From contig NC_086381.1 in assembly GCF_036588685.1 (NCBI RefSeq), forward strand, positions 73,098,001-73,162,000: a DNA stretch of 64,000 bases, read 5' to 3'. The notes below the pieces were generated by a model, which had not been told where the DNA came from, searched no databases, and saw nothing but the letters and a program-made list of their open reading frames with translations. This DNA is from Mytilus trossulus. Taxonomy: Eukaryota. Positions within the stretch are counted from its first letter, which is position 1; each line of letters opens with the position of its first letter. The position numbers and the translations under genes are program-made. This document shows, piece after piece, positions 1 to 64,000 of the stretch.

Positions 1-188
1 TTGTTTTTGTGAAAAGTTGTTTCATTGCAATCATACCACATCTTCTTTTTTATATATATATTTGATTTGATATTCTTTGTTTAAAATGTTCTCTATTCTT
101 GTGTAAATTACTGTTTATTCGTTCATCAATAAGCACCGGTTACTAGTACATTTAAATAAAAAAAATATATATATTAGCATACTAATAC

Positions 189-480
189 CTTTTGGATATT
201 TTTCATATATTTTCCATTTAGAATTTGATCTATAGGTAAATTTTCCTTCATGAACTTCTTGCGAATGAATTAAACACGATTCGTCAACAGAACTGTAGCT
301 GTAGTAAGTACACGAGTCACGTTCATAACATTTGGTAGCACATTGAACAACCGAGGATACTCGAATGTTTGAAATATATTTTTCTAAATAACTCTTGTCA
401 TATTTCATAATGAATTTCTGCAACGCTGTACATAGAACACAGATATAAAATGCGAACGAAATACAAATTAGAAATTTCAT
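189..480 (-). CDS. First coding exon of a secreted PAN/Apple-like protein (paralogue of the 6395-15168 gene); the rest lies beyond the window start
   Basis: ATG at 480-478, hydrophobic leader MKFLICISFAFYICVLCTA, Cys pattern QCATKC...CTYYSY...CLIH, GT donor at 188. Exon length (292 nt), phase 1 and donor context (AAAG|GTATTAG) are identical to exon 14877-15168. Confidence 0.8.
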
Positions 481-894
481 TTTTTTCCAATTTTCGTGAC
501 AACTGTGCAGTCTCCACACTTTTTCGCTAGTTTAAACCTATGACATGTGATGTTATGTGATGGTTATACTTATGTCATGTGATGTTATGATCAACGATTA
601 CTTTATAGTCTATAGATCACAGAATAAAAAATCAATGAATTGAAATTTTGTCATAGAGAATGTATAATGGATGAATAGTACGTTTCCTTTTGAAAAATAG
701 TAAGCAACAATCGACCAAAGAGGGTCATGTCTGCCATATCTATGTTTCGGAAATTGTTTTGTTACAACTTACGTCGTTAGTTTTCCCGTTTAAACTGTTG
801 CACATTTTTCATGGTGGGACCTATTATTGCCGATTATCGCTTGGCTTTTTATTATTGAACATCTTATGGTGGCTTGTAATTGTTTATTATCTAT

Positions 895-1700
895 GAAGAA
901 AAAGTAAAACCACAAAAATACTGACTTTCGAGGAAAATTAAAGATCGGAAAATCCGTGATCAAATGGCAAAATCAATAACTCAAACACATCAAACGAATG
1001 GATAACAACTGTCATAATCCTATGGTGGCCGGATGCAGCCATTTCCCCTTTTCGTGTTTTTGCATTTTCTTCTACCACTTTTCCAACGCGAGATCGGAAA
1101 ATCGAGAAAGCGAAAAATCGGGAAATTGGGAAATTGGGAAATCGGAAACTCGAAAAATCAAGAAAACATAAATGCGAAATCGAGAAACTAATTTTGCGTT
1201 TACGCGCTTTCGCGTTTTTGATTTCTTGTGTTCTCGATTTCTCGATTTCTCGATTTCTCAATTTCCCGTCGATTCCCCTTTTTCCCGATTTCCCAATTTC
1301 ACGATTTTTTTATTTCTAGATTTCGCTTTTTTGCTATCTCGATTTCCCGATTTCGCGTTTGCAAATTGAAAGGAGAAAACACGAAAACGCGATAAGGCGA
1401 AATGGCCACATCCGGCCACCAGATATTCCTGACTTGGTACTGGCATTTTCTTATGTAGAAAAGGGTGTTTTAAACCTGGTTATATGGCCAGCTAAACCTC
1501 TCATTTGTATGACAGTCACATCAAATTCCATTACATTGACAATGATGTGTAAGATATAATAGGTAAAAATGTCAAAAATGGGGGTACAGCAGTAAACTTC
1601 GTGCTATAATCTTTATCACTATAAAATAAAATCTATGTAAACAAGAAACACAAAAAGACAGAGAGACAAAGCACATCAGCAAGAATGAAATAACAAATAT
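895..1700 (-). repeat. Dispersed repeat family C (interrupted by the 1021-1422 MITE); further copies ~1720-1875 and ~10050-10330
   Basis: Shared blocks ccgaggaaaattc, aatcaaatggcaaaatc and cctgacttggtac recur in both orientations. Confidence 0.7.
1021..1422. mobile_element. Foldback-type MITE with terminal inverted repeats and inverted arrays of ~8-bp units
   Basis: TGGTGGCCGGATG...CATCCGGCCACCA termini; A-rich (CGAGAAAT-like)n left half mirrored by a T-rich right half; approximate 6-7 bp target duplication ataatcc/atattcc; splits a host repeat. Confidence 0.8.
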
Positions 1701-3737
1701 TCAATAATTGATAGAGTGTAAGATAACAAAAATATTAAACTCCGAGGAAAATTCCAAATGAAAACTTCTTAATCAAATAACAAACTCAAAACTCAAAGCT
1801 ATTGATTTTTCTATTTGATAAAGGACTTTCCGTTTTGAATTTTTCCTCGGAGTTCAGTTGTTTAGTGATTTTAGTTATACTACTGTTGCCTGTATTTACT
1901 TCCACTTCATTATAACTCTGGTGGATAGATATCTCAATTGCAATGATATCACATCTCCGCGAAAAATTCATAATGAAGAATAAAAAAAAGGATCATGCAA
2001 GAAGAACATGAAAAAATATCGAGCACATATGTAAAATGACGGAATTTCGAATTCCTGTTGAATATAAAACAAACAACGGATATTATAAGTTGGTAAAGAA
2101 CAACAACACATTTGCATGTTTGTATATGTTTAATAAAAGATCAGTTGATCAAAAAGGTGTATTCAAGTATACAATTTAAACCCGATTTATTGCATGAACA
2201 TTGTTCATGTTTGTACTTTTAAATGGGATACAAAAAGTGCTCCTACAAAGTTACGTGGGCGAAACTCCAAAATTGATCCCTAATAAGTTTAACGGTCACC
2301 ATTTGGATTTGTATTTAACTCAACTCATTATCGGTATCAGTGCGACTGATCGGATTCGCATGGTGTTTGATGCATGCATAGCAAACAACGCTTATCCTAT
2401 TGACGCCCCTGGTTTCTCTCTTTTTGTAGTTAAAGCAATCCCTTCTGGTTTTTTTTATCCTGCTTTATATTCTCAATCAATTATGACTTACATCGATTAA
2501 CTACTCTTGCATATGTTTATGAATGAACCAGATGCTATATTTGATAGCCTACATTGTTGCTATATAAAACAATTATTTTATCTTTTCTTTCCCTTTTGGG
2601 AATGTGTGTTTGTCAATTGCATCATGATAGCATATATATTTTTGCTAGAACTTTTCTAATAGGCATACATTGTTAATTTTACCATTGTATTTCAACTGTG
2701 AAAAACCTGAGTTTTTTTTATTTGGACCATGCGTTGTTTAATTCCTTTGTTTTTCTATGTCTAATTTTTAAGAGTCTTGTTTTTTGTAGTTATTCTAACT
2801 TGTCGTACTAAGAGGTTTTTGTTAATACCTATCTTATTTTTATATTCGTAGACCATATATATAGCTTTACTATTTCCATCCCATTTTTCAGGTTTTTTTC
2901 TAATGTTTCAATGTGAAGATTTTGTATGGTATATACCAATTTTAACATTTTAGTCTAGAAATAATGCTTAAAGGGAGTTCCCTTCTCAGTTTCAAAATAA
3001 TTAACTTTTTAAATCACTAGTATATATTGATAGGGAATTAATAAAGGAATCAAAAAAGTTAAAAAAATCCATATAGGTCGATGTGATCGTTTTCGAGATA
3101 TTAGCCATTGGAATTTTGGCGGGAAAATATTATCTCTTGAATTTCATGGCTTTATTATTGACAAGTTTTAGTTCTCAAAAACTGTTGAAAATATTAAAAA
3201 TTTATTAGACTATGACTTTGACTAATCATGATACATGTTTAATAAAAGAAAAATGGGGGCAATGGTCCAATTTTGTTAAGATCCCAAATCATAACAAGCA
3301 AACTTCCTTAACCAGGTTATTGAATTACAATGTATGCAAACAAAGACGAATTTAGACAGTTTTTTCGTGTTGTATTAGATTTGATATCCTAAAGCGATTT
3401 ATTTATAAATGGCACTTCAAAATTAACAAATCGTGTAAAGAATTGAAACTCAAAGTCTATAAAATTTGAATATCGAAGTGAATGATTAAACGTTGTTATA
3501 TTGGAAAAAGATCATCCTTATAAAAATTTATGAGTTGAACACTGAAGTATTACCTATGTTTTTTCAACTGATCGGGCGGAGTTTATGTTTTAATTTGCAT
3601 AATGACAGTCTATTTGAAGATGTGTGTGATAAGGATGATTGTCGTTATAATACTAATTGAATTCTTAACGCTAAACAGTGTCACCAAACGCATATACAAA
3701 AGAACTGATACTCCAGATAACCATCATGGATTTTTTA

Positions 3738-3933
3738 GTCGGGCGCCAAATGTAAATGAAGAGCACGTATCTACTCTACAAATTCATATCGTAACCACCG
3801 GGATTCGAACCCCGGTCGTCTGCGTGAAAGTCAGTGCGTTTACCAACTCAGCCAAGGAATCGATTTCCTAGCTTAGTTAATTAGGAGTAGCTTTTATGTT
3901 CTACCTGTACTGAAGGGAAGCAACCCCGCTACA
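3738..3933 (-). mobile_element. Short LTR (TG...CA, 3933-3751) containing a tRNA-Glu-like Pol III promoter, followed by a tRNA-Lys-type PBS; truncated non-autonomous LTR element
   Basis: Minus strand: TGTAGCGGGG...A box TGGCTGAGTTGG...loop CTTTCAC...B box GGTTCGAATCCC...TTTACA-TT-TGGCGCCCGA. Confidence 0.65.
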
Positions 3934-4219
3934 TATGATATGGGACGAATTACTGGACACTTCATTGGTGAGCTTATCCCAAAACTCTTGTCTATAGATG
4001 GACTGGTCTTAAATGAGCGATCTTTTTAAACTCCGTCTAGTCAAGTGAAATAAATCTAGTAATACGATCTTTGAATGTTGTCTTTATCTGACATCGGTTA
4101 TATCGAAGTGAATAATTAAACGTACTAGGATATGAAATATATAATGTTTATAAAAGATTATCAATTGAGCACTGAACTTAAATCTTTAAATGTAGTCTGT
4201 ATCTATCCAAATCATACAA

Positions 4220-4720
4220 ATAAAGGCAACAGTAGTATACCGGTGTTTAAAAGTTTAAAAAAAAACAATGAGAGAAAACTAATCCGGGTTACAAACTAAA
4301 ACCGAGGGAAACACATTAACTTTTTAAAAGGAAAACAAAGAACCAACAGGAATACAGAAGTGCAACAAAAAAAAAACACCAATATAAACAAAACGAACTA
4401 TTAAATAACAACTGTTATATTCCTGACTTGGACAATTTAAGAAAAAAATATGGGATGAACCTTGTTTATTAGCTAGCTTTATAACAATGTTAAAACATAT
4501 CGCGGAAATGGCAACACTACGTGACAGAAATATAGTCCAAACAAACGCAAGAGCATTCATCCCAGAAATACAGAAACAAATAATATCACAGTCGACACAA
4601 CATGCAAACTGCAGAACAACAACAAACATATTAATTAACGACACACACCGCAGAATATACAAAACAGTCGCGCGCTTACGTAACAAACATGCAATTTCGA
4701 ACTTTATTTAATTATTTTCA
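4220..4720. repeat. Dispersed repeat family B; other copies ~9895-10020 and ~15330-15548
   Basis: Shared head taaaggcaacagtagtataccg...gttacaaactaaaac(c/t)gagggaa in three places. Confidence 0.7.
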
Positions 4721-6394
4721 CAATACTCGTCCAAAGCAATTTATCACAGTGACGTTATGGAAAGGCAATATTATAATTATATGGACTAAGATCAATAAGA
4801 CATAACAGAGTATCCAATCGGTACCATAACAGAAAACTTAAAAAAATGAATACTAGTGAGTACTACATTAGACGAGTTAATCCATTTAAACATTACAATT
4901 GATTTTTCTTGATTGTTTTTGTGTTTTTGAACCAGTGTCCCGGGTTTTTTTAAAGTGTTAAATATGAGCCTGTATCAAGTCGGAAACACGAAGTTTAGTT
5001 GCTGTTGTTGGTTGGTGTCTGTAAAATTTCTTTCGTTTAATTACTACAGCAGAATTCAGGCGTTAGTTTTGCCATATTGAATTGTTTTAAATTTTGCCAT
5101 ATCCGGGCTTTTGTCCGCTTGCAATATTGTACTAAAAAGTACTGTGTCGTTCGGTGTTGAATTGTTATTCCTGGTATCTATGATGAGTTTATTTGTATTA
5201 ATAAATATACAATTAGCAATCATATCACATCATTTTATATATTATAAAAATAAAATCCAACAAACACTATTTTACAGGTGTATGTGCTAATAACCATCAT
5301 TTTATATATCTATTTTACTCTGTATGCTGGCGTTGCTTTGATAAAAAAAAACCACGACATCACGATCCTGCAATACCAATGACATAAATGAGATATGTTT
5401 TATTGTTAAAACTTTTGATTTCTAAAAATACTCGCTCAGATCAAGCTGTTTTCTTTTAATCGCTTTCATAAATCAATTGTAACTTAAATGATACATGCGA
5501 TTTAGAATTTCTATGTCTGGGTTCGCCTAGCGATTGATAAATCAATTACAAGAAAGTAATAGTGACTTGTATAGGTTTATGTAACAATAACTTGACTGCA
5601 TAGCTGCTTGTTACTGACACTGTGTGATGTTCCTAGGCATAGAATGTACGAATGCATTAAATGAAAAATGACAGATAAGGCAACTTTCTGCCTTGAACTC
5701 TGGATGTGAAACTCTGGTGCAACAAACACTTAAGTATCGTTGTAAATTGTATAATGGAAAATGCTCTATTGGTTTTCCCGTTTAAATTGTTTGACACTAG
5801 TAATTATTGGGGCCTTTTAAGCTTTTCTGTTCGGTGTGAGCCAAGGCTCCGTGTTGAAGGCCGTACATTGACCTTTAATTGTTTACTTTTTAAAATTGTT
5901 ACTTGGATGGAGAGTTGTCTCATTGGCACTCATACCACATCTTCCTCTATCTGTTATTAAATAAAGGATATTGTGATGGGATAAATATTTATTAAAGTAT
6001 AAAGTGATAGAAACAAGTGAACATTTTTTTTTTAATATTTCTTCATGAGCAAGCCAAAAATAGAAAAAAATATCATAGAAGATCCTTAAATTTGTCTATG
6101 GAATCATAATATCAAAATTAAGATCTAAGTTCGATGTAGCTAAATGGTGATATATATACTAAAAGTAGAACAAAGGATACCAAAGAAAGTCGAAAATAAA
6201 CTGACTTTGTCATGGCTAAAAAAGAAAAAGATAAACAGACAAACAACTGTAAACAAAATAACATATAAAACCAAAAAATAAGCAGCACGAACGCAATCAA
6301 AAGCTGAGTGTAATCTCAATAGTTTCTGAAATGTCAGTAGATTCCTTTGTCATCCATAATATGTGTTTCTTCTGTATAACACATGTATTGATAG

Positions 6395-9300
6395 TCACGA
6401 AATGAAAATCGAAAATACGTCTCCATCTCGGTAACCTGTGAAAACAATACAATTACAGTTAATAAAAGAAATAGAAGGTAAAACTTTATAAATGAAAGTG
6501 AATATTGATGGCCGAGCATCAACTGCTAATACTTCCTAATCCCTTCAATCGTAATCTTGTTTCACAGTGGATGGAATGGCTTCAGTGTCGAATCGAGTAC
6601 GGTTTTACTTTATCTGCGTTGTGTTTGAAAGTAACAATTTATGTATTAATTGTCTTCGCTCCATTTATTTTTCTTTCAAATGGAGAAGGTATGACAAAAT
6701 ATATGACTTTACCCCTGGAGTTGCAAAATAACAAATATCTTCACACCTTTAAATTTCAGATTGGTTATTGTCATAAATGAATAGTAAATCGCTATCTGTA
6801 CATTTTTGGACTAATTTCTTTGTGGCGCTTAAACCTTTGTCAAATACATAGCTTTATAGAAAAAAATAGATATGAGCACATGTCGTATACTTCAGCGGCA
6901 TATTACTGTTTCCTTTATTGACTGGAGATATCTTCTTAAAACTATCTGTTTGGCTCATTTCTAAAACTAAAAGGTATGGTATACTCTAAAGGAACCCGTC
7001 CTACTGTCTTGTAAAGATAAGAAATTGGTGGTATCACGACCACTAATGAAAAGGACATGATTCAAGCTACAATCAGTTAAAGATATATCTGTGGTCAACT
7101 TAATTGGCCGTTTCAGAATCTTAAGAATCGTTGGTAATTTCATCGTTCGTACCACAAAATTAAAATAACGTCACGTCAAAGGTTGAATTGACATGGAATA
7201 TGAAATTATTAACCAATCACGACGTTTTGGCGTACACTTTTGAAAATATTTCCCAGGGTGCATTAGAGTTTGAAACGGCGATTTGTGTCTTTTAAATTTG
7301 TTAACTTTTGTTTTACTTTTCCCTTGTCACTATAGTTTCCTTGTTATCATTTCATTTACACAGACTTTAAGAAATGAAACATGGCATTGGATTGTTTTAC
7401 TTATACACTCCACATTCAGGTTCTGATTATTATTGATATCGTATCGATTTATGCACATTTGTCGTCTCAATAATGTTTCTATCTTATCTGAAAAGTAATC
7501 TGATTTGCAGTTGAGCCTTTTGTTGCAATCGCATGTGATTAGTTTAAATATCATATAGGTAACTAGAAAAGCGTATCGTGCAAGTATAAGTGTTAATGTA
7601 ATCATGAATAAATTCTAGTATCGTATTTATATATCAAGACAGAAACAATTGCTTTTAAAGATATCACTTTAGTTTTGGGACGTCTGAGTTATAATCTTAT
7701 CCTCTTTATCGACGTCATACCAAAACAATGATCTGACTACTCATAAAATGATAATGTGAAAATCATGTACATTTCTCTTTAATTGACAATTTTATAAGAA
7801 ATCATTGAACTCGTGTTTCTCGATAAATACTTTTTTTTTTAATATTAACTTAGGAGCGCGGAGCTTTTGCATTCTAAATTACGTAACATACACCTCCATT
7901 CATTTAAACCATTTAAGAAACGTATCGATGAAGAACATTATTTGAACAGACAAAAAGCACCGGATATTCAATTGCTTGTTTGACTTAATTGTTAAATAAA
8001 TGGTATATACTAGCTACATAAGTATATAAATTACATCGTTAACACTCGTTACATAAGTATATATGCATACCATCATAGTCGAAACTACCGACCGTGTTTT
8101 CTGTGTATCTAAACAGTGGGTAATTATTTGTAGTGTCAAAATTGCAGGTGTAACCATAGAAGTCCACCACGACAAACCATCCTAATTCAGTTGCTAAACA
8201 CAAATCGTAGTTCTTATATATGAAAAACCTCCTGGAGTAATCCCTGAAAAGGTATCGAAATATTCTTTAAATATTGTGGAAGGTATTCGATTAGTTGCAT
8301 TCTACATGTGCTTAAATCATATGACACCAGTTTCTTGTGATTAAAGAAGTAATGAAATATACTCACCTTAGACAACTGTGTACGGTTTTTTTAAGTACGA
8401 ATTCGTAACATGTAATCTATAGAAATACGTTATTCAATGAACATGAATCGAAACGTGTGCCTGCTATTTTTTTCCCCTAGTTAATATGAAAATTAAGGAG
8501 TTGAGGTATGATTGCCAATGAGATAATTATCCACCAAATTACGAAAGTAGATGTAAGCAATAATAGGCAATCACGCGGCCTTAATCGATGAAAAAAAGAC
8601 ATAGCGTATAATCAGCCAAATCTCGAACATGAATTAATATGAAACAATGCAATTGAGAAAAACAGCTTAATTTATAACAAAAACAAAATATGAACAATAA
8701 ATATGACATTCATGAACCGACGGCAACGACTTAACTGCAGGCTCCCGGCTAAGACCAGGCCGTTTATGGTTGTGACTTGCATAAGCAGTCTTCATAGAAT
8801 CACAAAGATCGTGAAAAAACAATTGAGATGATAGAGCGATGTTTAATTTTTGTGTATAGTGCTCATACGATCCAATTAGGTACTACAACCTTGTTTTAAC
8901 GGTTGTAAAATACTTTGGTGTATTTTTTTTTCAATCAGAGTCAACTGATGATATCTGCTTTCCACGTTGGTTAAACTTTTCTTTCATAACGAGTTTTCCC
9001 ATTCGTACATCATTGGTTGCCAAAATTTTAACTAGAGAAGATATTTTAAGGTCACTGCAAATGAAAAAGGTGTCGGTGAATTAGAGGACGGCAAAACAAT
9101 AACGCAATATCCGATTATTTGTTTTAAATCTCAATAAAATAAAGGATTTTTCTAAAAACCGAAATTATGTGTTCACATGTTTACATTAAAGCCCATCTAG
9201 TATATAAAACACCTTTTTGGTTAAATTGACATATGACTTTAAAGTTTTATTCATATACGACATTAATGTGTATTTGACGAAGCTAAACATCCCCACAATT

Positions 9301-12300
9301 GAAAACAAATTCGTCTTGTCTAATTCTTTTTTTTTTTATCAATTGTTTTAAATGATAGACTTGCTTATGTGTTCTAAATGCATTTCGTTACTTGATAACC
9401 CTAGTTTAAGGTCAGTTCGTTCAGATTTAGATCATTTAATCTGATGCCCCATGTAAAGAGATTGCCAGGATCTTTGCACGTTGGGAACATTGCATCGACT
9501 GTTTGAGGGGTTGGTATGTTGACTGTTGCATGGCAAAACACCTTTCATTATCCTATAACACTCATTTTCCGATTGCCGTCCTTATATATATAGAAGTGTC
9601 TACCTTTGTGTTTATTGTTGATTAGTTTTCGTTTTGAACTTGTATAAAATATTTTTCCCTCGACGTAAAGCAACAAAAATCACTCAATATTATCTTATCA
9701 GTTCCATTAATCAATTAACTAATTCAAGGTAAATCATAAAATTGTACACAATTTTTTATTGTAGAAGACAATTTCAAGACCACTGTCAATTCTGTTTTTT
9801 ATTGTTTAAATTTGAATAGCTATAGTTTCTCGCAGTTTAAATTTCATAATAAGTTGCAACTTCATAACAAGAATAGGAGCATAGACAGCGTAAATAAAGG
9901 CAACAGTAGTATACCGCTGTTCGAAATTCATAAATCAATTGAGAAAAAAGCAAATCTGGGTTACAAACTAAAACTGAGGGAAACACATCAAATATAAGAG
10001 GAGAACTACTACACAACAGGCGTTGCTAATGGGCTTTATATATATGCCTTTTTGTGTTAACTTTTGTACCCCTAATTTTGACCTTTTTACTTATCATGTC
10101 TGTTTGTTTTGTTAACACACCGTTGTCAATATAAATAAACGTTATGCAACTGTCATACAAGTGAGAGGTTTATCTGGCTATAAAACCAAGATTAATCTGC
10201 CATCTTCAATTGAAAATGTCTGTACCAATTCAGGATGGTGACAGTTGTAGTCCATCCGTTTGATATGTTTTATCATTTGATTTTGCGATTTGATTAGACT
10301 TTCCGTTTTGAATTTTCCTCACAGTTCGGGTTTTTTTCCATTTATGCATGCATCACCCATAAACTTAAACCAAACTATCGTCTTTTGCTTTATTTTATTG
10401 TACACAATCGTATAAACAACACAACGTTTTCCTTTAAGTCATGCGTTGGTGTTCATTCTTTGCAAATGAGAAAGATTTTTTTTTTTCTTATAGCATTTCC
10501 TTTAAAATATTTTTTTTATATAATTGATTAATTGACTGTTCAGATATAATCTTGTATATGGCTAATAACATTTTCTTTCTTTCATTCCCTTTCCTTTTTT
10601 ATCTCTGAAATTTATTTATTTTCCGTTTTAGATATTTCTGAATCAAATATTAGACAAAATAGTAAATGAATAAGTATATTGTATGGCTATTGATTTCTTA
10701 TACTGTGAGCATACAGTGTCGTGAACATGACTGTCTGAAAATATCACTCCTACCATTTCTTTTTCATTGAACGATCTGCGAAAATTTCTAAGTAATGTAA
10801 TTAATTTGCATATTTTGGATATTCTTGTGTACTATTATTTGTCTGTTTGTCTTTTTCATCTTAAGGCATGGCGTTGTTAGTTTACTTTCGATTTATGAGT
10901 TTGTCGTTCCTCTTGTATCTTTTGCCCCTCTTTTAATATCATAGCTAATACATAGTTATCTTCTGTTCCATTTTCACCAATAAATGTACTATATGATTAA
11001 CTAATATGCTTACCCTTGAACAGAGAAGTACAAATAGTCGTATAAGTAATAAGGTAAGTCATTCCATGCATTGGTCGTAACATATGTTGGGGAGAACCAG
11101 TCAGTGTTACTGGTTCCTGGTGGAATGTCAAACCGCATTTCAACAACTGGTAAGCTATTTGTATGGATAACTATGTTAACCTTAAATAAATTCTTATTAA
11201 TACATGTTATTGGTAGAAAAAATAAAACAATGACCGTCATTGAAACTGTGTAAATATGATAATTTAAAAGTGAAATAAGCCGACTCTAAGTTACCGACGT
11301 TCAACTCTCGTCAAGCGATTAGGGAAAGTAAAAACTGAGAAAATCGCAATAAATAATGAGGAGAAAGATTTTTCAAACCAACAAAAGTTAAGCAATAGTT
11401 AGTTAACAATCAACAAAAGATAACATATAGTTAGTTTAAAACAAAAAAGTTTTACAAAAAGATAGTTTACAACCAACCAACAGAGGTAGTGTCAATTTCA
11501 CTTTGTATGTATTTCACTCGCAGGAATCGAATCCTACATAACATTTAATATTAAAGATAACAGGATTTGAATTATACTTTAATAAATTCATCGTAGATAC
11601 CAGGAAGGATTTGAATTATACTTAATTGATTGTTTCCTAATTTAACATATTTCTATAAAACCATGATATTATTCAGAGCTTCATATTGCTATGGAAGGAA
11701 TTACATGTGGATAGTGCATGTTTTTGTTAAAATTTGCATTAAAGAACGTCGGTTATCAATATAAAAATAAATTTGTATCCGAAAGAACACATATACCGGG
11801 TATCTTAACTTCCAACGTATGTTTTGTTTTGGTTAATGATGGCCTTCTTATACATTTTAAAGATTGGTGTATCAGGCTTTCGTGTGGTGTACACAAGTTG
11901 CTGATCTGTTTTGAAATAAGCAAATGCTATGAATTTAAATAGAGATTGAAAGACATTATGACAATTGTATGAAACAATTTCACTGCATATTGACCCTACT
12001 TCTTTTTTAATGTTTGCAATCACCTACATTAAGGAGAGGGCAATAACTTTTTTTTTATTATACTTCATGTCAAAAATGACAGATTTTGATTGGCTAATAC
12101 GAGGGTGTTACCATTCATGGAAACGCTTGATCAAGTGTGTGGTTTATTAAGTACGACTCTATCCTATGACAAATACTAGTACTCTCTTTCCTTTCACGGA
12201 GACGCTTGAAGTTTGCGCCTCAGTTGACAATATTTTCTCGGGGTAACAATCTGCTCTATCATCCTCTCAGAAATGTGTTATTTGTATAATGTTAACCTGT

Positions 12301-15168
12301 GTTGGTGCTTTTCAAGGTGTCGTTAACTGTAATCTGAGACAAAACATGCATTTTTGCATTTGTTGTTAACTATTTTTGCCAAAATCGAGGTGTGATAACA
12401 TGTTATCGGACCTCAATTGATTCTCCTCATTAAGTAGATATGTATTTTTTTAAACAAAAGAAAAAGTGTCTATGTTACAGCAACCCAACAACAAAGATTG
12501 CCTTTATTTTTTGCCCATGTCCTTTTATCAAGATTATTAGATACTAACAAAATGCTACTTCCGATTTTGTTTAAGATATGTTCCCTTTCTGTTTGACATT
12601 ATTGAAAAAGGATAAAAACAAAAGCAAAAAAGTGCAACTATGTAAAATTTGAGCAATTTGCTTGTGTATTCAATGAACTTTTGATAGGGTGTCATAGTTG
12701 ATACATACTCTAAAAAATGTATATAAAAAAACGTGTACTAGTAACATATTTTAATTTGATTCTGCTTTACTAGTATCAGGTAAGGTACGCTGCAGTCGCA
12801 TTAATTTACATTAAACTATCGGAAAAGGTACTCTACGGTCGATTGCATATATCTGAATGATTTTTGTAGCATATATAGCCATGTTTAATTTTTTATTCGA
12901 GCGTCAACGAGTATTGAGTTTCTTGTAGACAAAACCGCGTATGGCGCATATTCAAAATTTCATCCTGGTATCTATGAGAAGTTTATTTCTACATTGGGAG
13001 ATAACGCAATATTGATAGTCTGTAGAAATACATGCAGATGACAGAAAGTACTAAGAGGTAAATATCATTAAAATAAAAATTAATCAAAACGTTTGAAAAT
13101 TATTAATTTATTTCATTGATATCTTATATTAGTACTTCAAAAAAGAATCTTATAAACTTTTACAAATTGAATATCAATTAACGGAAATTTCAGTAGATAT
13201 AATAAATAAAATCCCGAGAGAAATTATTTCGGGAAATACCATGTTGTACTTATATCCGGGCATATGAATATTGTTTTATTGAAATTACTGTTGATAAAAA
13301 TGAAAATATAAATTGTTATAACAATATTCCTGATATCTGGCTATTGGAAAATCATTTACAAATAGATTCTCCCACTGCGTCGAGTGTGATACGATATTTA
13401 TCCACTCGAGACAGTATAAATGTCCCCTAGGGATCTTTCGCCTAGTTTTGCTTTCTTTATATTCAAGTCATGTATATATACTACTCGCCAGCTTTTTTCT
13501 AAAATAAAATTTGCACTATTTTCTTTTAATCAACGAAAGAAATAAGACGAATTATATAATATGCAAATTAGGAACAGCGTGTAAAGTCAAGATAATTCTA
13601 CACGTTATGTGATTTCAAATCAATGCAAATCGAAACCATATCTTGAGTGAATTGATATAGTCATATAACTGTAGTTTTGCAAAAAATATTTGGGTCATAC
13701 TTTTTCTTGTTTCCAACCAAAAAAAAACAATTAAAATCCCTAAAGTATTAACAATTACGGTAACAATTGCAAACTCGAGGCTAAAATTTTTAAATTGCTC
13801 AGCTAGATTTGAAGATTAGGCTGAAAGAAACAAAAAGGACTACAACTTGCATTCACCTGAACGACGGAAAATCAGCGCCATGCATTACAGCGTTTAATTC
13901 CTTAATAAAAATGATTTACGTAAAACAATATTCGCAGTTACATACAAGAGCAACGTCCTTTTTGAAGAAAACAATCCTACGACAGACGCCCTGAAGTGTA
14001 CATAATAACAATCGTTAAAAGAAATACAAGGGAATATATTAACTCACTGTGTTAATGTTCAAACTGTTCCAATTATCTATAGCAGATGAACGAAAATTTC
14101 CTGTATTGTCATACTTTTCTGGTTCAAACATTCCATTTGTAAAAGACTCGTACACTGCAATTCCCGAACCAGCGACAGCATTGTAGACTAATGTCCCCCA
14201 TTTGTTAACTTTGTATAAAAGAAAGAAAATATCTAAATAAATTCCGATTTCTTCTATTTGTATCATCAATGATAACCTGGTTTTTACATATAGATTTCAT
14301 CACGGCAACAGGAGTGTTAAGATATATCCAATCGAGACAGTTAAAGTTGATTTACAAAGCGCGAGGCGTGCCGAGCTTTTTAAATAACTAAAATTTAACT
14401 GTTGAAGCCGAGCTTTTTTAATATCTACAATTTAACTGTGGAGAAGTATAATATAGATACATATATAGTTGCCCTGTCATCTGTTTCTCTGTGATTTTCA
14501 TCCTTCCGATTCAAACATTTGCAGAAACTTGTGTTCTTTTTATGTGACGTCATCAGGCAAGGTGGCGCCTTTTTTTAGGACGTCAACATAGGAAATTCAG
14601 AAGAAATCAAGAAAATCTAATGTTATAATTAAATGTCAACCATCCGTTTGCTGAGATTTTTTACTTGTCATTAGAATTATTTTTCTCACACCGCTCAGGA
14701 AATGTGAAAATAGTACAAACATTAAAGAAATCTTTCATGAATTATCGTAAATCAAACATTGTAATGATAATTATTAGTATATAGATTTATTTCTAATTTT
14801 ATTTGATTATTGTTATTATTATTATTATCATTATTATTATTATTATTATTATTATTCAGAAAAGATACGCTAATACCTTTTGAAACAGGTTCATATATTC
14901 GCCAGGTAGTATTTGATTTAAATGTCAACTTTCCTTCATAGATCTCCGCTGAATGAATCAGGCACAATTCGTCAATGGCATTGTAGCTGTAATAAGTACA
15001 GGATTTTAATTCATTACACTTTAAGGCACATTTAATGACTGAAAATTCTGTAAAAGTCATTTCATTTTGATGAAAATAGTTGTGATTTGATTTCATGGTA
15101 AATTTTTGCGATGCTGTAGACAAAACACTATTGTAAATAATAACCAAATGTAACACTGAAATACCCAT
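6395..15168 (-). CDS. Secreted protein, 277 aa: signal peptide + PAN/Apple-like module + ~180-aa uncharacterised domain; 5 exons
   Basis: Exons 15168-14877, 14208-14048, 11180-11014, 8243-8071, 6435-6395. All introns are GT-AG with consistent phases (1,0,2,1), 834 nt in total. Translation includes WGTLVYNAVAGSG, FRSSAIDNW, TDWFS, YFSVQG, RRFFIYKNY.C...GWFVVVD, YPLFRY, GDVFSIFIS*. Confidence 0.85.
10145..10249 (+). ncRNA. Twister-like ribozyme, type-P5 permutation, full length but mutated (family C repeat)
   Basis: Closing stem TGCAACTGTCA/TGACAGTTGTA, GAGGT strand, TAA cleavage motif at 10193-10195, P3 ATCTTCA/TGAAAAT, P4-L4 GTCTG-TACCAATT-CAGGA. Confidence 0.55.
14805..14856. repeat. (TAT)n microsatellite in intron 1 of the PAN gene
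   Basis: Run of tta/tat triplets about 20 nt from the donor site. Confidence 0.9.
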
Positions 15169-15276
15169 TACGGAACTATGATGTTATCCCTGTAACACTG
15201 AAATACCCATTACGGAACTATGATGTTATCCCTGTAACACTGAAATACCCATTACGGAACTATGATGTTGTCCCTG
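15151..15276. repeat. 42-bp tandem repeat x3 overlapping the start codon of the PAN gene
   Basis: taacactgaaatacccattacggaactatgatgttatccctg at 15151, 15193, 15235. Confidence 0.95.
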
Positions 15277-16489
15277 TTACGTTGACTATCACTACAGTAT
15301 AACTACTAGTATTAATCAAAGTTCATTTGATAAAGCCAACTGTAATATACCGCTCTTCATAAGTCATAAATCGATTGAGAGCAAACAAATCCGTGTTACA
15401 AACTAAAACCGAGGGAAGTACATCAACTGTAAGATGAAAACAATAGACAAACAGAACCATTGAAGTGCAACTAAACCTAACGTCAACATACATAGAAACT
15501 TACTATTTGATTACAATTAACTGCCATTTCCTGACTTGGAACAGGACAAATAGAATTGCAAAAAACGTTGAGACATGTACGGTAACAGAATGTTTGAACA
15601 ATTAAAATTGCTACTTTTTTAAATGTCAATCGAGTGTATTGCGTCACATTATTTGTGTAATATCAAGTAATCGGACTTTTTTATTTAAGGAATGACTGTA
15701 TTTTTTCTGTCTATGAAGAAATAACATAAAAAAAACACTGAATAAACCGCGTAAGTTATGACAAGTTCCCATTAAACAATTCACCACAATTTCTTGCAAG
15801 TTGGCGTTAACAGATTTGATTCCGATTGGTAGTCTCAATAAACTGCTTCGCTGAACGCAGCTGGATATGCCCGCAGAGGTTCGACCGTGAACAGTTGGGG
15901 CTAAAATAGACACATTATTGAAGCTTGATACAGGTCTGAATTTGGATTCTAATTAGATATTTGACATTTTGTAGGTTTCTGAATAAATGAAGTCAACGAA
16001 CTTGAAATAGTTATTATTAATTGAATTTATTTTCAATTAAAGATTTCTTGCTGTTGTGCAACACACTGTGCTGTTGTGTAATACACTGTGCTGTTGTGCA
16101 ATACTTAGTTAATATGTTGTCAGACTATAAACAAATAAAGTTATAATCATCAATGTCATATTAGAAATTTATGAAAATCAAAAAGGAGCTAAAAATTATA
16201 TCAATGGATATAAACAATTCACCAAAGTTTCATTATAATTGCTAACAGTATTTATGAGTTATGGTCCGAAAATTGGAAAATCCCCCCTTTTTTAATGAAT
16301 AAAATCCCAAAAAAAACGTAAAATCAAAAATTTATTAAAAAAAACGAAAGGGAGCTGACGTCCATATATATAAATAATTCACCATAGTTTATGCAAATTT
16401 GTTAAAGCGTTTTTGAACTAATCTCCGACAACTTGGCGGCAGACGGACAGACGGACAACGGTATTCAATCATTCGTCACGTTAATGCGC

Positions 16490-18450
16490 TTTAAAATAAC
16501 TTAAATTTTCCGAATGTTGTAATGAACGTATATAGGTTTGACTTTTTTAAGTCCAATTCTATGATCCAGAATCCACTGGACGCATCAAGCTCACTAAAAT
16601 ATCATGCTCCTGCTAACTTAGCGGTATTTTCATCCTGTCTCGGCAATATGAAATGTTCTCTCTTTATTGCTCGATTAAGATCTTTATGTTCCAAACATAT
16701 CCACAATTTACCATCTGCCTTTTCTAAATTACTACTTTTGGAATAACCCATTCCGTAGATGTTCCACTTTTCCCACAATGCGTAATTTTTTCATTCTATC
16801 TATTTCTGTTTTTAATCTTTTTTGCAGAACAATCGGTACTCTAAGTGAGGGGTGAATAACAGGATAGATTTATTTATCCAATTCAATATGATGATATCCT
16901 TCTAATTCGCCTATTCCATCAAATAAATCACTATTTGCCTTCAAAATAGATTCGGCACTTTTCCCAACTGACATAACTCTATTACTTAGATTAATTTTTC
17001 ACAAGCACTTAATCCTAAGATACATTGAGCATTGAAATTTAAAACTGCAAATTCCATTCTTTCAATTTTATTTCTATGAGATACATTCATGTAACATCTT
17101 CCTAGTACGTCCATTTTTTTACCTGAATATGTGACTAATCTTGGTTTGCTTGGAATAATTTTAATATTTCCTTTCACTAGTTGCATTACTTTGTACAGAA
17201 TTACATTTGCCTGCGCACCCGTATCCAATTTGAACTTCTGATTTTTTTTCCTTTCAAATTCAAATTAACCATCCAAGAATTTTCACTTTTCTTCTAATTT
17301 TCGATACATCCAGTGTATAATTCGTCTCTGCTGTTTTTGAAAATCTTCTTTAAATGATTCGACTTTTTACACTGGTTACACGTTTATTCCGTTAGCTGGA
17401 CAACTTTTAGGTAGGTGTTGCATTCTGCATTTCTTGTAATCGTATTTCTGGTTTTCCGGGTTGTCTTTTCTAGAATCTTTGTATTGATGTTTCTCTTTTG
17501 GTTTGTGTCCTTATTTGAGTCGTTCCTCGTTGCATTTACTGTGTTTTCATCTATTGTTTTAGATTTTATTGTTGTTTTTAAACTTCCGATGAGCGATATA
17601 TGTCTATTGACTTTGCAACTGTCTGGTCTTGTATTCTTAGTAATCTTTCACGAACATTGTAACTAAGTATACCACATACTATCCTGTCTCTTACAAAATT
17701 GTCGCATAACTGTCCAAATTCACATGTGTTGGCTCATTTTAATAAATTTCCTGTTGACAAAACACAAATTTTCGAAAAACTGAAGATTATCTTATCCCCG
17801 GAATAGATTACCTTGGCCGTATTTGACTAATCTTTTTGGAATTTTGGGGTCCTTAATGCTTTTCAACGTTGTACTTGTTCGGCTTTATAACTATTTTCAT
17901 CTGAGCGTCACTAATGAGTTTTATGTAGACGAAACGTACTTCTGGCTTCTGGTACCTGTGATTACAATTGGCTCTGTGTTTTAGCTCTGTAGCTCAAGTC
18001 TGTGGCATAGTGGTCTATGGTGTATTCGCCTTCACCTTGTGAAAACTTCTGAAACTTATAACGTTCATATATGTCTGGTTCTATGTAAGATTGAAAAATT
18101 GTTCATATTTCATTAACAATGGTGCAACTTTGTTAATAATCTTCCACGATATTAAACGTGTTGAAAATTTCTACGGCATCATCTCCAATACAGCGAAGAA
18201 GGTTAACAGCGAACATTGCAACTTTTCTGCGTTTTCGTTGAACTCATTAGCGTCTTTGTAAAACTGGAATTTTTGTTTCCAATTTTCTCCAATTCTCGGA
18301 TACATTTCCCTCTTTGCTTAAGGCTATGGTGGTTTCAATTGATCCATTTGGGTAGTTAATCCATTCGTTTTTTAATCTGACACCATTTCATATTCTAGCA
18401 CGGGGCATAAATATAGGTCTGTATTCATTCAAGACTTATTTCAAACTACA
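16490..18450 (-). mobile_element. Decayed, 3'-truncated Ty3/Gypsy LTR retrotransposon (Mag-like): PBS, gag, protease, start of RT
   Basis: PBS TGGTGTCAGA at 18385-18376 (tRNA-Leu type); gag MDQLKPP...WKQKF...RDRIVCG; protease DTGAQANV; RT KDLNRAIKREHF...LDASSGFW...TFGKF; multiple stops and frameshifts. Confidence 0.85.
17768..17965 (+). mobile_element. Hammerhead-bearing short repeat inserted in gag; ribozyme core mutated
   Basis: gcgtca-CTAATGA-gttttatgtagac-GAAA-cgtacttc-tggc at 17905-17947; flank is homologous to 50003-50235. Confidence 0.7.
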
Positions 18451-18496
18451 CTTTATTACAATATAGTTATCAAAGGTACCAGGATTATTATTAAGT

Positions 18497-18542
18497 ACGC
18501 CAGACGCGCGTTTCGTCTACATAAAAGACTAATCAGTGACGC
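18497..18542 (-). ncRNA. Minimal type-I hammerhead ribozyme, core variant CUGAUUA (probably inactive)
   Basis: GCGTCA-CTGATTA-GTCT(tttatgt)AGAC-GAAACGCGCGTC-TGGCGT with palindromic stem III. Confidence 0.7.
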
Positions 18543-19999
18543 TCATATCAAAATATTTATTAAGCTGTCGCCTGTGGTCTCGAATAAAAATAGAATTTTG
18601 CAGTAAACTAAATGGAAAATGAAGCGAATAAGTGCTTTAAATAGATATGTTGATACATCCTGCAATGACCAAATCGCTGTATCTAACCATCCTTATTCGT
18701 TATGAATCTTTAGATAATGGAAACCATGGATAATTCGGCAGAAGAAAAGCTTAGAAATTCAATACATTTCACAAAAATCAGAGTTGGGCATGCAGTAGAT
18801 ACATATTTTAATTTCAAATTATAAGTTTCAACAACACAATATCCGTCCTTTAATTCATACTAGAATAGACGTAGCGGGAATATGGACTGGAGATATCCTC
18901 AGATTCCTGAAGCCATGAACATAAGAAGGTTGTAAGTTTTGTGCACCAAATGCACATTTTAATATACAAAAGAAGATGTGGTGTAATTGCTAATCAGACA
19001 ACTCTTTACAAGAGACCAAACGACACAGAAATTAATAAAAATAGGCCACCGAGCGGTCTTTGACAATGAGCATAGCTCATACCACGTAGTCAGCTAGAAC
19101 AGGCCCCGAAATGAAAAATGTAAAACAATTCAAACGAGAAAACTGAAGGCCTAATTCAGGTACAAAAAAGAGCTAAATACAAATATGTTACACATAACTA
19201 AACGACAACCACTGAAAGGCTCCTGGATTGGGATAGGCATTCATACAGAATGTGGCAGGGTTATTAAGTCACTTTTGAAATACTTATTATCAAGGATTTA
19301 CTATAGTTTGATGCTCTGTGACTTCCTCATGTATCTGTATGAAAGTGTTAGGATATTGGTTTTCCAAATTATTTTAAGAAGTTAAGACCTCTAATAATGT
19401 TAATTCTGTGTACTTGTAAATCTTTGAATGGTTTTGTTTTCTGTAGCAGGATGAAGGTATGACATTTTAAACAAAGAAGTTAGATGCGTATCAATATTGT
19501 CCGCTTAAATTTTCTTTAGAATAACAAAAATGTGTTTACCGACTTAAATAAAAATGTTAGCTGTTTGTTTAAATTTGCTAAAGATGAATAAAACAAAAAG
19601 AATAGAAAATCTATGTTAAAAGCGGAGAAAATGTATCGGAAACCCAAAACAATAGAGACGTATTGGGAGGAAATAGAAGGTTGAAGATATACAAAGAGGT
19701 GCACTTTAACGTAATGAATTAATACTGTAAATGTGTATATATCAATAATCAATACAATAATGAATGAAGGAAATTAGAAAAACGCATTTAACCTGAGTAA
19801 AGTTTTTTGTCACTAATGGGAACACATGAAAAATATGAAGAGAAAAAATGTCATGATGGCTGTTTCAATTCACTTAACTGACACACTTTCCATGTGCTAT
19901 TTTTATTGTTTATCAATGTCACGATCCCGTAAACTGTGGCGACAAACACGAAATTTCATTTGCTTATGATTATTTCTACAGCCATGTTTTGAGGGTTTT

Positions 20000-22900
20000 G
20001 CTGATACAACCCTGTCCCGGGTAAAAGAGGATTGGCTGATACACCACTATTCCAGATTAAGGGGATTGAGCTGATACGTCATTATTTTTAGTTAAAGGGG
20101 GCTCTACTAATACACTACTGCCCGATGTTGATGTTGTACTGATAATTATGACTGTCCAATGCTCAAAGGGGCTCTGCTGATAAACTATTGGTCAGGGTTA
20201 ATTTTACAATGAAACAAGGTGTAGGGATTTTTCAGATACACTATTACTACTGCCCAACATTATTTCTGTACTGGTGCACAATTACCTCCTGTTAAAAAAT
20301 TGTGTTTGCGCTGATAAACTACTGTCCAAGGTGAACGAAGTTACTGTGATACACTAATGACCTATGTTAATGCTGTGCTGATACGTCACTACCCCTGATA
20401 CACTACTGCCCAAGGTTAATGTTGTAATGATATACCACATTCCAAGATTAACGAGTTTTTGCTGATACACTGTTGTCCTATGTTAATGGTGTGCTGATCA
20501 TTACTGCCCCTGGTGCAACACTGTCCATGATGTTGTGATATACAACACTGTCATATGTTAATATTGTGCTGCTACACATCTGTTATATGTAAATGTTGGG
20601 ATGATATGCCACTGTCCCTGGTACACTACTGCCCAAAGTTAATGTTGTGATGATACACCACTGTCCCAGATTAACGAGGTTGTGATGTTTCACTACTGCC
20701 CTATGTTAATGATGTGCTGATACACCACTTCCCCTGTCACAATACTACCGAAGGTTAATGTTGTGATATTCAACATTGTCCCAGGGTAAGCCGGTTGTAC
20801 TGATACACTATTATCCTATTTAAATGGTGTGCTGATATGCCACTGCCCTGATACACTACTGTCCAAAGTTAATGTTGTGATGATACACCACTGTCCCAGA
20901 TAAACGAGGCTGTGATGTTTCACTACTGCCCTATGTTAATGATGTGCTGATACACAACTTCCCCTGTCATAATACTACCGAAGGTTAATGTTGTGATATT
21001 CAACATTGTCCCAGGGTAAGGCAGTTGTACTGATACACTATAATCCTATTTAAATGGTGTGCTGATATGCCACTGCCCCTGATACACTAATGCCCAAAGT
21101 TAATGTTGTGATGATACACAACAGTCCCAGGTAAACGCGGCTGTGATGTTTCACTACTGCCCTATGTTAATGATGTGCTGATACACCACTTCCCCTGTCA
21201 CAATACTACCGAAGATTAATGTTGTGATATTCAACATTGTCCCAGGGTAAGGCGGTTGTACTGATACTCTTTTATCCTATGTAAATGGTGTGATGATATG
21301 CCACTGCCCCTGGTACACTACTGTCCAAAGTTAATGTTGTGATGATACACCACTGTCCCAGGTAAACGAGGCTGTGATGTTTCACTACTGCCCTATGTTA
21401 ATGATGTGCTGATACACCACCTTGCCTGTCATTATACTACCGAAGGTTAATGTTGTGATATTCAACATTGTCCCAGGGTAAGGCGGTTGTACTGATACAC
21501 TATTATCCTATGTAAATGATGTGCTGATATGCCACTGCCCCTGATACACTACTGCCCAAAGTTAATGTTGTGATGATACACCAAAGTCCCAGGTAAACGA
21601 GGTTGTGATGTTTCACTACTGCCCTATGTTAATGATGTGCTGATACACCACTTCCCCTGTCACATTACTACCGAAGGTTAATGTTGTGATATTCAACATT
21701 GTCCCAGGGTAAGGCGGTTGTACTGATACACTATTATCCTATGTAAATGATGTGCTGATATGCCACTGCCCCTGATACACTACTGCCCAAAGTTAATGTT
21801 GTGATGATACACCACAGTCCCAGGTAAACGAGGTTGTGATGTTTCACTACTGCCCTATGTTAATGATGTGCTGATACACCACTTCCCCTGTCACAATACT
21901 ACCGAAGATTAATGTTGTGATATTCAACATTGTCCCATGGTAAGGCGGTTGTACTGATACACTATTATCCTATGTAAATGGTGTACTGATATGCCACTGC
22001 CCCTGATACACTACTGCCTAAAGTTAATGTTGTGGTGATACACCACAGTCCCAGGTAAACGAGGTTGTGATGTTTCACTACTGCCCTATGTTAATGATGT
22101 GCTGATACACCACTTTCCCTGGTACAATACTACCGAAGGTTAATGTTGTGATACGCAACATTGTCCCAGAGTAAGGCGGTTGTACTGATACACTTTTATC
22201 TTATGTAAATGGTGTGATGATATGCCACTGCCCCTGGTACACTACTGCCCAAAGTTAATGTTGTGATGATACACCACTGTCCCAGGTTAACGAGGTTGTG
22301 ATGTTTCACTACTGCCCTATGTTAATGATGTGCTGATACACCACTTACCCTGTCACAATACTACCGAAGGTTAATGTTGTGATATTCAACATTGTCCCAG
22401 GGTAAGGCGGTTGTACTGATACACTATAATCCTATGTAAATGGTGTACTGATATGCCACTGCCCCTGATACACTACTGCCCAAAGTTAATGTTGTGACGA
22501 TACACCACATTCCCAGGTAAACGAGGCTGTGATGTTTTACTACTGCCCTATGTTAATGATGTGCTGATACACCACTTTCCCTGGTACAATACTACCGAAG
22601 GTTAATGTTGTGATATTCAACATTGTCCCATGGTAAAGCGGTTGTACTGATACACTTTTATCTTATGTAAATGGTGTGATGATATGCTTCTGCCCCTGGT
22701 ACACTACTGTCCAAAGTTAATGTTGTGATGATACACCATTGTCCCAGGTTAACGAGTTTGTGATGGATTACCATTGCCCTATGTTAATGATGTGCTGATA
22801 CGCTACTTCCCCTGGTACAATACTACCGACGGTTAATGTTTTGATATTCAACATTGTCCCAGGGTAAGGCGGTTGTACTGATACACTATTTTCCTATGTA

Positions 22901-23320
22901 AATGGTGTGCTGATATGCCACTGCCCCTGATACACTACTGCATAAAGTTAATGTTGTGATGATACACCACAGTCCCAGATTAACGAGGTTGTGATGTTTC
23001 ACTACTGCCCTATGTTAATAATGTGATGATACACCACTTCCCCTGTCACAATACTGCCGAAGGTTAATGTTGTGATATTCAACAATGTTCCAGGGTAAGG
23101 CGGTTGTACTGATACACTATTATCCTATATAAATGGTGTGCTGATATGCCACTGCCCCTGATACACTACTGCCCAAAGTAAATGTTGTGATATTCAACAT
23201 TGTTCCAGGTTAAGGAGATTAAGCGGATACACTACTGTCCCATTTCAATGTTGTGTTGATACACCACTGTCCTATGCTTATACTGTGCTGATAAATCGCT
23301 GTCCCATGCTCAAGGGGTTG
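20000..23320. repeat. Satellite array: ~32-bp monomers organised as a 231-bp higher-order repeat (~11-12 copies) with diverged monomeric flanks
   Basis: Marker cactactgccctatg at 20691, 20921, 21152, 21383, 21614, 21845, 22076, 22307 ... 23000 (spacing 230-231). Confidence 0.95.
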
Positions 23321-24853
23321 TTTGGTCATAAACATATTTAAACCAACACATTTTTTTTAGGTCAATCCCAAATCGGGAACCTGCAATACAGTGGCTTAAG
23401 ATAGTTGCTGTTTGTTGTTATTTTTTTCCATCAGAAAGCAGTCCGATTGTTGTCTCTTTCTTTTTAGGAAAGTCTCTTATGCACCACATGAAGGGGACAA
23501 TCAAAACCTCTCCTCAGGGACAATATTGTATGGTATCATGTAACAGTTAAATTTAAGAGGACATATAATGAAGGCCATTTGTTGAGCCGAAATATTTGCA
23601 ATTATTGTATAATTTATATCATCTGCATGTTCAGTTTTTCAATCTTTGTGCGATGATATGCAACACTTTTTAGTGTTTTGTTTTCCATCTATTTATCGGT
23701 ATTGTTACACAATCTTTCAGACTCATAAAATAGATTATTGCTCATTAGTAAACATAATATGGAAGCTTAAGGCCCCGAGATTATTTTTATATATAAGCCT
23801 CTGTCGAGGTTTGTGAATTATATATAAGTCTGTTGGTCTCACGTGGTTGGTCTATCATCGACAATTTGGCTGCGTTAAACACAAGACCGTATGTATATGT
23901 AGTACATGTATGTATAAAATTATTCACAAGTGTACTGTTTGAAAGCCAGGAGAAGACTGCCAAAGCAACATTTTACAAAACATACATTAATTTAAAGTTA
24001 AGGGTATTAAATCATTATATAAAAGGTTCTCATAAAATGTATATCACTGTCCAATCTTATGTAATAATCATCGGATTATTGTCCTCCGATTAAACTTAGT
24101 TAAAAAAGAATAGCGGGTGCTCGAGCGGGTGTCTTCAATTTGATTATTAAGCCAAATATTTCATGATTATTTGATTACCTAGGACTGTATTTTTAGTTTA
24201 TGATTATTTGATTACTAAAGATAAGCAAATATTTAATGATTATGTGATTATATTGGCCAAAAAATGGTGATTATGTGATTACTAGGACCCCCCATGAGGG
24301 GCCTCATATATATTCAACCTATGTCTACAAACAAAATACAATAGGCGTTGTTATATCAATGTCAACACCTCTATTTCCCCTATCATTTCATTGAAAAATG
24401 GTCCCTTTTACATACCTGTTTAAAAGTAAATTTTTGAGCTTAAATGGTCCGTGACCCCCTTTTCAAAACGAGAGTTCATACACATATTCAATTAAAACTA
24501 GAGTTCATATAAAGCACTTTGCAAATTATAGTAAAAGTTCCCATAAATGTCACTTTTCTTCGGGTGTTCCGGCCAAATATCTCTAATATATAAAGCTTAC
24601 TTGCGTGAAAACAAAAATTTGTAAATATACTGAATACTCTCGAGTGAATACTATACTGAGTGCTCTATTTTAAAATTAAAGTTTGCATCTGGCTTACTAA
24701 ATCATGTGTGAACGTTTACGTGAAAGTTTACTGATGACTTAAAAACTTTCAAGTTGATACATGTCATTTTCTTAAGATGTGTACAAACATGACTAATAAA
24801 TACAGGTGTGTTTTCTTTAGTGAACTTTGAACTAGATGAATTATACTTCGAAA

Positions 24854-27751
24854 ATGTTGCAATCGGTGTTGTCCTTTTTTAGATTCAAAGTAAGTAAATA
24901 TAAATATTTATATTCATTTCTATATTAATATATATTTTTTTAAAAGGAATTAACAAAGTGATTACATAAGTTATGCATTATTTATTCCATTTCAAGATCG
25001 TTTGACCCAAATACTGTTTGAATTAGTGTAAACAATATTTTATTCAGAAACAGATAAATAAATACATCCATAAATGCAAAACATGGATTGGAAAACAAGT
25101 GAATCAAGGAAGTTAAGTCCATATCTTCTTTTCTGAAATATTAATCACTTCTGCAATGAATTTGTGATTTCTACAAACGTATATTTAAGGTTAAAAGTGT
25201 GGACACACATTGATGACACAGATGCTTTAGTCTCTCTTGTGGACAGTTGTATCATTGGCAATCATGCCACATCTTCTTTTTTATATTTACATTGTTGATC
25301 ATTGTTAGGAGTGATGAACATATATATTATATATATGCTGTAGCTCAATTATTTGTCGTAAGCTTTATCTAGATAACGTCTCTATAAATTCCATTGCATG
25401 TGGTAACAGTTACCAATATAATGAAGCTTTAAAGTTGGAAGATTGCTTTCAAATCCAGTAGAAAATGTCTTTTACATGTATGGTGTCTTTGTTGTGGTTT
25501 TGGTCTTAATTAATCAATGAGTATTGATAAGTATTGATCAAAATACAGTTGTCACGTAATTTTAAGATCAATATTATTCTTGCCAACATGAATCCCAAAT
25601 AGCAGCAGTGGGGGAATCCAGAACTTTTCCTAATGGGGGGCTGGCTGATTGGCCTAAAAAGGGGGGGGGGCTCCAGTGATGCTTCAATGATTCCCTATAT
25701 AATCAACAAAAATTTTCCAACAAAAGGGGGGGGGGGGGGGGCCTGGATCTGCCTATGAGCAGTAAATGATATTTGTAGTGTGATAGCTTGTTTTATCTGA
25801 GACTAATACATATAGATTCAACATCTATTAGTCACAGATTTTATTTTTTACAATAGTTCATAATTTTGTCTGTTTTATAATTTTTATTTCCCTCTAGATG
25901 TCCCTTTATTAACTTTCGTCATTTCGTTTGGTTGTTGATTATCCATCGTATCCTTTTATTCATGTGATACTTATCCAATGCAGAGTTAAAAAAAAAACTT
26001 TGTTACTCCTAAAATCTATTGACATCTAACAAAGGCACTTTTTATTTCTTTTTCAGAATGATGAAACAGATGGTTACAAATCTGTTTGTGGAATCTGTCA
26101 TCTCCGCAATCTTTCCAAACCATCAGTGACCTGGTGTTCAGAATGTTATGAACATCTTTGTAAAACTTGTGTGGATAACCACACATTTTCTAGAGCAACG
26201 AAACACCACAAAACAATTACAAATTTGGAATACAACAAGTTATCTTCCTTTATAAAAAATATTAAACCATTTTGTGAAGAACATGAAGACAAATACCAAA
26301 TGTACTGTCAAAGTCATGAAAGTCCTTGTTGCAGGAGATGTTTACTAAAAGATCATCATAACTGTAAGGACATTCATCCATTGGAAAATATAGTGCAAAA
26401 TGTCAAATCATCCAGTGCTTTCGAAAACCTGGAAAAAAGTTTGGAAGAAATGATGAAAAATATCACACAAATCCAGGAGAACAGACTAAGCTACTTGTTT
26501 TCTGTACAGAAGTCAAAAGTAGATATTGAAAACGAAATTCAGCTAATTAGACTCCAAATAAACAAACATCTAGATCAAGTGCAGAACAAGCTTATAATGC
26601 AGCTAAATACAGAGGAAAACAAGGTTGTGAAAGAGATAGAAACTTTCACCAAGTCACTGAAGGAAAAAGAAAAAGAAATTGATGAACTTTTGACAAATGT
26701 TCAGCATTTAAAAACATGTGCATCAGACCTTCAAGCTTTCTTAAGCATGAAAAAAATAGAAAAGACATTTTTTCCTTGTGAACAGTATATCCAGAGTTTG
26801 TTCAAAGATAGAATTCTTGACCAAACTACCATATCGTGCAGTATCAACAACAAAATTAAAAAAATACACACAAGAATACAAAGTTTTGGGAAAATCAATA
26901 TAAGTAAAAAGGAATGTGATATTGCCCTAGTGAATGAAAGAGAAAGACAAGCACAACTTATGGTTGATGTGTCTATTGACAACTGTACTCTAAAGTTGAT
27001 ACAGAAAATGAATAATTTTGGTAGCCAGGTGACGGGATGTGCAATATTACCCAGTGGAAAGAAGCTGTTTTGTAATTTTTCACCAGCTCGCCTTATATTG
27101 GTAAACATGGATAAATTAATTGAAAAGACTATTTCTCTGGAAACAATGAGTGCCTTTGATGTGACACCCCTTGATCGAGATACAGTAGCTGTGACCTCAC
27201 CAGTAGATTCTTGTATTACAATAGTTGACCTTTGCAGACAGGATGCCATAAGAACTTTCAAAACACATGACAGCTGCTTTGGAATAACATTACATGATGG
27301 GCATTTAGTATTCTGTGCCTCAAATAAAGGATTGCAAAAGTTAGATTTACAAAATGACAATAAAATTACAAATGTTGTGACATTTAAATGTTCTGATGAA
27401 TCATATGTAACATCATGGCATGACCAATTGTACTTAGCAGATGCCAAAATGAAAGCTGTAGTTTGTTTCAATACCGAAGGAGAAGTTAAGTGGAAATTTG
27501 AATTGGAAGAAACAATTCTAGGAGGAATATCTGTCGATTGTCATGGCATTGTTATGGTTGCTAGTCGGAACACTGCTAATATTATCTTGATCTCTCCTAG
27601 CGAAGCTCGATATAAACACGTTCTAGGCTGGGATGACATACAAGACAGCCCTCTAGCTATTGATTATGATAAACACACAAAAAGTTTGCTCATTTCTTGC
27701 ATAAGTGGATCAGCCTTTTTGTTTATTGTAGAAAAGAATAAATGTTCATAG
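24854..27751 (+). CDS. RING-less TRIM-like protein (2 B-boxes, coiled coil, NHL-like beta-propeller), ~576 aa
   Basis: Exon 24854-24889 (MLQSVLSFFRFK, GTAAGT donor, phase 0) joins exon 26057-27751 in frame; CGIC...WCSEC...LCKTCVDNH...HH; CEEH...YCQSH.SPCC..C...H; heptad region; propeller-like repeats. The small first exon is less certain than the main exon. Confidence 0.85.
25606..25757. mobile_element. Short non-autonomous DNA element with poly-G tracts
   Basis: Imperfect TIRs CAGTGGGGGAATCCAG / CTGGATCTGCCTATG; direct 5-bp flank AGCAG on both sides. Confidence 0.65.
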
Positions 27752-28137
27752 CCAAGTCTTTACAATGTTCTTGCTTTTTATGCCACACCTAGGGACATTA
27801 TGTTTTTCAGTCTGCATCCATTCATTAGTCTGTCTGTCCCACTTAAGGTTATAGTTTTTAATGAGGTGGAAATCTAAGAACACATGTTCCATAAAATATA
27901 TGTCAATGATATGATCTTACTATCACATGACTATTAAGTTTTAATGCAAAATTAATAGTTTTGACCCAAATTTCATTGTCCTCTGAACATTGAAAATTGT
28001 ACGAGTTGGGCATCTATGTAATATGGACAGAAGATAGCATAATCCAGTTTACTGCAACATGTATTGTGAGGTTTTTTTGTATAGTTTTAATGCTCCAACA
28101 TGTCTTTCTTTAATCTCCTTCACTAGAACTTCTAGAA

Positions 28138-28320
28138 GTCTAGGTCAGGGGTGGAGTCAGGATAATCTAGGTCAGGGTGGAGTCAGGATAGTCTAGGTCA
28201 GGGGTGGAGTCAGGATAGTCTAGGTCAGGGCTGGATTCAGGACAGTCTAGGTCAGGGGTGGAGTCAGGATAGTCTAGTTCAGGGGTGGAGTCAGGATAGT
28301 CTAGGTCAGGGGTGGATTCA
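28138..28320. repeat. 27-bp minisatellite, ~6.5 copies
   Basis: tctaggtcaggggtggagtcaggatag repeated between the convergent 3' ends of the TRIM-like and RHNO1 genes. Confidence 0.9.
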
Positions 28321-28960
28321 TGATTTTTTGAAAGGGGGTGCTCTACAGCCTTTGCAAGTCTTCTGTGTTTTTTTAATTTTGGTTCATTTATGTCATCTTT
28401 GTTAACAATAAATTCATCAGCAAAAAGAATGATCAACAGACAACAGGGTCCAAAGAGTCCTCTTTACTCTTCTACAATCTTATTAGCTAAGTAGCCTGTA
28501 CAGAACACTGGACATCAGTTAGAGATATAACTCAAGTCAACCAATGTATTCTGAGCAGGGTTTACAAAACGGTGCTATCAATAAAATATAAATAAACAAT
28601 CAACAATATGTGTACTAAAATAAATTATCATTTGCATAAGATACATGTAACATATGAAAATATTGCACCAGTCACAAATATATCAAAAATATTGTGTTTA
28701 TTACAAATTTGTAACATTCCAACCATTCAATCAATTTGATGTATTTGATTTTTAAACTTTTATATTATTCTTATGAAAAGATGTCATGATACTATGGGAA
28801 TGAAAAATTAAATGTAAAAATGTTTTCTTTAAAATTCCAAAAATCATATTAAATTTTTTTTTGGAATAAAAGTCCAAACAACATGTACAATTCTTAGGCC
28901 AAATATACCTTTCAAAGTTAAAAGATTGAACGGTTGGAATCTTTAACATAATAACTTGAC

Positions 28961-30873
28961 CTAGATATTACATTTTGTCCGTATTTTTCTCAATCTTCTA
29001 AGTCTATAAGGAATACCATAATCTGCCTCAGGTGTGTCTGCTACTAAGACATGTCCATTGTTGTTTCGACCAGACGGAGAATAGACTGAAGTGTTTAAAT
29101 TTTTCAAAAGCCTGTTAGGTTTATTTTTCATATCTTTATTTGCTTTGGAAGATTTTCTGTTCTTTATCAAAGTGAACACATTTGTTTCTGGTGATTCTTG
29201 GAGAGAAGTAAACAATCTTTTGACAGGTGATGGGATTTTGTTGACAGGTGTTCCATTGGAGTCATCCACCTCTGTAAAGTCATTTCGAATAATAGCCTTG
29301 ACCCTTGGAATGATATTTGTCACAGGTGTATGAAAAGAAGTGTTTCTATGGTTACCAAGGTCAAAATTGTCATCTGAATTATCCTGATCCCCTGTCTGTT
29401 TAACCATAAGATCATTTTCACTTGCAAGCTTTCTTTTTGACACCAAACTCTTTCTTTTACTTCTACTTTTCCTCTTTAGAGCTGTCTCAGCTCGATTTAA
29501 ACATGGTGATTTTTTTTCCTGAGAAATATTAACATTTTCCTCTTCTTCTGAAAATGAGAGATCTTCAACAATTGTTACTGGGGGTGTTTTCTCACCAAAG
29601 AATTTTAATGGTTCATATTTATTGCTTACACCTCCAGCAGGATTTCCATGGGAACCATGATGGCATGTACATTTTGAGCCTGATGTACTCCTACGTTTCC
29701 TTTGTTTCTTCACCTTTCTGGTTGATGCTTGGTTTCCACTGAATTGTGGAGATACCTGTAATATAGATTTATTTACTGTCAACTTAGTCCAGATAATCCT
29801 GCCGTCTGCTGTGGGTATTTTTTATTTTGCCTTTTTTTTTTATCCCACATTGCAGGAAGCATCAAACCAAAAAAAATCATAATTATGTGGACTATGTACA
29901 ATGTATATATATACTGTCAACTAAAAAAAGTACAAGAAAAAATGTGGATTACATATTTTTTTCTTGTCATTGTTCAGTTTCACTGTAATAATAAAGTGAT
30001 TTTCCTACACACCCAGCGGTAAGAACCCTCACGCTTATTATTTTGACTACAAAATTTTTTAGTAACTTACATAGTTAAGGGTTCAAATTGACATTTGATA
30101 TTTTGAAGATACAATGTAGTTGTCTCATTGGCATTCATACCAAATCTTGTTACATGTATATATGTTTAAATAAAAATAACAAGAAATGCTACATGAAAAA
30201 TGAAAATAACATTTTATAAATTTTGTTAGTCCAAATGACATTCAAGATTCTCTTCCAAACAAACACAAATATGTTGCTTTAAGCAAAGAGTTCTAAATAA
30301 TGGTTTTGGAGGGCAAGTCAAGGGACTCTACATTTTCAGTCATGGCCATGGCAATTCAAATGTAACATGAGGGGAAGCAATGAAATTGTTATTTAATTTT
30401 TCATTAATGTTTCCATAACCATGATAACATATAAAAGAGCAAGCTGATGACCTGAAATTTGGATTTTTTTTTTACATAATTTGGCTGTAAAAGGACGAAA
30501 TTTGGTCAGTTGTTATATTGTAGATCTTGATGCATGTTTGGCCTCATCGGTTTTCAAAATGATGAGTCAACCAGACTTTGGTGAGTCAAGGACTAATGGA
30601 CCTGCCTGGGAGAAAACCTTGAAGCATTATAGATAATATTGCCTTCAACAATGAGCAGAAAAGTACTCATCATATTGAGTATAATTGCTTAGCTATTATA
30701 TTCTTACTGTAATTTATTACCCATGATAAATCCCCTACAGGGACTGATTTTGCTGTGAGTGGATGTCTAGAACAATAAACTGGTGAAGGGACATTACTCT
30801 GTATGTTTACTGGACTCTCTGTGAAGATCAGGGGAGCCTTGTTATTGTGTAATGACTTTCTCCTCCTTGGCAT
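28961..30873 (-). CDS. RHNO1: RAD9-HUS1-RAD1-interacting nuclear orphan 1 (RHINO) orthologue, ~315 aa, 2 coding exons
   Basis: Exons 30873-30721 and 29755-28961 (phase 0). Motifs occur in the order I recall from vertebrate RHINO: MPRRRK..KAPLIF, SW|VSPQF, KYEPLKF, VLVADTPEADYGI..R.RR. An acceptor at 30924-30926 implies an upstream non-coding exon. Confidence 0.88.
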
Positions 30874-31197
30874 ACTGGGAGGCTAGACACAATCACTGCA
30901 TATCTATTTCTGTTTTAAAACTTCTGAAAATAAAACAAGCTTCCTATTAAGTTTTAGTGATATGAGATCTAATGATGGTTCAAGATGTCTTATTTTTAAT
31001 AGACAGGCTGTATCAGGCCCACTTGCCTCACACTTCATCTACAGGAAAAGAAAATATATTTTTATATGAAACCAACTTCCATTTTATGATTCAATGTAAT
31101 GTAGTGTGTCGTTTATTATGGAATCTTTTTGGTCAATGTGTTTTGTCTCAAAGTCTCAAATAAAATCACACTGTAATCTGTTAAAGATAGAATATCA

Positions 31198-31495
31198 TAA
31201 AATTTAGATTGGAAATGGGGAATGTGTCAAAGAGGCAACAACCCAAACCGAAGAAAAAAAACCAACAGCAGAAGGTCACTAACAGGTCTTCAATGTAGTG
31301 AAAAATTCCCGCACCAGGAGGCGTCCTTCAGCTGGCCCCTAAACAAACATATACTAGTTCAGTAATAATGAACGCCATACTAATTTCCAAATTGTACACA
31401 AGAAACCAAAATTAAAATAATACAAGACTAACAAAGGCCAGAGGCTCCTGACTTGGGACAGGCAAAAAAATGTGGCGGGGCTGTCTTAACATGTT
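31198..31495 (-). repeat. Dispersed repeat family D; other copies ~36975-37310 and ~51368-51700
   Basis: Shared ggaaatggggaatgtgtcaaag...gtcttcaatgtag...ccttcagctggcccct...caagactaaca. Confidence 0.8.
31436..31480 (-). ncRNA. 3' half of a twister-like ribozyme (family D)
   Basis: CCCC-GCC-ACATTTTTTT-GCCTG-TCCCAAGT-CAGGA-G-CCTCTGGCC. Confidence 0.6.
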
Positions 31496-31524
31496 TATAC
31501 ATGTAACATATTAAAACTAAACAA

Positions 31525-32820
31525 TAGATATAGGAAGATGTGGTGTGAGTGCCAATGAGACAACTCTCCATCCAAATAACAATTTAAAAATTAAACCATT
31601 ATAGGTTAAAGTACGGCCTTCAACACGGAGCCTTGGCTCACACCGAACAACAAGCTATAAAGGGCCCCAAAATTACTAGTGTAAAACCATTCAAACGGGA
31701 AAACCAACGGTCTAATCTATATAAACAAAACGAGAAACGAGAAACACGTATATATTACATAAACAAACGACAACTACTGTACATCAGATTCCTGACTTAG
31801 GCAATTGCAAATATTTGCAGCGGGATTAAACGTTTTAATGGGCCCAAACCTTCTCCCTTTTTCTGAAACAATAGCATAACATCACAACATATAAAAACAT
31901 ACGATAAAATATCAATTAGCAGACTTAACTCAATCAAAAAACGTATGATTACACAAAGAACGAATAAATTTGATCTGCGATATCTGAATACAAATGCACA
32001 GTTAATTAAATATTAGAGACAAACAGTCATGACCAAAAGGCTATCAAACAATTTCAAACACACTGAGAAATATTTAACCAATCAATGTTCACTTTAGAAA
32101 AAAACCGGTTTTTTATAATCTTGAAGTTTATACAAATGTTGTAAGAATAAGTGAAAAATTGAAGATATTACAAATAATCAAAGCTGGTATACAGCCAAGA
32201 TCCATATAATTAAAAATGACAAAAAAGCATTATAAACAGTATCAACAGGTCGAATTAACAAGAAAATACGATTTGAGAGTACTCGCAGTTACTGACAGCT
32301 AGTTAAAAGCCAAAACCAATTAATAGTAAAAAATCATGCATCAGAGACTAAAATCGACTAAAACACATCACAGGGATTTAGTATTTTAACGTCATTTATA
32401 GTCAAAGAAGACATGACTTGTGCAATGCCAAAAATAAATGTATCGACAGGTAGTAGTATAGTGAAGAGCGACTTCTATAGAAATGAAAGTTAACGTGGCT
32501 GTGTCCCCTATACATCTCGCCTCAAAAGATAATGAAATTTAGTTATGTTTTAATTTGCTAATGACAAAATCAATATTAGTGCCAATGTGAACTATATTCA
32601 GAGATCTAATTACAATATTGGTACGATAACCCTTACTTATAAGTTTGTTTAAAGGTTCGATGAGTTTACAAGGATCACATAGTGATTTCCTCGCTTTAAG
32701 TACAATATTACCATAAAATTTAGGATGAGAAATACCATTTTTAATAAGCTTTCTACAGGTATAGCCAAATTTACTAATCAAATCTTTGTATCTATGAAAG
32801 AATTTAGTAAAAGTTTTAAG
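31525..32820 (-). mobile_element. 5'-truncated retroelement, probably Penelope-like: C-terminal end of the RT ORF plus ~1 kb of 3' region (family A)
   Basis: ORF remnant LKTFTKFFHRYKDLISKF...GISHPKFYGN...KGY at 32820-32539 resembles the post-RT region of molluscan Penelope-like elements. Its distal end (gaagatgtgg...gccaatgagacaactc) recurs at ~1-50, 5760-5950, 8500, 18970, 25230, 40810, 44200, 58250, 61925. Confidence 0.65.
31774..31874 (-). ncRNA. Twister-like ribozyme, type P5, in the 3' region of the Penelope-like element (P4 5' strand damaged)
   Basis: TCAGA-AAAA-GGGA-GAAGG-...-TAA-TCCC-GCT-GCAAA(TA)TTTGC-A-ATTG-CCTAAGT-CAGGA-A-TCTGA. Confidence 0.6.
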
Positions 32821-33540
32821 TATATGTCTGTTACTGAAAAAAATCCATTTTACTCTCTAACATTATTACAATGTATACTATCATAATAAAAAATTTGCAT
32901 GCGGCACCCTAATAAATGTTATTTCACCTATTCAAAGATAAGATGTTACATAATTATAAATTAAACTATCAAAACTAAAGATCTCTTTCTTCAAGTCTTG
33001 TTTGTCATGAGAATTTTAGTATTATATATATTTATCAGTCTAATAATAAATAGGGATGAGCACAATAACAATTTTGTTTTAAATTAATTATTCTTAGGTC
33101 AGTGATACTGTTGGCTTTTTTCAAAACTACCCTTTCCCCTTTTTATTGGGAAAATATGCATAATTTTTATCAAATTGGGAAAATAAACCATGAATTTGAT
33201 AGGAGCTTCAATTTACAGACCCCCTTTCAAGAGGTAAACCCTCATTTATAATAAGACCCCTTATTGTCAGTGATGATACATAAATAGACTGAAATCTGCA
33301 CATATAGTCATTGTAGGCATGAAAAATGTTTCAATGAGTGTTTTTCAGTTTGTATTTAATGCACAATTACTACTGAGACTGCACTGTTTGGGAAAAGATT
33401 TTATTTTCTGGTAATTTTTAAAAGGCAAACATAATTTATCACTGTTAGGTATGAAAAAAAAAGTTACCTGCTGATAGATGTAGCGTCTCTTTGTTTAAAT
33501 TGAAAATGGCATAATGACTAAAATGATGTCGCAAATCCAT

Positions 33541-34148
33541 GACAAATCGCCCCACTGGCAAATCGCCCTACTCTTGTTTACCAACTCGCCCCACTTATAA
33601 AAAAGGCTAAAATCCCATTACAAATAGGTTGGATAGCATGCCCCACTTATGAAAAGGGTTAAAATACCAATGACATAAGGTCTGCCAACACGCCCCACTC
33701 TTGACAAGTAGATAAACCATGACGACCACTTATGAAAAAAGATGCAATCTTGTTGTATATCTACATGTACATTGTATGTCCCTGCCCCACTTCAATACCC
33801 ATGAAAACTTTAGTGTGGTGCTATAAATCAAATTGCTGTTATTTGAAATACTTCAATTGTATGATAATGATTCAATTAACAGGTTTATTTTCAGGTTATG
33901 TTATACATTTGTACAATTAATTAAGTTTACAAGTATAAATTTTTCTCCAATAATGATACGAAAATGAATTTGCAATTATATTTTAAGAATGTTAAAATCA
34001 TTTTTTCAATGAGTGGGACGAGTTGACTGGGGAACTCTTTTCACAAGTGAAGCGATTTTTTATAAAGTGGGGCGAGTTGTTCAACCAGTATGGGGCGATT
34101 TTTTAAAGTGGGCTGATTTGGTGTGGGGTGTTTTGCCAGTGGGGCGAC
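33541..34148. mobile_element. MITE with inverted subterminal CGCCCCACT repeats
   Basis: Left arm (cgccccact)n and right arm (agtggggcg)n around an AT-rich core. Confidence 0.8.
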
Positions 34149-34399
34149 ATCCACATCTAAAATCCCTAACAATAGAACCTAATTGGAAACGTAACGATAT
34201 TTCCATTCCTTTTATGAACATCAAAATATGTTAGAGTTTAAAAGAGTATTTGATACAGACTTAATCCCCCTTTCACAGGTAATGCCTAAATGTTAAATTA
34301 AATTATTGACCGAAAGTAAACTTCATTATGTTGTCATTGTTGATGGTTTTCTGAGACTGAAGAGGAAAACTAAAATCTCTAAAGTAAGGTGAATTTAAG

Positions 34400-35300
34400 G
34401 TGTAATAAGGCAAAACAGTCTGTATGGGCGTATAGATCTGAAGCAAAAACGTAAGCAAACGTACCATAAATAGAAAGTACTAAGTGATGACTTACAACAT
34501 CATGTTTAGTGTTTATAAAAAATCAACAAAACAAATGTTTTTATTTATACACATTTAGCATTGTCTGTGTTTTAAAACTGTTTATATGTGCTTCTTCCTA
34601 TGTGAAAAGCACTATCTGCGTCATATGAACATTTAAACAGTATGTTTGGTACTTGCATTGCAAATACAAACCGAAAACAAGTCAAGGCACATTCACATGT
34701 CTGTGTTTTGTCTGGTCGCCATATGTAAACAATACACATTTTGTTTTAAAACATCTGATTTGCTGCTAAAAATAAATTAACCAATGAAGTTCAGTTTTAC
34801 AAAAAGATATTTTATTTCAAGTCTCGTTTAATGACGTTATCCTTCGTGGACAAAATTTCATTGGTCAATCTTTAAATGTGCCCCAAAATTCAAAAATGGA
34901 TGACAGTCAAGCTTGGACTTGAAATGTAAACGCTAGTAACCTTTTTTTTTAGTTTGATTACCAAAATGTGATCAGGACCATCAAGTCTCCCACACAAACT
35001 TTAAAATTGAAAAAATAGTTATAACTGGCCACCTACCTGCCTGCACAGCAAATATGATGCCTCAGTTTTTTCTCTGTATAAGAACGAGCGCGGTGACATT
35101 TTAGATTCCGCACAAAGAAAGTTCCTTCCAATTGCTTTCATTTAATTTTGAGACGTTCAACCATTCAGCATTTACATTCGATATTCCAATAATTATCATT
35201 GTTTAACCCTTAACTTTCGTACAATTCCCCTCTCAAATTGAAATGCCGAAATTGAAAGAACTGCACACAAAATTAAATTTTGAACTGGTAACAAACTGTT
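34400..35300. promoter_or_regulatory. Candidate bidirectional RHNO1/FOXM1 promoter region
   Basis: Repeat-free stretch between two MITEs; CCAAT at 34781, 35128, 35186, ATTGG at 34860; CHR-like TTCAAA at 34889 and TTTGAA at 35279; outward-facing candidate donors near 34494 (-) and 35288 (+). Short motifs are weak evidence in AT-rich DNA. Confidence 0.4.
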
Positions 35301-35493
35301 GCAGGGAATTAACAATAAAAATCATTAGAATAAATGAATGCAAAAAAAACCCATTTCAAATGTGTTATTGACATTGAACATGTATTTCCATTGACAGCAT
35401 TGTTCCCAGAATTAATCTTAAATATGCATGTAACACAAATTATGCCAGAATCAGTGAACATTTCAAGATTTTTTCTCTTCTAGAATATGGTAT

Positions 35494-36388
35494 CAGGTTC
35501 GTTTGCACCCAATCCACTTTCGCACCCTACACATACATGTACGCACCCAAGGTCCGTTCGCACTCTACACTTTTGCGCCCAATTTTAATTCAAATCCAGT
35601 TGAATAATTGGAAAATCATGATTGTTGTTATAAATTGCTTTGGTGTAATTAAAACATAAGGTTTTAAATGAAAAACACAAAAGATAATTGTTTTAAACAG
35701 CTTGGTCCCTTTGATCTGAAACAATAGGGCTCTTCACGGTTAGTTCGGCCATATTGGATAGGGGGCAGATTTTTTGGAAAAAGGTGGAAATAGTATGAAA
35801 GTGTGGGAAATCCTATGTGTGTTTCCAAGCAACAGCTCTGTTTTAATGATGTTTTCCCATATTTTTCACACCATTTTCACCTCTTTTATGAAAATCTGCC
35901 CCCTATCCAATATGGCCGAACTAACCGTGAAGAGCCCTATTAAATATAGCAATACACTATTATAACCAAAACATGATAAAATTTATTCAACACACTAAAA
36001 TAATTCTGTATTCTGTATTAATCAAAGTCACTAAAATAACGCAGTCAGAATCTCACTTTATTTTGAAACAAGTGAAGAAACAAAGTTATATAGCAGTACA
36101 CTAACCAAAACATGATGAAGAGTTTTTCAACACAAAATAAAACGTTGACAGAATCCTACTTTATTTAGAAAGGATTAAATTTTTTTTTTAAATGCACTAT
36201 CCAAAACATGATTAAGATTTATTCAACACAAAAAAAATGCTATCTCACTTTATTTTGAGATAATGACAACAAGTATTAGAATACACTTGCCAAAACTTGA
36301 TTACTAAGCTATAGTTATTGAACACAAAACCAATTAAAATTGGGCGCAAACATGTAGGGGGCGAACGAGAATGGGTGCGAAATGAATC
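35494..36388. mobile_element. MITE with (TTCGCACCC)-type inverted subterminal repeats, hosting a nested MITE
   Basis: Left ttcgcaccc units and right gggtgcgaa units. Confidence 0.75.
35727..35937. mobile_element. Young nested MITE with ~47-bp perfect TIRs
   Basis: GGGCTCTTCACGGTTAGTTCGGCCATATTGGATAGGGGGCAGATTTT and its exact reverse complement; TA on both flanks. Confidence 0.9.
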
Positions 36389-37487
36389 ATATTCTTAGTA
36401 TACCTGACCCATACCTGTACTTTTTTTATTGCCTCATTTGTGTGTCTATGCTTTTTCTTCAAGCTTCAATTTTGAGATAACATGCTGCTAAGTACTTAGT
36501 TAACAATTCAAATCAGTTCAGATTTCAATACACAACAAATAAATTATTAAAACTTTGCCTACTCCTACTTGATCAAGTATTAAAGTCTTTGAGCAGAACA
36601 GTCTGTCTGCACAACTTAAAACCATGATTATGATATGACAGATGACTTAAATGTCTAGCAGCAAGTTATATGCTCCTTAGGAACAAGAACAGGCAAATGT
36701 ATACAGTGCATTCACACATCCAAACGGGTTACTTTATAGATTGATAAAATCAAATTTGACCTAAATGAAACAAATTTATTAGATTATATATGATTTTTTG
36801 TATGGCGATTGTTTTTTTTCTACAATGGACTCGTCACCAAACTATGATTGCTAAAAAATCATAAGAGGAGATTGGTTAAAAGTTAGTTATGAATGATGAC
36901 CATTCTTGATTATAACCAAATTAAGAAGCTGGTTAGAATATTATGATTTTTCTGTAAACAATAATAAATTATAAAATAGAGAATGGAAATTGAGAATGTG
37001 TCAAAGGTACAACAACCTTTCAGTAACCAAAGAGTAAAAAACAGGCGACAGCCACCAATGGGTCCTCAACTCTGCGAGAAAATCCTGCATCCAGAAGAGG
37101 ATTCCTTAAAGAAAAAATGTCTACTTGTTCAGTAAAAATGGATGTCATACTTAACTCCTTAACCTATAAATGAACTGAAATTAAAAAATAAATACTTGTT
37201 GTAAGACTAACAAAGGACGGAGGTTCATGACTTGGGTCAGGCGCAAAAAAGTGGCCGGGTTAAACCTCAACTCTTCTTCTATACATTTTTTATAACTCTA
37301 GCTAATGAAGATTATGTTGTGCAAAAAATGGTAATTGTAAATGAAACTCCTTTTTCAGCAGTTCATGTATTTTAAAAATACTCAAATACAATATGTATGT
37401 GTGCACGTGGAACATTGACAAATAAATTTGTTATTATATTATAGTTATTTTAAATTTTCTTTCAGGTAATGAGAATTTTTCAGAACG

Positions 37488-40400
37488 ATGTCATCCAACC
37501 ATGGAAGACATCTTGTAGGACCCCATTTCTCACAAGCTACATCTAAGAAAACAGTGTACCCATTACCACAGCAGTTAGCAGAAAAAGTGATAAAAGATCG
37601 AGGAAGAAATGCTTATGTTGTTGTGTTTGACACCAATGAAACAGTGGACAGTTCGTCTGGTTTGCCAAATTCTGATCGGAACAGTGTTTTGAAGACATCC
37701 TCCAGAATATTAAATGAAACAAATATTAAACAGGAAAATGATTCCTCTTCATTTCAGAAACTTTCAAGATCTAAGTCTACCTCAACTGAGGATGTCAAAA
37801 TCAACTTTTCAAACTTGGAATTTGAAGAATATGATAGCTCGAAGACAGCTGTCAAAGTATTTAGTGACGATGATATTGATATGGAAATTGATAAATGTAC
37901 AGTTAAACAAGAAATTGATGAAGGTTATGAGGAAACACACCATGCAAGGACTAGTGAACCAATTGCAGGTTACATGGTTATTCCGCCATCCTTCTCAACA
38001 CCTATGTCCTCAAAATTTAACTTATCAGGGTCTTCAGGCTACTTCAGTGGTGGCAGTAGTGGTATATATTCACAATTCAACACGCCAAGCCCTCTTCCAA
38101 CACCAGAACAGGGATTTCAACATCCAGCAGCTAGGCAAATTATACTGGTTCCATCCTCAGTTAATTTAGAAGGAAGAAATGTTGTACCTCAATACTCTAA
38201 CATTTCACCTATGTCTTCTTTAGCAGCAGGCCTCCATAATTCTGCAAGAATACAGTCACCTACAGTGTTTTCTACTAAGAAATTTACTGGAGCAGATGCT
38301 TTTTCCTTACCAGAAAATCCACAAGAAAAATTTGTAAATTTGGAACATGATGAAAGTAACAGGCCACCGTCAACAACCTCATTAGAAAGCACATCTAGGT
38401 CATCAACTCCATTCCAGTGGGAACAAGTTGAAAATCGTATAGTCATACAAGCTCCCAATAAAAAACCATTAGATCTTTCACTACCGAATAACAACAGAAC
38501 TGCAGCAGAAGTCCAACAAAGTATTAATGAAGTTCTTAAAGAAATGCAAAAACCAAAAACCACAACATCAAAAATTGGAGAAGTTGTCATTCATTGTGAC
38601 GTAAAACAGAAAGAGACTGTAGTGATGGTACAACAAGGAGACTCATCTAATTACACCATTGGACATCTTCCAATGTCTGACTCTCAAGAATCGATTAACC
38701 CAAGATCTTCTGAAATGTTGCCTCCATGTATAAAACAGGAAACAGATGACATTTATTCCCATGATTCTATTGGTTTTGGGAAATCCCCTGATTCATTTGG
38801 TTTTACTAATTCTCAAGAATCTAATGATTCTGTTGCTGTTCCTATGGAAAAAGGTTTGTCAAGTTGATGTAATTTTTATATTATCATGATAAAAGGGATT
38901 GAACGATTCTTCTAAGAAATACTTTTCGTGGAATATGAAACTGTCATGGTCATTTGTATATATCATAAGGTTTATTATTGCCATGTAACCATTTTACATC
39001 AAATTGCACGCGAGAAACTATACACTATGTTTGAAGACATGTATCATTAAGTGCATTATCAAAAGAGATGAAAATGTACACTCTCAGGGATAAAACAACA
39101 TACATGTAGTGAATGTAAAATCTTTCATTTTATTTTATTTATCTGGATACCTTCAGATCAATTTTAAAGGGCATTCAACTTTTTAGTTTCCTATATAGTA
39201 TCTGTCATTTAATTACTAAAAAAGCATGACATGTACATTTATAAAGATCAGGATTTTTTGTAGAGATCTTAGATACATCATTAACTAACATCCAATGGTT
39301 GGGTGGTATACAGTTGAAGAATCCAACAAAGGCAGACAAACCTGATCCATCAAAGTCCGTCCATAGCGCTACACCTGTACAATGGAAACGAATGAGTACT
39401 GATGACATTACAAGGGTAATTTATTGACGATAAGTAGCTGTTGGGGAAAAGTCTAAACATGCTAAAAGGATAAAAATGCACAATAATACATCCAAAGATA
39501 AAATTTTCAAATGAACATGAAAAAAGGACATAGTTCAAAGCTCTAAACATTTCAAAAATTCCTGTAAAAATACATGTAGTCTGTTTTATGTTGTTTTTTT
39601 TTAAATTTCATGCAAATTAACTTTTATATCAATGGTTTCAAAGATTTCCATGTGAATTTTTTACTCATAAAATATGTGCAAGTTATGAACATCATTCTGA
39701 AAGATAAGTTATACAATTTATCATTTCATTTTATAATACGTAAGATTTCTTTACACCTGTTACAGGTTGCTGCAGAATGTGGTAGGAAGAAAAGACCTCC
39801 ATTTTCTTACATGACCTTGATACAAATGGCTCTGCACAGTAAAGAAGACAAAAGAATGAGATTACGAGACATATGTGCTTGGATAGAAAGTACATTTCCT
39901 TATTACAAATACACTGCCAAACCTGGTTGGAGGGTAGGTCTGCAATTTAGTCTTCCAGCATGAAAAAAAAACTAAATGGGCTACATCTCTAAGAAATTTT
40001 CAACAATGTTTTACAATTGCGTAATGTAATAACTGCTGATCTTCTGACAATCCAATGTATTTTGTATGGAAATAATTAAAAATACTGTATGTTTCATAAG
40101 AATGTATAATTTTGATTTACTGTCAACGATCAGGAGGCAATTCTAAATCATATTTATTTCCATATAAAATACAACTGCTATGACTGCAAATGCTATCTGT
40201 GACAATGTTAAAATGCATAGAAAAGCAAAAGATTGACATAATTTCATGGTTGAATTGAATGAATTCTTCTTTTTTTTATAGGTTGTACCCTAAAAAAATG
40301 TTGATGTCATTATGGTATTTTTCCCAGTTCATACATGTTGTGCTTTGGTCAATATTTTTACATTAAAAAATATTATAAAGATATTCTGAATTAAATATCA

Positions 40401-43400
40401 ATTTAGTCCATGAACATGATGAAAACCACAAATTTACCAAAACAATGATAGTTTTATTCCGTAATCAAAGTGAAAACAAAACAACAATTATTTACCACAA
40501 CACATTTTGCCATATCTATACATGTAAAAGTATAACTTTTCTTTGATTTTTTTTTCAAAATCCAACATGTCAAGAAAAAATCTAAAATACAATGAAATAA
40601 TAACATTATTAGTTTTTAATATTTTTTTTTATCACCAATCAGGATTATGAGCTTTATTGAGAGTGCACATAGAAACAGTTGGCTATTTAAAAATTACTAA
40701 GTTATTGAAGGGTTTTAATTTAACAAAAAAAATTGGAGAACACAGTATAAGACTTAACAAGAATAAAGTTTGTTTTCCCTGCCTTTTCTACTTTAATATA
40801 AGAATAAGAAAGTTTGGTTTGATAGCCAATTAGACAATTTTCCACCAGAGATGATATTATGTAGAAGTTGGCATTAATAGGTCACTGTACAATCTTCAAC
40901 AATGAGCAACACCTATACCACATAACAAGATATAATAGGACCCCATATGCCAGATGACTACTGAATTTCAGGCACTCATAGAAAATGGCAGGTTTTAATA
41001 AACAGTCATAAGATTCTGGCTCTTTAAGTTTTTGTGAGAGTTGAATTTTATACACATTGTTCATTGTCACCTTTTGGTTAGTCATGTATTTAGAACACTT
41101 TTTGTTCTTGTGCTTATAATATATGGCCTCTATCAGATAAAAATCGAGTACTGTAAATATATCAATATATCTGTTATCCTTTTTCAGCTTGAAATATAAT
41201 CTCCATCAAAAGCCTGTAACTGATTGAAAATTGAGTTGTTATAAGAACCCTATAAAACAGACAATAATTCATCTATTATTTGGTATTGGAGCATGATGAA
41301 TGTTTCTGAAACCAATCAAAGTTGTATAGGTGTACATGTTAATGGGCACTTGCATAAAGGTTGATTTCTATACGACAAAGCTCATATGTTGTCCATGTAA
41401 TTACACTTTCTCTAATATTATAAAATGTTTTTCAGAATTCTATCCGACATAATTTGTCATTGTACAGTATTTTTGAAAGAGAAACCAATAAGAAACATGG
41501 TTCCTACTGGACTGTAAGGGATGATTGTCCAGAGAAATTAAAGTCTTGTCCTGTACGAGATACCAAAAAAGGTTTGAACTAACTGAAAAAAAATTCTGTT
41601 CTGCAACTTCATGTCATCCAGAAAACAATATCATACTTAGTAATATTGTATACATTGCTATAAATACTTCTTAGAGTAGACTGAGAATTCTAAACAGAAG
41701 TTGATTTCTATGTCAACTTGTTCCTTGCATATCCAGTTGGTGTTGCAACCAGTGTTTTAAGATGTTCTGTTAGTCATACATGGTATCCAGGGAAGGCATT
41801 TTAAAATGGGGTAACCACCTATAGAAGCTAATTTCCACTATGCGAAAACTAAGTTGACAACCACTGAAAGTTTAAATTTGGAAGTACCTTCCCTGAGTCA
41901 GTCCCATGTATTTTTTTTTAAGGCAAAATCCTGGAACTCATTTTTACATGTGACTTTTTTTGCACCTAAAGATTAAATTTCTACATACATGTTGTTCCAC
42001 TTGAATATTTAAGAATTGTGCAAACAACAGACAAGTTCCATATACACTGTCAGGCCACTTGTAACAGAAGCAGTTTTCACAAACTTTGTGATAATCGGAG
42101 TCAGATATCGTCACTTTTTAACAAAAGTTTTAAAAACATTTCCTTGATATCTTTGTCATTGAGACTCAAATAATACACCAAGGTCTAAATTATTATATTG
42201 TTTTTTTTCCCCGATCCCGACCCTGCCAAGCCATGTGTGGGTAGGTAGGTAGGGAAATAATTTTATTTTTCCAAAAAGCTTGAACAAAATCGTACAATCT
42301 AGCAAGCCAGGAAATTGGAAATGAATAAAATAATATTTGACTTAGTTTTGACAATAAAATTTTATGAGTAGCACTGTTTTTTCAGGGTCGGTCGGGATTG
42401 GGGAAACAAACAATATTTTATTTTAGGCCCAATACAATTATATTTTCATACTGCCATGGCAAAATATGACAAGTCCCTGGACTCAACTTGAATAATCTTT
42501 AACAAGAACCTATTCCAATGATACAAATTAATCAGTGTTCTCCCCAGACATTTCATTTACCATCATGAAAAACAGGAAAATTTTGAACACCATCCTGCTT
42601 TTAAAATTTAAAGCATTACATTCATAATGATCTATAAGAAAACCAAATCAGATAGCATCACTTTAAAAAATATAGCATCACATTACGATACCATGATAAA
42701 AAAGGCCCTGGGGAGAACACTGTAAACAGTTTAAACAGTTTATCATCTTGCTCTCATGTTGCAAAAACAAAATATCAAATAATCAATAAGGAGTCTATGA
42801 AATAAATCCTGAAATTTCTATGAATTTTATAATTTATCAGTAAGATGTGAATCAAATTAAAAAGTTTGTAATTTGTTTGATTTTTTTTTATAGATGAGGT
42901 CAAATCTGATTCCCCTCTTCCTTTTAATGGAATGATACCGGTGATTCCATCATATATACCACAGTCTACAGCTTCAACAACTTGTACAGGAACTCAGGCT
43001 AGAAAAAGAGGTAAAGAAGTTGTGCTGTTAATTCTGCAACTTTTGTGTATGCATTTATTATTTTGGTTGTTAAACAATGGAATAAAATAGAAGATTAACA
43101 ATCAAGATTTCGTGAAATGGTAAAAAAAACAAATAATACCTACAATTTACAATGTGAGTTTTCCTTTTTTGAAATCTATCCAGTTTTTATTTTCGCCAAA
43201 AATCTGTTTTTTGTTGAGAAGTCTTGGTATTAAAGGTGTACATCTTTGCGTTAGAACTATTATATAAAGTATATTTATCAAATTATTGGTCAAATTAATG
43301 AAATTAAATACTGCTAGGAAAGATTAGCTTAGTGTAAAAAATAAAGAAACACAGGAACCTTGCTCAAACTTTTAGTGAGCTTTTATGTATGGCATTGTCA

Positions 43401-46397
43401 GGAATAATAGTTTGTGCTCTACTAATAGACTGGATTTGACAGTTGATCTGAGGAAAAGTACAAATTACAAGTTAAAAATGTGTCTTCCTTCTGAATGAGA
43501 AGAATAAGCCAATTCAGAAAATCAGGACCAAATAGCTATTGTGAGCTTTTCTCTCCAATTTAAATGTTGATTAGATGTATATTTTGCCATATATGCTAAT
43601 ACTATTATATTTGTTTCTTATTATAAGATAAATAGTTGAAAAAATACTGTAAAATAATGCTTTACAGCAGACGTGTGATTGAAGGTTTATTGATCTTGTT
43701 CTTTTATATTTACAGCTGGGCCACAACCAATATTACCTCGGCCCTCGCCTATTGGTAGTGGTGGATCACTACAGACCTATGCCCTGATACCAATACAGAA
43801 TGTACCCAATTCTACAGCACAGAATCAAAATCTTCCTCTTACAAGTTCTCAGGAATCTACATCTAGTGAAAGTATGAAATATTTATTAGTCATATTAGAT
43901 TATATTATACAAGATTTATTGTTTAAATGATATTTCTGGTTAAGGGCATACGATACAGTTACAGGGAAGGTAATGACGTTGCTAACGTAAATTGTTATTT
44001 TCACGACGTCAAACAGTGACTTATCTGGAAAAGAGGCAGTTTTCGGCTGAATTTTATCATTCAAACTGATTTAATTTGAAAACGAGTGCATGGATCCCCA
44101 GTTTTTAAACCGTCATTTTGTTTCATTTTGCAAGGAGATTATGTGGACCAAATTTTATAAAACTGTAAATAGTGCAATTTTTTTAATTTTGATATATACT
44201 TTAACCTATAATGGTTTAATTTTTAAATTGTTATTTGGATGGAGAGTTGTCTCATTGGCACTCACACCACATCTTCCTATATCTATATACAGCAAAAAAT
44301 TACGTTTTTTCTCATTTCATGACCATTTGATAAATATGAGTTATTTCTGAACAAAAAAATGCATTAATTTTTTAGAATACTTATAAAATACAGAAATTAC
44401 AAATTATTTAACAAAAAACAATTTGTGTTTATCTTTTGAAACAAAAAAGTTATGTCTTTCTTTCGAAAAGAAAAATACAGCCACAAATCCGAATTTTGAG
44501 CAAATATACAAAATATCGACCTCATTTAACTCAAAAAGTTGCACATGAAGGTATATTTTTTATTACATATTTGATTTAATTGGGTAAAAAATAGCCTTTA
44601 TGCAAATTTTTATCAACTTGTAAATACAAGATCAAAACTGTATCATATGCCCTTTATACTGCACTGTTGATTTATTTTAACTCATAAAATGAAGGAACAA
44701 ATTGGTGATTCTAAATAGAAAAGGTATGGTTGGGAGATTATTTGGCCCTGTCAATTGACTAAAAGAAGAATGGTTGGATGATATCACAGTTATATTTTAA
44801 CCTGCTAAATGTTGTCCTTTATAAAAAAAAAAAAATGTTGGGAATTGCTTTGCCTTGATGATGCAAATTGATTTTAATGTCATAATAATTTTTTTCATCA
44901 AAAACGTTTATTTTCAAGATTTTTTGTTTCTAATTAGTATAGGGCACACATCAGTCAAAACCATTCTTTTGAAACAACAAGAAGATAAATATTAAATACA
45001 CCTCCTGTATTGATATCTTTGGCAGCGATTATGCTCTATCTTTTCTTAGCATCTGTTTGTCAAATTCACAATCTGTTTGATAAGTCTTCATCAACTGTCT
45101 TTTCATGGCTGTTTTACGAATAAACTGGAGATATTTTTCAGTTCTTTCTTATACTACAATGATTCAACTTTTCTGTCTGCAAATTAAGAAACTTGGAAAT
45201 ACAATTCAAACTTGCCTTTTCCCATCATCATTTATGATAAATAATACAATCTTATAGAAAGTTCATGAAAAGTAAACAAACTTGCAAATGAAATCATTCA
45301 CTGAAATTTAGATTACTTGCAAATGTTTGGTTTTTTTTTAATCTTTTTTTTTCCAAGTTTCTTAAATTGAAATTTCTTATTAAATATGATTTCATTGTAC
45401 AATTTATCAGTTTTATAAACATTATTTGTTTTAGTAATCTACCTGACTGTTGAAGCATCCACATTTACTTCTATACAGGCTTTAATTTTCATCTTCAAAT
45501 ATGTTCAGATATATTATTTTGTTTGAATAAAGAAAATTTTAACCTAATGAAAAGGGAAATTGTTTCTTGTATAAATTATTTCTATTATTTTTATCTGTTT
45601 CAGATTCTCAGTCCGATTCAAAGAAAGGCAATAAAACCAGAAAGATTGCTCCAAAATTGTCTCCTTCATTACTGTTGTCCCCACCAAACATTGTCAAACA
45701 GGCATGGCTTGATTCGCAGGCTCTGAGCAGTAGTGAGGCTGAAGGTCTAGGTGAAAGTAATAAAAGTGACAATGAAACATGTGCCAAAAGAGCCAGAACA
45801 GGCTTGCCTCAACCAAAACTATATTCCAAAGATCCTCAACCTGTTAGACGAACTAGATCTAGACGGAAGCAGAAGTTAGTTCCCAAAGAACGTGAATTAA
45901 TGCAAGATAGTTCAGATGAAGAAACTGAATATGCAAAGTTTGTGTCACGATTAGAAGAAGAACTTCCGACTCCGATGAGGAAATTACTCGATGAAAATGT
46001 TGAGAAATGTGATGAATCAAGTGCAATAACCTCTACTCCTCTTAAACACTCGGGATTCTTACCTCAGATGCCTTCACCTTTCTCAGGACTTACACCGCTA
46101 AAAAATGAAAATATTTTGGATAATAGCTTCCTAGAATGTTTGAGAGGTTCCCCAAAAATGACAACCAAAAAGTCCCCATCATCATCTTCCAGTTCTTCAC
46201 CAAAATTAGACTTGAATTTCATTGGTCTAACACCTATTAAGATTAGTAACCATGACAATTCTTATAATCTGTCCAAGTTTTTAGCTGAGTATCCCTTGGA
46301 TGCTAATATGGTTGATGATGCAGATGTGTTGCCGGTTGATCTATCTGCTTTGAACTGGAGTGCCGTACAAAATATGTTGCCTTTGGATAATAGCTGA
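37488..46397 (+). CDS. FOXM1: Forkhead box M1 orthologue, ~962 aa, 7 coding exons
   Basis: Exons 37488-38853, 39264-39415, 39766-39933, 41436-41571, 42894-43010, 43716-43871, 45604-46397; all GT-AG with consistent phase (2889 nt). SLTNIQWL motif; forkhead RPPFSYMTLIQMAL...KRMRLRDI..WIE..FPYYK..AKPGWRNSIRHNLSL...F.RE....SYWT (AKPGW is FoxM-type); QPILPR; C-terminal TPxK CDK sites and LSKFL...LNWS tail. Confidence 0.92.
42181..42430. mobile_element. Intronic MITE
   Basis: Inverted arms ttccccgatcccgaccctg / cagggtcggtcgggattggggaaa. Confidence 0.65.
42533..42722. mobile_element. Intronic MITE with hAT-like termini
   Basis: 15-bp perfect TIR CAGTGTTCTCCCCAG / CTGGGGAGAACACTG; no clear 8-bp TSD. 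Confidence 0.75.
43944..44652. mobile_element. Intronic non-autonomous DNA transposon with a nested family A fragment (~44200-44288)
   Basis: TIR GGGCATACGATACAGTT / AACTGTATCATATGCCC, flanks TTAA/TTTA. Confidence 0.75.
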
Positions 46398-49300
46398 TTT
46401 TGTTAAAGGCTGGTTCAGAAATGAATATCTGTAGGGGATAGACAGTCTGAAGTCAGGACAGTGTCATTTGAATAAAGATTTACAAAGAATTGAAAAGCAA
46501 GTTGTAAAGTGTAAATGTGGGCTAACTGTTATATTTCAAAATTCAAAGCAATAATAATTTAAACTCTGTCATTTTCAGACTCAAATCATTTTTGTTTGTT
46601 TGTGAAGCCTATGTTACTAACACAACATTTGCTTATATATTTTTATTGACATCTTCAAATGCTAATGTAGTTCTGATTTTGAACCCTTCAACATTGTTAA
46701 AAATACAGAAAATTGAACCTTTTATTTTGTAGCGACTTCAAACCATGTAAAGTTAAAAAAATGTAGCTGAAAAGTAATTTATTTATAGATATGTACATGA
46801 AGTAGAAACAAACACAACTACAGATCTTAGTCTAAGAACAGTTCATGAAAAAAAAATCCAAAACAAACAAAAGTCTGTGGGACTATATAGACTCATAATA
46901 AAGATATAAACAGATTAAAACAAACAATTTTCATAATAATTTTAAATATTATGGGTGGTTGGAGTCTAGAAAATGTGCCTCCTGTGTACTTAATTCTGAA
47001 ACAGGCCTATAGCTATTAAAAGTAGAAAAATTCTAATGCGTGATATATATGTACTTTATATTTTGTCTGTTATTATTAAACAGCAGATCTGACAGACATG
47101 CCTGTTAAAAGTATTATTCAATGAATTTAACCTGATTGGGCCTGGTTTATATAGGTTACATTGTAGTTTTTGAAAAGGAAACCTTTTGGGTTATAACTTA
47201 TAGTAATACTCACATTTTGTGATACATTTCTCTATTTATGTGAATTAGATGATTAGAAATCAGTAATGTTATTTACTTTTTGTTTACTTTTTTTCATAAA
47301 AGTCATTGGGTAATGAGCCACATCAGGTCAGGTAAAATTAATGGAATAATATTTATGTCTGTTCTATATCTGTATGAGTGTACCACTTTATATTATGTTG
47401 TATGAGTGTACCACTTTATATTATGTCTGACAATACTAGTAAATTGTTATTTAAAGGAAACAAAACAGTCATCGATTATATGTTATGTAGTAGAAGTGCA
47501 TAAACAAATGAAATCCAGTAAAGGCAATGCAATTAGAAATAAGAATATAATTAACACTGGCTTTATATCACATTTGTATGAACAAAAGTTACATTCCATG
47601 TAGATCCTTATTTATTGAAGAAATTTTGATTTGAATGCTGTTGTTTTTTTACTCCTTCAATAAATTATATGTACGACATATAAAGTGTATTAAGTAAACT
47701 GAAGAATATCCTGTTTATTTTATTTGAGGGAGGTATAGACACTGCAAATGAAAAAGGCAGTCAAGTTTATACTAACTATCTGACCAAAATACAATATGTA
47801 AATTAGGGGAGATAATCTACTTTGTTTAATATCATTCTTATAGCTGCTTTCCTTAACTGCACAGCAAATCTAAAAGAAAAATTAAAACCACAATTCATAT
47901 TAAGTGAATGGAAGGTTAGAATTACTGTACACTTCAAAATGTTTTCACTCTGTAAGAACAACCTTTGTGATTATTTCATGAATTTAGTATTATTTAGAAC
48001 ATATGAATTAAATACTATGTTTTTACAATATTTGTAAGTGTATTGTACAACCAGTTCAAATGTTGCTTTTAATTAAGTTAGATTGGCTGTATGTGTTTCA
48101 TGTTCATTTTGCATTTAATAAACAAAACAATATAAACTTTTACTTAATTATTTGGTTATTTAGATTAGGTTTCAGAAATAGTAATGATATCTTCAAATAT
48201 TGTCATTTTAAATATTTTGTGAACATATCATCATAATAAGGTCCTGATAGCTTTAGAATTTTTTTTGATATTTTCTTTTTTCAAAACTCTAGGTCTTTGT
48301 GATATTAACTGGAGAAGGTTATTCCAGATTCACCCTTTGTTTTTAGTGATATATCAACTTTTTGTTGAAAAATCCAAAACATATTTGAACTACTCATTAT
48401 TTTCATTGAAATAAAAAAAAAACAGCAGTAAAGTTTTTGTAATTTTTACTGGTTGTACATTATATAGTTATTTGAATCTGTAATTTTGAACAAGACTGTT
48501 ATTGTATCTCTGTTATCAAACACATGTACTTGTAATTATCATTATAGAAGTAATTGTAAAATTGATATTTCAGAAACAATTTGATTTAATCTTTAATATT
48601 TATATTATTTTAATATTTACAATGAGTCTTTATATAAAGACTAATTCCTCTGTAATTGCTAGAATATTTGTTATAACAGACTTTTACATCAATTCCTATA
48701 AAAAGTTGTTCTCATATTGAAGTGTGTGCCATTATGGATACATGGTAATAACAATTTAGCAGATTTTTATTCAGATATAGGGTTTATTTTTATTGACTGT
48801 AAGTTGGAATATTTCAATTCAGATTTTATAAGTTTACATCTAAAAGGATAATATGTTCTATGCTAGAAGTGCTTCCATCCTTTCTTTAGAATTCATGTTT
48901 CTAAAAACAAATTGGACGATATATCACTCTAATTTTTCATATTTGTTAGTTTTTAAAGAATTTAACTTTACAAATCAAACCCCAATTTTGCAAAGGTTGG
49001 CTAATCTTGAAAGAGATCAATTTAAGGAAGGAAGGAAGTCACATTTAAGGTAGCAAGTCACAGTTAGTGGACATGAAAGTTATATATTATGTTTAGATCT
49101 GTCTTCATTCAATTCTTTGTTTTGGTTTCCCCTCTACATACTTTATTTTTTCTACCAAATATTTTTGTTTTTGACTTTGTACTGCTGTTGTACAAAGACT
49201 GGCTGTTTCTGATTATTTGTTACAGTTGTTTACTATTATATGTCTTAGCTTCAGAATGATATCAGACGACAAGAAATTATTACATGTGTTTTTTTTCTGA

Positions 49301-50002
49301 TATTGCATCAAACATGGCTGCTGTGATAATTAAACTGGTTACCATGAAGAACTGCTTTTTGAAGATGCCCATTCAAGTAAATGCCCTATAGCTATTCTGT
49401 GACAATTTCTTTTAAAATCTGTCACAAATGTAAGTTTTATAAGAAATCTGAAAATATAATTAAAAATTCTTTATCATTAGAAACTCCACAATACATATGT
49501 TATTTTATATTATTTCAAACTTTTGCAATACAAAATTTTCTTAAGATGCATTAACCCATTTAGTTTTTTTTTATGAAATTCTTTCTAAAGCATGGAGTGA
49601 TGAGAAACATCTTTTTATTGTGGTGTTTTCAGAACCTGTTGATTACGACTGAATTTTTATGGGCACATAATGCAGATTTGTATGTATGAAATTCTGACCT
49701 TAGATTTGAATATTCTAATGAGAGCAAAATAGAATTTTAGTGAATTCATTTTTATGTTGTTATGTTGCTTCATCTGGCAGCAGTTAATCAATAAAATATA
49801 CATGATATTGTTTTATTGAACTTATTATAAATATCCCTGCCTCAAAGTGGGTGCAGTTAGATTCATTTATTTTCGTGGATTGAGGAGAACTTGCATCTTT
49901 TGTGGATATATGATTTGATGGTTTTGCCAAAATCTGCATACAACATTCTATAAAATTTGTAATTTGTTGAACATTTAAAATTGTGGTTCACGGGTACACA
50001 CA

Positions 50003-50235
50003 AATAGTTATCAAAGGTACCAGGATTATAAATTTGTACGCCAGACGTGCATTTCGTCTACACAAGACTCATCAGTGACGCTCATATCAAAATATTTATA
50101 AAGCCAAAAAAGTACAAAGTTGAAGAGCATTAAGGATCCAAAATTCCAAAAAAGTTGTGCCAAATACGGCTAAGGTAATCTATGCCTGGGATAAGAAAAT
50201 CCTTAGTTTTTCGAAAAAATCGAAGGTTTTAAAAA
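50003..50235 (-). mobile_element. Hammerhead-bearing short repeat (retrozyme / Penelope-terminal-repeat-like)
   Basis: Homologous to 17768-17965 and 18463-18565; inserted in another repeat. Confidence 0.75.
50038..50081 (-). ncRNA. Minimal type-I hammerhead ribozyme with intact catalytic core
   Basis: GCGTCA-CTGATGA-GTCT(tgtgt)AGAC-GAAA-TGCAC-GTC^TGGCGT; stems I and II pair; predicted cut between 50044 and 50043. Confidence 0.8.
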
Positions 50236-51608
50236 CAAAAACTGATGTCCTACAAATAATAATGAATTCAAAGAGACATAACCATCATTGTTTACCATTG
50301 TTCTAAGTATAGAGAAGGAAGAAAATCATTGTCATGATTTCAATAGTGAAATATCCTAAATACTCTCTGCCATGTATGTTGTAGCCATTTTTTCAAAGAC
50401 TCTGAGGTGTTGTGCAAAAAAGAATTCTATGCAAGTTTATATAAACATGTTCAAATCAAAAGTTTGTGAACATCACCAGACAAATTGTCAAATGAATATG
50501 GAGTACGATTTTATTTTTCCTTTACTGTTTTGATCCCTCATTTATTGAAGCACTTATTTGGATTAAATTCATCAACACTTTTCATGGACAAAAGCTAGGT
50601 TTAAAAAAGCCTCACACACACAAAAAACATACTGTCTCTGTTTTATAATTTTTGTCTCTCCTGCAACAAGTTGTTGATGAGAGTGAGACAAAGGAATGCT
50701 AACCTGGCTTCATTTGTTAGAAATTCTCTGTGGTCTTGATGGAGGTTGTCAGTTTGATCACTGGATTGGTTAAACCTAAGACATGAAAATTAATATTTGC
50801 GTCTTTGACTGGTGTGCTCAGAATAAGGTGTATTGGTAGGGTGACACATCTTTCAGCAGACTTAACTAGCACATTAAAAATCCATCTAGGCTTGGTGATC
50901 CAGTTCAAATTAAGGTATATTTCATATCACACCATGCAAGACCCTCATGGGTAGTCCAGCTTATTGAAACATCGTTTTGTTAATATCCTGAATATGCATT
51001 TAATTTCTACTTGATATTAAGGATGTACACCTGAGGAGCATCATTTTCATTAATCTTACTGCTGAAAAAAAATATTGTTTTATTTTTAAATTGAAATTCT
51101 CTCATGATGAGTACATTTTTGTAATAGGATAACTTAATTTGGTATATGAATTCACTGGCACTTGTCTCAGAAAAAATATTTCAGTTATATAAGGGGGGGG
51201 ACAAGTGCCTGTGTATGAATTCCTTGCAATTTTCATGGTTCATTGAACAAACTTTATTTGGTGTATGGAATTATTGTTAATTGTACATGGTTCTTCTATT
51301 AAGTTCTAACTGTGACTTCATTTTTATTTATCATTGATGATGTTATTTATGTGATGCTTGTAAATAATAAAATTGAGAAAGGAAATGCGGAATGTGTCAA
51401 AGCGATAACAACCCTAGAGCAGACAACAGCCGAAGGCCACCAATGGGTCTTCAATGTAGCGAGAAACTCCTGCACCCGGAGGCATCCTTCAGCTGGCCCC
51501 TTAAAAATATGTATACTAGTTCAGTGATAATGGACGTCATACTAAACTTCGAATTATACACAAGAAACTAAAATTAAAAATCAACAAGACTAACATATGA
51601 TATTACTA

Positions 51609-51656
51609 GGTTAAACATGTTTAAGAGATCTCAACCCTCCCCCTATACCTTTAGCC
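51609..51656 (-). ncRNA. 5' half of a twister-like ribozyme (family D, 3' half deleted)
   Basis: GGCTAAAGG-TATA-GGGG-GAGGG-...-TAA-CC. Confidence 0.55.
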
Positions 51657-51789
51657 AATGTAGAAAAGTAAACGCATAACAATACACACATTAAAATTCC
51701 GTATATTACAGACTTCTACATGCTTTCAATTATAAGAACAACAGGCTAGACATTTGTTACAATCTGAATTTCAGATAAACACAGTATTA

Positions 51790-52058
51790 GGCAGCAACCA
51801 TTTAATTTTCGGGGGGGGGGGGGGGGGGGGGGCTATTGTTATTTTGGAAAAAAAAGTTTGTTTTACAGTTTTTGGAGAAAAAAAAAATTGTTTGTTTCAC
51901 TCTCAGCTGCCACTATATGTAATGCTAAAATTGAAAGAAAAAATTGTTTTCAACTTGTCGCGTAAAAAATAGAGTGGCGAAAAAAACAGACAGGCGAAAA
52001 AAATAATTTGTCCAGAAAAAAACCCATAGCCCCCCCAGAAAATCAAATGGTTGCTGCC
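51790..52058. mobile_element. PIF/Harbinger-type MITE
   Basis: TIR GGCAGCAACCATTT / AAATGGTTGCTGCC, TTA target duplication. Confidence 0.85.
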
Positions 52059-53386
52059 TTACTGAGATTTTCAACATCTGAGGCAAAAAATGCTCAATTC
52101 ATCAATCTGTAAAACTGCTTTTGTGATTCAATTTCACAATTGATAGAGAGATCTTTTTAAATACAGTACAGTTGTTTCTCAATCATATTAAAGGGTGTGT
52201 TAAAATTAGTGGAAAATAACAAGGGGACAGTACAAAGAGTTCAAAAGTAGAAAATTTAATTAGTCTCCCCTTGACTAGAGGCATATACTTATCAACACAT
52301 AAATTCTATGGAGATAAGATATTAGAAGAATATTAACTGTCCTGCATTTCAATTCTGTCTCCACTGGCTGCACAAGGTTGTTCTTGTGTCTATACTAAAT
52401 CCATTGGATGTGTATTGATTGAAACTTTAGTTTGGGAGAATTTGATTTGTTTTAAAATTAGTTGTATTTAGCCTTTAAAATAGCTTTCAGTAATAGGGGG
52501 TAATCTTATATAGGTGTTTTGATCCTATATTTTTTATATAAGTGTTTTGTTTTGCAATAGATTAAGGTGTTTAGTTGTATCATTTGAATTGCTTCACAAT
52601 TGGTCATGTCTTGGTAATTTTAAGCTGACAATCTACTATTGATTTTGTTCATTGGTTATTATATATATAGTGACCGATTATAACATCTATGACAGTAAGA
52701 TAGAAGCAATATTACTGTATTATGATAATCATTTCTATGTGACCAACACATTGAGTGAATCATGAGTTCCTTTTGTTTATATTAACACTGTTACCTTACA
52801 TTGAAAGAAACAATACCTGGAGCAGATCCATGATCTTTTAAATGGGGAAATGGGGAGGTAGGGGTAATTCTCTAAAAGTGTACAAATATCTTCAAGCATA
52901 GGGAGGCAAACATTTTTTTGACGATTTATGCTAAGGTAGATCTATTTTCAAATCAAAAAATAGGGGGGGGGGGCTCTCTTATGTTCATCTGTCCTACCTA
53001 AATGAGCCACTGAATACTTTAATTTTCACAATTTAGTTGTAATTTTTAACCATTAAGACTTAAACCTTCAGCCAATGAAGCACAACACCTTTTATTCATA
53101 AAACTGTTTTCACTAATTTGTAAAAGGTTTCACTGATAGGATACTTAACTTTTAATTTTGACAGAAAGATCAATAAGATGATGGGTACAAAGCAACCAAA
53201 GAAGTGTACAGCAATTGATTAATGCTGAATAATCGGGGAACTATCATGGTTAAATGGTAAAAATTATGTTTGAATGGATAGTAGGTCTTACTGGTTCATG
53301 AAGCAGTGGAGTTACTGGATTCATTATTTGTATGATATTGTTAAAATAAAATTAGTTCAAAATATGTCAAGATTACACCATGCTAA

Positions 53387-54210
53387 GGGGACGACCATTT
53401 GATATTCTGGGGGGGGGGCCAGGAGGATTTTGAAAATAAATAACTCAGCCTTGATAATCACAAAAATAAATGGTTTGTTCTGTGGTAGTTTGAAAATAAA
53501 TAACCTGACTTGCAATGTATTGAAAATAAATAACTTAGCAGGTCTATAGCTTCTTGGGCCTTCAGCAGTATCAAAACCCTTCAATTTTTTTTGGCCTCGC
53601 TCCGCTCGGCAAAATATGTTTAACAATACTTTTGAAAAAGGCTAGATAAAACCAAACTAAATTAACTTTAATACTATGTATGTATGTTGTATGCAATACA
53701 TGTATATTGCTTGGGAATATAAATGATTCATTTCGTGAAGAAAATTATAAAATACTTAATCTAATTATACCAATTGTCTTTTATAATATACTTATTACTA
53801 TGTATTTGTGTTTCACTAGTCCTGTCTCGCTATGTATTATCTTAGTATATTTGTATATATATTGTCCTCTTGTACACAAGTCATGCAAGTATGTGTCTGA
53901 GGTTATGAAATAAATCTTGAATCTTAAAATTTCTGCAGGGGATACTGATCTTTTCTGATTAAATGGTACATAATGACTTGACTATACATGTATTAATCAT
54001 AATTAACAAGTATTTTAAAAAATGTATGTTTTCGACTATCATAAATATAGTTGTGAAAATGAATAATCAGTTCCTTGCTTTAATGAAAATGAAAAATCTT
54101 GCTTCAATAGTGCAGAAAATGAATAATCTGTCCTCTCAGTTTACAAAAATAAATAACCGATCAAAAACAAATCCTCCTGGCCCCCCCCAGAATATCAAAT
54201 GGTCGTCCCC
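53387..54210. mobile_element. PIF/Harbinger-type MITE
   Basis: TIR GGGGACGACCATTTGATATTCTGGGGGGGG matched at both ends, TAA target duplication, subterminal tgaaaataaataa repeats. Confidence 0.9.
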
Positions 54211-55019
54211 TAAGCACCCTCTAAATAATTAACTTTGCAAGGATCAATTAAGTCATAGTGCTTTATGGTTTTTTTTTATCCAACCAATTAACATACACAC
54301 AAATATGTGTTTTAAAGTAATATCAAAACTAGAGACATATATAATGGGTGGGGGGCGGGGGGGGGGGGGGGGGCATCACGATTTACAAGTCGTTTTTTTT
54401 TGTCAATCACGATTCACAGATAATGAATTTCCATGGTAACGGATCATGAAAATATAAAAAAAAAAATCTGTAGAAAAAAGGATCAAAATAGCGAAAACGC
54501 GCCAATCGCAAAGAACGAAATTAATAATACTTGAAAAAAGTTTTGCTCTTATTCTCTATCATTAAAAAGTATCCCATTTTTCTCTAAGTATTGATTTGTT
54601 ATTTTTCGCTATTTATTATTTTCTACCCTTCTGCACCTTTTGCACATTTTCTGTTCTGTAGGCCTCATATGATTTTGAATAAATAGCGAGAAATAACCAA
54701 TTGATCGTTGAGAGTTTTTTTTATAAGAAAGATTGAAGGAAACCTTTAAAATGAAAACTAGTAGTATTTTTTTCAATTATTGATGAGGACGAAACAATTT
54801 ACTCAATAGAAAAAGAGAAGAGAAATATGTAGAATTCTTTAAATTTTCCGCCTAAAGGGAAGTAATTCCGATTAAACTATCCTAGGAATGTACGGAATTT
54901 AGTTTTGTTTATACGATAATTATGTTGATAAATGATAATTTGCATTTGGGAAGGTAAAGATATGAAACAATAGTGTAAGGTGATTGCTTGCTGACATCCT
55001 CTGAAAAGAGAATTAAATC

Positions 55020-55260
55020 CAAAAAAACTTCGCGTTTTAACCGGAAGCAGGTGCGCGTTCTCTGCACATGCGTGAAAAATCTTTGGCAACGCTTACAAAC
55101 AAGTATCAACTCAACAGTATTTTCAGTCTTATTTTATTGAAAAACACGTGAAAAAAGAAACAATTTTAATGTTGTCATAAATGGAGAGGAAGAATACCGA
55201 GAGAGCCATAAACTGAGATTAAGAAAATAATAATTTAAACTTGGGCTTCAAAGTAGTAAG
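55020..55260 (+). promoter_or_regulatory. Candidate promoter / non-coding first exon of the PLAT-domain gene
   Basis: Local CpG-rich patch with CCGGAAG, TGCACATGCG and TGGCAAC (RFX half-site), followed by a GTAAGT donor at ~55256. Confidence 0.35.
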
Positions 55261-57580
55261 TTTAATTTTAAGTGTCAACCCTAAAATTTTGTATAGCTTT
55301 CATCTTTTATGAGTGCTGACAGCTGCATATAGTCTGTTAAACTAGAGCTAATAACGTGCAATTACTATAAAAGCTCAAAATAGAAAATCTTAATAATTTA
55401 AACATGATGTATTCTAAATAAAAAGATGTTATAATAAGATTATATTGTTGAATATTTCATTGTATTTGCTCAATAAAATTCTGCATATTTTTATATTTAT
55501 TAAATTTTATTTATAATATTAGGAGAACACATTTTGAATAATATTTCCTACAATAAAATTCAGTGTAGGATAGAAAATAATAAATGTAAAAAAAAATTGA
55601 CCTGATAATGTAAGATACTGTAAATTCAGAAATTGTTAATTCAGTGTGCATTTATTATTCTGATTTTGTTATTTTAGACTTAAATGCAATTTTAAATTTG
55701 ACGATTTTGAGAATAATTCTGTTATATTTACTTAAAGTATTTCATAATGTGAGTTTCAATTTAATATTGCGTTTACAACTCTGTCACATTTTTAACAATA
55801 ATAAAAACCTCACAATAATTTCTGAATTAACAGTATATTAAATCATAAACATTATGTTATGTATCAATAGATTTGGATGTATTCAAACTGTTTTTGCATA
55901 TATATATGAAATGCTTTTGAAAAAAATAATAATAGTCATTCAATGTAAAAATTCTCATGTTCTATTATATTTCTATTTGATTGTAACAAATTTGAGGATG
56001 ATAGAAATTGTATGTTAGCTAGTATTGCACAATATAATTCTTATTTTAATCATATGAACAGTCAAAGCAAAATTATCTGGTTATTTAGTGTAGAAAATGT
56101 TGAGTTACTTAAAATAATATGTAATTTTATATACAAACATCTTCCTTAGTGAAGATTAGTTAAAGGAGATCTATGTGTGTATATACATTTGATTGGACAT
56201 AGAAAATTATATTCATCTGAATATCACAAACATACTAGCCGATTAAAAAAATTAAAAAAATTGTTAAGATATATTATTTATTCAAATGTTCTCTTATATC
56301 CTTGAGGCATCGTCCCCTGGTATCAACAGCATTCAAGTTACCTATGATGCTTCCTTGTTTGCTTTTGATACAGGTAGGAAAGAGACATTTACACACATTT
56401 TACATGCCTATGGCCCATAAGGTATCGCCCCCTGGTGTCAGCTGCCTTTAGGAAACCATAATGCTTTCCTATTTGCTGCTGACACAGGATGAGTCATGGA
56501 CATGTTTAATTTCTACTTTCTTTTTGGCTAATTATTATATATTTAATTGATCCAACTTTTTGTGTACTATACATATGTGGATATCTATTTTTCTTTTTTT
56601 CTTTTTGGGCTACTTGTTTGTTATCTATATCAACCACACTTGCAATAAAATGCATTAGTATTAAAAAAAAACATACTATAGATTCTTTATCTACGTATTC
56701 TTTAAGAACTTAAATAGTTCTCGTTTAACTTTTTTTTTTTTTTTTTTTCTCATTGTTTGTATTGTATTATGAAATTTTTTTTATTGATGTTGTAATGTTT
56801 ATGCCCTTTGGGGCCCATAATTGGAAAATAAAATATCTTATCTTATCTTATCTTATGCATGACAATATAGGATTAAAGCCACACACTGTAACTTTTAAAT
56901 TTAAATTATATGCAGTTTTGAAAACTGCATATAATTATCGTTTGGTCATACAATTTGCTACATTAATAAATACATTAAGTTAGTATACATTTTCCACATT
57001 TAGAAGAAGTTTACTTATTTTTAATTGCTTGCTTCCAGGAAGCAATTCGCCAACATATTTTCCGTATGCATAGTGACCCGAGCGTAACCCTCCTACATGT
57101 AGTTAAAATCAGATGATCGCAATAGGCATGGATCTGTTGTTGAAATAAACAAATATCTGATTGTACATGTAAAACACATGCTCAATACCCATGCTTTTTG
57201 TTTACTATAAGGGGACAATCGGTAAAACTCAGCTTCAAAACACGGCTTTTAATGAGCAGCCATATTTGTTAAATCATAACAAACAGAGAGAAAAAAAATT
57301 AACCATTATATGATAAATTTGCAAAAATAATGATAAAATCATGCACAAAGGACTAAGTTTGTGATATATACATGCATTGGTTCAAGAATTGGATAATCAT
57401 TATTTTTCACCACTCACTTGTTTCATATGACTTTAACACAATTAGTAGGAATTTTTGTGTAAACACTGAAAAAGATAAATTTAGTAATTTTTAATCATGG
57501 CTTTCAAATCCTTAGAACAAAAAAGCTACATATGAATAACAAGAGAGTGTAAAATTAATCTTCTTTTATTACAGATTGAA

Positions 57581-60500
57581 ATGCAACAGCCATTTACGAA
57601 CTCTGAGGCAGTTAAAAGATGTCTGACTATACCTGATCATCCTATTCCTGGTGTACCTAGCTATGCACCCAAACCCCCATTTGGAACAAGCAAAAATGTC
57701 AGGAGCCGACCATATTCAGGTAAGTGCATGACACTTGGAACATACAAGAAATTTTAGTCTAATAAACATGAACACTGGTGGTCATTTTGCTTATGTAAAT
57801 TAATGTAGCTGCAGTTTAGATCATCCAGTATATTACTGTTGAAGAGCAGCAATAAAAAGTTTCGGTCTATTAGATATAAAACTTAATTGACTCTCCACAC
57901 CAGAAGTTGTTTAAGGCCTCTATGTAGGTACATGTATAATGTCATTTCTTACCATTTTAGGAATTCGTTTTCATGTGCATGTATAGTGTTAGTTTTTTAG
58001 GAATTCGTTTTCATGTGCATGTATAGTGTTAGTTTTTTTGGAATTCGTTTTTATGTGCATGTATAGTGTGCGTTTCACTTTCTTAACAATAAAAAGACAA
58101 ATTTATCATGGGTTCTTTTGTGCTGTAATAACACACCTATTGCCCATGCATGGTCCCCATAAAGGGATGTAGGATGCTAAACAATATTATTGCTGATAAA
58201 TTATATGAATAGTCTCTTGTTGATTTGATCAAGCAGTTAAATTATATAAAAGAAGATGTGGTATAATTGCCAATGAGACAACTATCCACAAAAGACCAAA
58301 ATGACACAACCATTAACAACTATAGTCACCGTACGGCCTTCAACAATGAACAAAGCCCATACTGCCTAGTCAGCTATAAAAGGCCCTGATAAGACAATGT
58401 AAAACAATTCAAACGAGAAAACTAACGGCCTTATTTATGTAAAAAAATGTTAAAGTCTATGAATACATATTTTAATATGGTTCCAGTTAGATATTATTTT
58501 TATAAACTTAAGACTAAGCAACACAAACCCCACAAAAAACTGGGGTGATCTCAGGTGCTCCAGAAGGGTAAGCAGATCCTGCTTCACATGTGGCACCTAT
58601 TGTGTTGTGAATAAACATAATGTTTTAAACCTAAACAAAATAAGTTTCTTCAATTGCATAACATTTCAACATACTTTTGCAATATATTGAGTAAGACATT
58701 TTGGTTATAATCAATACTTTTAGTGGTACTTTTTTCATCATTTCTTCTTCTAAAAATTACCTTTGTTATACATTTGTTTTTATGGATAGAAAAAAATTAC
58801 ATTAAAATGTCACTATGACATCAACTTAACAATAAACCAAAACAAACAATAGTCTTTTCTTATCCGTATTAAGAATGCACTCTTACAATTGTGTCACTGT
58901 AACCTGTAAGACAAACATAGTTTGATTATAAAATAGATAGTATTGTTATAATCCTGGCAAATGTGATAAAACATCCATGAAGATGCTTAACGAGGAAATA
59001 AATCTCCTTAATAATTTATCCTCTTGTTTCTAATGTAAATACAGAAAATCAATGTAATTTGTTGATGCTTTGTGCTATAAAGCTACATTGGTTATTGATT
59101 TGTATATAATATATAGATTGAAAAAAGGTCTGAAAAATCACTAAGTAACACGACAGGACGGACAGGACTTTCAGTTTTACCTGTAATTTTACCTGTTGTA
59201 ATGACATTGCAGTAAAACATTAATTGACTGTAGGATGTGACATTTAATTGATCATGTAAATTCCATGTTGCGGAATCTAATGAGGAATGGCTTTTGCAGT
59301 GTTAACACTTTTGTATTGTAATTTCAACAGCATATTTCTAGTAATGTTAAAAATGCCATGTTTAAATTGAGTTGTTTGTTGATTTTTGTTATCATATCCT
59401 TGAACATTTTTGCCTTTGATCTTTCTGATACACATATCTTTTGACTAGCAGATATACTGTCATGATATTAAATATTTGCAAAATAATTAGACATTACCAC
59501 AGTGGCGTGACATGAAATAACAGAGTTGTTCTACTAAGGGACATGACGCTAAGAATCTCAATTATCTCTGCTGATCATGGTGGACAATCTGTAAAAATTG
59601 TGATATGTACACTATGGATTTTCTTTTTTCACTCAGAGTATCTAATATATAGGAATGTCCTGAGGTGGGTTGACTCAAATGTATTTGAAAGTCACAAATG
59701 ATGAGACACTAAAAAAACCAGCCTGATAATATCACAAGTATTGTTAATGTGTATAGTATAATTAAGTCCTAGCATGGTGTAGCAATCAAAATTTCTGTCC
59801 CAATCAAACTGACCCTTTTCAAACAGTGGTATTTCAAAATTTATGCCTCCATAACCTTTGAATTGTAATAACCAGTTATTAGTTTAGGTGCTTTATGTGC
59901 ATGACATATTTGCAACATGAAATTAATTTAGCAAACTACAATCAATAAGTCTACATGCACATTTTTTTTCTAGACTTTGTCATGAACACAGTAAACCAAA
60001 AAAAAATTAATAAAAAAGGTATGAAATAAAAGAGAAGATCTGAATTGAAACTTTGGAGGTTCACAGAAAAAACCTCTTACAGAGAAACATTTTATGTAAC
60101 TTAAGTTTTTAAGTGGTATCATGTTGTCGTCCATGTCGTCCAAAGAAACATTTCGTTTCCAGACAATAACTTTTGTTTTAGTGAATGGATGTCTATAGAT
60201 TTTTACCAGAAGGTTCAATCAAATAAATGCATACACTGCTTTTTGCATTCTTATTGAAAATTCTTTCTGCATTATTGTAAGATCTCTGATTGAACTAAAG
60301 CAGATACCTGTTTGATTTTAATAACCAATACTGGCTGTATAGAGAATTTAAATGACTTCGTTATTGTCCGTGACATGTTTGATGTTTGTTACTGAATTTC
60401 AATGAAGAGACGGACAATGAAAGTAAATTATTATACCAGGTAGGTTTAAAGAGATCGACTTATTTATACTTAAAGGTCACTTATCACTAATATTGAAAAA

Positions 60501-63500
60501 TGTAATGCTTATAAAAATAAACTACTCCTACAATCTAAAAATAGATATTATGCTTTTAAATGGCAAAAAAACCCACAATTCCTTGACATGTTTATTTGTT
60601 TTGATCTGTTCATGGAAACTGCTATTGAATTCCTTAGACTAGCAACAGAAAATAAAATGCAATCTAGAATTATCTATGGTCCAATAAAAATGTATGTTTT
60701 GTTTTATGAAACACATTTTTTAGATATCAATGAACTGAATTGAAAATTTAAATTATTGATTATATGATAAAAAAGAAGTTTTTATTGGTGACAAATGTTC
60801 TGCATTAAAAGTTGGGATAATTGTAAAGACAGAGAATACTTGTATCACAGTTGGCCTATTAATTTCATCTGAAATCTAAACAGAGAAAGTCTAATTCTCT
60901 TGAAAAGAATATGGCACAAATAGTAATGTAAGTTGTGCATACTTATCTAATATCAGATATGCAATATAGGATTTCGAAAGGCCCTCAAAACTTGAGATTC
61001 ACAAGGGGTTGCTTTTAAATACCCCACTGAATATAGGTAATGCCCCTATAATTCTAATACTCTTGTTTTGTCTAATATATTTAATATACACGAAACGTAT
61101 ATATGTTTCCAGTATTATCAGTACAATCAGCAAGGGGGTCTCTTTTTTTTTTTATTAAAACTTCATCTTTAAGTTTGTGAAACTGTTAATAAATTGAAAA
61201 AAACATTCAAACAGGGAAACCTGAACAGTCTTATCAATATAAAAATCAAGTAACAAGAAATACTTATGAACTATTATATGTATATGCATTTATGTTTTCA
61301 GCCCCCTCAAGAAGAGTTACAGCAGGAAATTATGGAGAGCCATGGAGGTCACCAACATACAAACAACCTCACATCCCAATACCTCAGCACTACATGACAA
61401 GGCTAGCAGAAAATGCTGCACCTAATGCACCATATGCAGGTTGGTATCTTACATGAGACTGTAATATTTGGTGGCAGTGGTTAATTTATACATGATCTCA
61501 GCTAAAACAAATAAATTTGGTGGCATTTCTGAACAGCACCATTATCCCTTTAAACTTCATATGATTATGTCATTCAGTGTGATATGTTTTCAGTAATATG
61601 ATCTACTTCCTGTATTTCGAAGACATATTTTGGAGTGGTATAACTAGTGAACATTAGCTTTTTTATACTGTTTTTTTTGACAAGTTTCTTGAACAATATA
61701 TGTATACATTTTATACTTGCAGAAAGAAGAAATTACTCGTACATGAATTCTACCTTATTTAACAACACCCCATCAGACAGTCGCTGTACTATCCCTCTTC
61801 CATCTTATGATCCCATGAATGATCCACATCTGCTGGATTACTTTGAAAGAAGATTTGTTAGCGTTCAGAGAACAGCATCGGTAAGAAAAATGTCTATTTA
61901 TTGTCCTATAGAATAGGAAATAGATATAGGAAGATGTGGTATGAGTGCCAATGAGACAAATCTCTATCCAAGTCACAATTTGTAAAAGTAAACCATTATA
62001 GGTCAAAGTACAGTCTTCAACATAGAACCTTGGCTCACACCGAACAGTAAGTTATAAAGGACTACAAAATGATTATTGTAAAACAATTCAAACAGGAAAA
62101 TTATAGATCTAATCTTTATAAGAAACAAGAAACACTTATGAACCACACACACAAACTTTAACCGCTGAACCGGTTCCTGATTTTGGACAGGCACAAACAA
62201 ATGCAGCAGGTTTAAACATTTTGGAAGGTGCCAACATTTACTCAACATGAAACAGTAGTACTTTGGATTCATTTTTTTTTTCTCGTGTGTACCAATTTTC
62301 GTGGATGAAGGAAAACTTGCATTTTTGTGGACATTTAATTTCATTGTTTTGCCAAAGTCTTCATACAACCCATTATAAAAATTAGCCATTCGTTGAACAT
62401 TTAATTTTGTGATTAATTTGTACCCATGAAATCAACGAAAATTGGTATCCAATGAATAATGATGAATCTTCAGTATAACATTACAACATATAAATCCTGT
62501 TTTATTGTTCAAACAACAATTTTATATCAACCTTAAAAGCTTTCTTCATATTTAGAAAACTGTAACTTTCAAATTAGAAGTTAGAGTATCAATTTGTAAT
62601 AGATAAAAAATAAACATAGATTTGGATTTTTCTACAAAGTGTAATGTGCTATAAATCTGGTTTTATATGCTCCGTTACTGAAAATATTATGGGAGACTGT
62701 TGTCCCTCCATTCTTGGTCAGTATGTCAGATAATAACTCAAAAACACTACAAACAATTTGAAACTGTGGTGAATAGTTTATATCTATTGACGCTCCCTTT
62801 TGATTTTTATAATATTTGATTTTATATTTCTGTGTTATGGAATTTTATTCATGAAAAAGGTGATTTTCATTTTTAGAACAATATCTAACAGTGCTTTGAG
62901 CAATTTTCATGAAACTTTGGTGACTAGCTTATATTTATTTAATGTTTATGTGTTGTATCTGTTTAATTATAATTAACTTGTTTAAATGTATAGAGAAATA
63001 TGTGGAACAGACCATCAAGTGCCTCACCTAGTTTACGAACGAGGAGAATTAAAGGACAGGATGACGGAGGGGATAAATCTGTTCTGTATAAAGTTGCTGT
63101 GACAACAGGAGATAAAAAGGGATGTGGGACTGACTCAAAGGTAGATTTATATCCTGTGTATGGAAATTGATAAAAATTAGTGACTGTCAAATCTAAACTT
63201 TAAGGTGGCAACTCTTTAAATACAATACTGTTATTCCTAGTCTTATGCTATACGTTTTAAATGTTAAAAATAAAACATTTCAAATATGTATACATTGACT
63301 GCAATTTCACAACGTTTCCAATGACTGACTGTCAACTGTGGAATTGATGGATGACATCATCCAATCAAAATTGATGTTACATGCATAGTTGTTTAGATAT
63401 AGTAATCACATTATCCATACTTTTATTAGGATTTTTCATGCAGTACAATATTAAACTGTTATTCAGTGTTGGAAGAACAGAGATAAATCACAAGTTAGGA

Positions 63501-63829
63501 GTTGGGAAAACTTTAAAATTTTGACCAACTGATTGGTGTCAGTTCAATTTTTTTCTTCTTTTCCAGTTTCACAAATGTATAAGGGGAAAATATATGTTTC
63601 CATGATTTCAAAGCAAAGGATTCTGTCATGTATTTTGTTTTAATTTTTCTTACAGGTGTTTATAACATTGAAAGGAACTAAAGGAAAAGTAAAGAAACAC
63701 AGATTAACCAAGAAAGCTGGTTCTGTCAAATCTAATAAAGATGTAGCTTACAGATTTGCTAAAGGAAGTACTCATATCTTTAAAGTTAGAGGACCAGAAA
63801 TTGGAGATTTAAAGTCCATTAATATTGAG
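57581..63829 (+). CDS. PLAT/LH2-domain protein (LOXHD1-like), 5' part; continues beyond the window
   Basis: Exons 57581-57719, 61302-61439, 61723-61880, 62994-63140, 63656-63829 in consistent phase (1,1,0,0); PLAT signature YKVAVTTGDKKGCGTDSKVFITLKG...F.KGSTH.F.V....IGDLKSINIE. Confidence 0.8.
57955..58069. repeat. 40-bp tandem repeat x3 (intronic)
   Basis: gaattcgttttcatgtgcatgtatagtgttagttttttag at 57961, 58001, 58041. Confidence 0.9.
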
Positions 63830-64000
63830 GTTAGTATATATTTACACTTGCTTTTCATTTACTAAACAGGTAGTAAATGTATAGGTTCTATACATATGCA
63901 ATTGTAAAATGTTGACAATAGGTTTCCTATTGAAAGTTTTCTACAATTTTGTAAGGAAGAAGATTTAAATTTCATTTAGAATCAACCAAATCATGGATGT

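Follow-up and report, generated by a model that had tools for sequence, protein, structure and literature searches.

A head-to-head RHINO–FoxM gene pair in the mussel Mytilus, with a linkage that is probably ancestral to bilaterians

Human FOXM1 and RHNO1 form a co-expressed, bidirectional gene pair with a promoter conserved among vertebrates, and it is for vertebrates only that this conservation has been claimed (PMC8104967). That report also bears out the statement of the initial annotation of the mussel locus that the human pair is co-regulated. We found no published report of a RHINO–FoxM linkage outside vertebrates. Here, we describe such a pair in a window of Mytilus trossulus DNA, meaning the whole 64,000-nucleotide stretch that was analysed. 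The RHINO/RHNO1 orthologue is a two-exon gene on the minus strand (CDS 30873..28961), and the FoxM orthologue, with seven coding exons, occupies 37488..46397 of the plus strand. Their start codons, at 30873 and 37488, face away from each other in a head-to-head arrangement at a distance of 6,615 bp; the list of open reading frames holds no frame of 80 or more amino acids between them, and repeats are all that was found there. The coordinates, strands and 6.6-kb spacing first given for the pair, with nothing gene-like in between, are thus confirmed. A genome search found each gene in single copy in the 1.30-Gb Mytilus assembly. The divergent arrangement is the same as in human, and we regard orthology of the two mussel genes to human RHNO1 and FOXM1 as nearly certain.

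The RHINO gene comprises the following features, the motifs being putative binding sites.

30721..30873, minus strand: RHINO coding exon 1, 51 codons (MPRRRK...KAPLIFTESP...DLSW), ATG at 30873, donor GT at 30720
29756..30720, minus strand: RHINO intron, 965 nt, GT..AG, between SW and VSPQF of the RAD1-binding motif
28961..29755, minus strand: RHINO coding exon 2, 264 codons plus stop (coding 29755..28964, stop 28963..28961)
30874..31239, minus strand: RHINO 5' UTR, continuous with exon 1 in RNA-like contigs
30726..30721 plus 29755..29741, minus strand: RAD1-binding motif SW/VSPQF, across the exon junction, WVSPQ invariant in 14 taxa
29623..29591, minus strand: RAD9-binding-type motif NKYEPLKFFGE, aligning with the (K)(Y/F)xxLxF block, L and F invariant
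29050..29012, minus strand: TOPBP1-BRCT1-type motif VLVADTPEADYGI, with L, D, T, P and Y invariant in 14 taxa

The intron is backed by spliced orthologues reading ..DLSWVSPQF.. from M. edulis (P0001) and M. coruscus (P0004), and the same splice occurs in the Logan transcript-length contigs P0002 and P0003. A further mytilid contig, L022, carries exon 2 alone, with the acceptor immediately 5' of VSPQF. This contig was also the sole metagenome match. Exon 1 is 100% identical to the N-terminus of the M. edulis protein P0001 and exon 2 is 94% identical to it; amphioxus and Owenia RHINO align over exon 1 as well. Contig depths of 72–88 in three runs, which are labelled 'RNA?' by guess only, indicate that the gene is transcribed.

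With the exons scored separately rather than as a joined model, exon 2 by itself exceeds the curated cut-off of Pfam PF15319 (RHINO/RHNO1; 26.3 against 25 bits), while exon 1 reaches 17.6 bits over profile positions 1–58. Orthologues P0001–P0011 have a precomputed match to the same family, and in a language-model look-alike search the M. edulis orthologue grouped with chordate RHNO1 clusters (0.93). A profile built from nine bivalve sequences retrieved 87 proteins from bivalves, gastropods, a chiton, annelids, echinoderms, a hemichordate, amphioxus and vertebrates, including vertebrate proteins named 'RAD9, HUS1, RAD1-interacting nuclear orphan protein 1' whose E-values start at 6e-6; there were no arthropod matches among its results. 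The Pfam match of exon 2 and the reach of a mollusc profile to named vertebrate RHNO1 uphold the reading of the minus-strand protein as RHINO, and the remark that RHINO is easily missed in invertebrates holds too.

Three blocks, WVSPQ(F), (K)(Y/F)xxLxF and (V/I)LxxDTPxxY, are invariant in a 14-taxon RHINO alignment. In human RHINO, the RAD1-binding motif is 56-WVSPDF-61 and the hydrophobic RAD9-binding motif spans residues 88–99 (PMC10937111), a region to which NKYEPLKFFGE appears to correspond via alignment to marsupial and fish RHNO1. The human TOPBP1-BRCT1 site is pT202 in the peptide ..PVLVKDpTPEDKYGI, and the motif takes the form of three hydrophobic residues (−5 to −3) and then D-T-P-E (PMC6175577). 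Mussel RHINO carries all three characterised human interaction motifs, as putative sites for RAD1, RAD9 and TOPBP1.

The FoxM gene, on the opposite strand, was modelled as follows.

37488..38853, plus strand: FoxM coding exon 1, from the ATG, 455 codons plus 1 nt, donor GT at 38854
39264..39415, plus strand: FoxM exon 2, pre-forkhead signature SLTNIQWLGG at 39278..39307, colinear tblastn matches
39766..39933, plus strand: FoxM forkhead exon A, Pfam PF00250 positions 1–50, 57.1 bits
41436..41571, plus strand: FoxM forkhead exon B, PF00250 positions 49–87, 32.1 bits, LSLYSIFERE..HGSYW, without a KVPR..PGKG loop
42894..43010, plus strand: probable FoxM exon 5, phase 1 to phase 1, from splice signals and frame
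43716..43871, plus strand: FoxM exon 6, GPQPILPRP...LQTYALIPIQN, tblastn 54–76% identity to three bivalve FoxM proteins
45604..46397, plus strand: FoxM last exon, C-terminal motifs STP.K, LPSP..G.TP, D.SFLE.L and LNWSAV, then stop

Exon 1 aligns colinearly with the N-terminal parts of FoxM from Argopecten, Saccostrea and Mactra and shares 55–56% identity with other mytilid fragments (P0012–14). The probable exon 5 matches orthologue sequence directly before the ..KKGPQPILPRP motif, and the last exon is 32–42% identical over about 245 amino acids to FoxM of the same three bivalves (E down to 2e-42).

Both half-domains, scored unjoined, clear the forkhead cut-off of 27 bits (PF00250). Among solved structures, exon A matched FOXM1 at 65.8 bits, ahead of FOXG1 as the next class (36.8 bits) and of FOXP, FOXO and FOXN3 domains (20–34 bits), and FOXM1 was also the top match of exon B. 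A maximum-likelihood tree built from the exon-A region only (42 rows, 48 columns; the FoxO, FoxP and FoxN1/4 loci of the Mytilus genome left out) grouped the window sequence with 21 FoxM sequences, most of them named FoxM or FOXM1 by their source and the rest uncharacterised or unnamed top matches, in one clade with support of 97/97. Within it, the window sequence fell inside the bivalve FoxM group (97/88). The 20 remaining forkhead loci in this genome all lay outside the FoxM clade, FoxJ2/3-, FoxJ1-, FoxK- and FoxN2/3-like ones among them. These results agree with the initial assignment of the domain to FoxM rather than to FoxN or FoxJ.

The recognition-helix and wing region, LSLYSIFERETNKKHGSYW, is of the FoxM type LSL[HY]xxFxRE with a short loop and no KVPR..PGKG, a pattern common to almost all FoxM rows (Owenia and Patella deviate slightly); the 20 other forkhead loci are, without exception, of the LN[KE]CF.K.PR..PGKG type. 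An SLTNIQWLGG-type motif precedes the forkhead in nearly all full-length FoxM relatives that we read among vertebrates, amphioxus, tunicates, echinoderms, a hemichordate, a brachiopod, molluscs and an annelid, the annelid form being weaker. Near the C-terminus, LNWSAV is colinear with NLNWS of bivalve FoxM and may be compared with an (N/D)xSWS-type end. SLTNI(Q/T/H)WLG and the C-terminal motifs would be FoxM-specific on our own reading of the fetched sequences, as opposed to a curated definition.

In a reciprocal search, an amphioxus FoxM half-domain ranked the window only fourth (52.6 bits) and a FoxJ2/3-like locus of this genome above it (60.8 bits), which indicates that the mussel FoxM forkhead is divergent. 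This ranking, together with a domain intron position common to FoxJ2/3, FoxJ1, FoxK and FoxM, is what could be said for the plus-strand gene being a divergent forkhead of FoxJ2/3 type or of another class within clade II. We consider that reading extremely improbable in view of the support for the FoxM clade, a lead of 29 bits for FOXM1 among solved structures, a second half-domain of FoxM type, the presence of SLTNIQWLGG and the C-terminal motifs in the plus-strand gene, and a distinct FoxJ2/3-like gene elsewhere, on contig C12. The assignment to FoxM, made from sequence comparison, thus draws on the placement in the tree and the type of the second half-domain, on the flanking motifs and on the colinearity with orthologues.

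Adjacency of the two genes in other animals was read from the order of GenBank/ENA accessions or locus tags, which by convention follows feature order and is distinct from coordinates, strand or distance. FoxM and RHINO are consecutive on one contig in the annelid Owenia (CAH1785768, CAH1785769), in the bivalves Mactra (KAL4225068, KAL4225069) and Sinanodonta (ACJMK2_020249, ACJMK2_020250) and in the limpet Patella caerulea (SNE40_006699, SNE40_006700). In the amphioxus Branchiostoma lanceolatum, FOXM1 (CAH1257117) is followed on one contig by Hypp1782 (CAH1257118/9), and Dreissena has two consecutive FoxM/RHINO pairs (KAH3830428/9 and KAH3752513/4), each on one contig. In Saccostrea echinata and Argopecten irradians, both genes again share a contig and their XP numbers are close together. 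The adjacency that had been sought in other invertebrates was accordingly found in one annelid, in amphioxus, in one limpet and in bivalves of three further orders; the taxa covered are Annelida, Cephalochordata and Mollusca (Gastropoda and four bivalve orders including that of Mytilus), with Vertebrata taken from the literature. Neither RHINO nor FoxM turned up in arthropods, and FoxM has been reported as lost in Panarthropoda (PMC8918179).

From the consecutive numbers in the six genera, it is very probable that the two genes were already neighbours before protostomes and deuterostomes separated, as was first proposed from the mussel sequence, and with adjacency in four phyla by annotation numbering we hold with considerable confidence that the linkage is ancestral to bilaterians. 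The order elsewhere was taken from numbering and not from those species' DNA, and the RefSeq XP numbers in Saccostrea and Argopecten lie 6–8 apart instead of 1; the adjacency could on these grounds be an artefact of numbering or annotation, or the pairing could have arisen repeatedly, with the likeness between Mytilus and human a coincidence. Seven independent pairs are, however, strictly consecutive in the annotations of five submitters, the two members of each pair being on a contig of identical length, and simple arithmetic puts the chance of immediate neighbours at about 1 in 15–30 thousand per lineage (for 30–60 thousand genes), making such an explanation highly unlikely.

The interval between the mussel genes holds repeats, of which two were delimited (no strand assigned).

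31524..32822: young dispersed repeat of 1.3 kb, inserted in the intergenic/5' region, contig depth very high
35723..35941: MITE-like self-complementary element, reverse self-match of 78% identity, present or absent among alleles

More than 40 other genomic copies of the 1.3-kb repeat were found at 97–99% identity (16,386 first-look candidates), and contigs in four of four runs skip 216–217 nt (35724/5 to 35942) at the MITE-like element. Further repeats lie at about 31.1–31.5, 33.1–33.5 and 35.5–36.3 kb, and RNA-like contig coverage is near zero over 33.7–35.3 kb.

The initial annotation placed splice acceptors before both start codons, and AG acceptor-like sites are indeed present 5' of both ATGs; RHINO-side contigs from two runs of two studies, however, run straight through them, colinear with the genome to 31108 (X5 record 17, with a 276-nt insertion at 30965/30967) and 31239 (X1 record 1). 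The RHINO 5' UTR is therefore unspliced there, at least in those contigs, and no GT..AG joints of 5'-UTR introns occur among the joints listed for RNA-like contigs. The contigs extend as far as 31239 and break in a repeat, the real start lying at or past this position, which leaves 6.2 kb to the FoxM ATG as an upper bound from RHINO-side contigs only. Bidirectional-promoter gene pairs are defined by divergent starts less than about 1 kb apart. The interval contains no CpG island (observed/expected ratios of 0.8–1.1 occur only within a transposon) and no E2F site was found in it, while CCAAT (24 found, 15.7 expected) and CHR (11 found, 14.9 expected) are near chance. To our knowledge, a vertebrate-style CpG island is not to be expected in a mollusc, and its absence and that of promoter elements consequently weigh little. 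Given the read-through and the lack of a CpG island or of E2F/CHR enrichment, a bidirectional promoter (<1 kb) in the mussel is unproven.

Our best overall explanation, which we somewhat favour, is that the neighbourhood was inherited from the bilaterian ancestor, not assembled independently, and was most likely retained through a shared upstream regulatory region. RHINO and FoxM would both draw on this one region, which would turn them on in proliferating cells around G2/M, where FoxM would drive the mitotic programme and RHINO would provide the 9-1-1/TOPBP1 adaptor for replication-stress signalling and mitotic break repair. That shared regulation is the reason for the retention is, taken separately, an evenly balanced proposition. 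The linkage might instead be ancestral and kept passively in slow-rearranging genomes, or on grounds unrelated to a common promoter, the Mytilus promoters being separate, several kilobases apart and in no need of co-regulation. An interval of 6.2–6.6 kb rich in transposon-derived sequence, with no CpG island or enriched cell-cycle promoter motifs, would fit this, as would the occurrence of the pair in slow-evolving lineages (molluscs, annelids, amphioxus) and the hundreds of ancient microsyntenic pairs known in such genomes (PMC3514665). On the other hand, it would be unusual for two genes paired at random to stay directly adjacent in four or more phyla, through the Dreissena duplication and in vertebrates; experiments show co-regulation of the vertebrate pair (PMC8104967), and the mussel interval would be much shorter if its young 1.3-kb insertion and remaining repeats were taken out; more weakly, a coverage hole at about 34.1–34.9 kb with low-depth contigs on either side could be a compact promoter. 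We judge passive retention possible but rather unlikely, and prefer retention through a shared regulatory region.

Among known systems, the metazoan microsyntenic pairs of Irimia et al. (2012, Genome Res, PMC3514665) are likewise unrelated neighbours kept across phyla, which is attributed to cis-regulatory constraint. That constraint concerns developmental-gene enhancers inside a bystander gene, whereas RHINO and FoxM would share a promoter region; the pair was not found in that main text, which does not name FOXM1. The COL4 head-to-head pairs (PMC12141075) are likewise divergent pairs retained over animal evolution, but their partners are paralogues and subunits of one protein, while RHINO and FoxM are unrelated in sequence. 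In the human pair at 12p13.33 (Barger et al. 2021, eLife, PMC8104967), both starts lie in a single CpG-island promoter that contains E2F and MYC sites, and the genes are co-expressed; the mussel pair differs in having its ATGs 6.6 kb apart, with no CpG island or E2F site found. The two loci nevertheless hold the same orthologues in the same head-to-head orientation, and the mussel proteins appear to have kept, as in human, the RAD1-, RAD9- and TOPBP1-binding motifs of RHINO and the forkhead, the pre-domain SLTNIQWLG and the C-terminal motifs of FoxM.

The window is AT-rich (~32% G+C, in an assembly of 1.30 Gb), and our gene models bear out the arrangement proposed in the initial annotation, with RHINO on the minus strand, FoxM on the plus strand and the two start codons separated by an interval of 6.6 kb. 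The models, of which the RHINO part is a reading of the sequence, comprise:

30873 to 30721, minus strand: RHINO exon 1, ATG at 30873, 51 codons, ending ..DLSW and followed by a GT donor
965 nt, minus strand: RHINO intron, AG acceptor at 29757-29756
From that acceptor to the stop codon at 28963-28961, minus strand: RHINO exon 2, 264 codons, beginning VSPQF..
37488-38853, 39264-39415, 39766-39933, 41436-41571, 42894-43010, 43716-43871 and 45604-46397, plus strand: FoxM coding exons

For both genes, single exons served as the search queries. The product of RHINO exon 2 shares 94% identity with a protein of Mytilus edulis and 79% with one of M. coruscus. The exon junction is crossed without interruption by the annotated proteins of both species, as well as by the 317-331-aa products of 1.1-1.7-kb Logan contigs, so that the splice is real and close relatives do produce the mRNA. 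For FoxM, the intron phases are consistent at every junction (1, 0, 0, 1, 1, 1), and the exons sum to 2,889 nt, or 963 codons with the stop, which fits the 975-1,085 aa of the bivalve orthologues, themselves colinear with the mussel model exon by exon. The 459-aa first exon of FoxM retrieved only three mytilid fragments, under a length filter that excludes full-length proteins. Long open frames were not found downstream of FoxM to 64 kb. Just past the 3' end of RHINO, at 26126-27751 on the plus strand, lies a 541-aa open frame whose B-box match, at 23.6 bits, stays below the cut-off (24.1) and whose C-terminal stretch is beta-propeller-like; the frame resembles the TRIM/NHL-like genes expanded in bivalves.

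The minus-strand gene is, judged by its sequence, RHINO. Exon 2 by itself clears the RHINO cut-off of Pfam, and the N-terminal part of the profile is matched by exon 1. A profile built from nine bivalve RHINO sequences returned 87 proteins, from many bivalves, gastropods, a chiton, annelids (Owenia, Capitella), echinoderms, Ptychodera, amphioxus and vertebrates; the vertebrate members are named RHNO1, all invertebrate members are annotated as 'uncharacterized' or 'hypothetical', and almost all 87 carry a precomputed PF15319 match. The profile searches thus uphold the original assignment. Consistently, the M. edulis orthologue, used as an Atlas query, resembles chordate RHNO1 clusters with high similarity, sharing 204 of 256 features. 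Within this genome RHINO is a single locus by search with the exon protein, which was used because a Pfam family search of the genome did not recover even the known locus. Searched against PDB sequences, RHINO had chance matches only, and a metagenome scan yielded one 5-kb mytilid contig, bearing exon 2 only.

Mean identity across a 14-taxon RHINO alignment is only 23%, yet four short blocks are kept:

Block 1: N-terminus, MPR..K...K..L.F.E.P
Block 2: WVSPQF, corresponding to the human RAD1-binding 56-WVSPDF-61 (PMC10937111)
Block 3: (K)(Y/F)..L.F, corresponding to human RAD9-binding residues 88-99 (PMC10937111)
Block 4: (V/I)L..DTP..Y(G), corresponding to the human TOPBP1-BRCT1 ligand around pT202 (PMC6175577)

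All three human sites are experimentally defined, those for RAD1 (56-61) and RAD9 (88-99) in PMC10937111 and the pT202 ligand of TOPBP1-BRCT1, which reads ..VLVKDpTPEDKYGI, in PMC6175577. In the mussel protein the counterparts are SW|VSPQF, NKYEPLKFFGE and VLVADTPEADYGI, through which we infer that it would bind RAD1, RAD9 and TOPBP1, respectively. RHINO was described as found in vertebrates by a 2024 structural paper (PMC10937111), while conservation of the pT202 motif 'in metazoa' was mentioned by Day et al. 2018 (PMC6175577).

The plus-strand gene is assigned from sequence as FoxM, with one caveat, its rank in the reverse search. Against solved FOXM1 domains, the first forkhead exon (exon A, 39766-39933) scored 65.8 bits, compared to 36.8 for the next class and 22-34 for FOXN3, FOXK, FOXP and FOXO; the second (exon B, 41436-41571) also ranked FOXM1 first among solved domains, weakly. 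In a HMMER scan covering 1.84 billion representatives, the top single-domain matches to the forkhead query with retrievable names included FoxM of Argopecten, Saccostrea and Mactra, under the names FoxM1 or FoxM1-like, and FoxM of amphioxus, Saccoglossus, Acanthaster, Phallusia, Ciona and vertebrates. Among further top matches were forkhead proteins, unnamed or 'uncharacterized', of Sinanodonta, Dreissena, Patella, Lingula, Tubulanus, Owenia, Styela and Antedon. The forkhead exon is without a close paralogue in this genome (next locus 41.8 bits versus 126.8). When the genome was searched in reverse with an amphioxus FoxM half-domain, the best locus, which reads as FoxJ2/3-like, lay on another contig, C12 (60.8 bits), and the window came fourth (52.6 bits); a reciprocal search with full-length amphioxus FoxM was confounded by intron-less Fox genes, which match the whole domain in one piece.

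Because of this rank, we used the exon-A region to construct a maximum-likelihood tree of the window, 21 FoxM sequences (most named FoxM or FOXM1 at source) and 20 other forkhead loci of the genome. The window and the 21 FoxM sequences formed one clade (97/97), with the window placed inside the bivalve FoxM group (97/88). The FoxJ2/3-, FoxJ1-, FoxK- and FoxN2/3-like loci all fell outside this clade, in keeping with the FoxM rather than FoxN/FoxJ identity given initially. Exon B is of the FoxM type, LSLYSIFERE..HGSYW, and all 20 other forkhead loci are of the LN.CF.K.PR..PGKG type. Immediately 5' of the forkhead domain, exon 2 (39264-39415) encodes SLTNIQWLGG, a motif present at this position in nearly every full-length FoxM relative examined from vertebrates to molluscs, though weaker in Owenia, and the C-terminus carries an LNWS-type motif, as in bivalve FoxM proteins. 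Among Spiralia, FoxM was already known from Owenia, and C. gigas has been reported to be without it (PMC9539403).

Two further sets of forkhead sequences were observed. Shorter FoxM-like proteins of 368-517 aa (P0138, P0179, P0191, P0221 and P0228), with a SLTNI.WLGR motif and divergent forkhead domains, may point to another gene of FoxM type, confined to some lineage. In the mussel genome, 25 or more forkhead genes of one exon each stand in tandem (contig C4, 22443000-22653000; open frames of ~242 aa) and look FoxQ2-like by their wing motif, FIK.GR..NGKG.YW, in line with the published foxQ2 expansions of Spiralia (PMC9539403).

Outside Mytilus, adjacency was read from GenBank/ENA protein accessions and locus tags, which follow feature order along a record and carry no strand or distance. 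The following pairs are strictly consecutive, with both members on contigs of identical length, taken as the same contig:

Owenia fusiformis: FoxM CAH1785768, RHINO CAH1785769
Branchiostoma lanceolatum: FoxM CAH1257117 (FOXM1), RHINO CAH1257118 and CAH1257119 (Hypp1782)
Mactra antiquata: FoxM KAL4225068, RHINO KAL4225069
Sinanodonta woodiana: FoxM ACJMK2_020250, RHINO ACJMK2_020249
Patella caerulea: FoxM SNE40_006700, RHINO SNE40_006699
Dreissena polymorpha, copy 1: FoxM KAH3830428, RHINO KAH3830429
Dreissena polymorpha, copy 2: FoxM KAH3752513, RHINO KAH3752514

The two genes share a contig in Saccostrea echinata, as LOC133189923 and XP_061181338, and in Argopecten irradians, as XP_069132347 and XP_069132355, with XP numbers differing by 6-8. 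Together with the window and human (PMC8104967), adjacency thus spans Mollusca, Annelida, Cephalochordata and Vertebrata. Simple arithmetic puts the chance that two given genes are adjacent at roughly 1 in 10^4 for each genome. Common descent from the bilaterian ancestor is by far the simplest reading. The earlier proposal that the linkage predates the protostome-deuterostome split gains consistent, if indirect, support across four phyla. We found no literature report tying RHNO1 to any invertebrate or to microsynteny; the pair itself is the known FOXM1/RHNO1, now seen in a distant lineage, and what is new, as read from sequence, is the occurrence of RHINO throughout Bilateria, its interaction motifs preserved, together with the great age of the adjacency.

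In Dreissena polymorpha the whole pair occurs twice, on different chromosomes, at >90% identity (P0123/P0255 and P0263/P0262), and Patella caerulea has two RHINO copies (P0033/P0264); these extra copies may be recent duplications or assembly haplotigs. RHINO of arthropods, nematodes or flatworms was absent from the 87 profile matches of a word-limited search, and FoxM has reportedly disappeared from Panarthropoda and planarians (PMC8918179); the two genes may have been lost together.

The interval contains these two repeats, and others besides:

31524-32822: very young, abundantly represented 1.3-kb repeat, >40 genomic copies at 97-99% identity
35723-35941: 217-nt self-complementary, MITE-like palindrome

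We aligned contigs from four RNA-like runs of three studies to 30721-36720. RHINO contig depth was 72-88 in three of the four runs, which are RNA by guess and whose contigs show neither starts, strand nor level. Contigs of all four runs skip the MITE-like element (35724/5 to 35942), which makes it a presence/absence polymorphism. At 31.1-31.9 kb, within the region 31121-32822 that includes the 1.3-kb repeat, the summed depth reached 10^4-10^5. Contigs of two runs extend colinearly 5' of the RHINO ATG, to 31108 and 31239, where a repeat breaks the assembly. The acceptor-like sites are therefore unused in these contigs, and RHINO must start at 31239 or farther upstream; the splicing proposed upstream of the RHINO ATG is, for those contigs, contradicted. 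Canonical splice joints were absent from the joints listed. In the RHINO 5' UTR, a single run X5 contig has 276 additional letters at 30965-30967, an insertion polymorphism or other allele.

Low-depth contig pieces occur at 33.4-34.0, 35.0-35.6 and 36.4-36.7 kb, and 33.7-35.3 kb is nearly without coverage, which agrees with the absence of a gene between RHINO and FoxM, as first described. A coverage hole at ~34.1-34.9 kb, within the CpG-richer portion of the interval, hints at a compact promoter there, as a lead only. Scanned for E2F, CCAAT, CHR, Myb and NRF1 motifs, the interval showed no clear enrichment.

The best account of these data is an ancestral divergent pair that would have been kept on account of shared upstream regulation; identity and linkage are well supported, and the regulatory part is no more than plausible. 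More tentatively, as a proposal that falls a little short of even likelihood in our judgement, RHINO-FoxM could be a bilaterian-ancestral divergent transcription unit, in which a single compact promoter region ties transcription for mitosis to the 9-1-1/TOPBP1 (and Pol-theta) break-handling adaptor, held by selection for >500 million years and lost together in Ecdysozoa. If true, RHINO, which has all its partner-binding motifs, would belong to the checkpoint machinery of Bilateria as a whole and not be a vertebrate invention. The view of RHINO as a vertebrate protein is corrected by invertebrate homologues that keep the RAD1-, RAD9- and TOPBP1-binding motifs; given these motifs, bilaterians in general may possess the RHINO branch of ATR activation and mitotic end-joining, and dozens of 'uncharacterized' invertebrate proteins could be named.

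Work on FOXM1/RHNO1 has dealt with it as a cancer gene pair that is co-amplified and co-regulated, its conservation being discussed for vertebrates only. Adjacency that dates from the bilaterian ancestor speaks for the coupling as an old functional arrangement rather than a mammalian accident, and mussel or oyster embryos, Owenia and amphioxus are convenient for experiments on it. The human genes, at 12p13.33, are co-expressed and have a common CpG-island promoter (PMC8104967), whereas the mussel picture is less clear, with 6.6 kb between the ATGs and no island in the CpG profile of the interval.

Follow-up and report, generated by a model that had tools for sequence, protein, structure and literature searches.

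Penelope-like elements (PLEs) are known for their hammerhead ribozymes, and work by Lunse et al. in 2017 reportedly dealt with hammerheads in these elements and in animal retrozymes. For the twister class, the sole documented biological role is, to our knowledge, the 5' processing of RTE-type LINEs in Schistosoma. Twister variants lie at the 5' end of Perere-3, an RTE-clade non-LTR element of Schistosoma mansoni (Liu et al. 2021, PMC8501958), and twisters in RTE elements have also been noted elsewhere (PMC7761336). Hammerheads have been described in PLEs, within the pseudo-LTRs, and also in retrozymes of animals (Cervera & de la Pena 2014, 2020, PMC7229834; bioRxiv 10.64898/2026.07.22.740005). 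Naiads, the Penelope-like elements that dominate bivalve genomes, have a DKA motif, a CxC motif and an N-terminal GIY-YIG and are without canonical hammerheads; the study that described them singled them out as successful despite that lack and reported no ribozyme in Naiads, and the word 'twister' is absent from it (Craig et al. 2021, PMC8557442). Twisters of bivalves are mentioned in the CHiTA survey (PMC11662667).

The window analysed here, a 64-kb stretch of Mytilus trossulus DNA (64,000 nucleotides), contains eight matches to CCTGTNNNAAGTCAGGA with up to two mismatches, where 0.32 are expected and none of 100 shuffles reached eight. It also contains six matches to AAGTCAGGA (0.38 expected). 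Across the genome, CCTGTNNNAAGTCAGGA was matched exactly 44,758 times and its reversed pattern once, while the exact pattern TAAYCCCGC-N(5-30)-CCTGTCCCAAGTCAGGA was found 8,586 times and never in the control. Both the recurrence of this motif and its high copy number, as originally predicted, are thus real and well above chance. The motif is likely to represent the P4/L4 hairpin within a twister-class ribozyme fold of the circularly permuted type P5, which Naiads carry in their 3' region.

Copies of the module in the window and their carriers

The features of the window are as follows, with R1 scores given in bits.

31524-32822, minus strand: 5'-truncated family-A Naiad copy (C-terminal RT remnant and 3' UTR), 3' end fixed at 31524
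31784-31866, minus strand: family-A twister-like module, type P5 (R1 76.8 bits at 31772-31881; intact form in 45 other copies)
31866-31862, 31857-31854 and 31853-31849, minus strand: P5 5' strand, P2' (GGGA) and GA+AGG of the family-A module
31846-31839, 31835-31828 and 31828-31826, minus strand: palindrome 1, palindrome 2 and U^AA of the family-A module
31825-31822, 31821-31820 and 31819-31806, minus strand: P2 (UCCC), GC and P3 hairpin of the family-A module
31805-31790 and 31788-31784, minus strand: P4/L4 (P4 5' strand mutated) and P5 3' strand of the family-A module
31826-31828, minus strand: predicted scissile U^AA in the A copy, placed by comparison with the L1 loop of twisters (PMC8501958), with the cut predicted between 31828 and 31827
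31177-31496, minus strand: 5'-truncated family-D Naiad tail (module remainder 31496-31436; R1 27.7 bits at 31429-31518)
31496-31486, 31485-31481 and 31480-31474, minus strand: palindrome-2 remnant with UAA, 5-nt insertion, and P2 with GC of the family-D tail module
31473-31463, 31462-31446 and 31444-31436, minus strand: P3 remnant, intact P4/L4 and P5 3' strand of the family-D tail module
51609-51656, minus strand: 5' half of a family-D module (P5 5' strand, GGGG, GAGGG, palindromes, UAA-CC; R1 39.6 bits at 51580-51667)
1409-1525, minus strand: family-C module, L4 UACCAAGU with GAGGU, P5 3' strand lost (R1 53.7 bits)
10140-10253, plus strand: decayed family-C module, L4 UACCAAUU, P5 ACTGTCA/TGACAGT present (R1 46.1 bits)
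62156-62257, minus strand: decayed family-E module, a relative of A (77% identity), L4 UCCAAAAU (R1 35.6 bits)
37207-37295, minus strand: decayed family-D module (R1 15.5 bits)
23289-23396, plus strand: extra decayed module, absent from the list of the original prediction (R1 27.7 bits)
15511-15598, minus strand: family-B copy that retains only the P4/L4 hairpin (CCTGTTCCAAGTCAGGA) with the sequence downstream of it, upstream twister parts absent (R1 20.7 bits)
4403-4499, minus strand: family-F copy, related to B at 73% identity and reduced to the 3' part of the hairpin (R1 22.6 bits)

Outside the A and D copies, the window also has a hammerhead-like match at 18497-18542, a remnant of the minimal-PLE-hammerhead kind.

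The pairings originally listed for three of the families are present in the window. They include TCAGA/TCTGA, GGGA/TCCC and GAAGG for family A (31866-31784, minus strand), and ACTGTCA/TGACAGT, GAGGT and the loop TACC for family C (10140-10253, plus strand, and 1525-1409, minus strand). For family D, GGCTAAAGG, GGGG and GAGGG were found in a 5' half (51656-51609, minus strand), and CCCC, CCTGTCCCAAGTCAGGA and CCTCTGGCC in a 3' half (31480-31436, minus strand). It was also correct that all copies in the window are damaged, each with one strand missing or mutated. The A copy no longer has a P4 5' strand (ATTG-CCTAAGT versus CCTG-TCCTAAGT in 45 other copies). Truncated at its 5' end, the D copy at 31496-31436 also has an insertion of 5 nt, and the D half at 51609-51656 is followed by an internal deletion from P2 through P5', which removed the 3' part of P2, P3, P4/L4 and the P5 3' strand. 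Because both D copies are incomplete, the family D model of the original prediction combined two broken copies; the resulting sequence is exactly that of intact D copies elsewhere in the genome (L048-L077). The window copies are dead relics.

The carriers of the module are 5'-truncated tails of Naiad-type PLEs, and the module is located about 260-350 nt before the Naiad 3' end. In families A and D, copies stop at a single common 3' end and start at points spread across more than 1.3 kb. For family A, 30 genomic copies (93-99% identity) have this common 3' end and variable 5' ends, and the longer copies include an RT ORF. A- and D-type copies encode 'FVPADKAANN' (DKA) upstream of the RT motifs YDFSTLYTTLPH, GIPMGTNCAP and YLDD, and the Pfam RVT_1 match is weak (E=0.013). 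The Naiad ORF has six in-frame stops, all of them TGA. At the motif level, a GIY-YIG-like 'LIYVVT[TGA]TQPKCGIQYVGQTGR' was found ~1.2 kb upstream of DKA in one locus (L031), and a CxC motif, 'CNC' in D-type and '[TGA]DC' in A-type copies, occurs just before 'HVITGDLNIV'. No Pfam domains were found in the pieces between TGA codons, and GIY-YIG and CxC are known here by motif only. Rfam searches (E<=1-10) found no hammerhead inside A, D or foreign Naiad copies.

According to these results, the families are not unrelated as had been claimed, given that A and D are both 3' ends of truncated Naiads and that the module, with its adjoining sequence blocks, is common to G, C and E too. The module is thus inherited rather than spread over unrelated repeats. 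An identity as SINEs was dropped because there is no tRNA-like head and the 'families' proved to be truncated long elements. Likewise, the idea of a LINE 3'-tail recognition stem-loop was superseded by the identification as PLEs of the Naiad type, and survives only as part of the non-catalytic RNA explanation considered below.

Furthermore, Naiad-like RTs with 40-50% amino-acid identity were detected on contaminant contigs of 'bacterial' assemblies. The module is downstream of the RT in L198-L201 and ~2.7 kb upstream of a partial RT match in L207. A SECIS element precedes the module in L198-L200 (42-43 bits; gathering score 35 bits), and a weaker one, below gathering at 29 bits, precedes it in L201. 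These foreign modules have other letters in P2 (CCAC/GUGG), P3, P4 (ACCG/CGGU) and P5. Two SECIS-plus-module units are 3,838 nt apart in L198, and the RT matches of L199 and L200, on one contig, have this 3,838-nt spacing too. One foreign contig contains full-length Naiads in tandem, 3,838 nt apart, with a module in each.

Fold, conserved residues and covariation

In intact copies of A, D and G from the genome, the elements follow the order P5, AAA, P2', GA, PK, P1 region, U^AA, P2, GC, P3, P4, L4 (UCCNAAGU), P4', A and P5', which is the order of a type-P5 twister. Intact D copies read GGCUAGAGG-UAUA-GGGG-GA-GGG-[21 nt]-UAA-CCCC-GC-CGCAUUUUUGCG-CCUG-UCCCAAGU-CAGG-A-G-CCUCUGGCC, and intact A copies read UCAGA-AAAA-GGGA-GA-AGG-[20 nt]-UAA-UCCC-GC-UGCAAAUAUUUGCA-CCUG-UCCUAAGU-CAGG-A-A-UCUGA. 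In the sampled genomic DNA, 60 copies pass a strict descriptor with no mismatches in P2, the L4 pseudoknot and P4. The type-P5 anatomy put forward in the original prediction is borne out by the order in these copies and by the descriptor. Its extension across families stands for A and D, while C fits poorly (bulged P2, second pseudoknot unclear). For family B, the P4/L4 hairpin stands and the rest of the fold is absent, and family F likewise has the hairpin only.

Alignment A3 (13 sequences across lineages) has no variation in the two adenines A1 (directly after the predicted cut) and A2 or in the AAGU of L4, and conservation reaches at least 90% at U(-1) and at both letters of 'GA'; the same holds in alignment A1. 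These positions are intolerant to change in the CHiTA twister survey (PMC11662667). Lineage S1 has C in place of the A that follows P4. In the second (2-bp, L2-L4) pseudoknot, a C-G pair is invariant and the other pair is G.U in mussel A, D and G and A-U in S1, a one-sided change; tested twisters accept a wobble at this position (PMC11662667). A partner for this pseudoknot is not evident in lineages C and S2, both of which need a P2 bulge, and S2 has one U.U mismatch in the L4 pseudoknot. The P1 region, 20-21 nt long, has only a 3-4-bp GUU(U)/(A)AAC helix, 3-5 nt off U^AA, and two palindromes. Perfect palindromes of 6-12 nt, two of them, exist in every lineage, with their position conserved and their sequence not: UGGGCCCA is present in 24 copies of family A and UGGAUCCA in 15, and UGAGAUCUCA, GGGAUCCC, AGCUAGCU, GGCGCC and GGGCCC occur in other lineages.

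RNAalifold predicted P5, P2, P3 and P4 unaided, with compensatory changes in 14 of the 17 predicted pairs, and minimum-free-energy folds of A and G copies have the same helices. For the core and both pseudoknots, 88.7% of cells pair, compared with 75.1% after shuffling and 33-51% with partners slid, although the shuffle statistics overstate significance because the independent lineages in the test are few, approximately seven (at least four mussel and three from other organisms). The proportion of paired cells was 84.6% for P2, 80.8% for P3, 98.1% for P4 and 93-95% for the L4 pseudoknot with the L1 3' strand. Changes on both sides were seen in 11 of the 17 core pairs, the L4 pseudoknot among them (covariation score 0.451 versus 0.205), and a mussel-only alignment points the same way. 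Both covariations noted at the outset were recovered, namely that of the L4 pseudoknot (CCC:GGG, CCU:AGG and ACC:GGU, with CUC:GAG in addition in L207) and that of the pair closing P3 (C-G or U-A).

Catalytic and non-catalytic explanations

We regard the module as a real, conserved twister-class fold and, as far as can be judged from its sequence, probably a ribozyme. The alternative that survives best, which we nevertheless consider unlikely, is that it belongs to Naiad 3' UTRs as a conserved, structured but non-catalytic RNA, being either an inactivated twister or a mere look-alike. Jobs proposed for such an RNA are RT recognition, dimerisation or packaging via both palindromes, and transcript stability. 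The failure of the Rfam models speaks for this alternative. With the twister models RF02684, RF03160 and RF02681, there was no match on the whole window at gathering score or E<=10; the near-intact A copy had none at E<=10 either, nor did an intact D copy, and the foreign Naiad loci scanned gave none; in the foreign copy S1, the best twister match was 10.5 bits (E=5.6, threshold 37.6), over P4/L4 only. The twister-P5 model, which had been suggested as a check, thus spoke against the prediction. The printed RF02684 consensus is without P3, and P3 is present in every copy here. A genome scan with RF02684 gave none among the 79 of 26,711 candidates scored, and its controls were silent, hence it is uninformative. 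Nearly all matches to the 17-nt motif in metagenomes were chance matches in microbial contigs, and one was a true twister, L190 (twister-P1, 30.5 bits; positive control), in which L4 also ends in U, paired to A.

Several features of the fold itself would also suit a non-catalytic RNA. P1 is atypical, and its two palindromes co-vary to remain palindromic; true twisters, however, can do without P1 and tolerate insertions 5' of the cut (PMC11662667). The P4/L4 hairpin persists in families B and F without the remaining fold, although these copies may be truncated or decayed relics. Family C thrives, being about as abundant as D, despite its poor P2 and second pseudoknot. Further, the 5' ends of genomic copies are not enriched at the predicted cut: nested pattern counts showed no excess there, and for a D-specific 25-mer, an 8-nt extension across the cut kept 85.5% of matches and an 8-nt non-crossing extension kept 73.7%. 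On the other hand, the positions needed for twister catalysis are kept across lineages that share little else, and protein binding or dimerisation gives no reason for U^AA, 'GA' and both pseudoknots to occur in twister geometry.

It is highly improbable that the conserved letters act as DNA, for example as palindromic sites for the element endonuclease or host proteins, and that the RNA pairings are incidental. This would fit palindromes that are conserved in position in every lineage and that, as RNA, are too short for hairpins. However, the palindromes are only ~18 nt of an 85-115-nt conserved module, and compensatory changes join distant, non-palindromic parts (P2/P2', L4/GAGGG, and P5/P5' ~80 nt apart), which leaves single-strand folding as the only explanation. 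Finally, a chance or low-complexity artefact pieced together by eye from damaged copies, as might be suspected from the short, hand-fitted parts and from the joining of two loci in family D, is refuted by the exact-pattern count (8,586 versus 0), by the whole fold within intact single copies, by covariation and by RNAalifold, which recovers the helices without being given them, and the module is present in foreign Naiads as well.

Proposed role and comparison with known systems

If the module is a twister-class ribozyme, transcripts through tandem or partly tandem copies (pseudo-LTRs) would cut themselves at the U^AA of each module. Such cutting would generate RNA of unit length, bearing a 5'-OH and a 2',3'-cyclic phosphate, and the released RNA may be circularised. 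The Naiad twister would then be the counterpart to the hammerhead in its proposed job in other PLEs and retrozymes. More tentatively, Naiads might ancestrally carry a P5-permuted twister in which the weak P1 is replaced by palindromes, so that two modules would pair and be cut as a dimer, with the excised unit RNAs circularising and templating tandem insertions.

If the twister reading is true, the gap left by ribozyme-less Naiads (PMC8557442) would be filled, and this branch would have swapped its ribozyme class. Tens of thousands of bivalve twister copies would be added, the exact P4/L4 hairpins numbering 44,758, and they would offer structure-function work a natural set of covarying variants. 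The role of ribozymes in the life cycle of PLEs and retrozymes would also become testable in a second, independent class. The dimer reading, if true, would provide a twister-based counterpart of the hammerhead retrozyme cycle. The Rfam twister models miss the whole Naiad-module group.

The elements described here resemble the Naiads of Craig et al. 2021 (PMC8557442) in their N-terminal GIY-YIG motif, CxC, DKA and RT, and in their heavy 5' truncation, tandem copies (seen in foreign contigs) and huge bivalve copy number. They also resemble the selenoprotein-encoding Naiads (PMC8557442), with in-frame UGA and, in the foreign relatives, a SECIS after the ORF.

Like the type-P5 twister (Roth et al. 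2014; RF02684; clan CL00120), the module follows P2'-GA-GGG-[P1]-U^AA-P2-GC-...-P4-L4(UCCCAAGY)-P4'-A, with P5 as the closing helix. The two pseudoknots can both be drawn, and the module retains the catalytic A, the A that follows it and the general-base G. The optional P3 of the module is shared with type-P1 twisters. Unlike the type-P5 twister, the module has no significant Rfam score and a cleavage predicted from sequence; its L4 ends in U (G.U or A-U in the 2-bp pseudoknot) rather than the C of the twister consensus; its P4 is CCUG/CAGG or ACCG/CGGU; its P1 region of 20-21 nt holds a pair of palindromes, and the only helix there is short and set back from the cut; and P3 and P5 are combined with a closed P1.

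The motif of Perere-3 is similarly a retrotransposon-borne twister-class motif in thousands of copies, with a very similar core (UAA-P2-GC-P3-P4/L4-AAA-P2'-GAGGG). It is of type P1, lies at the 5' end of the element, where it trims upstream RNA, and takes one P1 strand from the target-site duplication. In contrast, the Naiad module is of type P5, lies in the 3' region and belongs to a different class of retroelements (Penelope-like). The predicted cut of the Naiad module would fall inside the unit, an arrangement that is meaningful only if transcripts run through tandem copies or pseudo-LTRs.

The hammerheads of PLEs belong to another ribozyme class than the Naiad module. In minimal PLE hammerheads, helix III is palindromic and dimer action has been reported; the Naiad module has palindromes beside its predicted cut, and by analogy a dimer action in Naiads may be conjectured. 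Both have a Penelope-like host and a site in the 3' region or pseudo-LTR, and the job proposed for the PLE hammerheads is the one proposed here for the Naiad module, in which tandem transcripts would be cut to unit length and possibly then circularised.

Module copies in the window and in intact repeats

We consider it rather likely that the module is a twister-class ribozyme of type P5 and an ancestral part of the tails of Naiad retroelements, a clade of Penelope-like elements (PLEs), with dead relics in the window. As the original prediction had it, a motif is shared between repeats: the 17-mer CCTGTNNNAAGTCAGGA had 8 window matches at ≤2 mismatches (0.32 expected), and its exact form occurred 44,758 times in the 1.3-Gb genome versus once for the reversed pattern. 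A search with a covariance model built from intact copies found 12 modules in the 64-kb window. The interval first singled out holds two different repeats end to end.

32822 to 31524, minus strand: tail of a family-A copy
31496 to 31177, minus strand: 5'-truncated family-D copy, adjoining the family-A tail

Damage to every window copy had also been predicted, and we found the same. The A copy lacks the 5' strand of P4 (ATTG-CCTAAGT versus CCTG-TCCTAAGT in 45 other copies). Of the two D copies, one is missing its 5' half and contains an insertion of 5 nt, and the other lacks P2 through P5'. The window copies are dead relics. Two further features of the window were recorded.

18497-18542, minus strand: motif resembling a type-I hammerhead (24.6 bits with Rfam Hammerhead_1, whose gathering score is 34; E about 0.001 for the local region)
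1093-1315, both strands: long imperfect inverted or tandem array of GAAAUCG-like units

The hammerhead-like motif lies outside Naiad copies. Its helix III is a loop-less CGCG, as is typical for PLE hammerheads, and its core carries CUGAUUAG in place of CUGAUGAG; a canonical PLE or retrozyme probably left it behind as a dead relic. The array, which interrupts a family-C copy (1409-1525), gave sub-threshold matches to several plant microRNA-precursor models (49.5 bits, gathering score 211); it resembles a satellite or a hairpin repeat and not a microRNA.

The whole module was read from genomic copies of A (93-99% identity) and D.

Family D, intact: GGCUAGAGG-UAUA-GGGG-GA-GGG-UUGAGAUCUCACAAACAUGUU-UAA-CCCC-GC-CGCAUUUUUGCG-CCUG-UCCCAAGU-CAGG-A-G-CCUCUGGCC
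Family A, intact: UCAGA-AAAA-GGGA-GA-AGG-UUUGGGCCCAUUAAAACGUU-UAA-UCCC-GC-UGCAAAUAUUUGCA-CCUG-UCCUAAGU-CAGG-A-A-UCUGA

Family G resembles D but differs in P3 and P5. Family D must be very young, because more than 40 of its members show 100% identity across 223 nt. The pattern TAAYCCCGC-N(5-30)-CCTGTCCCAAGTCAGGA had 8,586 exact genome matches (control, 0), and 60 copies among the sequences examined passed the descriptor with zero mismatch in P2, the L4 pseudoknot and P4. The published twister order is P1-UAA-P2-GC-P3-P4-L4-P4'-xUAAA-P2'-GAGGG-P1' (PMC8501958). Judged by its sequence, the A/D module corresponds part for part to the published twister and the printed Rfam consensus, with the opening in P5 and a closed P1, the predicted type P5.

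Naiad retroelements as carriers

Families A and D had been taken for unrelated repeats, which did not hold, as both are Naiad tails. They have a single fixed 3' end and 5' ends spread over more than 1 kb, and longer copies encode a reverse transcriptase (RT; YDFSTLYTTLPH, GIPMGTNCAP, YLDD) in an open frame of 462-482 aa, found in >100 copies at 98-99% identity. Upstream of the RT lies 'FVPADKAANN', in which the DKG motif of PLEs reads DKA, and CxC and GIY-YIG-like ('LIYVVT-x-TQPKCGIQYVGQTGR') motifs precede it. A SINE identity is thus ruled out, these being tails of long RT-encoding elements. Exactly these features define Naiads according to Craig et al. 2021 (PMC8557442), who reported selenocysteine-encoding Naiads and Naiad-dominated bivalve genomes, stressed that Naiads are without the hammerhead of other PLEs, and made no mention of twister. 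Twister has been tied to RTE LINEs (PMC8501958; PMC7761336), and our literature search for twister in PLEs found no link. The setting would be the novelty: the ribozyme class is known, but its host element and its position would be new, and the group was reported to be without one.

L031:6069-7800, plus strand: family-A Naiad ORF with six in-frame stops, all TGA (same frame in L034-L047)

The six TGA codons are kept in every copy examined, two of them at expected cysteine positions (GIY-YIG and CxC motifs), and in a second family (L031:3657) a TGA stands at the corresponding position after DKA. From this pattern, the bivalve seems to have a Naiad that encodes selenocysteine; Rfam detected no SECIS in the mussel 3' UTR, and truncation has removed too much of the window A copy (32822-31524) for the TGA-containing ORF to be visible there. 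At one genomic site (L025/L026; G000:C5:42.92 Mb), a 378-nt family-A tail occurs three times with identical flanks and a 576-nt period, which is a local tandem duplication of insertion plus flank and not a head-to-tail element array.

An RT profile search yielded ten Naiad-like loci (37-50% RT amino-acid identity) on contigs that contaminate assemblies labelled as bacterial. SECIS_1 matches (Rfam gathering score 35) directly follow the RT ORF in three of these loci, and a weaker one follows it in a fourth.

L198:561-623 and 4399-4461: SECIS_1, 42-43 bits
L199:3153-3215: SECIS_1, 42-43 bits
L200:2326-2388: SECIS_1, 42-43 bits
L201:1271-1334: weaker SECIS_1 match, 29 bits, below the gathering score

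The contigs of these loci come from records of bacterial MAGs and of a Paenibacillus assembly, and they look like eukaryotic (invertebrate) DNA that has contaminated prokaryotic assemblies. All four loci carry the module, in other letters, a few hundred nt past the SECIS: lineage S1 (GUUGCGG-UUA-GUGG-GA-AGG-[UGGGCCCGUAAACCGGU]-UAA-CCAC-AC-P3-ACCG-UCCUAAGU-CGGU-C-CCGCAAC) in L198, L199 and L200, and lineage S2 in L201; a more distant relative, L207, has a third version. These occurrences in other organisms confirm the module independently. Two SECIS-plus-module units lie 3,838 nt apart in L198, the same spacing as two RT copies in L199/L200; these are full-length Naiads in tandem, an arrangement that would allow an internal ribozyme to release unit-length RNA.

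Structural conservation and predicted activity

The main alignment comprised 13 sequences from seven lineages. Unguided, RNAalifold predicted P5, P2, P3 and P4, with compensatory changes in 14 of 17 pairs. In the core model, which includes both pseudoknots, 88.7% of cells pair, compared with 75.1% when shuffled and 33-51% when partners were slid by 1-3 columns; 11 of its 17 pairs changed on both sides, and its covariation score was 0.451 versus 0.205. A mussel-only alignment (19 sequences, P5 included) gave 80.5% versus 69.9%. Since the sampled lineages are few and related, these shuffle counts are not probabilities. Both the fold and the covariation originally proposed are thereby upheld. The L4 pseudoknot varies as CCC:GGG, CCU:AGG and ACC:GGU (CUC:GAG in L207), P2 as CCCC/GGGG, UCCC/GGGA and CCAC/GUGG, and P4 as CCUG/CAGG and ACCG/CGGU, while P3 and P5 have wholly different letters between lineages with pairing always kept. 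A1 and A2, which follow the predicted cut, do not vary, nor does AAGU in L4; U(-1) and 'GA' are conserved at ≥90%. At these same positions, the CHiTA survey found that change is not tolerated, whereas imperfect P1, P2 and P4 and pseudoknot wobbles are (PMC11662667). In lineages C and S2, P2 requires a bulged C, whose flanking pair co-varies (U-A versus A-U), and the 2-bp pseudoknot is not evident in their sequences. We are highly confident of the conserved fold by itself.

Several observations bear against a working ribozyme, among them the features just given for C and S2, the copies of families B and F, which retain the hairpin alone, and the unusual P1 region with its palindromes described below. 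The Rfam twister models, proposed earlier as a check, recognised no copy, and the best match reached 10.5 bits, on P4/L4 of S1. This failure is weak evidence, because the printed RF02684 consensus is without P3 and its L4, P4 and P1 also differ from the copies here. A true twister served as positive control.

L190:2915-2978, minus strand: true twister (Rfam twister-P1, 30.5 bits, E=0.0018); the metagenome contig bears a tRNA as well

Its L4 is UUGCAAGU, paired to 'AC' in L2, so genuine twisters can have an L4 with a final U. Furthermore, the copies' 5' ends showed no preference for starting at the predicted cut, which fits a tandem or circular template and lends no positive support. We consider it rather likely that the module is catalytically active.

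Palindromes of the P1 region

P1 is unusual, being a 3-4-bp helix 3-5 nt from the predicted cut. In every lineage, its region holds two palindromes, both perfect and 6-12 nt long; the P1 loop contains the first, and the second ends at U(-1).

31846-31839 and 31835-31828, minus strand: palindromes of the P1 region, window example

Their position is kept and their sequence varies, with palindromy retained across all lineages; family A, for example, has UGGGCCCA (24 copies) or UGGAUCCA (15 copies), a symmetric double change (GGGCCC / GGAUCC). At the RNA level, they are not long enough to form hairpins. Lasting palindromy in a changing sequence leads us to conjecture an RNA-RNA dimerisation signal, comparable to the dimerisation that minimal hammerheads in other PLEs are reported to undergo.

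Follow-up and report, generated by a model that had tools for sequence, protein, structure and literature searches.

The window (i.e., the whole 64,000-nucleotide stretch of Mytilus trossulus DNA analysed here) carries on its minus strand the 3′ portion of a Penelope-like retroelement which, as argued below, almost certainly belongs to the Naiad clade. The features of this copy and of the tail next to it are as follows:

31524–32822, minus strand: Naiad Penelope-like retroelement copy, 5′-truncated, with its 3′ UTR/pseudo-LTR tail whole (99.1% identity to metagenome contig L002)
32539–32822, minus strand: C-terminal end of the reverse transcriptase (RT) and stop codon (98% identity to protein P0001)
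32344–32405, minus strand: SECIS-like hairpin, about 135 nt 3′ of the stop (Rfam SECIS_1, 26.9 bits)
32276–32325, minus strand: 3′ UTR block conserved with sister families (matches in L004, L048 and L042)
31784–31866, minus strand: type-P5-permuted twister-like fold (covariance model; covariation; Rfam Twister-P5 match on the relative L007)
31801–31805, minus strand: lesions affecting the 5′ strand of P4 and the first base of L4 (comparison with L002)
31524–31783, minus strand: distal tail beyond the putative ribozyme; its family is the source of the dispersed repeat found most often in the window
31197–31496, minus strand: tail of a second Naiad family (L007/L008 type; 93% identity to L007 3857–4094)

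A first-pass annotation had described an RT-tail-like ORF remnant ending at 32539, and this remnant is indeed the RT C-terminus. It is contained in a stop-to-stop frame of 105 codons (32856–32539, minus strand), in which the 11 leading codons belong to the flank and the trailing 94 to the element, the latter matching residues 910–1003 of the L002 frame with 98.9% identity; the 90% cluster of P0001 includes Mytilus proteins. L002 is one of the relatives that were fetched from metagenome contigs (the best 80 of the 164 stretches encoding one), and its positions 3201–4501 align with window 32822–31524 at 99.1% identity over 1301 nt (12 differences), the window copy thus corresponding to the 3′-terminal 1.3 kb of a roughly 4.4-kb unit. 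The ORF and the tail are likewise contiguous in L002 and in a further contig, L003 (96.7% identity to the window copy), such that the linkage proposed at first pass holds at these other loci as well. At the window copy itself, no target-site duplication was seen and a pLTR is absent.

Extension to a full-length element succeeded in the metagenome contig L002, which has one frame of 1003 codons, interrupted by five TGA only, so that reading TGA as selenocysteine (Sec) leaves the endonuclease-RT frame intact. This frame encodes an N-terminal GIY-YIG-type region and a C-terminal RT, and its motifs (i.e., CX2-5CxxC, GIY-YIG-like motifs, KR-rich block, CxC, GxKY, DKA, and RT) follow the order given for Naiads (PMC8557442). 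Motif inspection placed GIY-YIG-like motifs N-terminal to the RT in both L002 and L007, with the frame ending right after the RT. Moreover, the CX2-5CxxC motif and the Cys pair inside the GIY-YIG core are present, with TGA at some of the Cys sites, and the Naiad-type DKA is found in place of DKG, alongside the KR-rich block, CxC and GxKY. Pfam yielded no match for the 1000-residue L002 protein. The Penelope-like class suggested at first pass is thus borne out by the Naiad anatomy of this frame, and the assignment to the Naiad clade, of which the element forms a new family, is made by motifs and layout with near certainty. The element shares with published Naiads (PMC8557442) the N-terminal endonuclease region, the CxC, GxKY and DKA motifs, the C-terminal RT, the lack of a canonical hammerhead and the heavy 5′ truncation, whereas its RT end and tail differ from those of the published Naiad_Mgal. 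The tail of L051 resembles the published Naiad_Bpla.

The tandem terminal repeats of Penelope-like elements were found too, since contig L002 opens with the element's own last 59 bases, immediately 5′ of the 5′ UTR, and the own 3′ end likewise directly precedes the 5′ UTR in L006, L007 and L009 (a partial-tandem/pseudo-LTR layout that collapsed assemblies could mimic in part). Twister copies upstream of the ORF occur in L019, L032 and L052. In X22, the summed contig depth (which reflects contigs only, and not copy number) rises about 1000-fold from 5′ to 3′ bins, and this 3′ excess fits 5′ truncation.

At each of the five in-frame TGA codons of L002, all of the 12 other long ORFs that were aligned have Cys or TGA, and three of the five are sites reported for clam Naiads; the sites encountered include the one before GIY-YIG, the first Cys of CCHH, and DKA+8. 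The SECIS-like hairpin of the window copy scores 26.9 bits against an Rfam gathering score of 35 (E 0.016), with a fold z of –2.98. Rfam SECIS_1 matches after the stop were obtained in 7 of the 17 loci scanned, with scores (26.6–32.3) that all lie below 35, together with a canonical pattern and a stable hairpin. The SECIS pattern was found in most TGA-bearing families tried, though not in the TGA-bearing L044 nor in the Cys-only L051 and L052, and it lies between the stop and the twister wherever both were found. Because of the five TGA at cysteine sites and the SECIS-like hairpin after the stop, the L002-type element is probably a selenoprotein gene, in which TGA would be recoded to Sec. It agrees with the selenoprotein Naiads of clams and spiders (PMC8557442) in having TGA before GIY-YIG, in CCHH and at DKA+8, and in the 3′ UTR location of the SECIS (here SECIS-like), but has five TGA instead of three or four, and about 135 nt instead of 1–21 nt between SECIS and stop. 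Of the published Mytilus Naiads, neither appears as a selenoprotein in the accessible text of that paper.

At DKA+8, Cys instead of TGA is present in L005, L010 and L025, and both L005 and L010 retain a SECIS-like pattern and TGA at other sites; Cys/Sec switching varies from site to site. The conserved 3′ UTR block at 32276–32325 matches L004 and L048 at 81–82% and recurs as a 72% block in L042. In numerous families, L014, L019, L030 and L032 among them, a conserved 3′ UTR block is likewise located between SECIS and twister, and has a hairpin-like look in clam-type tails.

The twister-like fold, which had been placed about 670 nt downstream of the ORF on the same strand, begins 673 nt 3′ of the RT stop. 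Its strands and predicted cut on the minus strand are the following:

31866–31862 and 31788–31784, minus strand: P5 strands
31857–31849, minus strand: P2′, GA and T1′
31839–31846, minus strand: palindrome 1, at the position of the P1 stem
31828–31835, minus strand: palindrome 2, whose last base lies immediately 5′ of the predicted cut
between 31828 and 31827, minus strand: predicted cut
31825–31820, minus strand: P2 and T2
31819–31806, minus strand: P3
31801–31795, minus strand: L4
from 31794, minus strand: P4′

A covariance model with nested stems only, for which nine relatives were used (including L002 and L003, of the same family), scores the window fold at 75 bits. Its folding energy is unremarkable (z = –0.13), and the case for the fold rests on conservation and covariation rather than on stability. 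When 82 sources (327,865 bases) were searched at a threshold of 25 bits, the model matched 38 of the 80 metagenome loci, nine of them training rows, and always on the RT strand. Matches were obtained in 36 of the 46 loci with at least 300 nt after the RT, so that the motif's position after the RT on the sense strand recurs across many families. Most of the ten long-tailed loci without a match are short, broken or from another branch: the L029 contig ends within the motif, in L057 the motif, carrying a long insert, is visible by eye, L044 and L061 end short of the place where L072 has the motif, L022, L055 and L069 pass into unrelated or broken sequence, and L067 has a different motif (see below). 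A P5-permuted twister descriptor with a cut-off of 29 (the L022 score of 30 being dropped as chance) reached at least 29 in 32 of these 46 loci, but is soft on its own since reverse strands reached 30.

Pair counts were made on 43 distinct aligned rows, leaving out the MAFFT alignments A2 and A3, in which the 5′ strand of one branch was misregistered. Paired cells amounted to 89.4%, compared to 68.9 ± 1.2% in shuffles (0 of 500 as high) and 35–43% when the strands were slid, with the proviso that the relatedness of the sequences inflates shuffle tests and that the nested stems were fitted. Changes on both sides were seen in 14 of the 16 pairs, and the pseudoknots T1 and T2, neither of which is in the model, were paired in 88% and 90%, again with double changes. 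In the model alignment, the general-base G is present in 37 of the 38 loci and AA at the cut in 36 of 38. Stems P2, P4 and an open P5 are present across cores, with P5 closing the fold by 5–13 bp; in the window copy, P4 carries damage. Nine of the 23 cores have U-U as their third T1 pair, and mismatches are frequent at the second P2 pair. The motif is found on both main branches of an RT tree (42 of the 80 loci, comprising relatives only), i.e., in the clade that bears TGA as well as on the Cys-only L051/L052 branch, and can be seen by eye at the 3′ ends of the published bivalve consensi Naiad_Mgal, Bpla, Mphi, Scon and Mmer.

With the Rfam Twister-P5 model, L007 was parsed identically, scoring 23.1 bits (E 0.0038) when 151 nt centred on the motif were searched; this is below the RF02684 gathering score of 37.6, and no Rfam twister match was obtained in the window or in a 68.7-kb scan of 17 loci. 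As a control, an 18-mer of P4/L4 was matched 35 times in genome contigs, mostly by chance and in bacteria, and 30 of these 35 loci scored below 23 bits or had no model match; bacterial DNA sharing only this 18-mer is given up to 22 bits. Four control loci scored higher, i.e., L082 and L096 (from mussel-symbiont assemblies), L106 and L114. In the latter two, which come from bacterial assemblies, the match extends to 27–31 bits, and they are possibly true bacterial twisters or host contamination. Viral contigs yielded one irrelevant weak match, and the tail motif was not matched there.

On these grounds, the fold is very probably of the twister type. It has in common with type-P5 twisters (RF02684, clan CL00120; PMC6154101) the strand order, P2, P3, P4 and P5, both the T1 and T2 pseudoknots, the U/A cut site and the general-base G. 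It differs from them in having two palindromes for P1, a sub-threshold score and an animal retroelement tail as its setting. With the canonical P1 stem replaced by two palindromes and the score short of the RF02684 cut-off, the putative ribozyme is filed as a twister-type variant rather than as a regular type-P5 member. Intact copies are likely to self-cleave at the predicted site.

The P1 segment holds two self-complementary palindromes of about 8–11 nt, which were significant against shuffles (p < 0.02) in 21 of the 23 distinct cores. Palindrome 1 comes in 15 different sequences, and between L002 (4178–4185) and L003 (2135–2142) it underwent a central double change that kept its self-complementarity. 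Hairpins would not explain the palindromes, since their centres leave no room for a loop, and the fact that they are variable yet self-complementary is better accounted for by base pairing than by a fixed site for a protein. Moreover, the P1-slot segment is predicted at 0 to –5.9 kcal/mol alone and at –13 to –26 kcal/mol as a pair. The palindromes may pair two ribozymes of a tandem transcript, in which case each twister core would lie at a three-way junction, connected to its partner by two short helices. Penelope hammerheads also have palindromic loops and are thought to act as dimers (PMC6765202). For the twister-like fold, we rate dimer action at slightly below an even chance. Action as a monomer is also conceivable since P1 is dispensable in natural twisters. 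In pseudoknot-blind predictions, the fold with unoccupied catalytic strands lies 2–15 kcal/mol above the lowest-energy monomer, and monomer folds often sequester the catalytic strand, in no single conserved way.

The first-pass proposal that a twister-like motif stands in for the hammerhead was upheld as well. Rfam found no hammerhead in 17 loci, and the hammerhead core pattern was absent from the window element and L002, and absent with stem II from every tail. Craig et al. (2021), who detected no canonical hammerhead among Naiads, raised the possibility that Penelope-like elements are simply parasitised by hammerheads, and the word "twister" has zero occurrences in the accessible text of that paper (PMC8557442). 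In the accessible literature, we found no report linking Naiad or Penelope to twister; twister lists elsewhere in print could include bivalve entries. The retroelement twisters that were found in the accessible literature occupy the 5′ end of RTE-type LINEs. Specifically, the Perere-3/RTE twister variants (PMC8501958; PMC7761336) are like the mussel fold in being retroelement twisters with an incomplete P1, but sit at the 5′ end of a LINE, where the target site completes P1, whereas the mussel fold is P5-permuted and lies in a Penelope-like 3′ tail, about 300 nt from the end. The minimal type-I hammerheads located in pseudo-LTRs of canonical Penelope-like elements (PMC6765202, PMC7761336) resemble it in where they sit in the element, in having a palindromic segment and a tandem layout, and in the dimer action and freeing of unit-length RNA proposed for them, although they belong to an unrelated ribozyme class and have one palindrome instead of two.

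Taken together, we consider it probable that the locus is a 5′-truncated Naiad insertion with a twister-type fold in its tail that likely cuts the RNA of intact copies at the hammerhead's usual place; a role of this fold in processing the element RNA is given somewhat less confidence, while still being favoured. Because copies sit head to tail, one transcript would cross the twister of the upstream tail and then that of the downstream tail. Intact copies would be cut between the bases equivalent to window 31828 and 31827, and two such cuts would free a unit of about 4.4 kb in which ORF and SECIS stay joined, and which could be circularised. The element's RT would then copy the released RNA from its tail end, and early termination of copying would yield an excess of short tail copies. 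A more tentative and, on balance, slightly disfavoured extension is that in bivalve Naiads the hammerhead has been replaced by a dimeric twister, in which the palindromes pair both ends so that only unit-length RNA is cleaved.

The alternative that survives best, even though we deem it unlikely, is an active monomeric twister that simply lost P1, with the palindromes serving elsewhere (as a site for a dimeric protein, or in template pairing during reverse transcription). Natural twisters can dispense with P1 (PMC11662667), the 5–13 bp of P5 suffice for closure, and the Penelope-like element (PLE) protein of Anolis is predicted to be a dimer (PMC11167929), but the palindromes occupy the exact P1 slot and, against a protein site, vary widely while staying self-complementary. 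Clearly less probable is a twister-derived fold that does not cut in vivo and persists as a structural or protein-binding tail element or as a passenger. The scores below the Rfam threshold and the T1 and P2 mismatches in one large branch would agree with this, as would the Anolis Poseidon hammerhead, the one PLE ribozyme tested in vitro, whose cleavage was dispensable for insertion and for which no reads ended at the cut site (PMC11167929). However, conservation of the catalytic G and A, and of the two pseudoknots, extends over RTs with only 42–99% identity to P0001, and a passenger would be expected to decay, as it did in the window's old copies. Finally, a chance likeness or a separate short repeat inserted after the ORF, which the lack of an Rfam match in the window and the ordinary folding energy might suggest, is, barring chimeric contigs, refuted by the recurrence of the fold downstream of the RT, on the RT strand, in 36 of 46 loci, by covariation far over controls and by the contiguity of ORF and tail in L002 and L003, and retains only a marginal probability.

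The probable twister-type processing just preferred concerns intact copies, and the window copy is not among them. Compared to the intact L002 (motif at 4153–4248), it has substitutions at 31805 and 31804 and a deletion at 31801, and P4 is mispaired in its predicted fold. Since these three P4/L4 lesions destroy part of the P4 5′ strand, its twister-like fold is probably impaired, albeit that natural twisters often tolerate P4 defects, and P1 defects too (PMC11662667).

The distal 300 nt of the tail matched 10 other window fragments by blastn (67–100% identity), in agreement with the first-pass count of at least nine and with its ranking as the most frequent repeat of the window: in a self-comparison from which tandem and local matches had been removed, all nine regions with at least three partners belonged to this tail group. 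Since fragment identity ranges this widely and only two fragments (44197–44286 and 5769–5958) reach at least 90%, the short repeats are, by sequence comparison, the tails of several sister Naiad families. The earlier view of them as truncated products of one lineage is thus retained as to their being Naiad tails, and abandoned as to the single family. Most window fragments end before reaching the ribozyme.

The L007-type tail at 31197–31496 comes with one half, the 3′ one, of its own twister core at 31497–31435 (32 bits with the model). This tail, which starts at its palindrome 2, and the copy at 31524–32822 are tails of different Naiad families, 28 nt apart on the same strand, and one of them may have inserted into or beside the other. 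Worn twister-like cores from sister Naiad tails were also noted at 62164–62253 (minus) and 51570–51655 (minus), and further ones at 37214–37291 (minus), 1416–1515 (minus), 15518–15629 (minus), 23301–23389 (plus) and 10149–10246 (plus), the latter five scoring 20–24 bits, a range that is reachable by a P4/L4 core alone. No support was found for short copies beginning at the predicted cut, which speaks against a needed role of cutting: the sequence of the window copies at 62222 and 37265 carries on upstream, albeit diverged, and no loose ends at the predicted cut of L002 (4196) were present among the ends listed.

The twister-less Naiad branch has another conserved multi-stem motif shortly 3′ of the RT stop, with a 10-nt palindrome, at the following positions:

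L050, about 1060–1170
L054, about 1505–1610
L065, about 2605–2715
L067
L077, about 1172–1263
window, about 58510–58615, minus strand

Among five sequences, 11 of the 27 predicted pairs of this second motif show double changes, and no meaningful Rfam match was obtained; it is a candidate for a second ribozyme type. Elsewhere in the window, a 231-nt unit, itself containing subrepeats of 32–49 nt, is repeated in tandem about 11 times at 20000–23300, and the frame of a TRIM-like host gene (573 codons) lies at 26030–27751 (plus strand), encoding B-box zinc fingers and, C-terminally, a beta-propeller.

With the present element, candidate selenoprotein-coding transposons extend to mussels. As the Rfam model misses the P1-less palindromic twister, many copies in bivalve genomes would be unannotated, and the role of such ribozymes becomes testable in very abundant bivalve repeats. 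That an unrelated ribozyme class is kept in the hammerhead slot across many Naiad families argues that self-cleavage is needed, as opposed to mere parasitism. If the dimeric-twister reading is true, dimer action would constitute a new twister architecture, the twister-less Naiad branch may hold a third, undescribed ribozyme, and self-cleavage together with dimerisation would be a general requirement of Penelope-like elements that is met by unrelated ribozymes.
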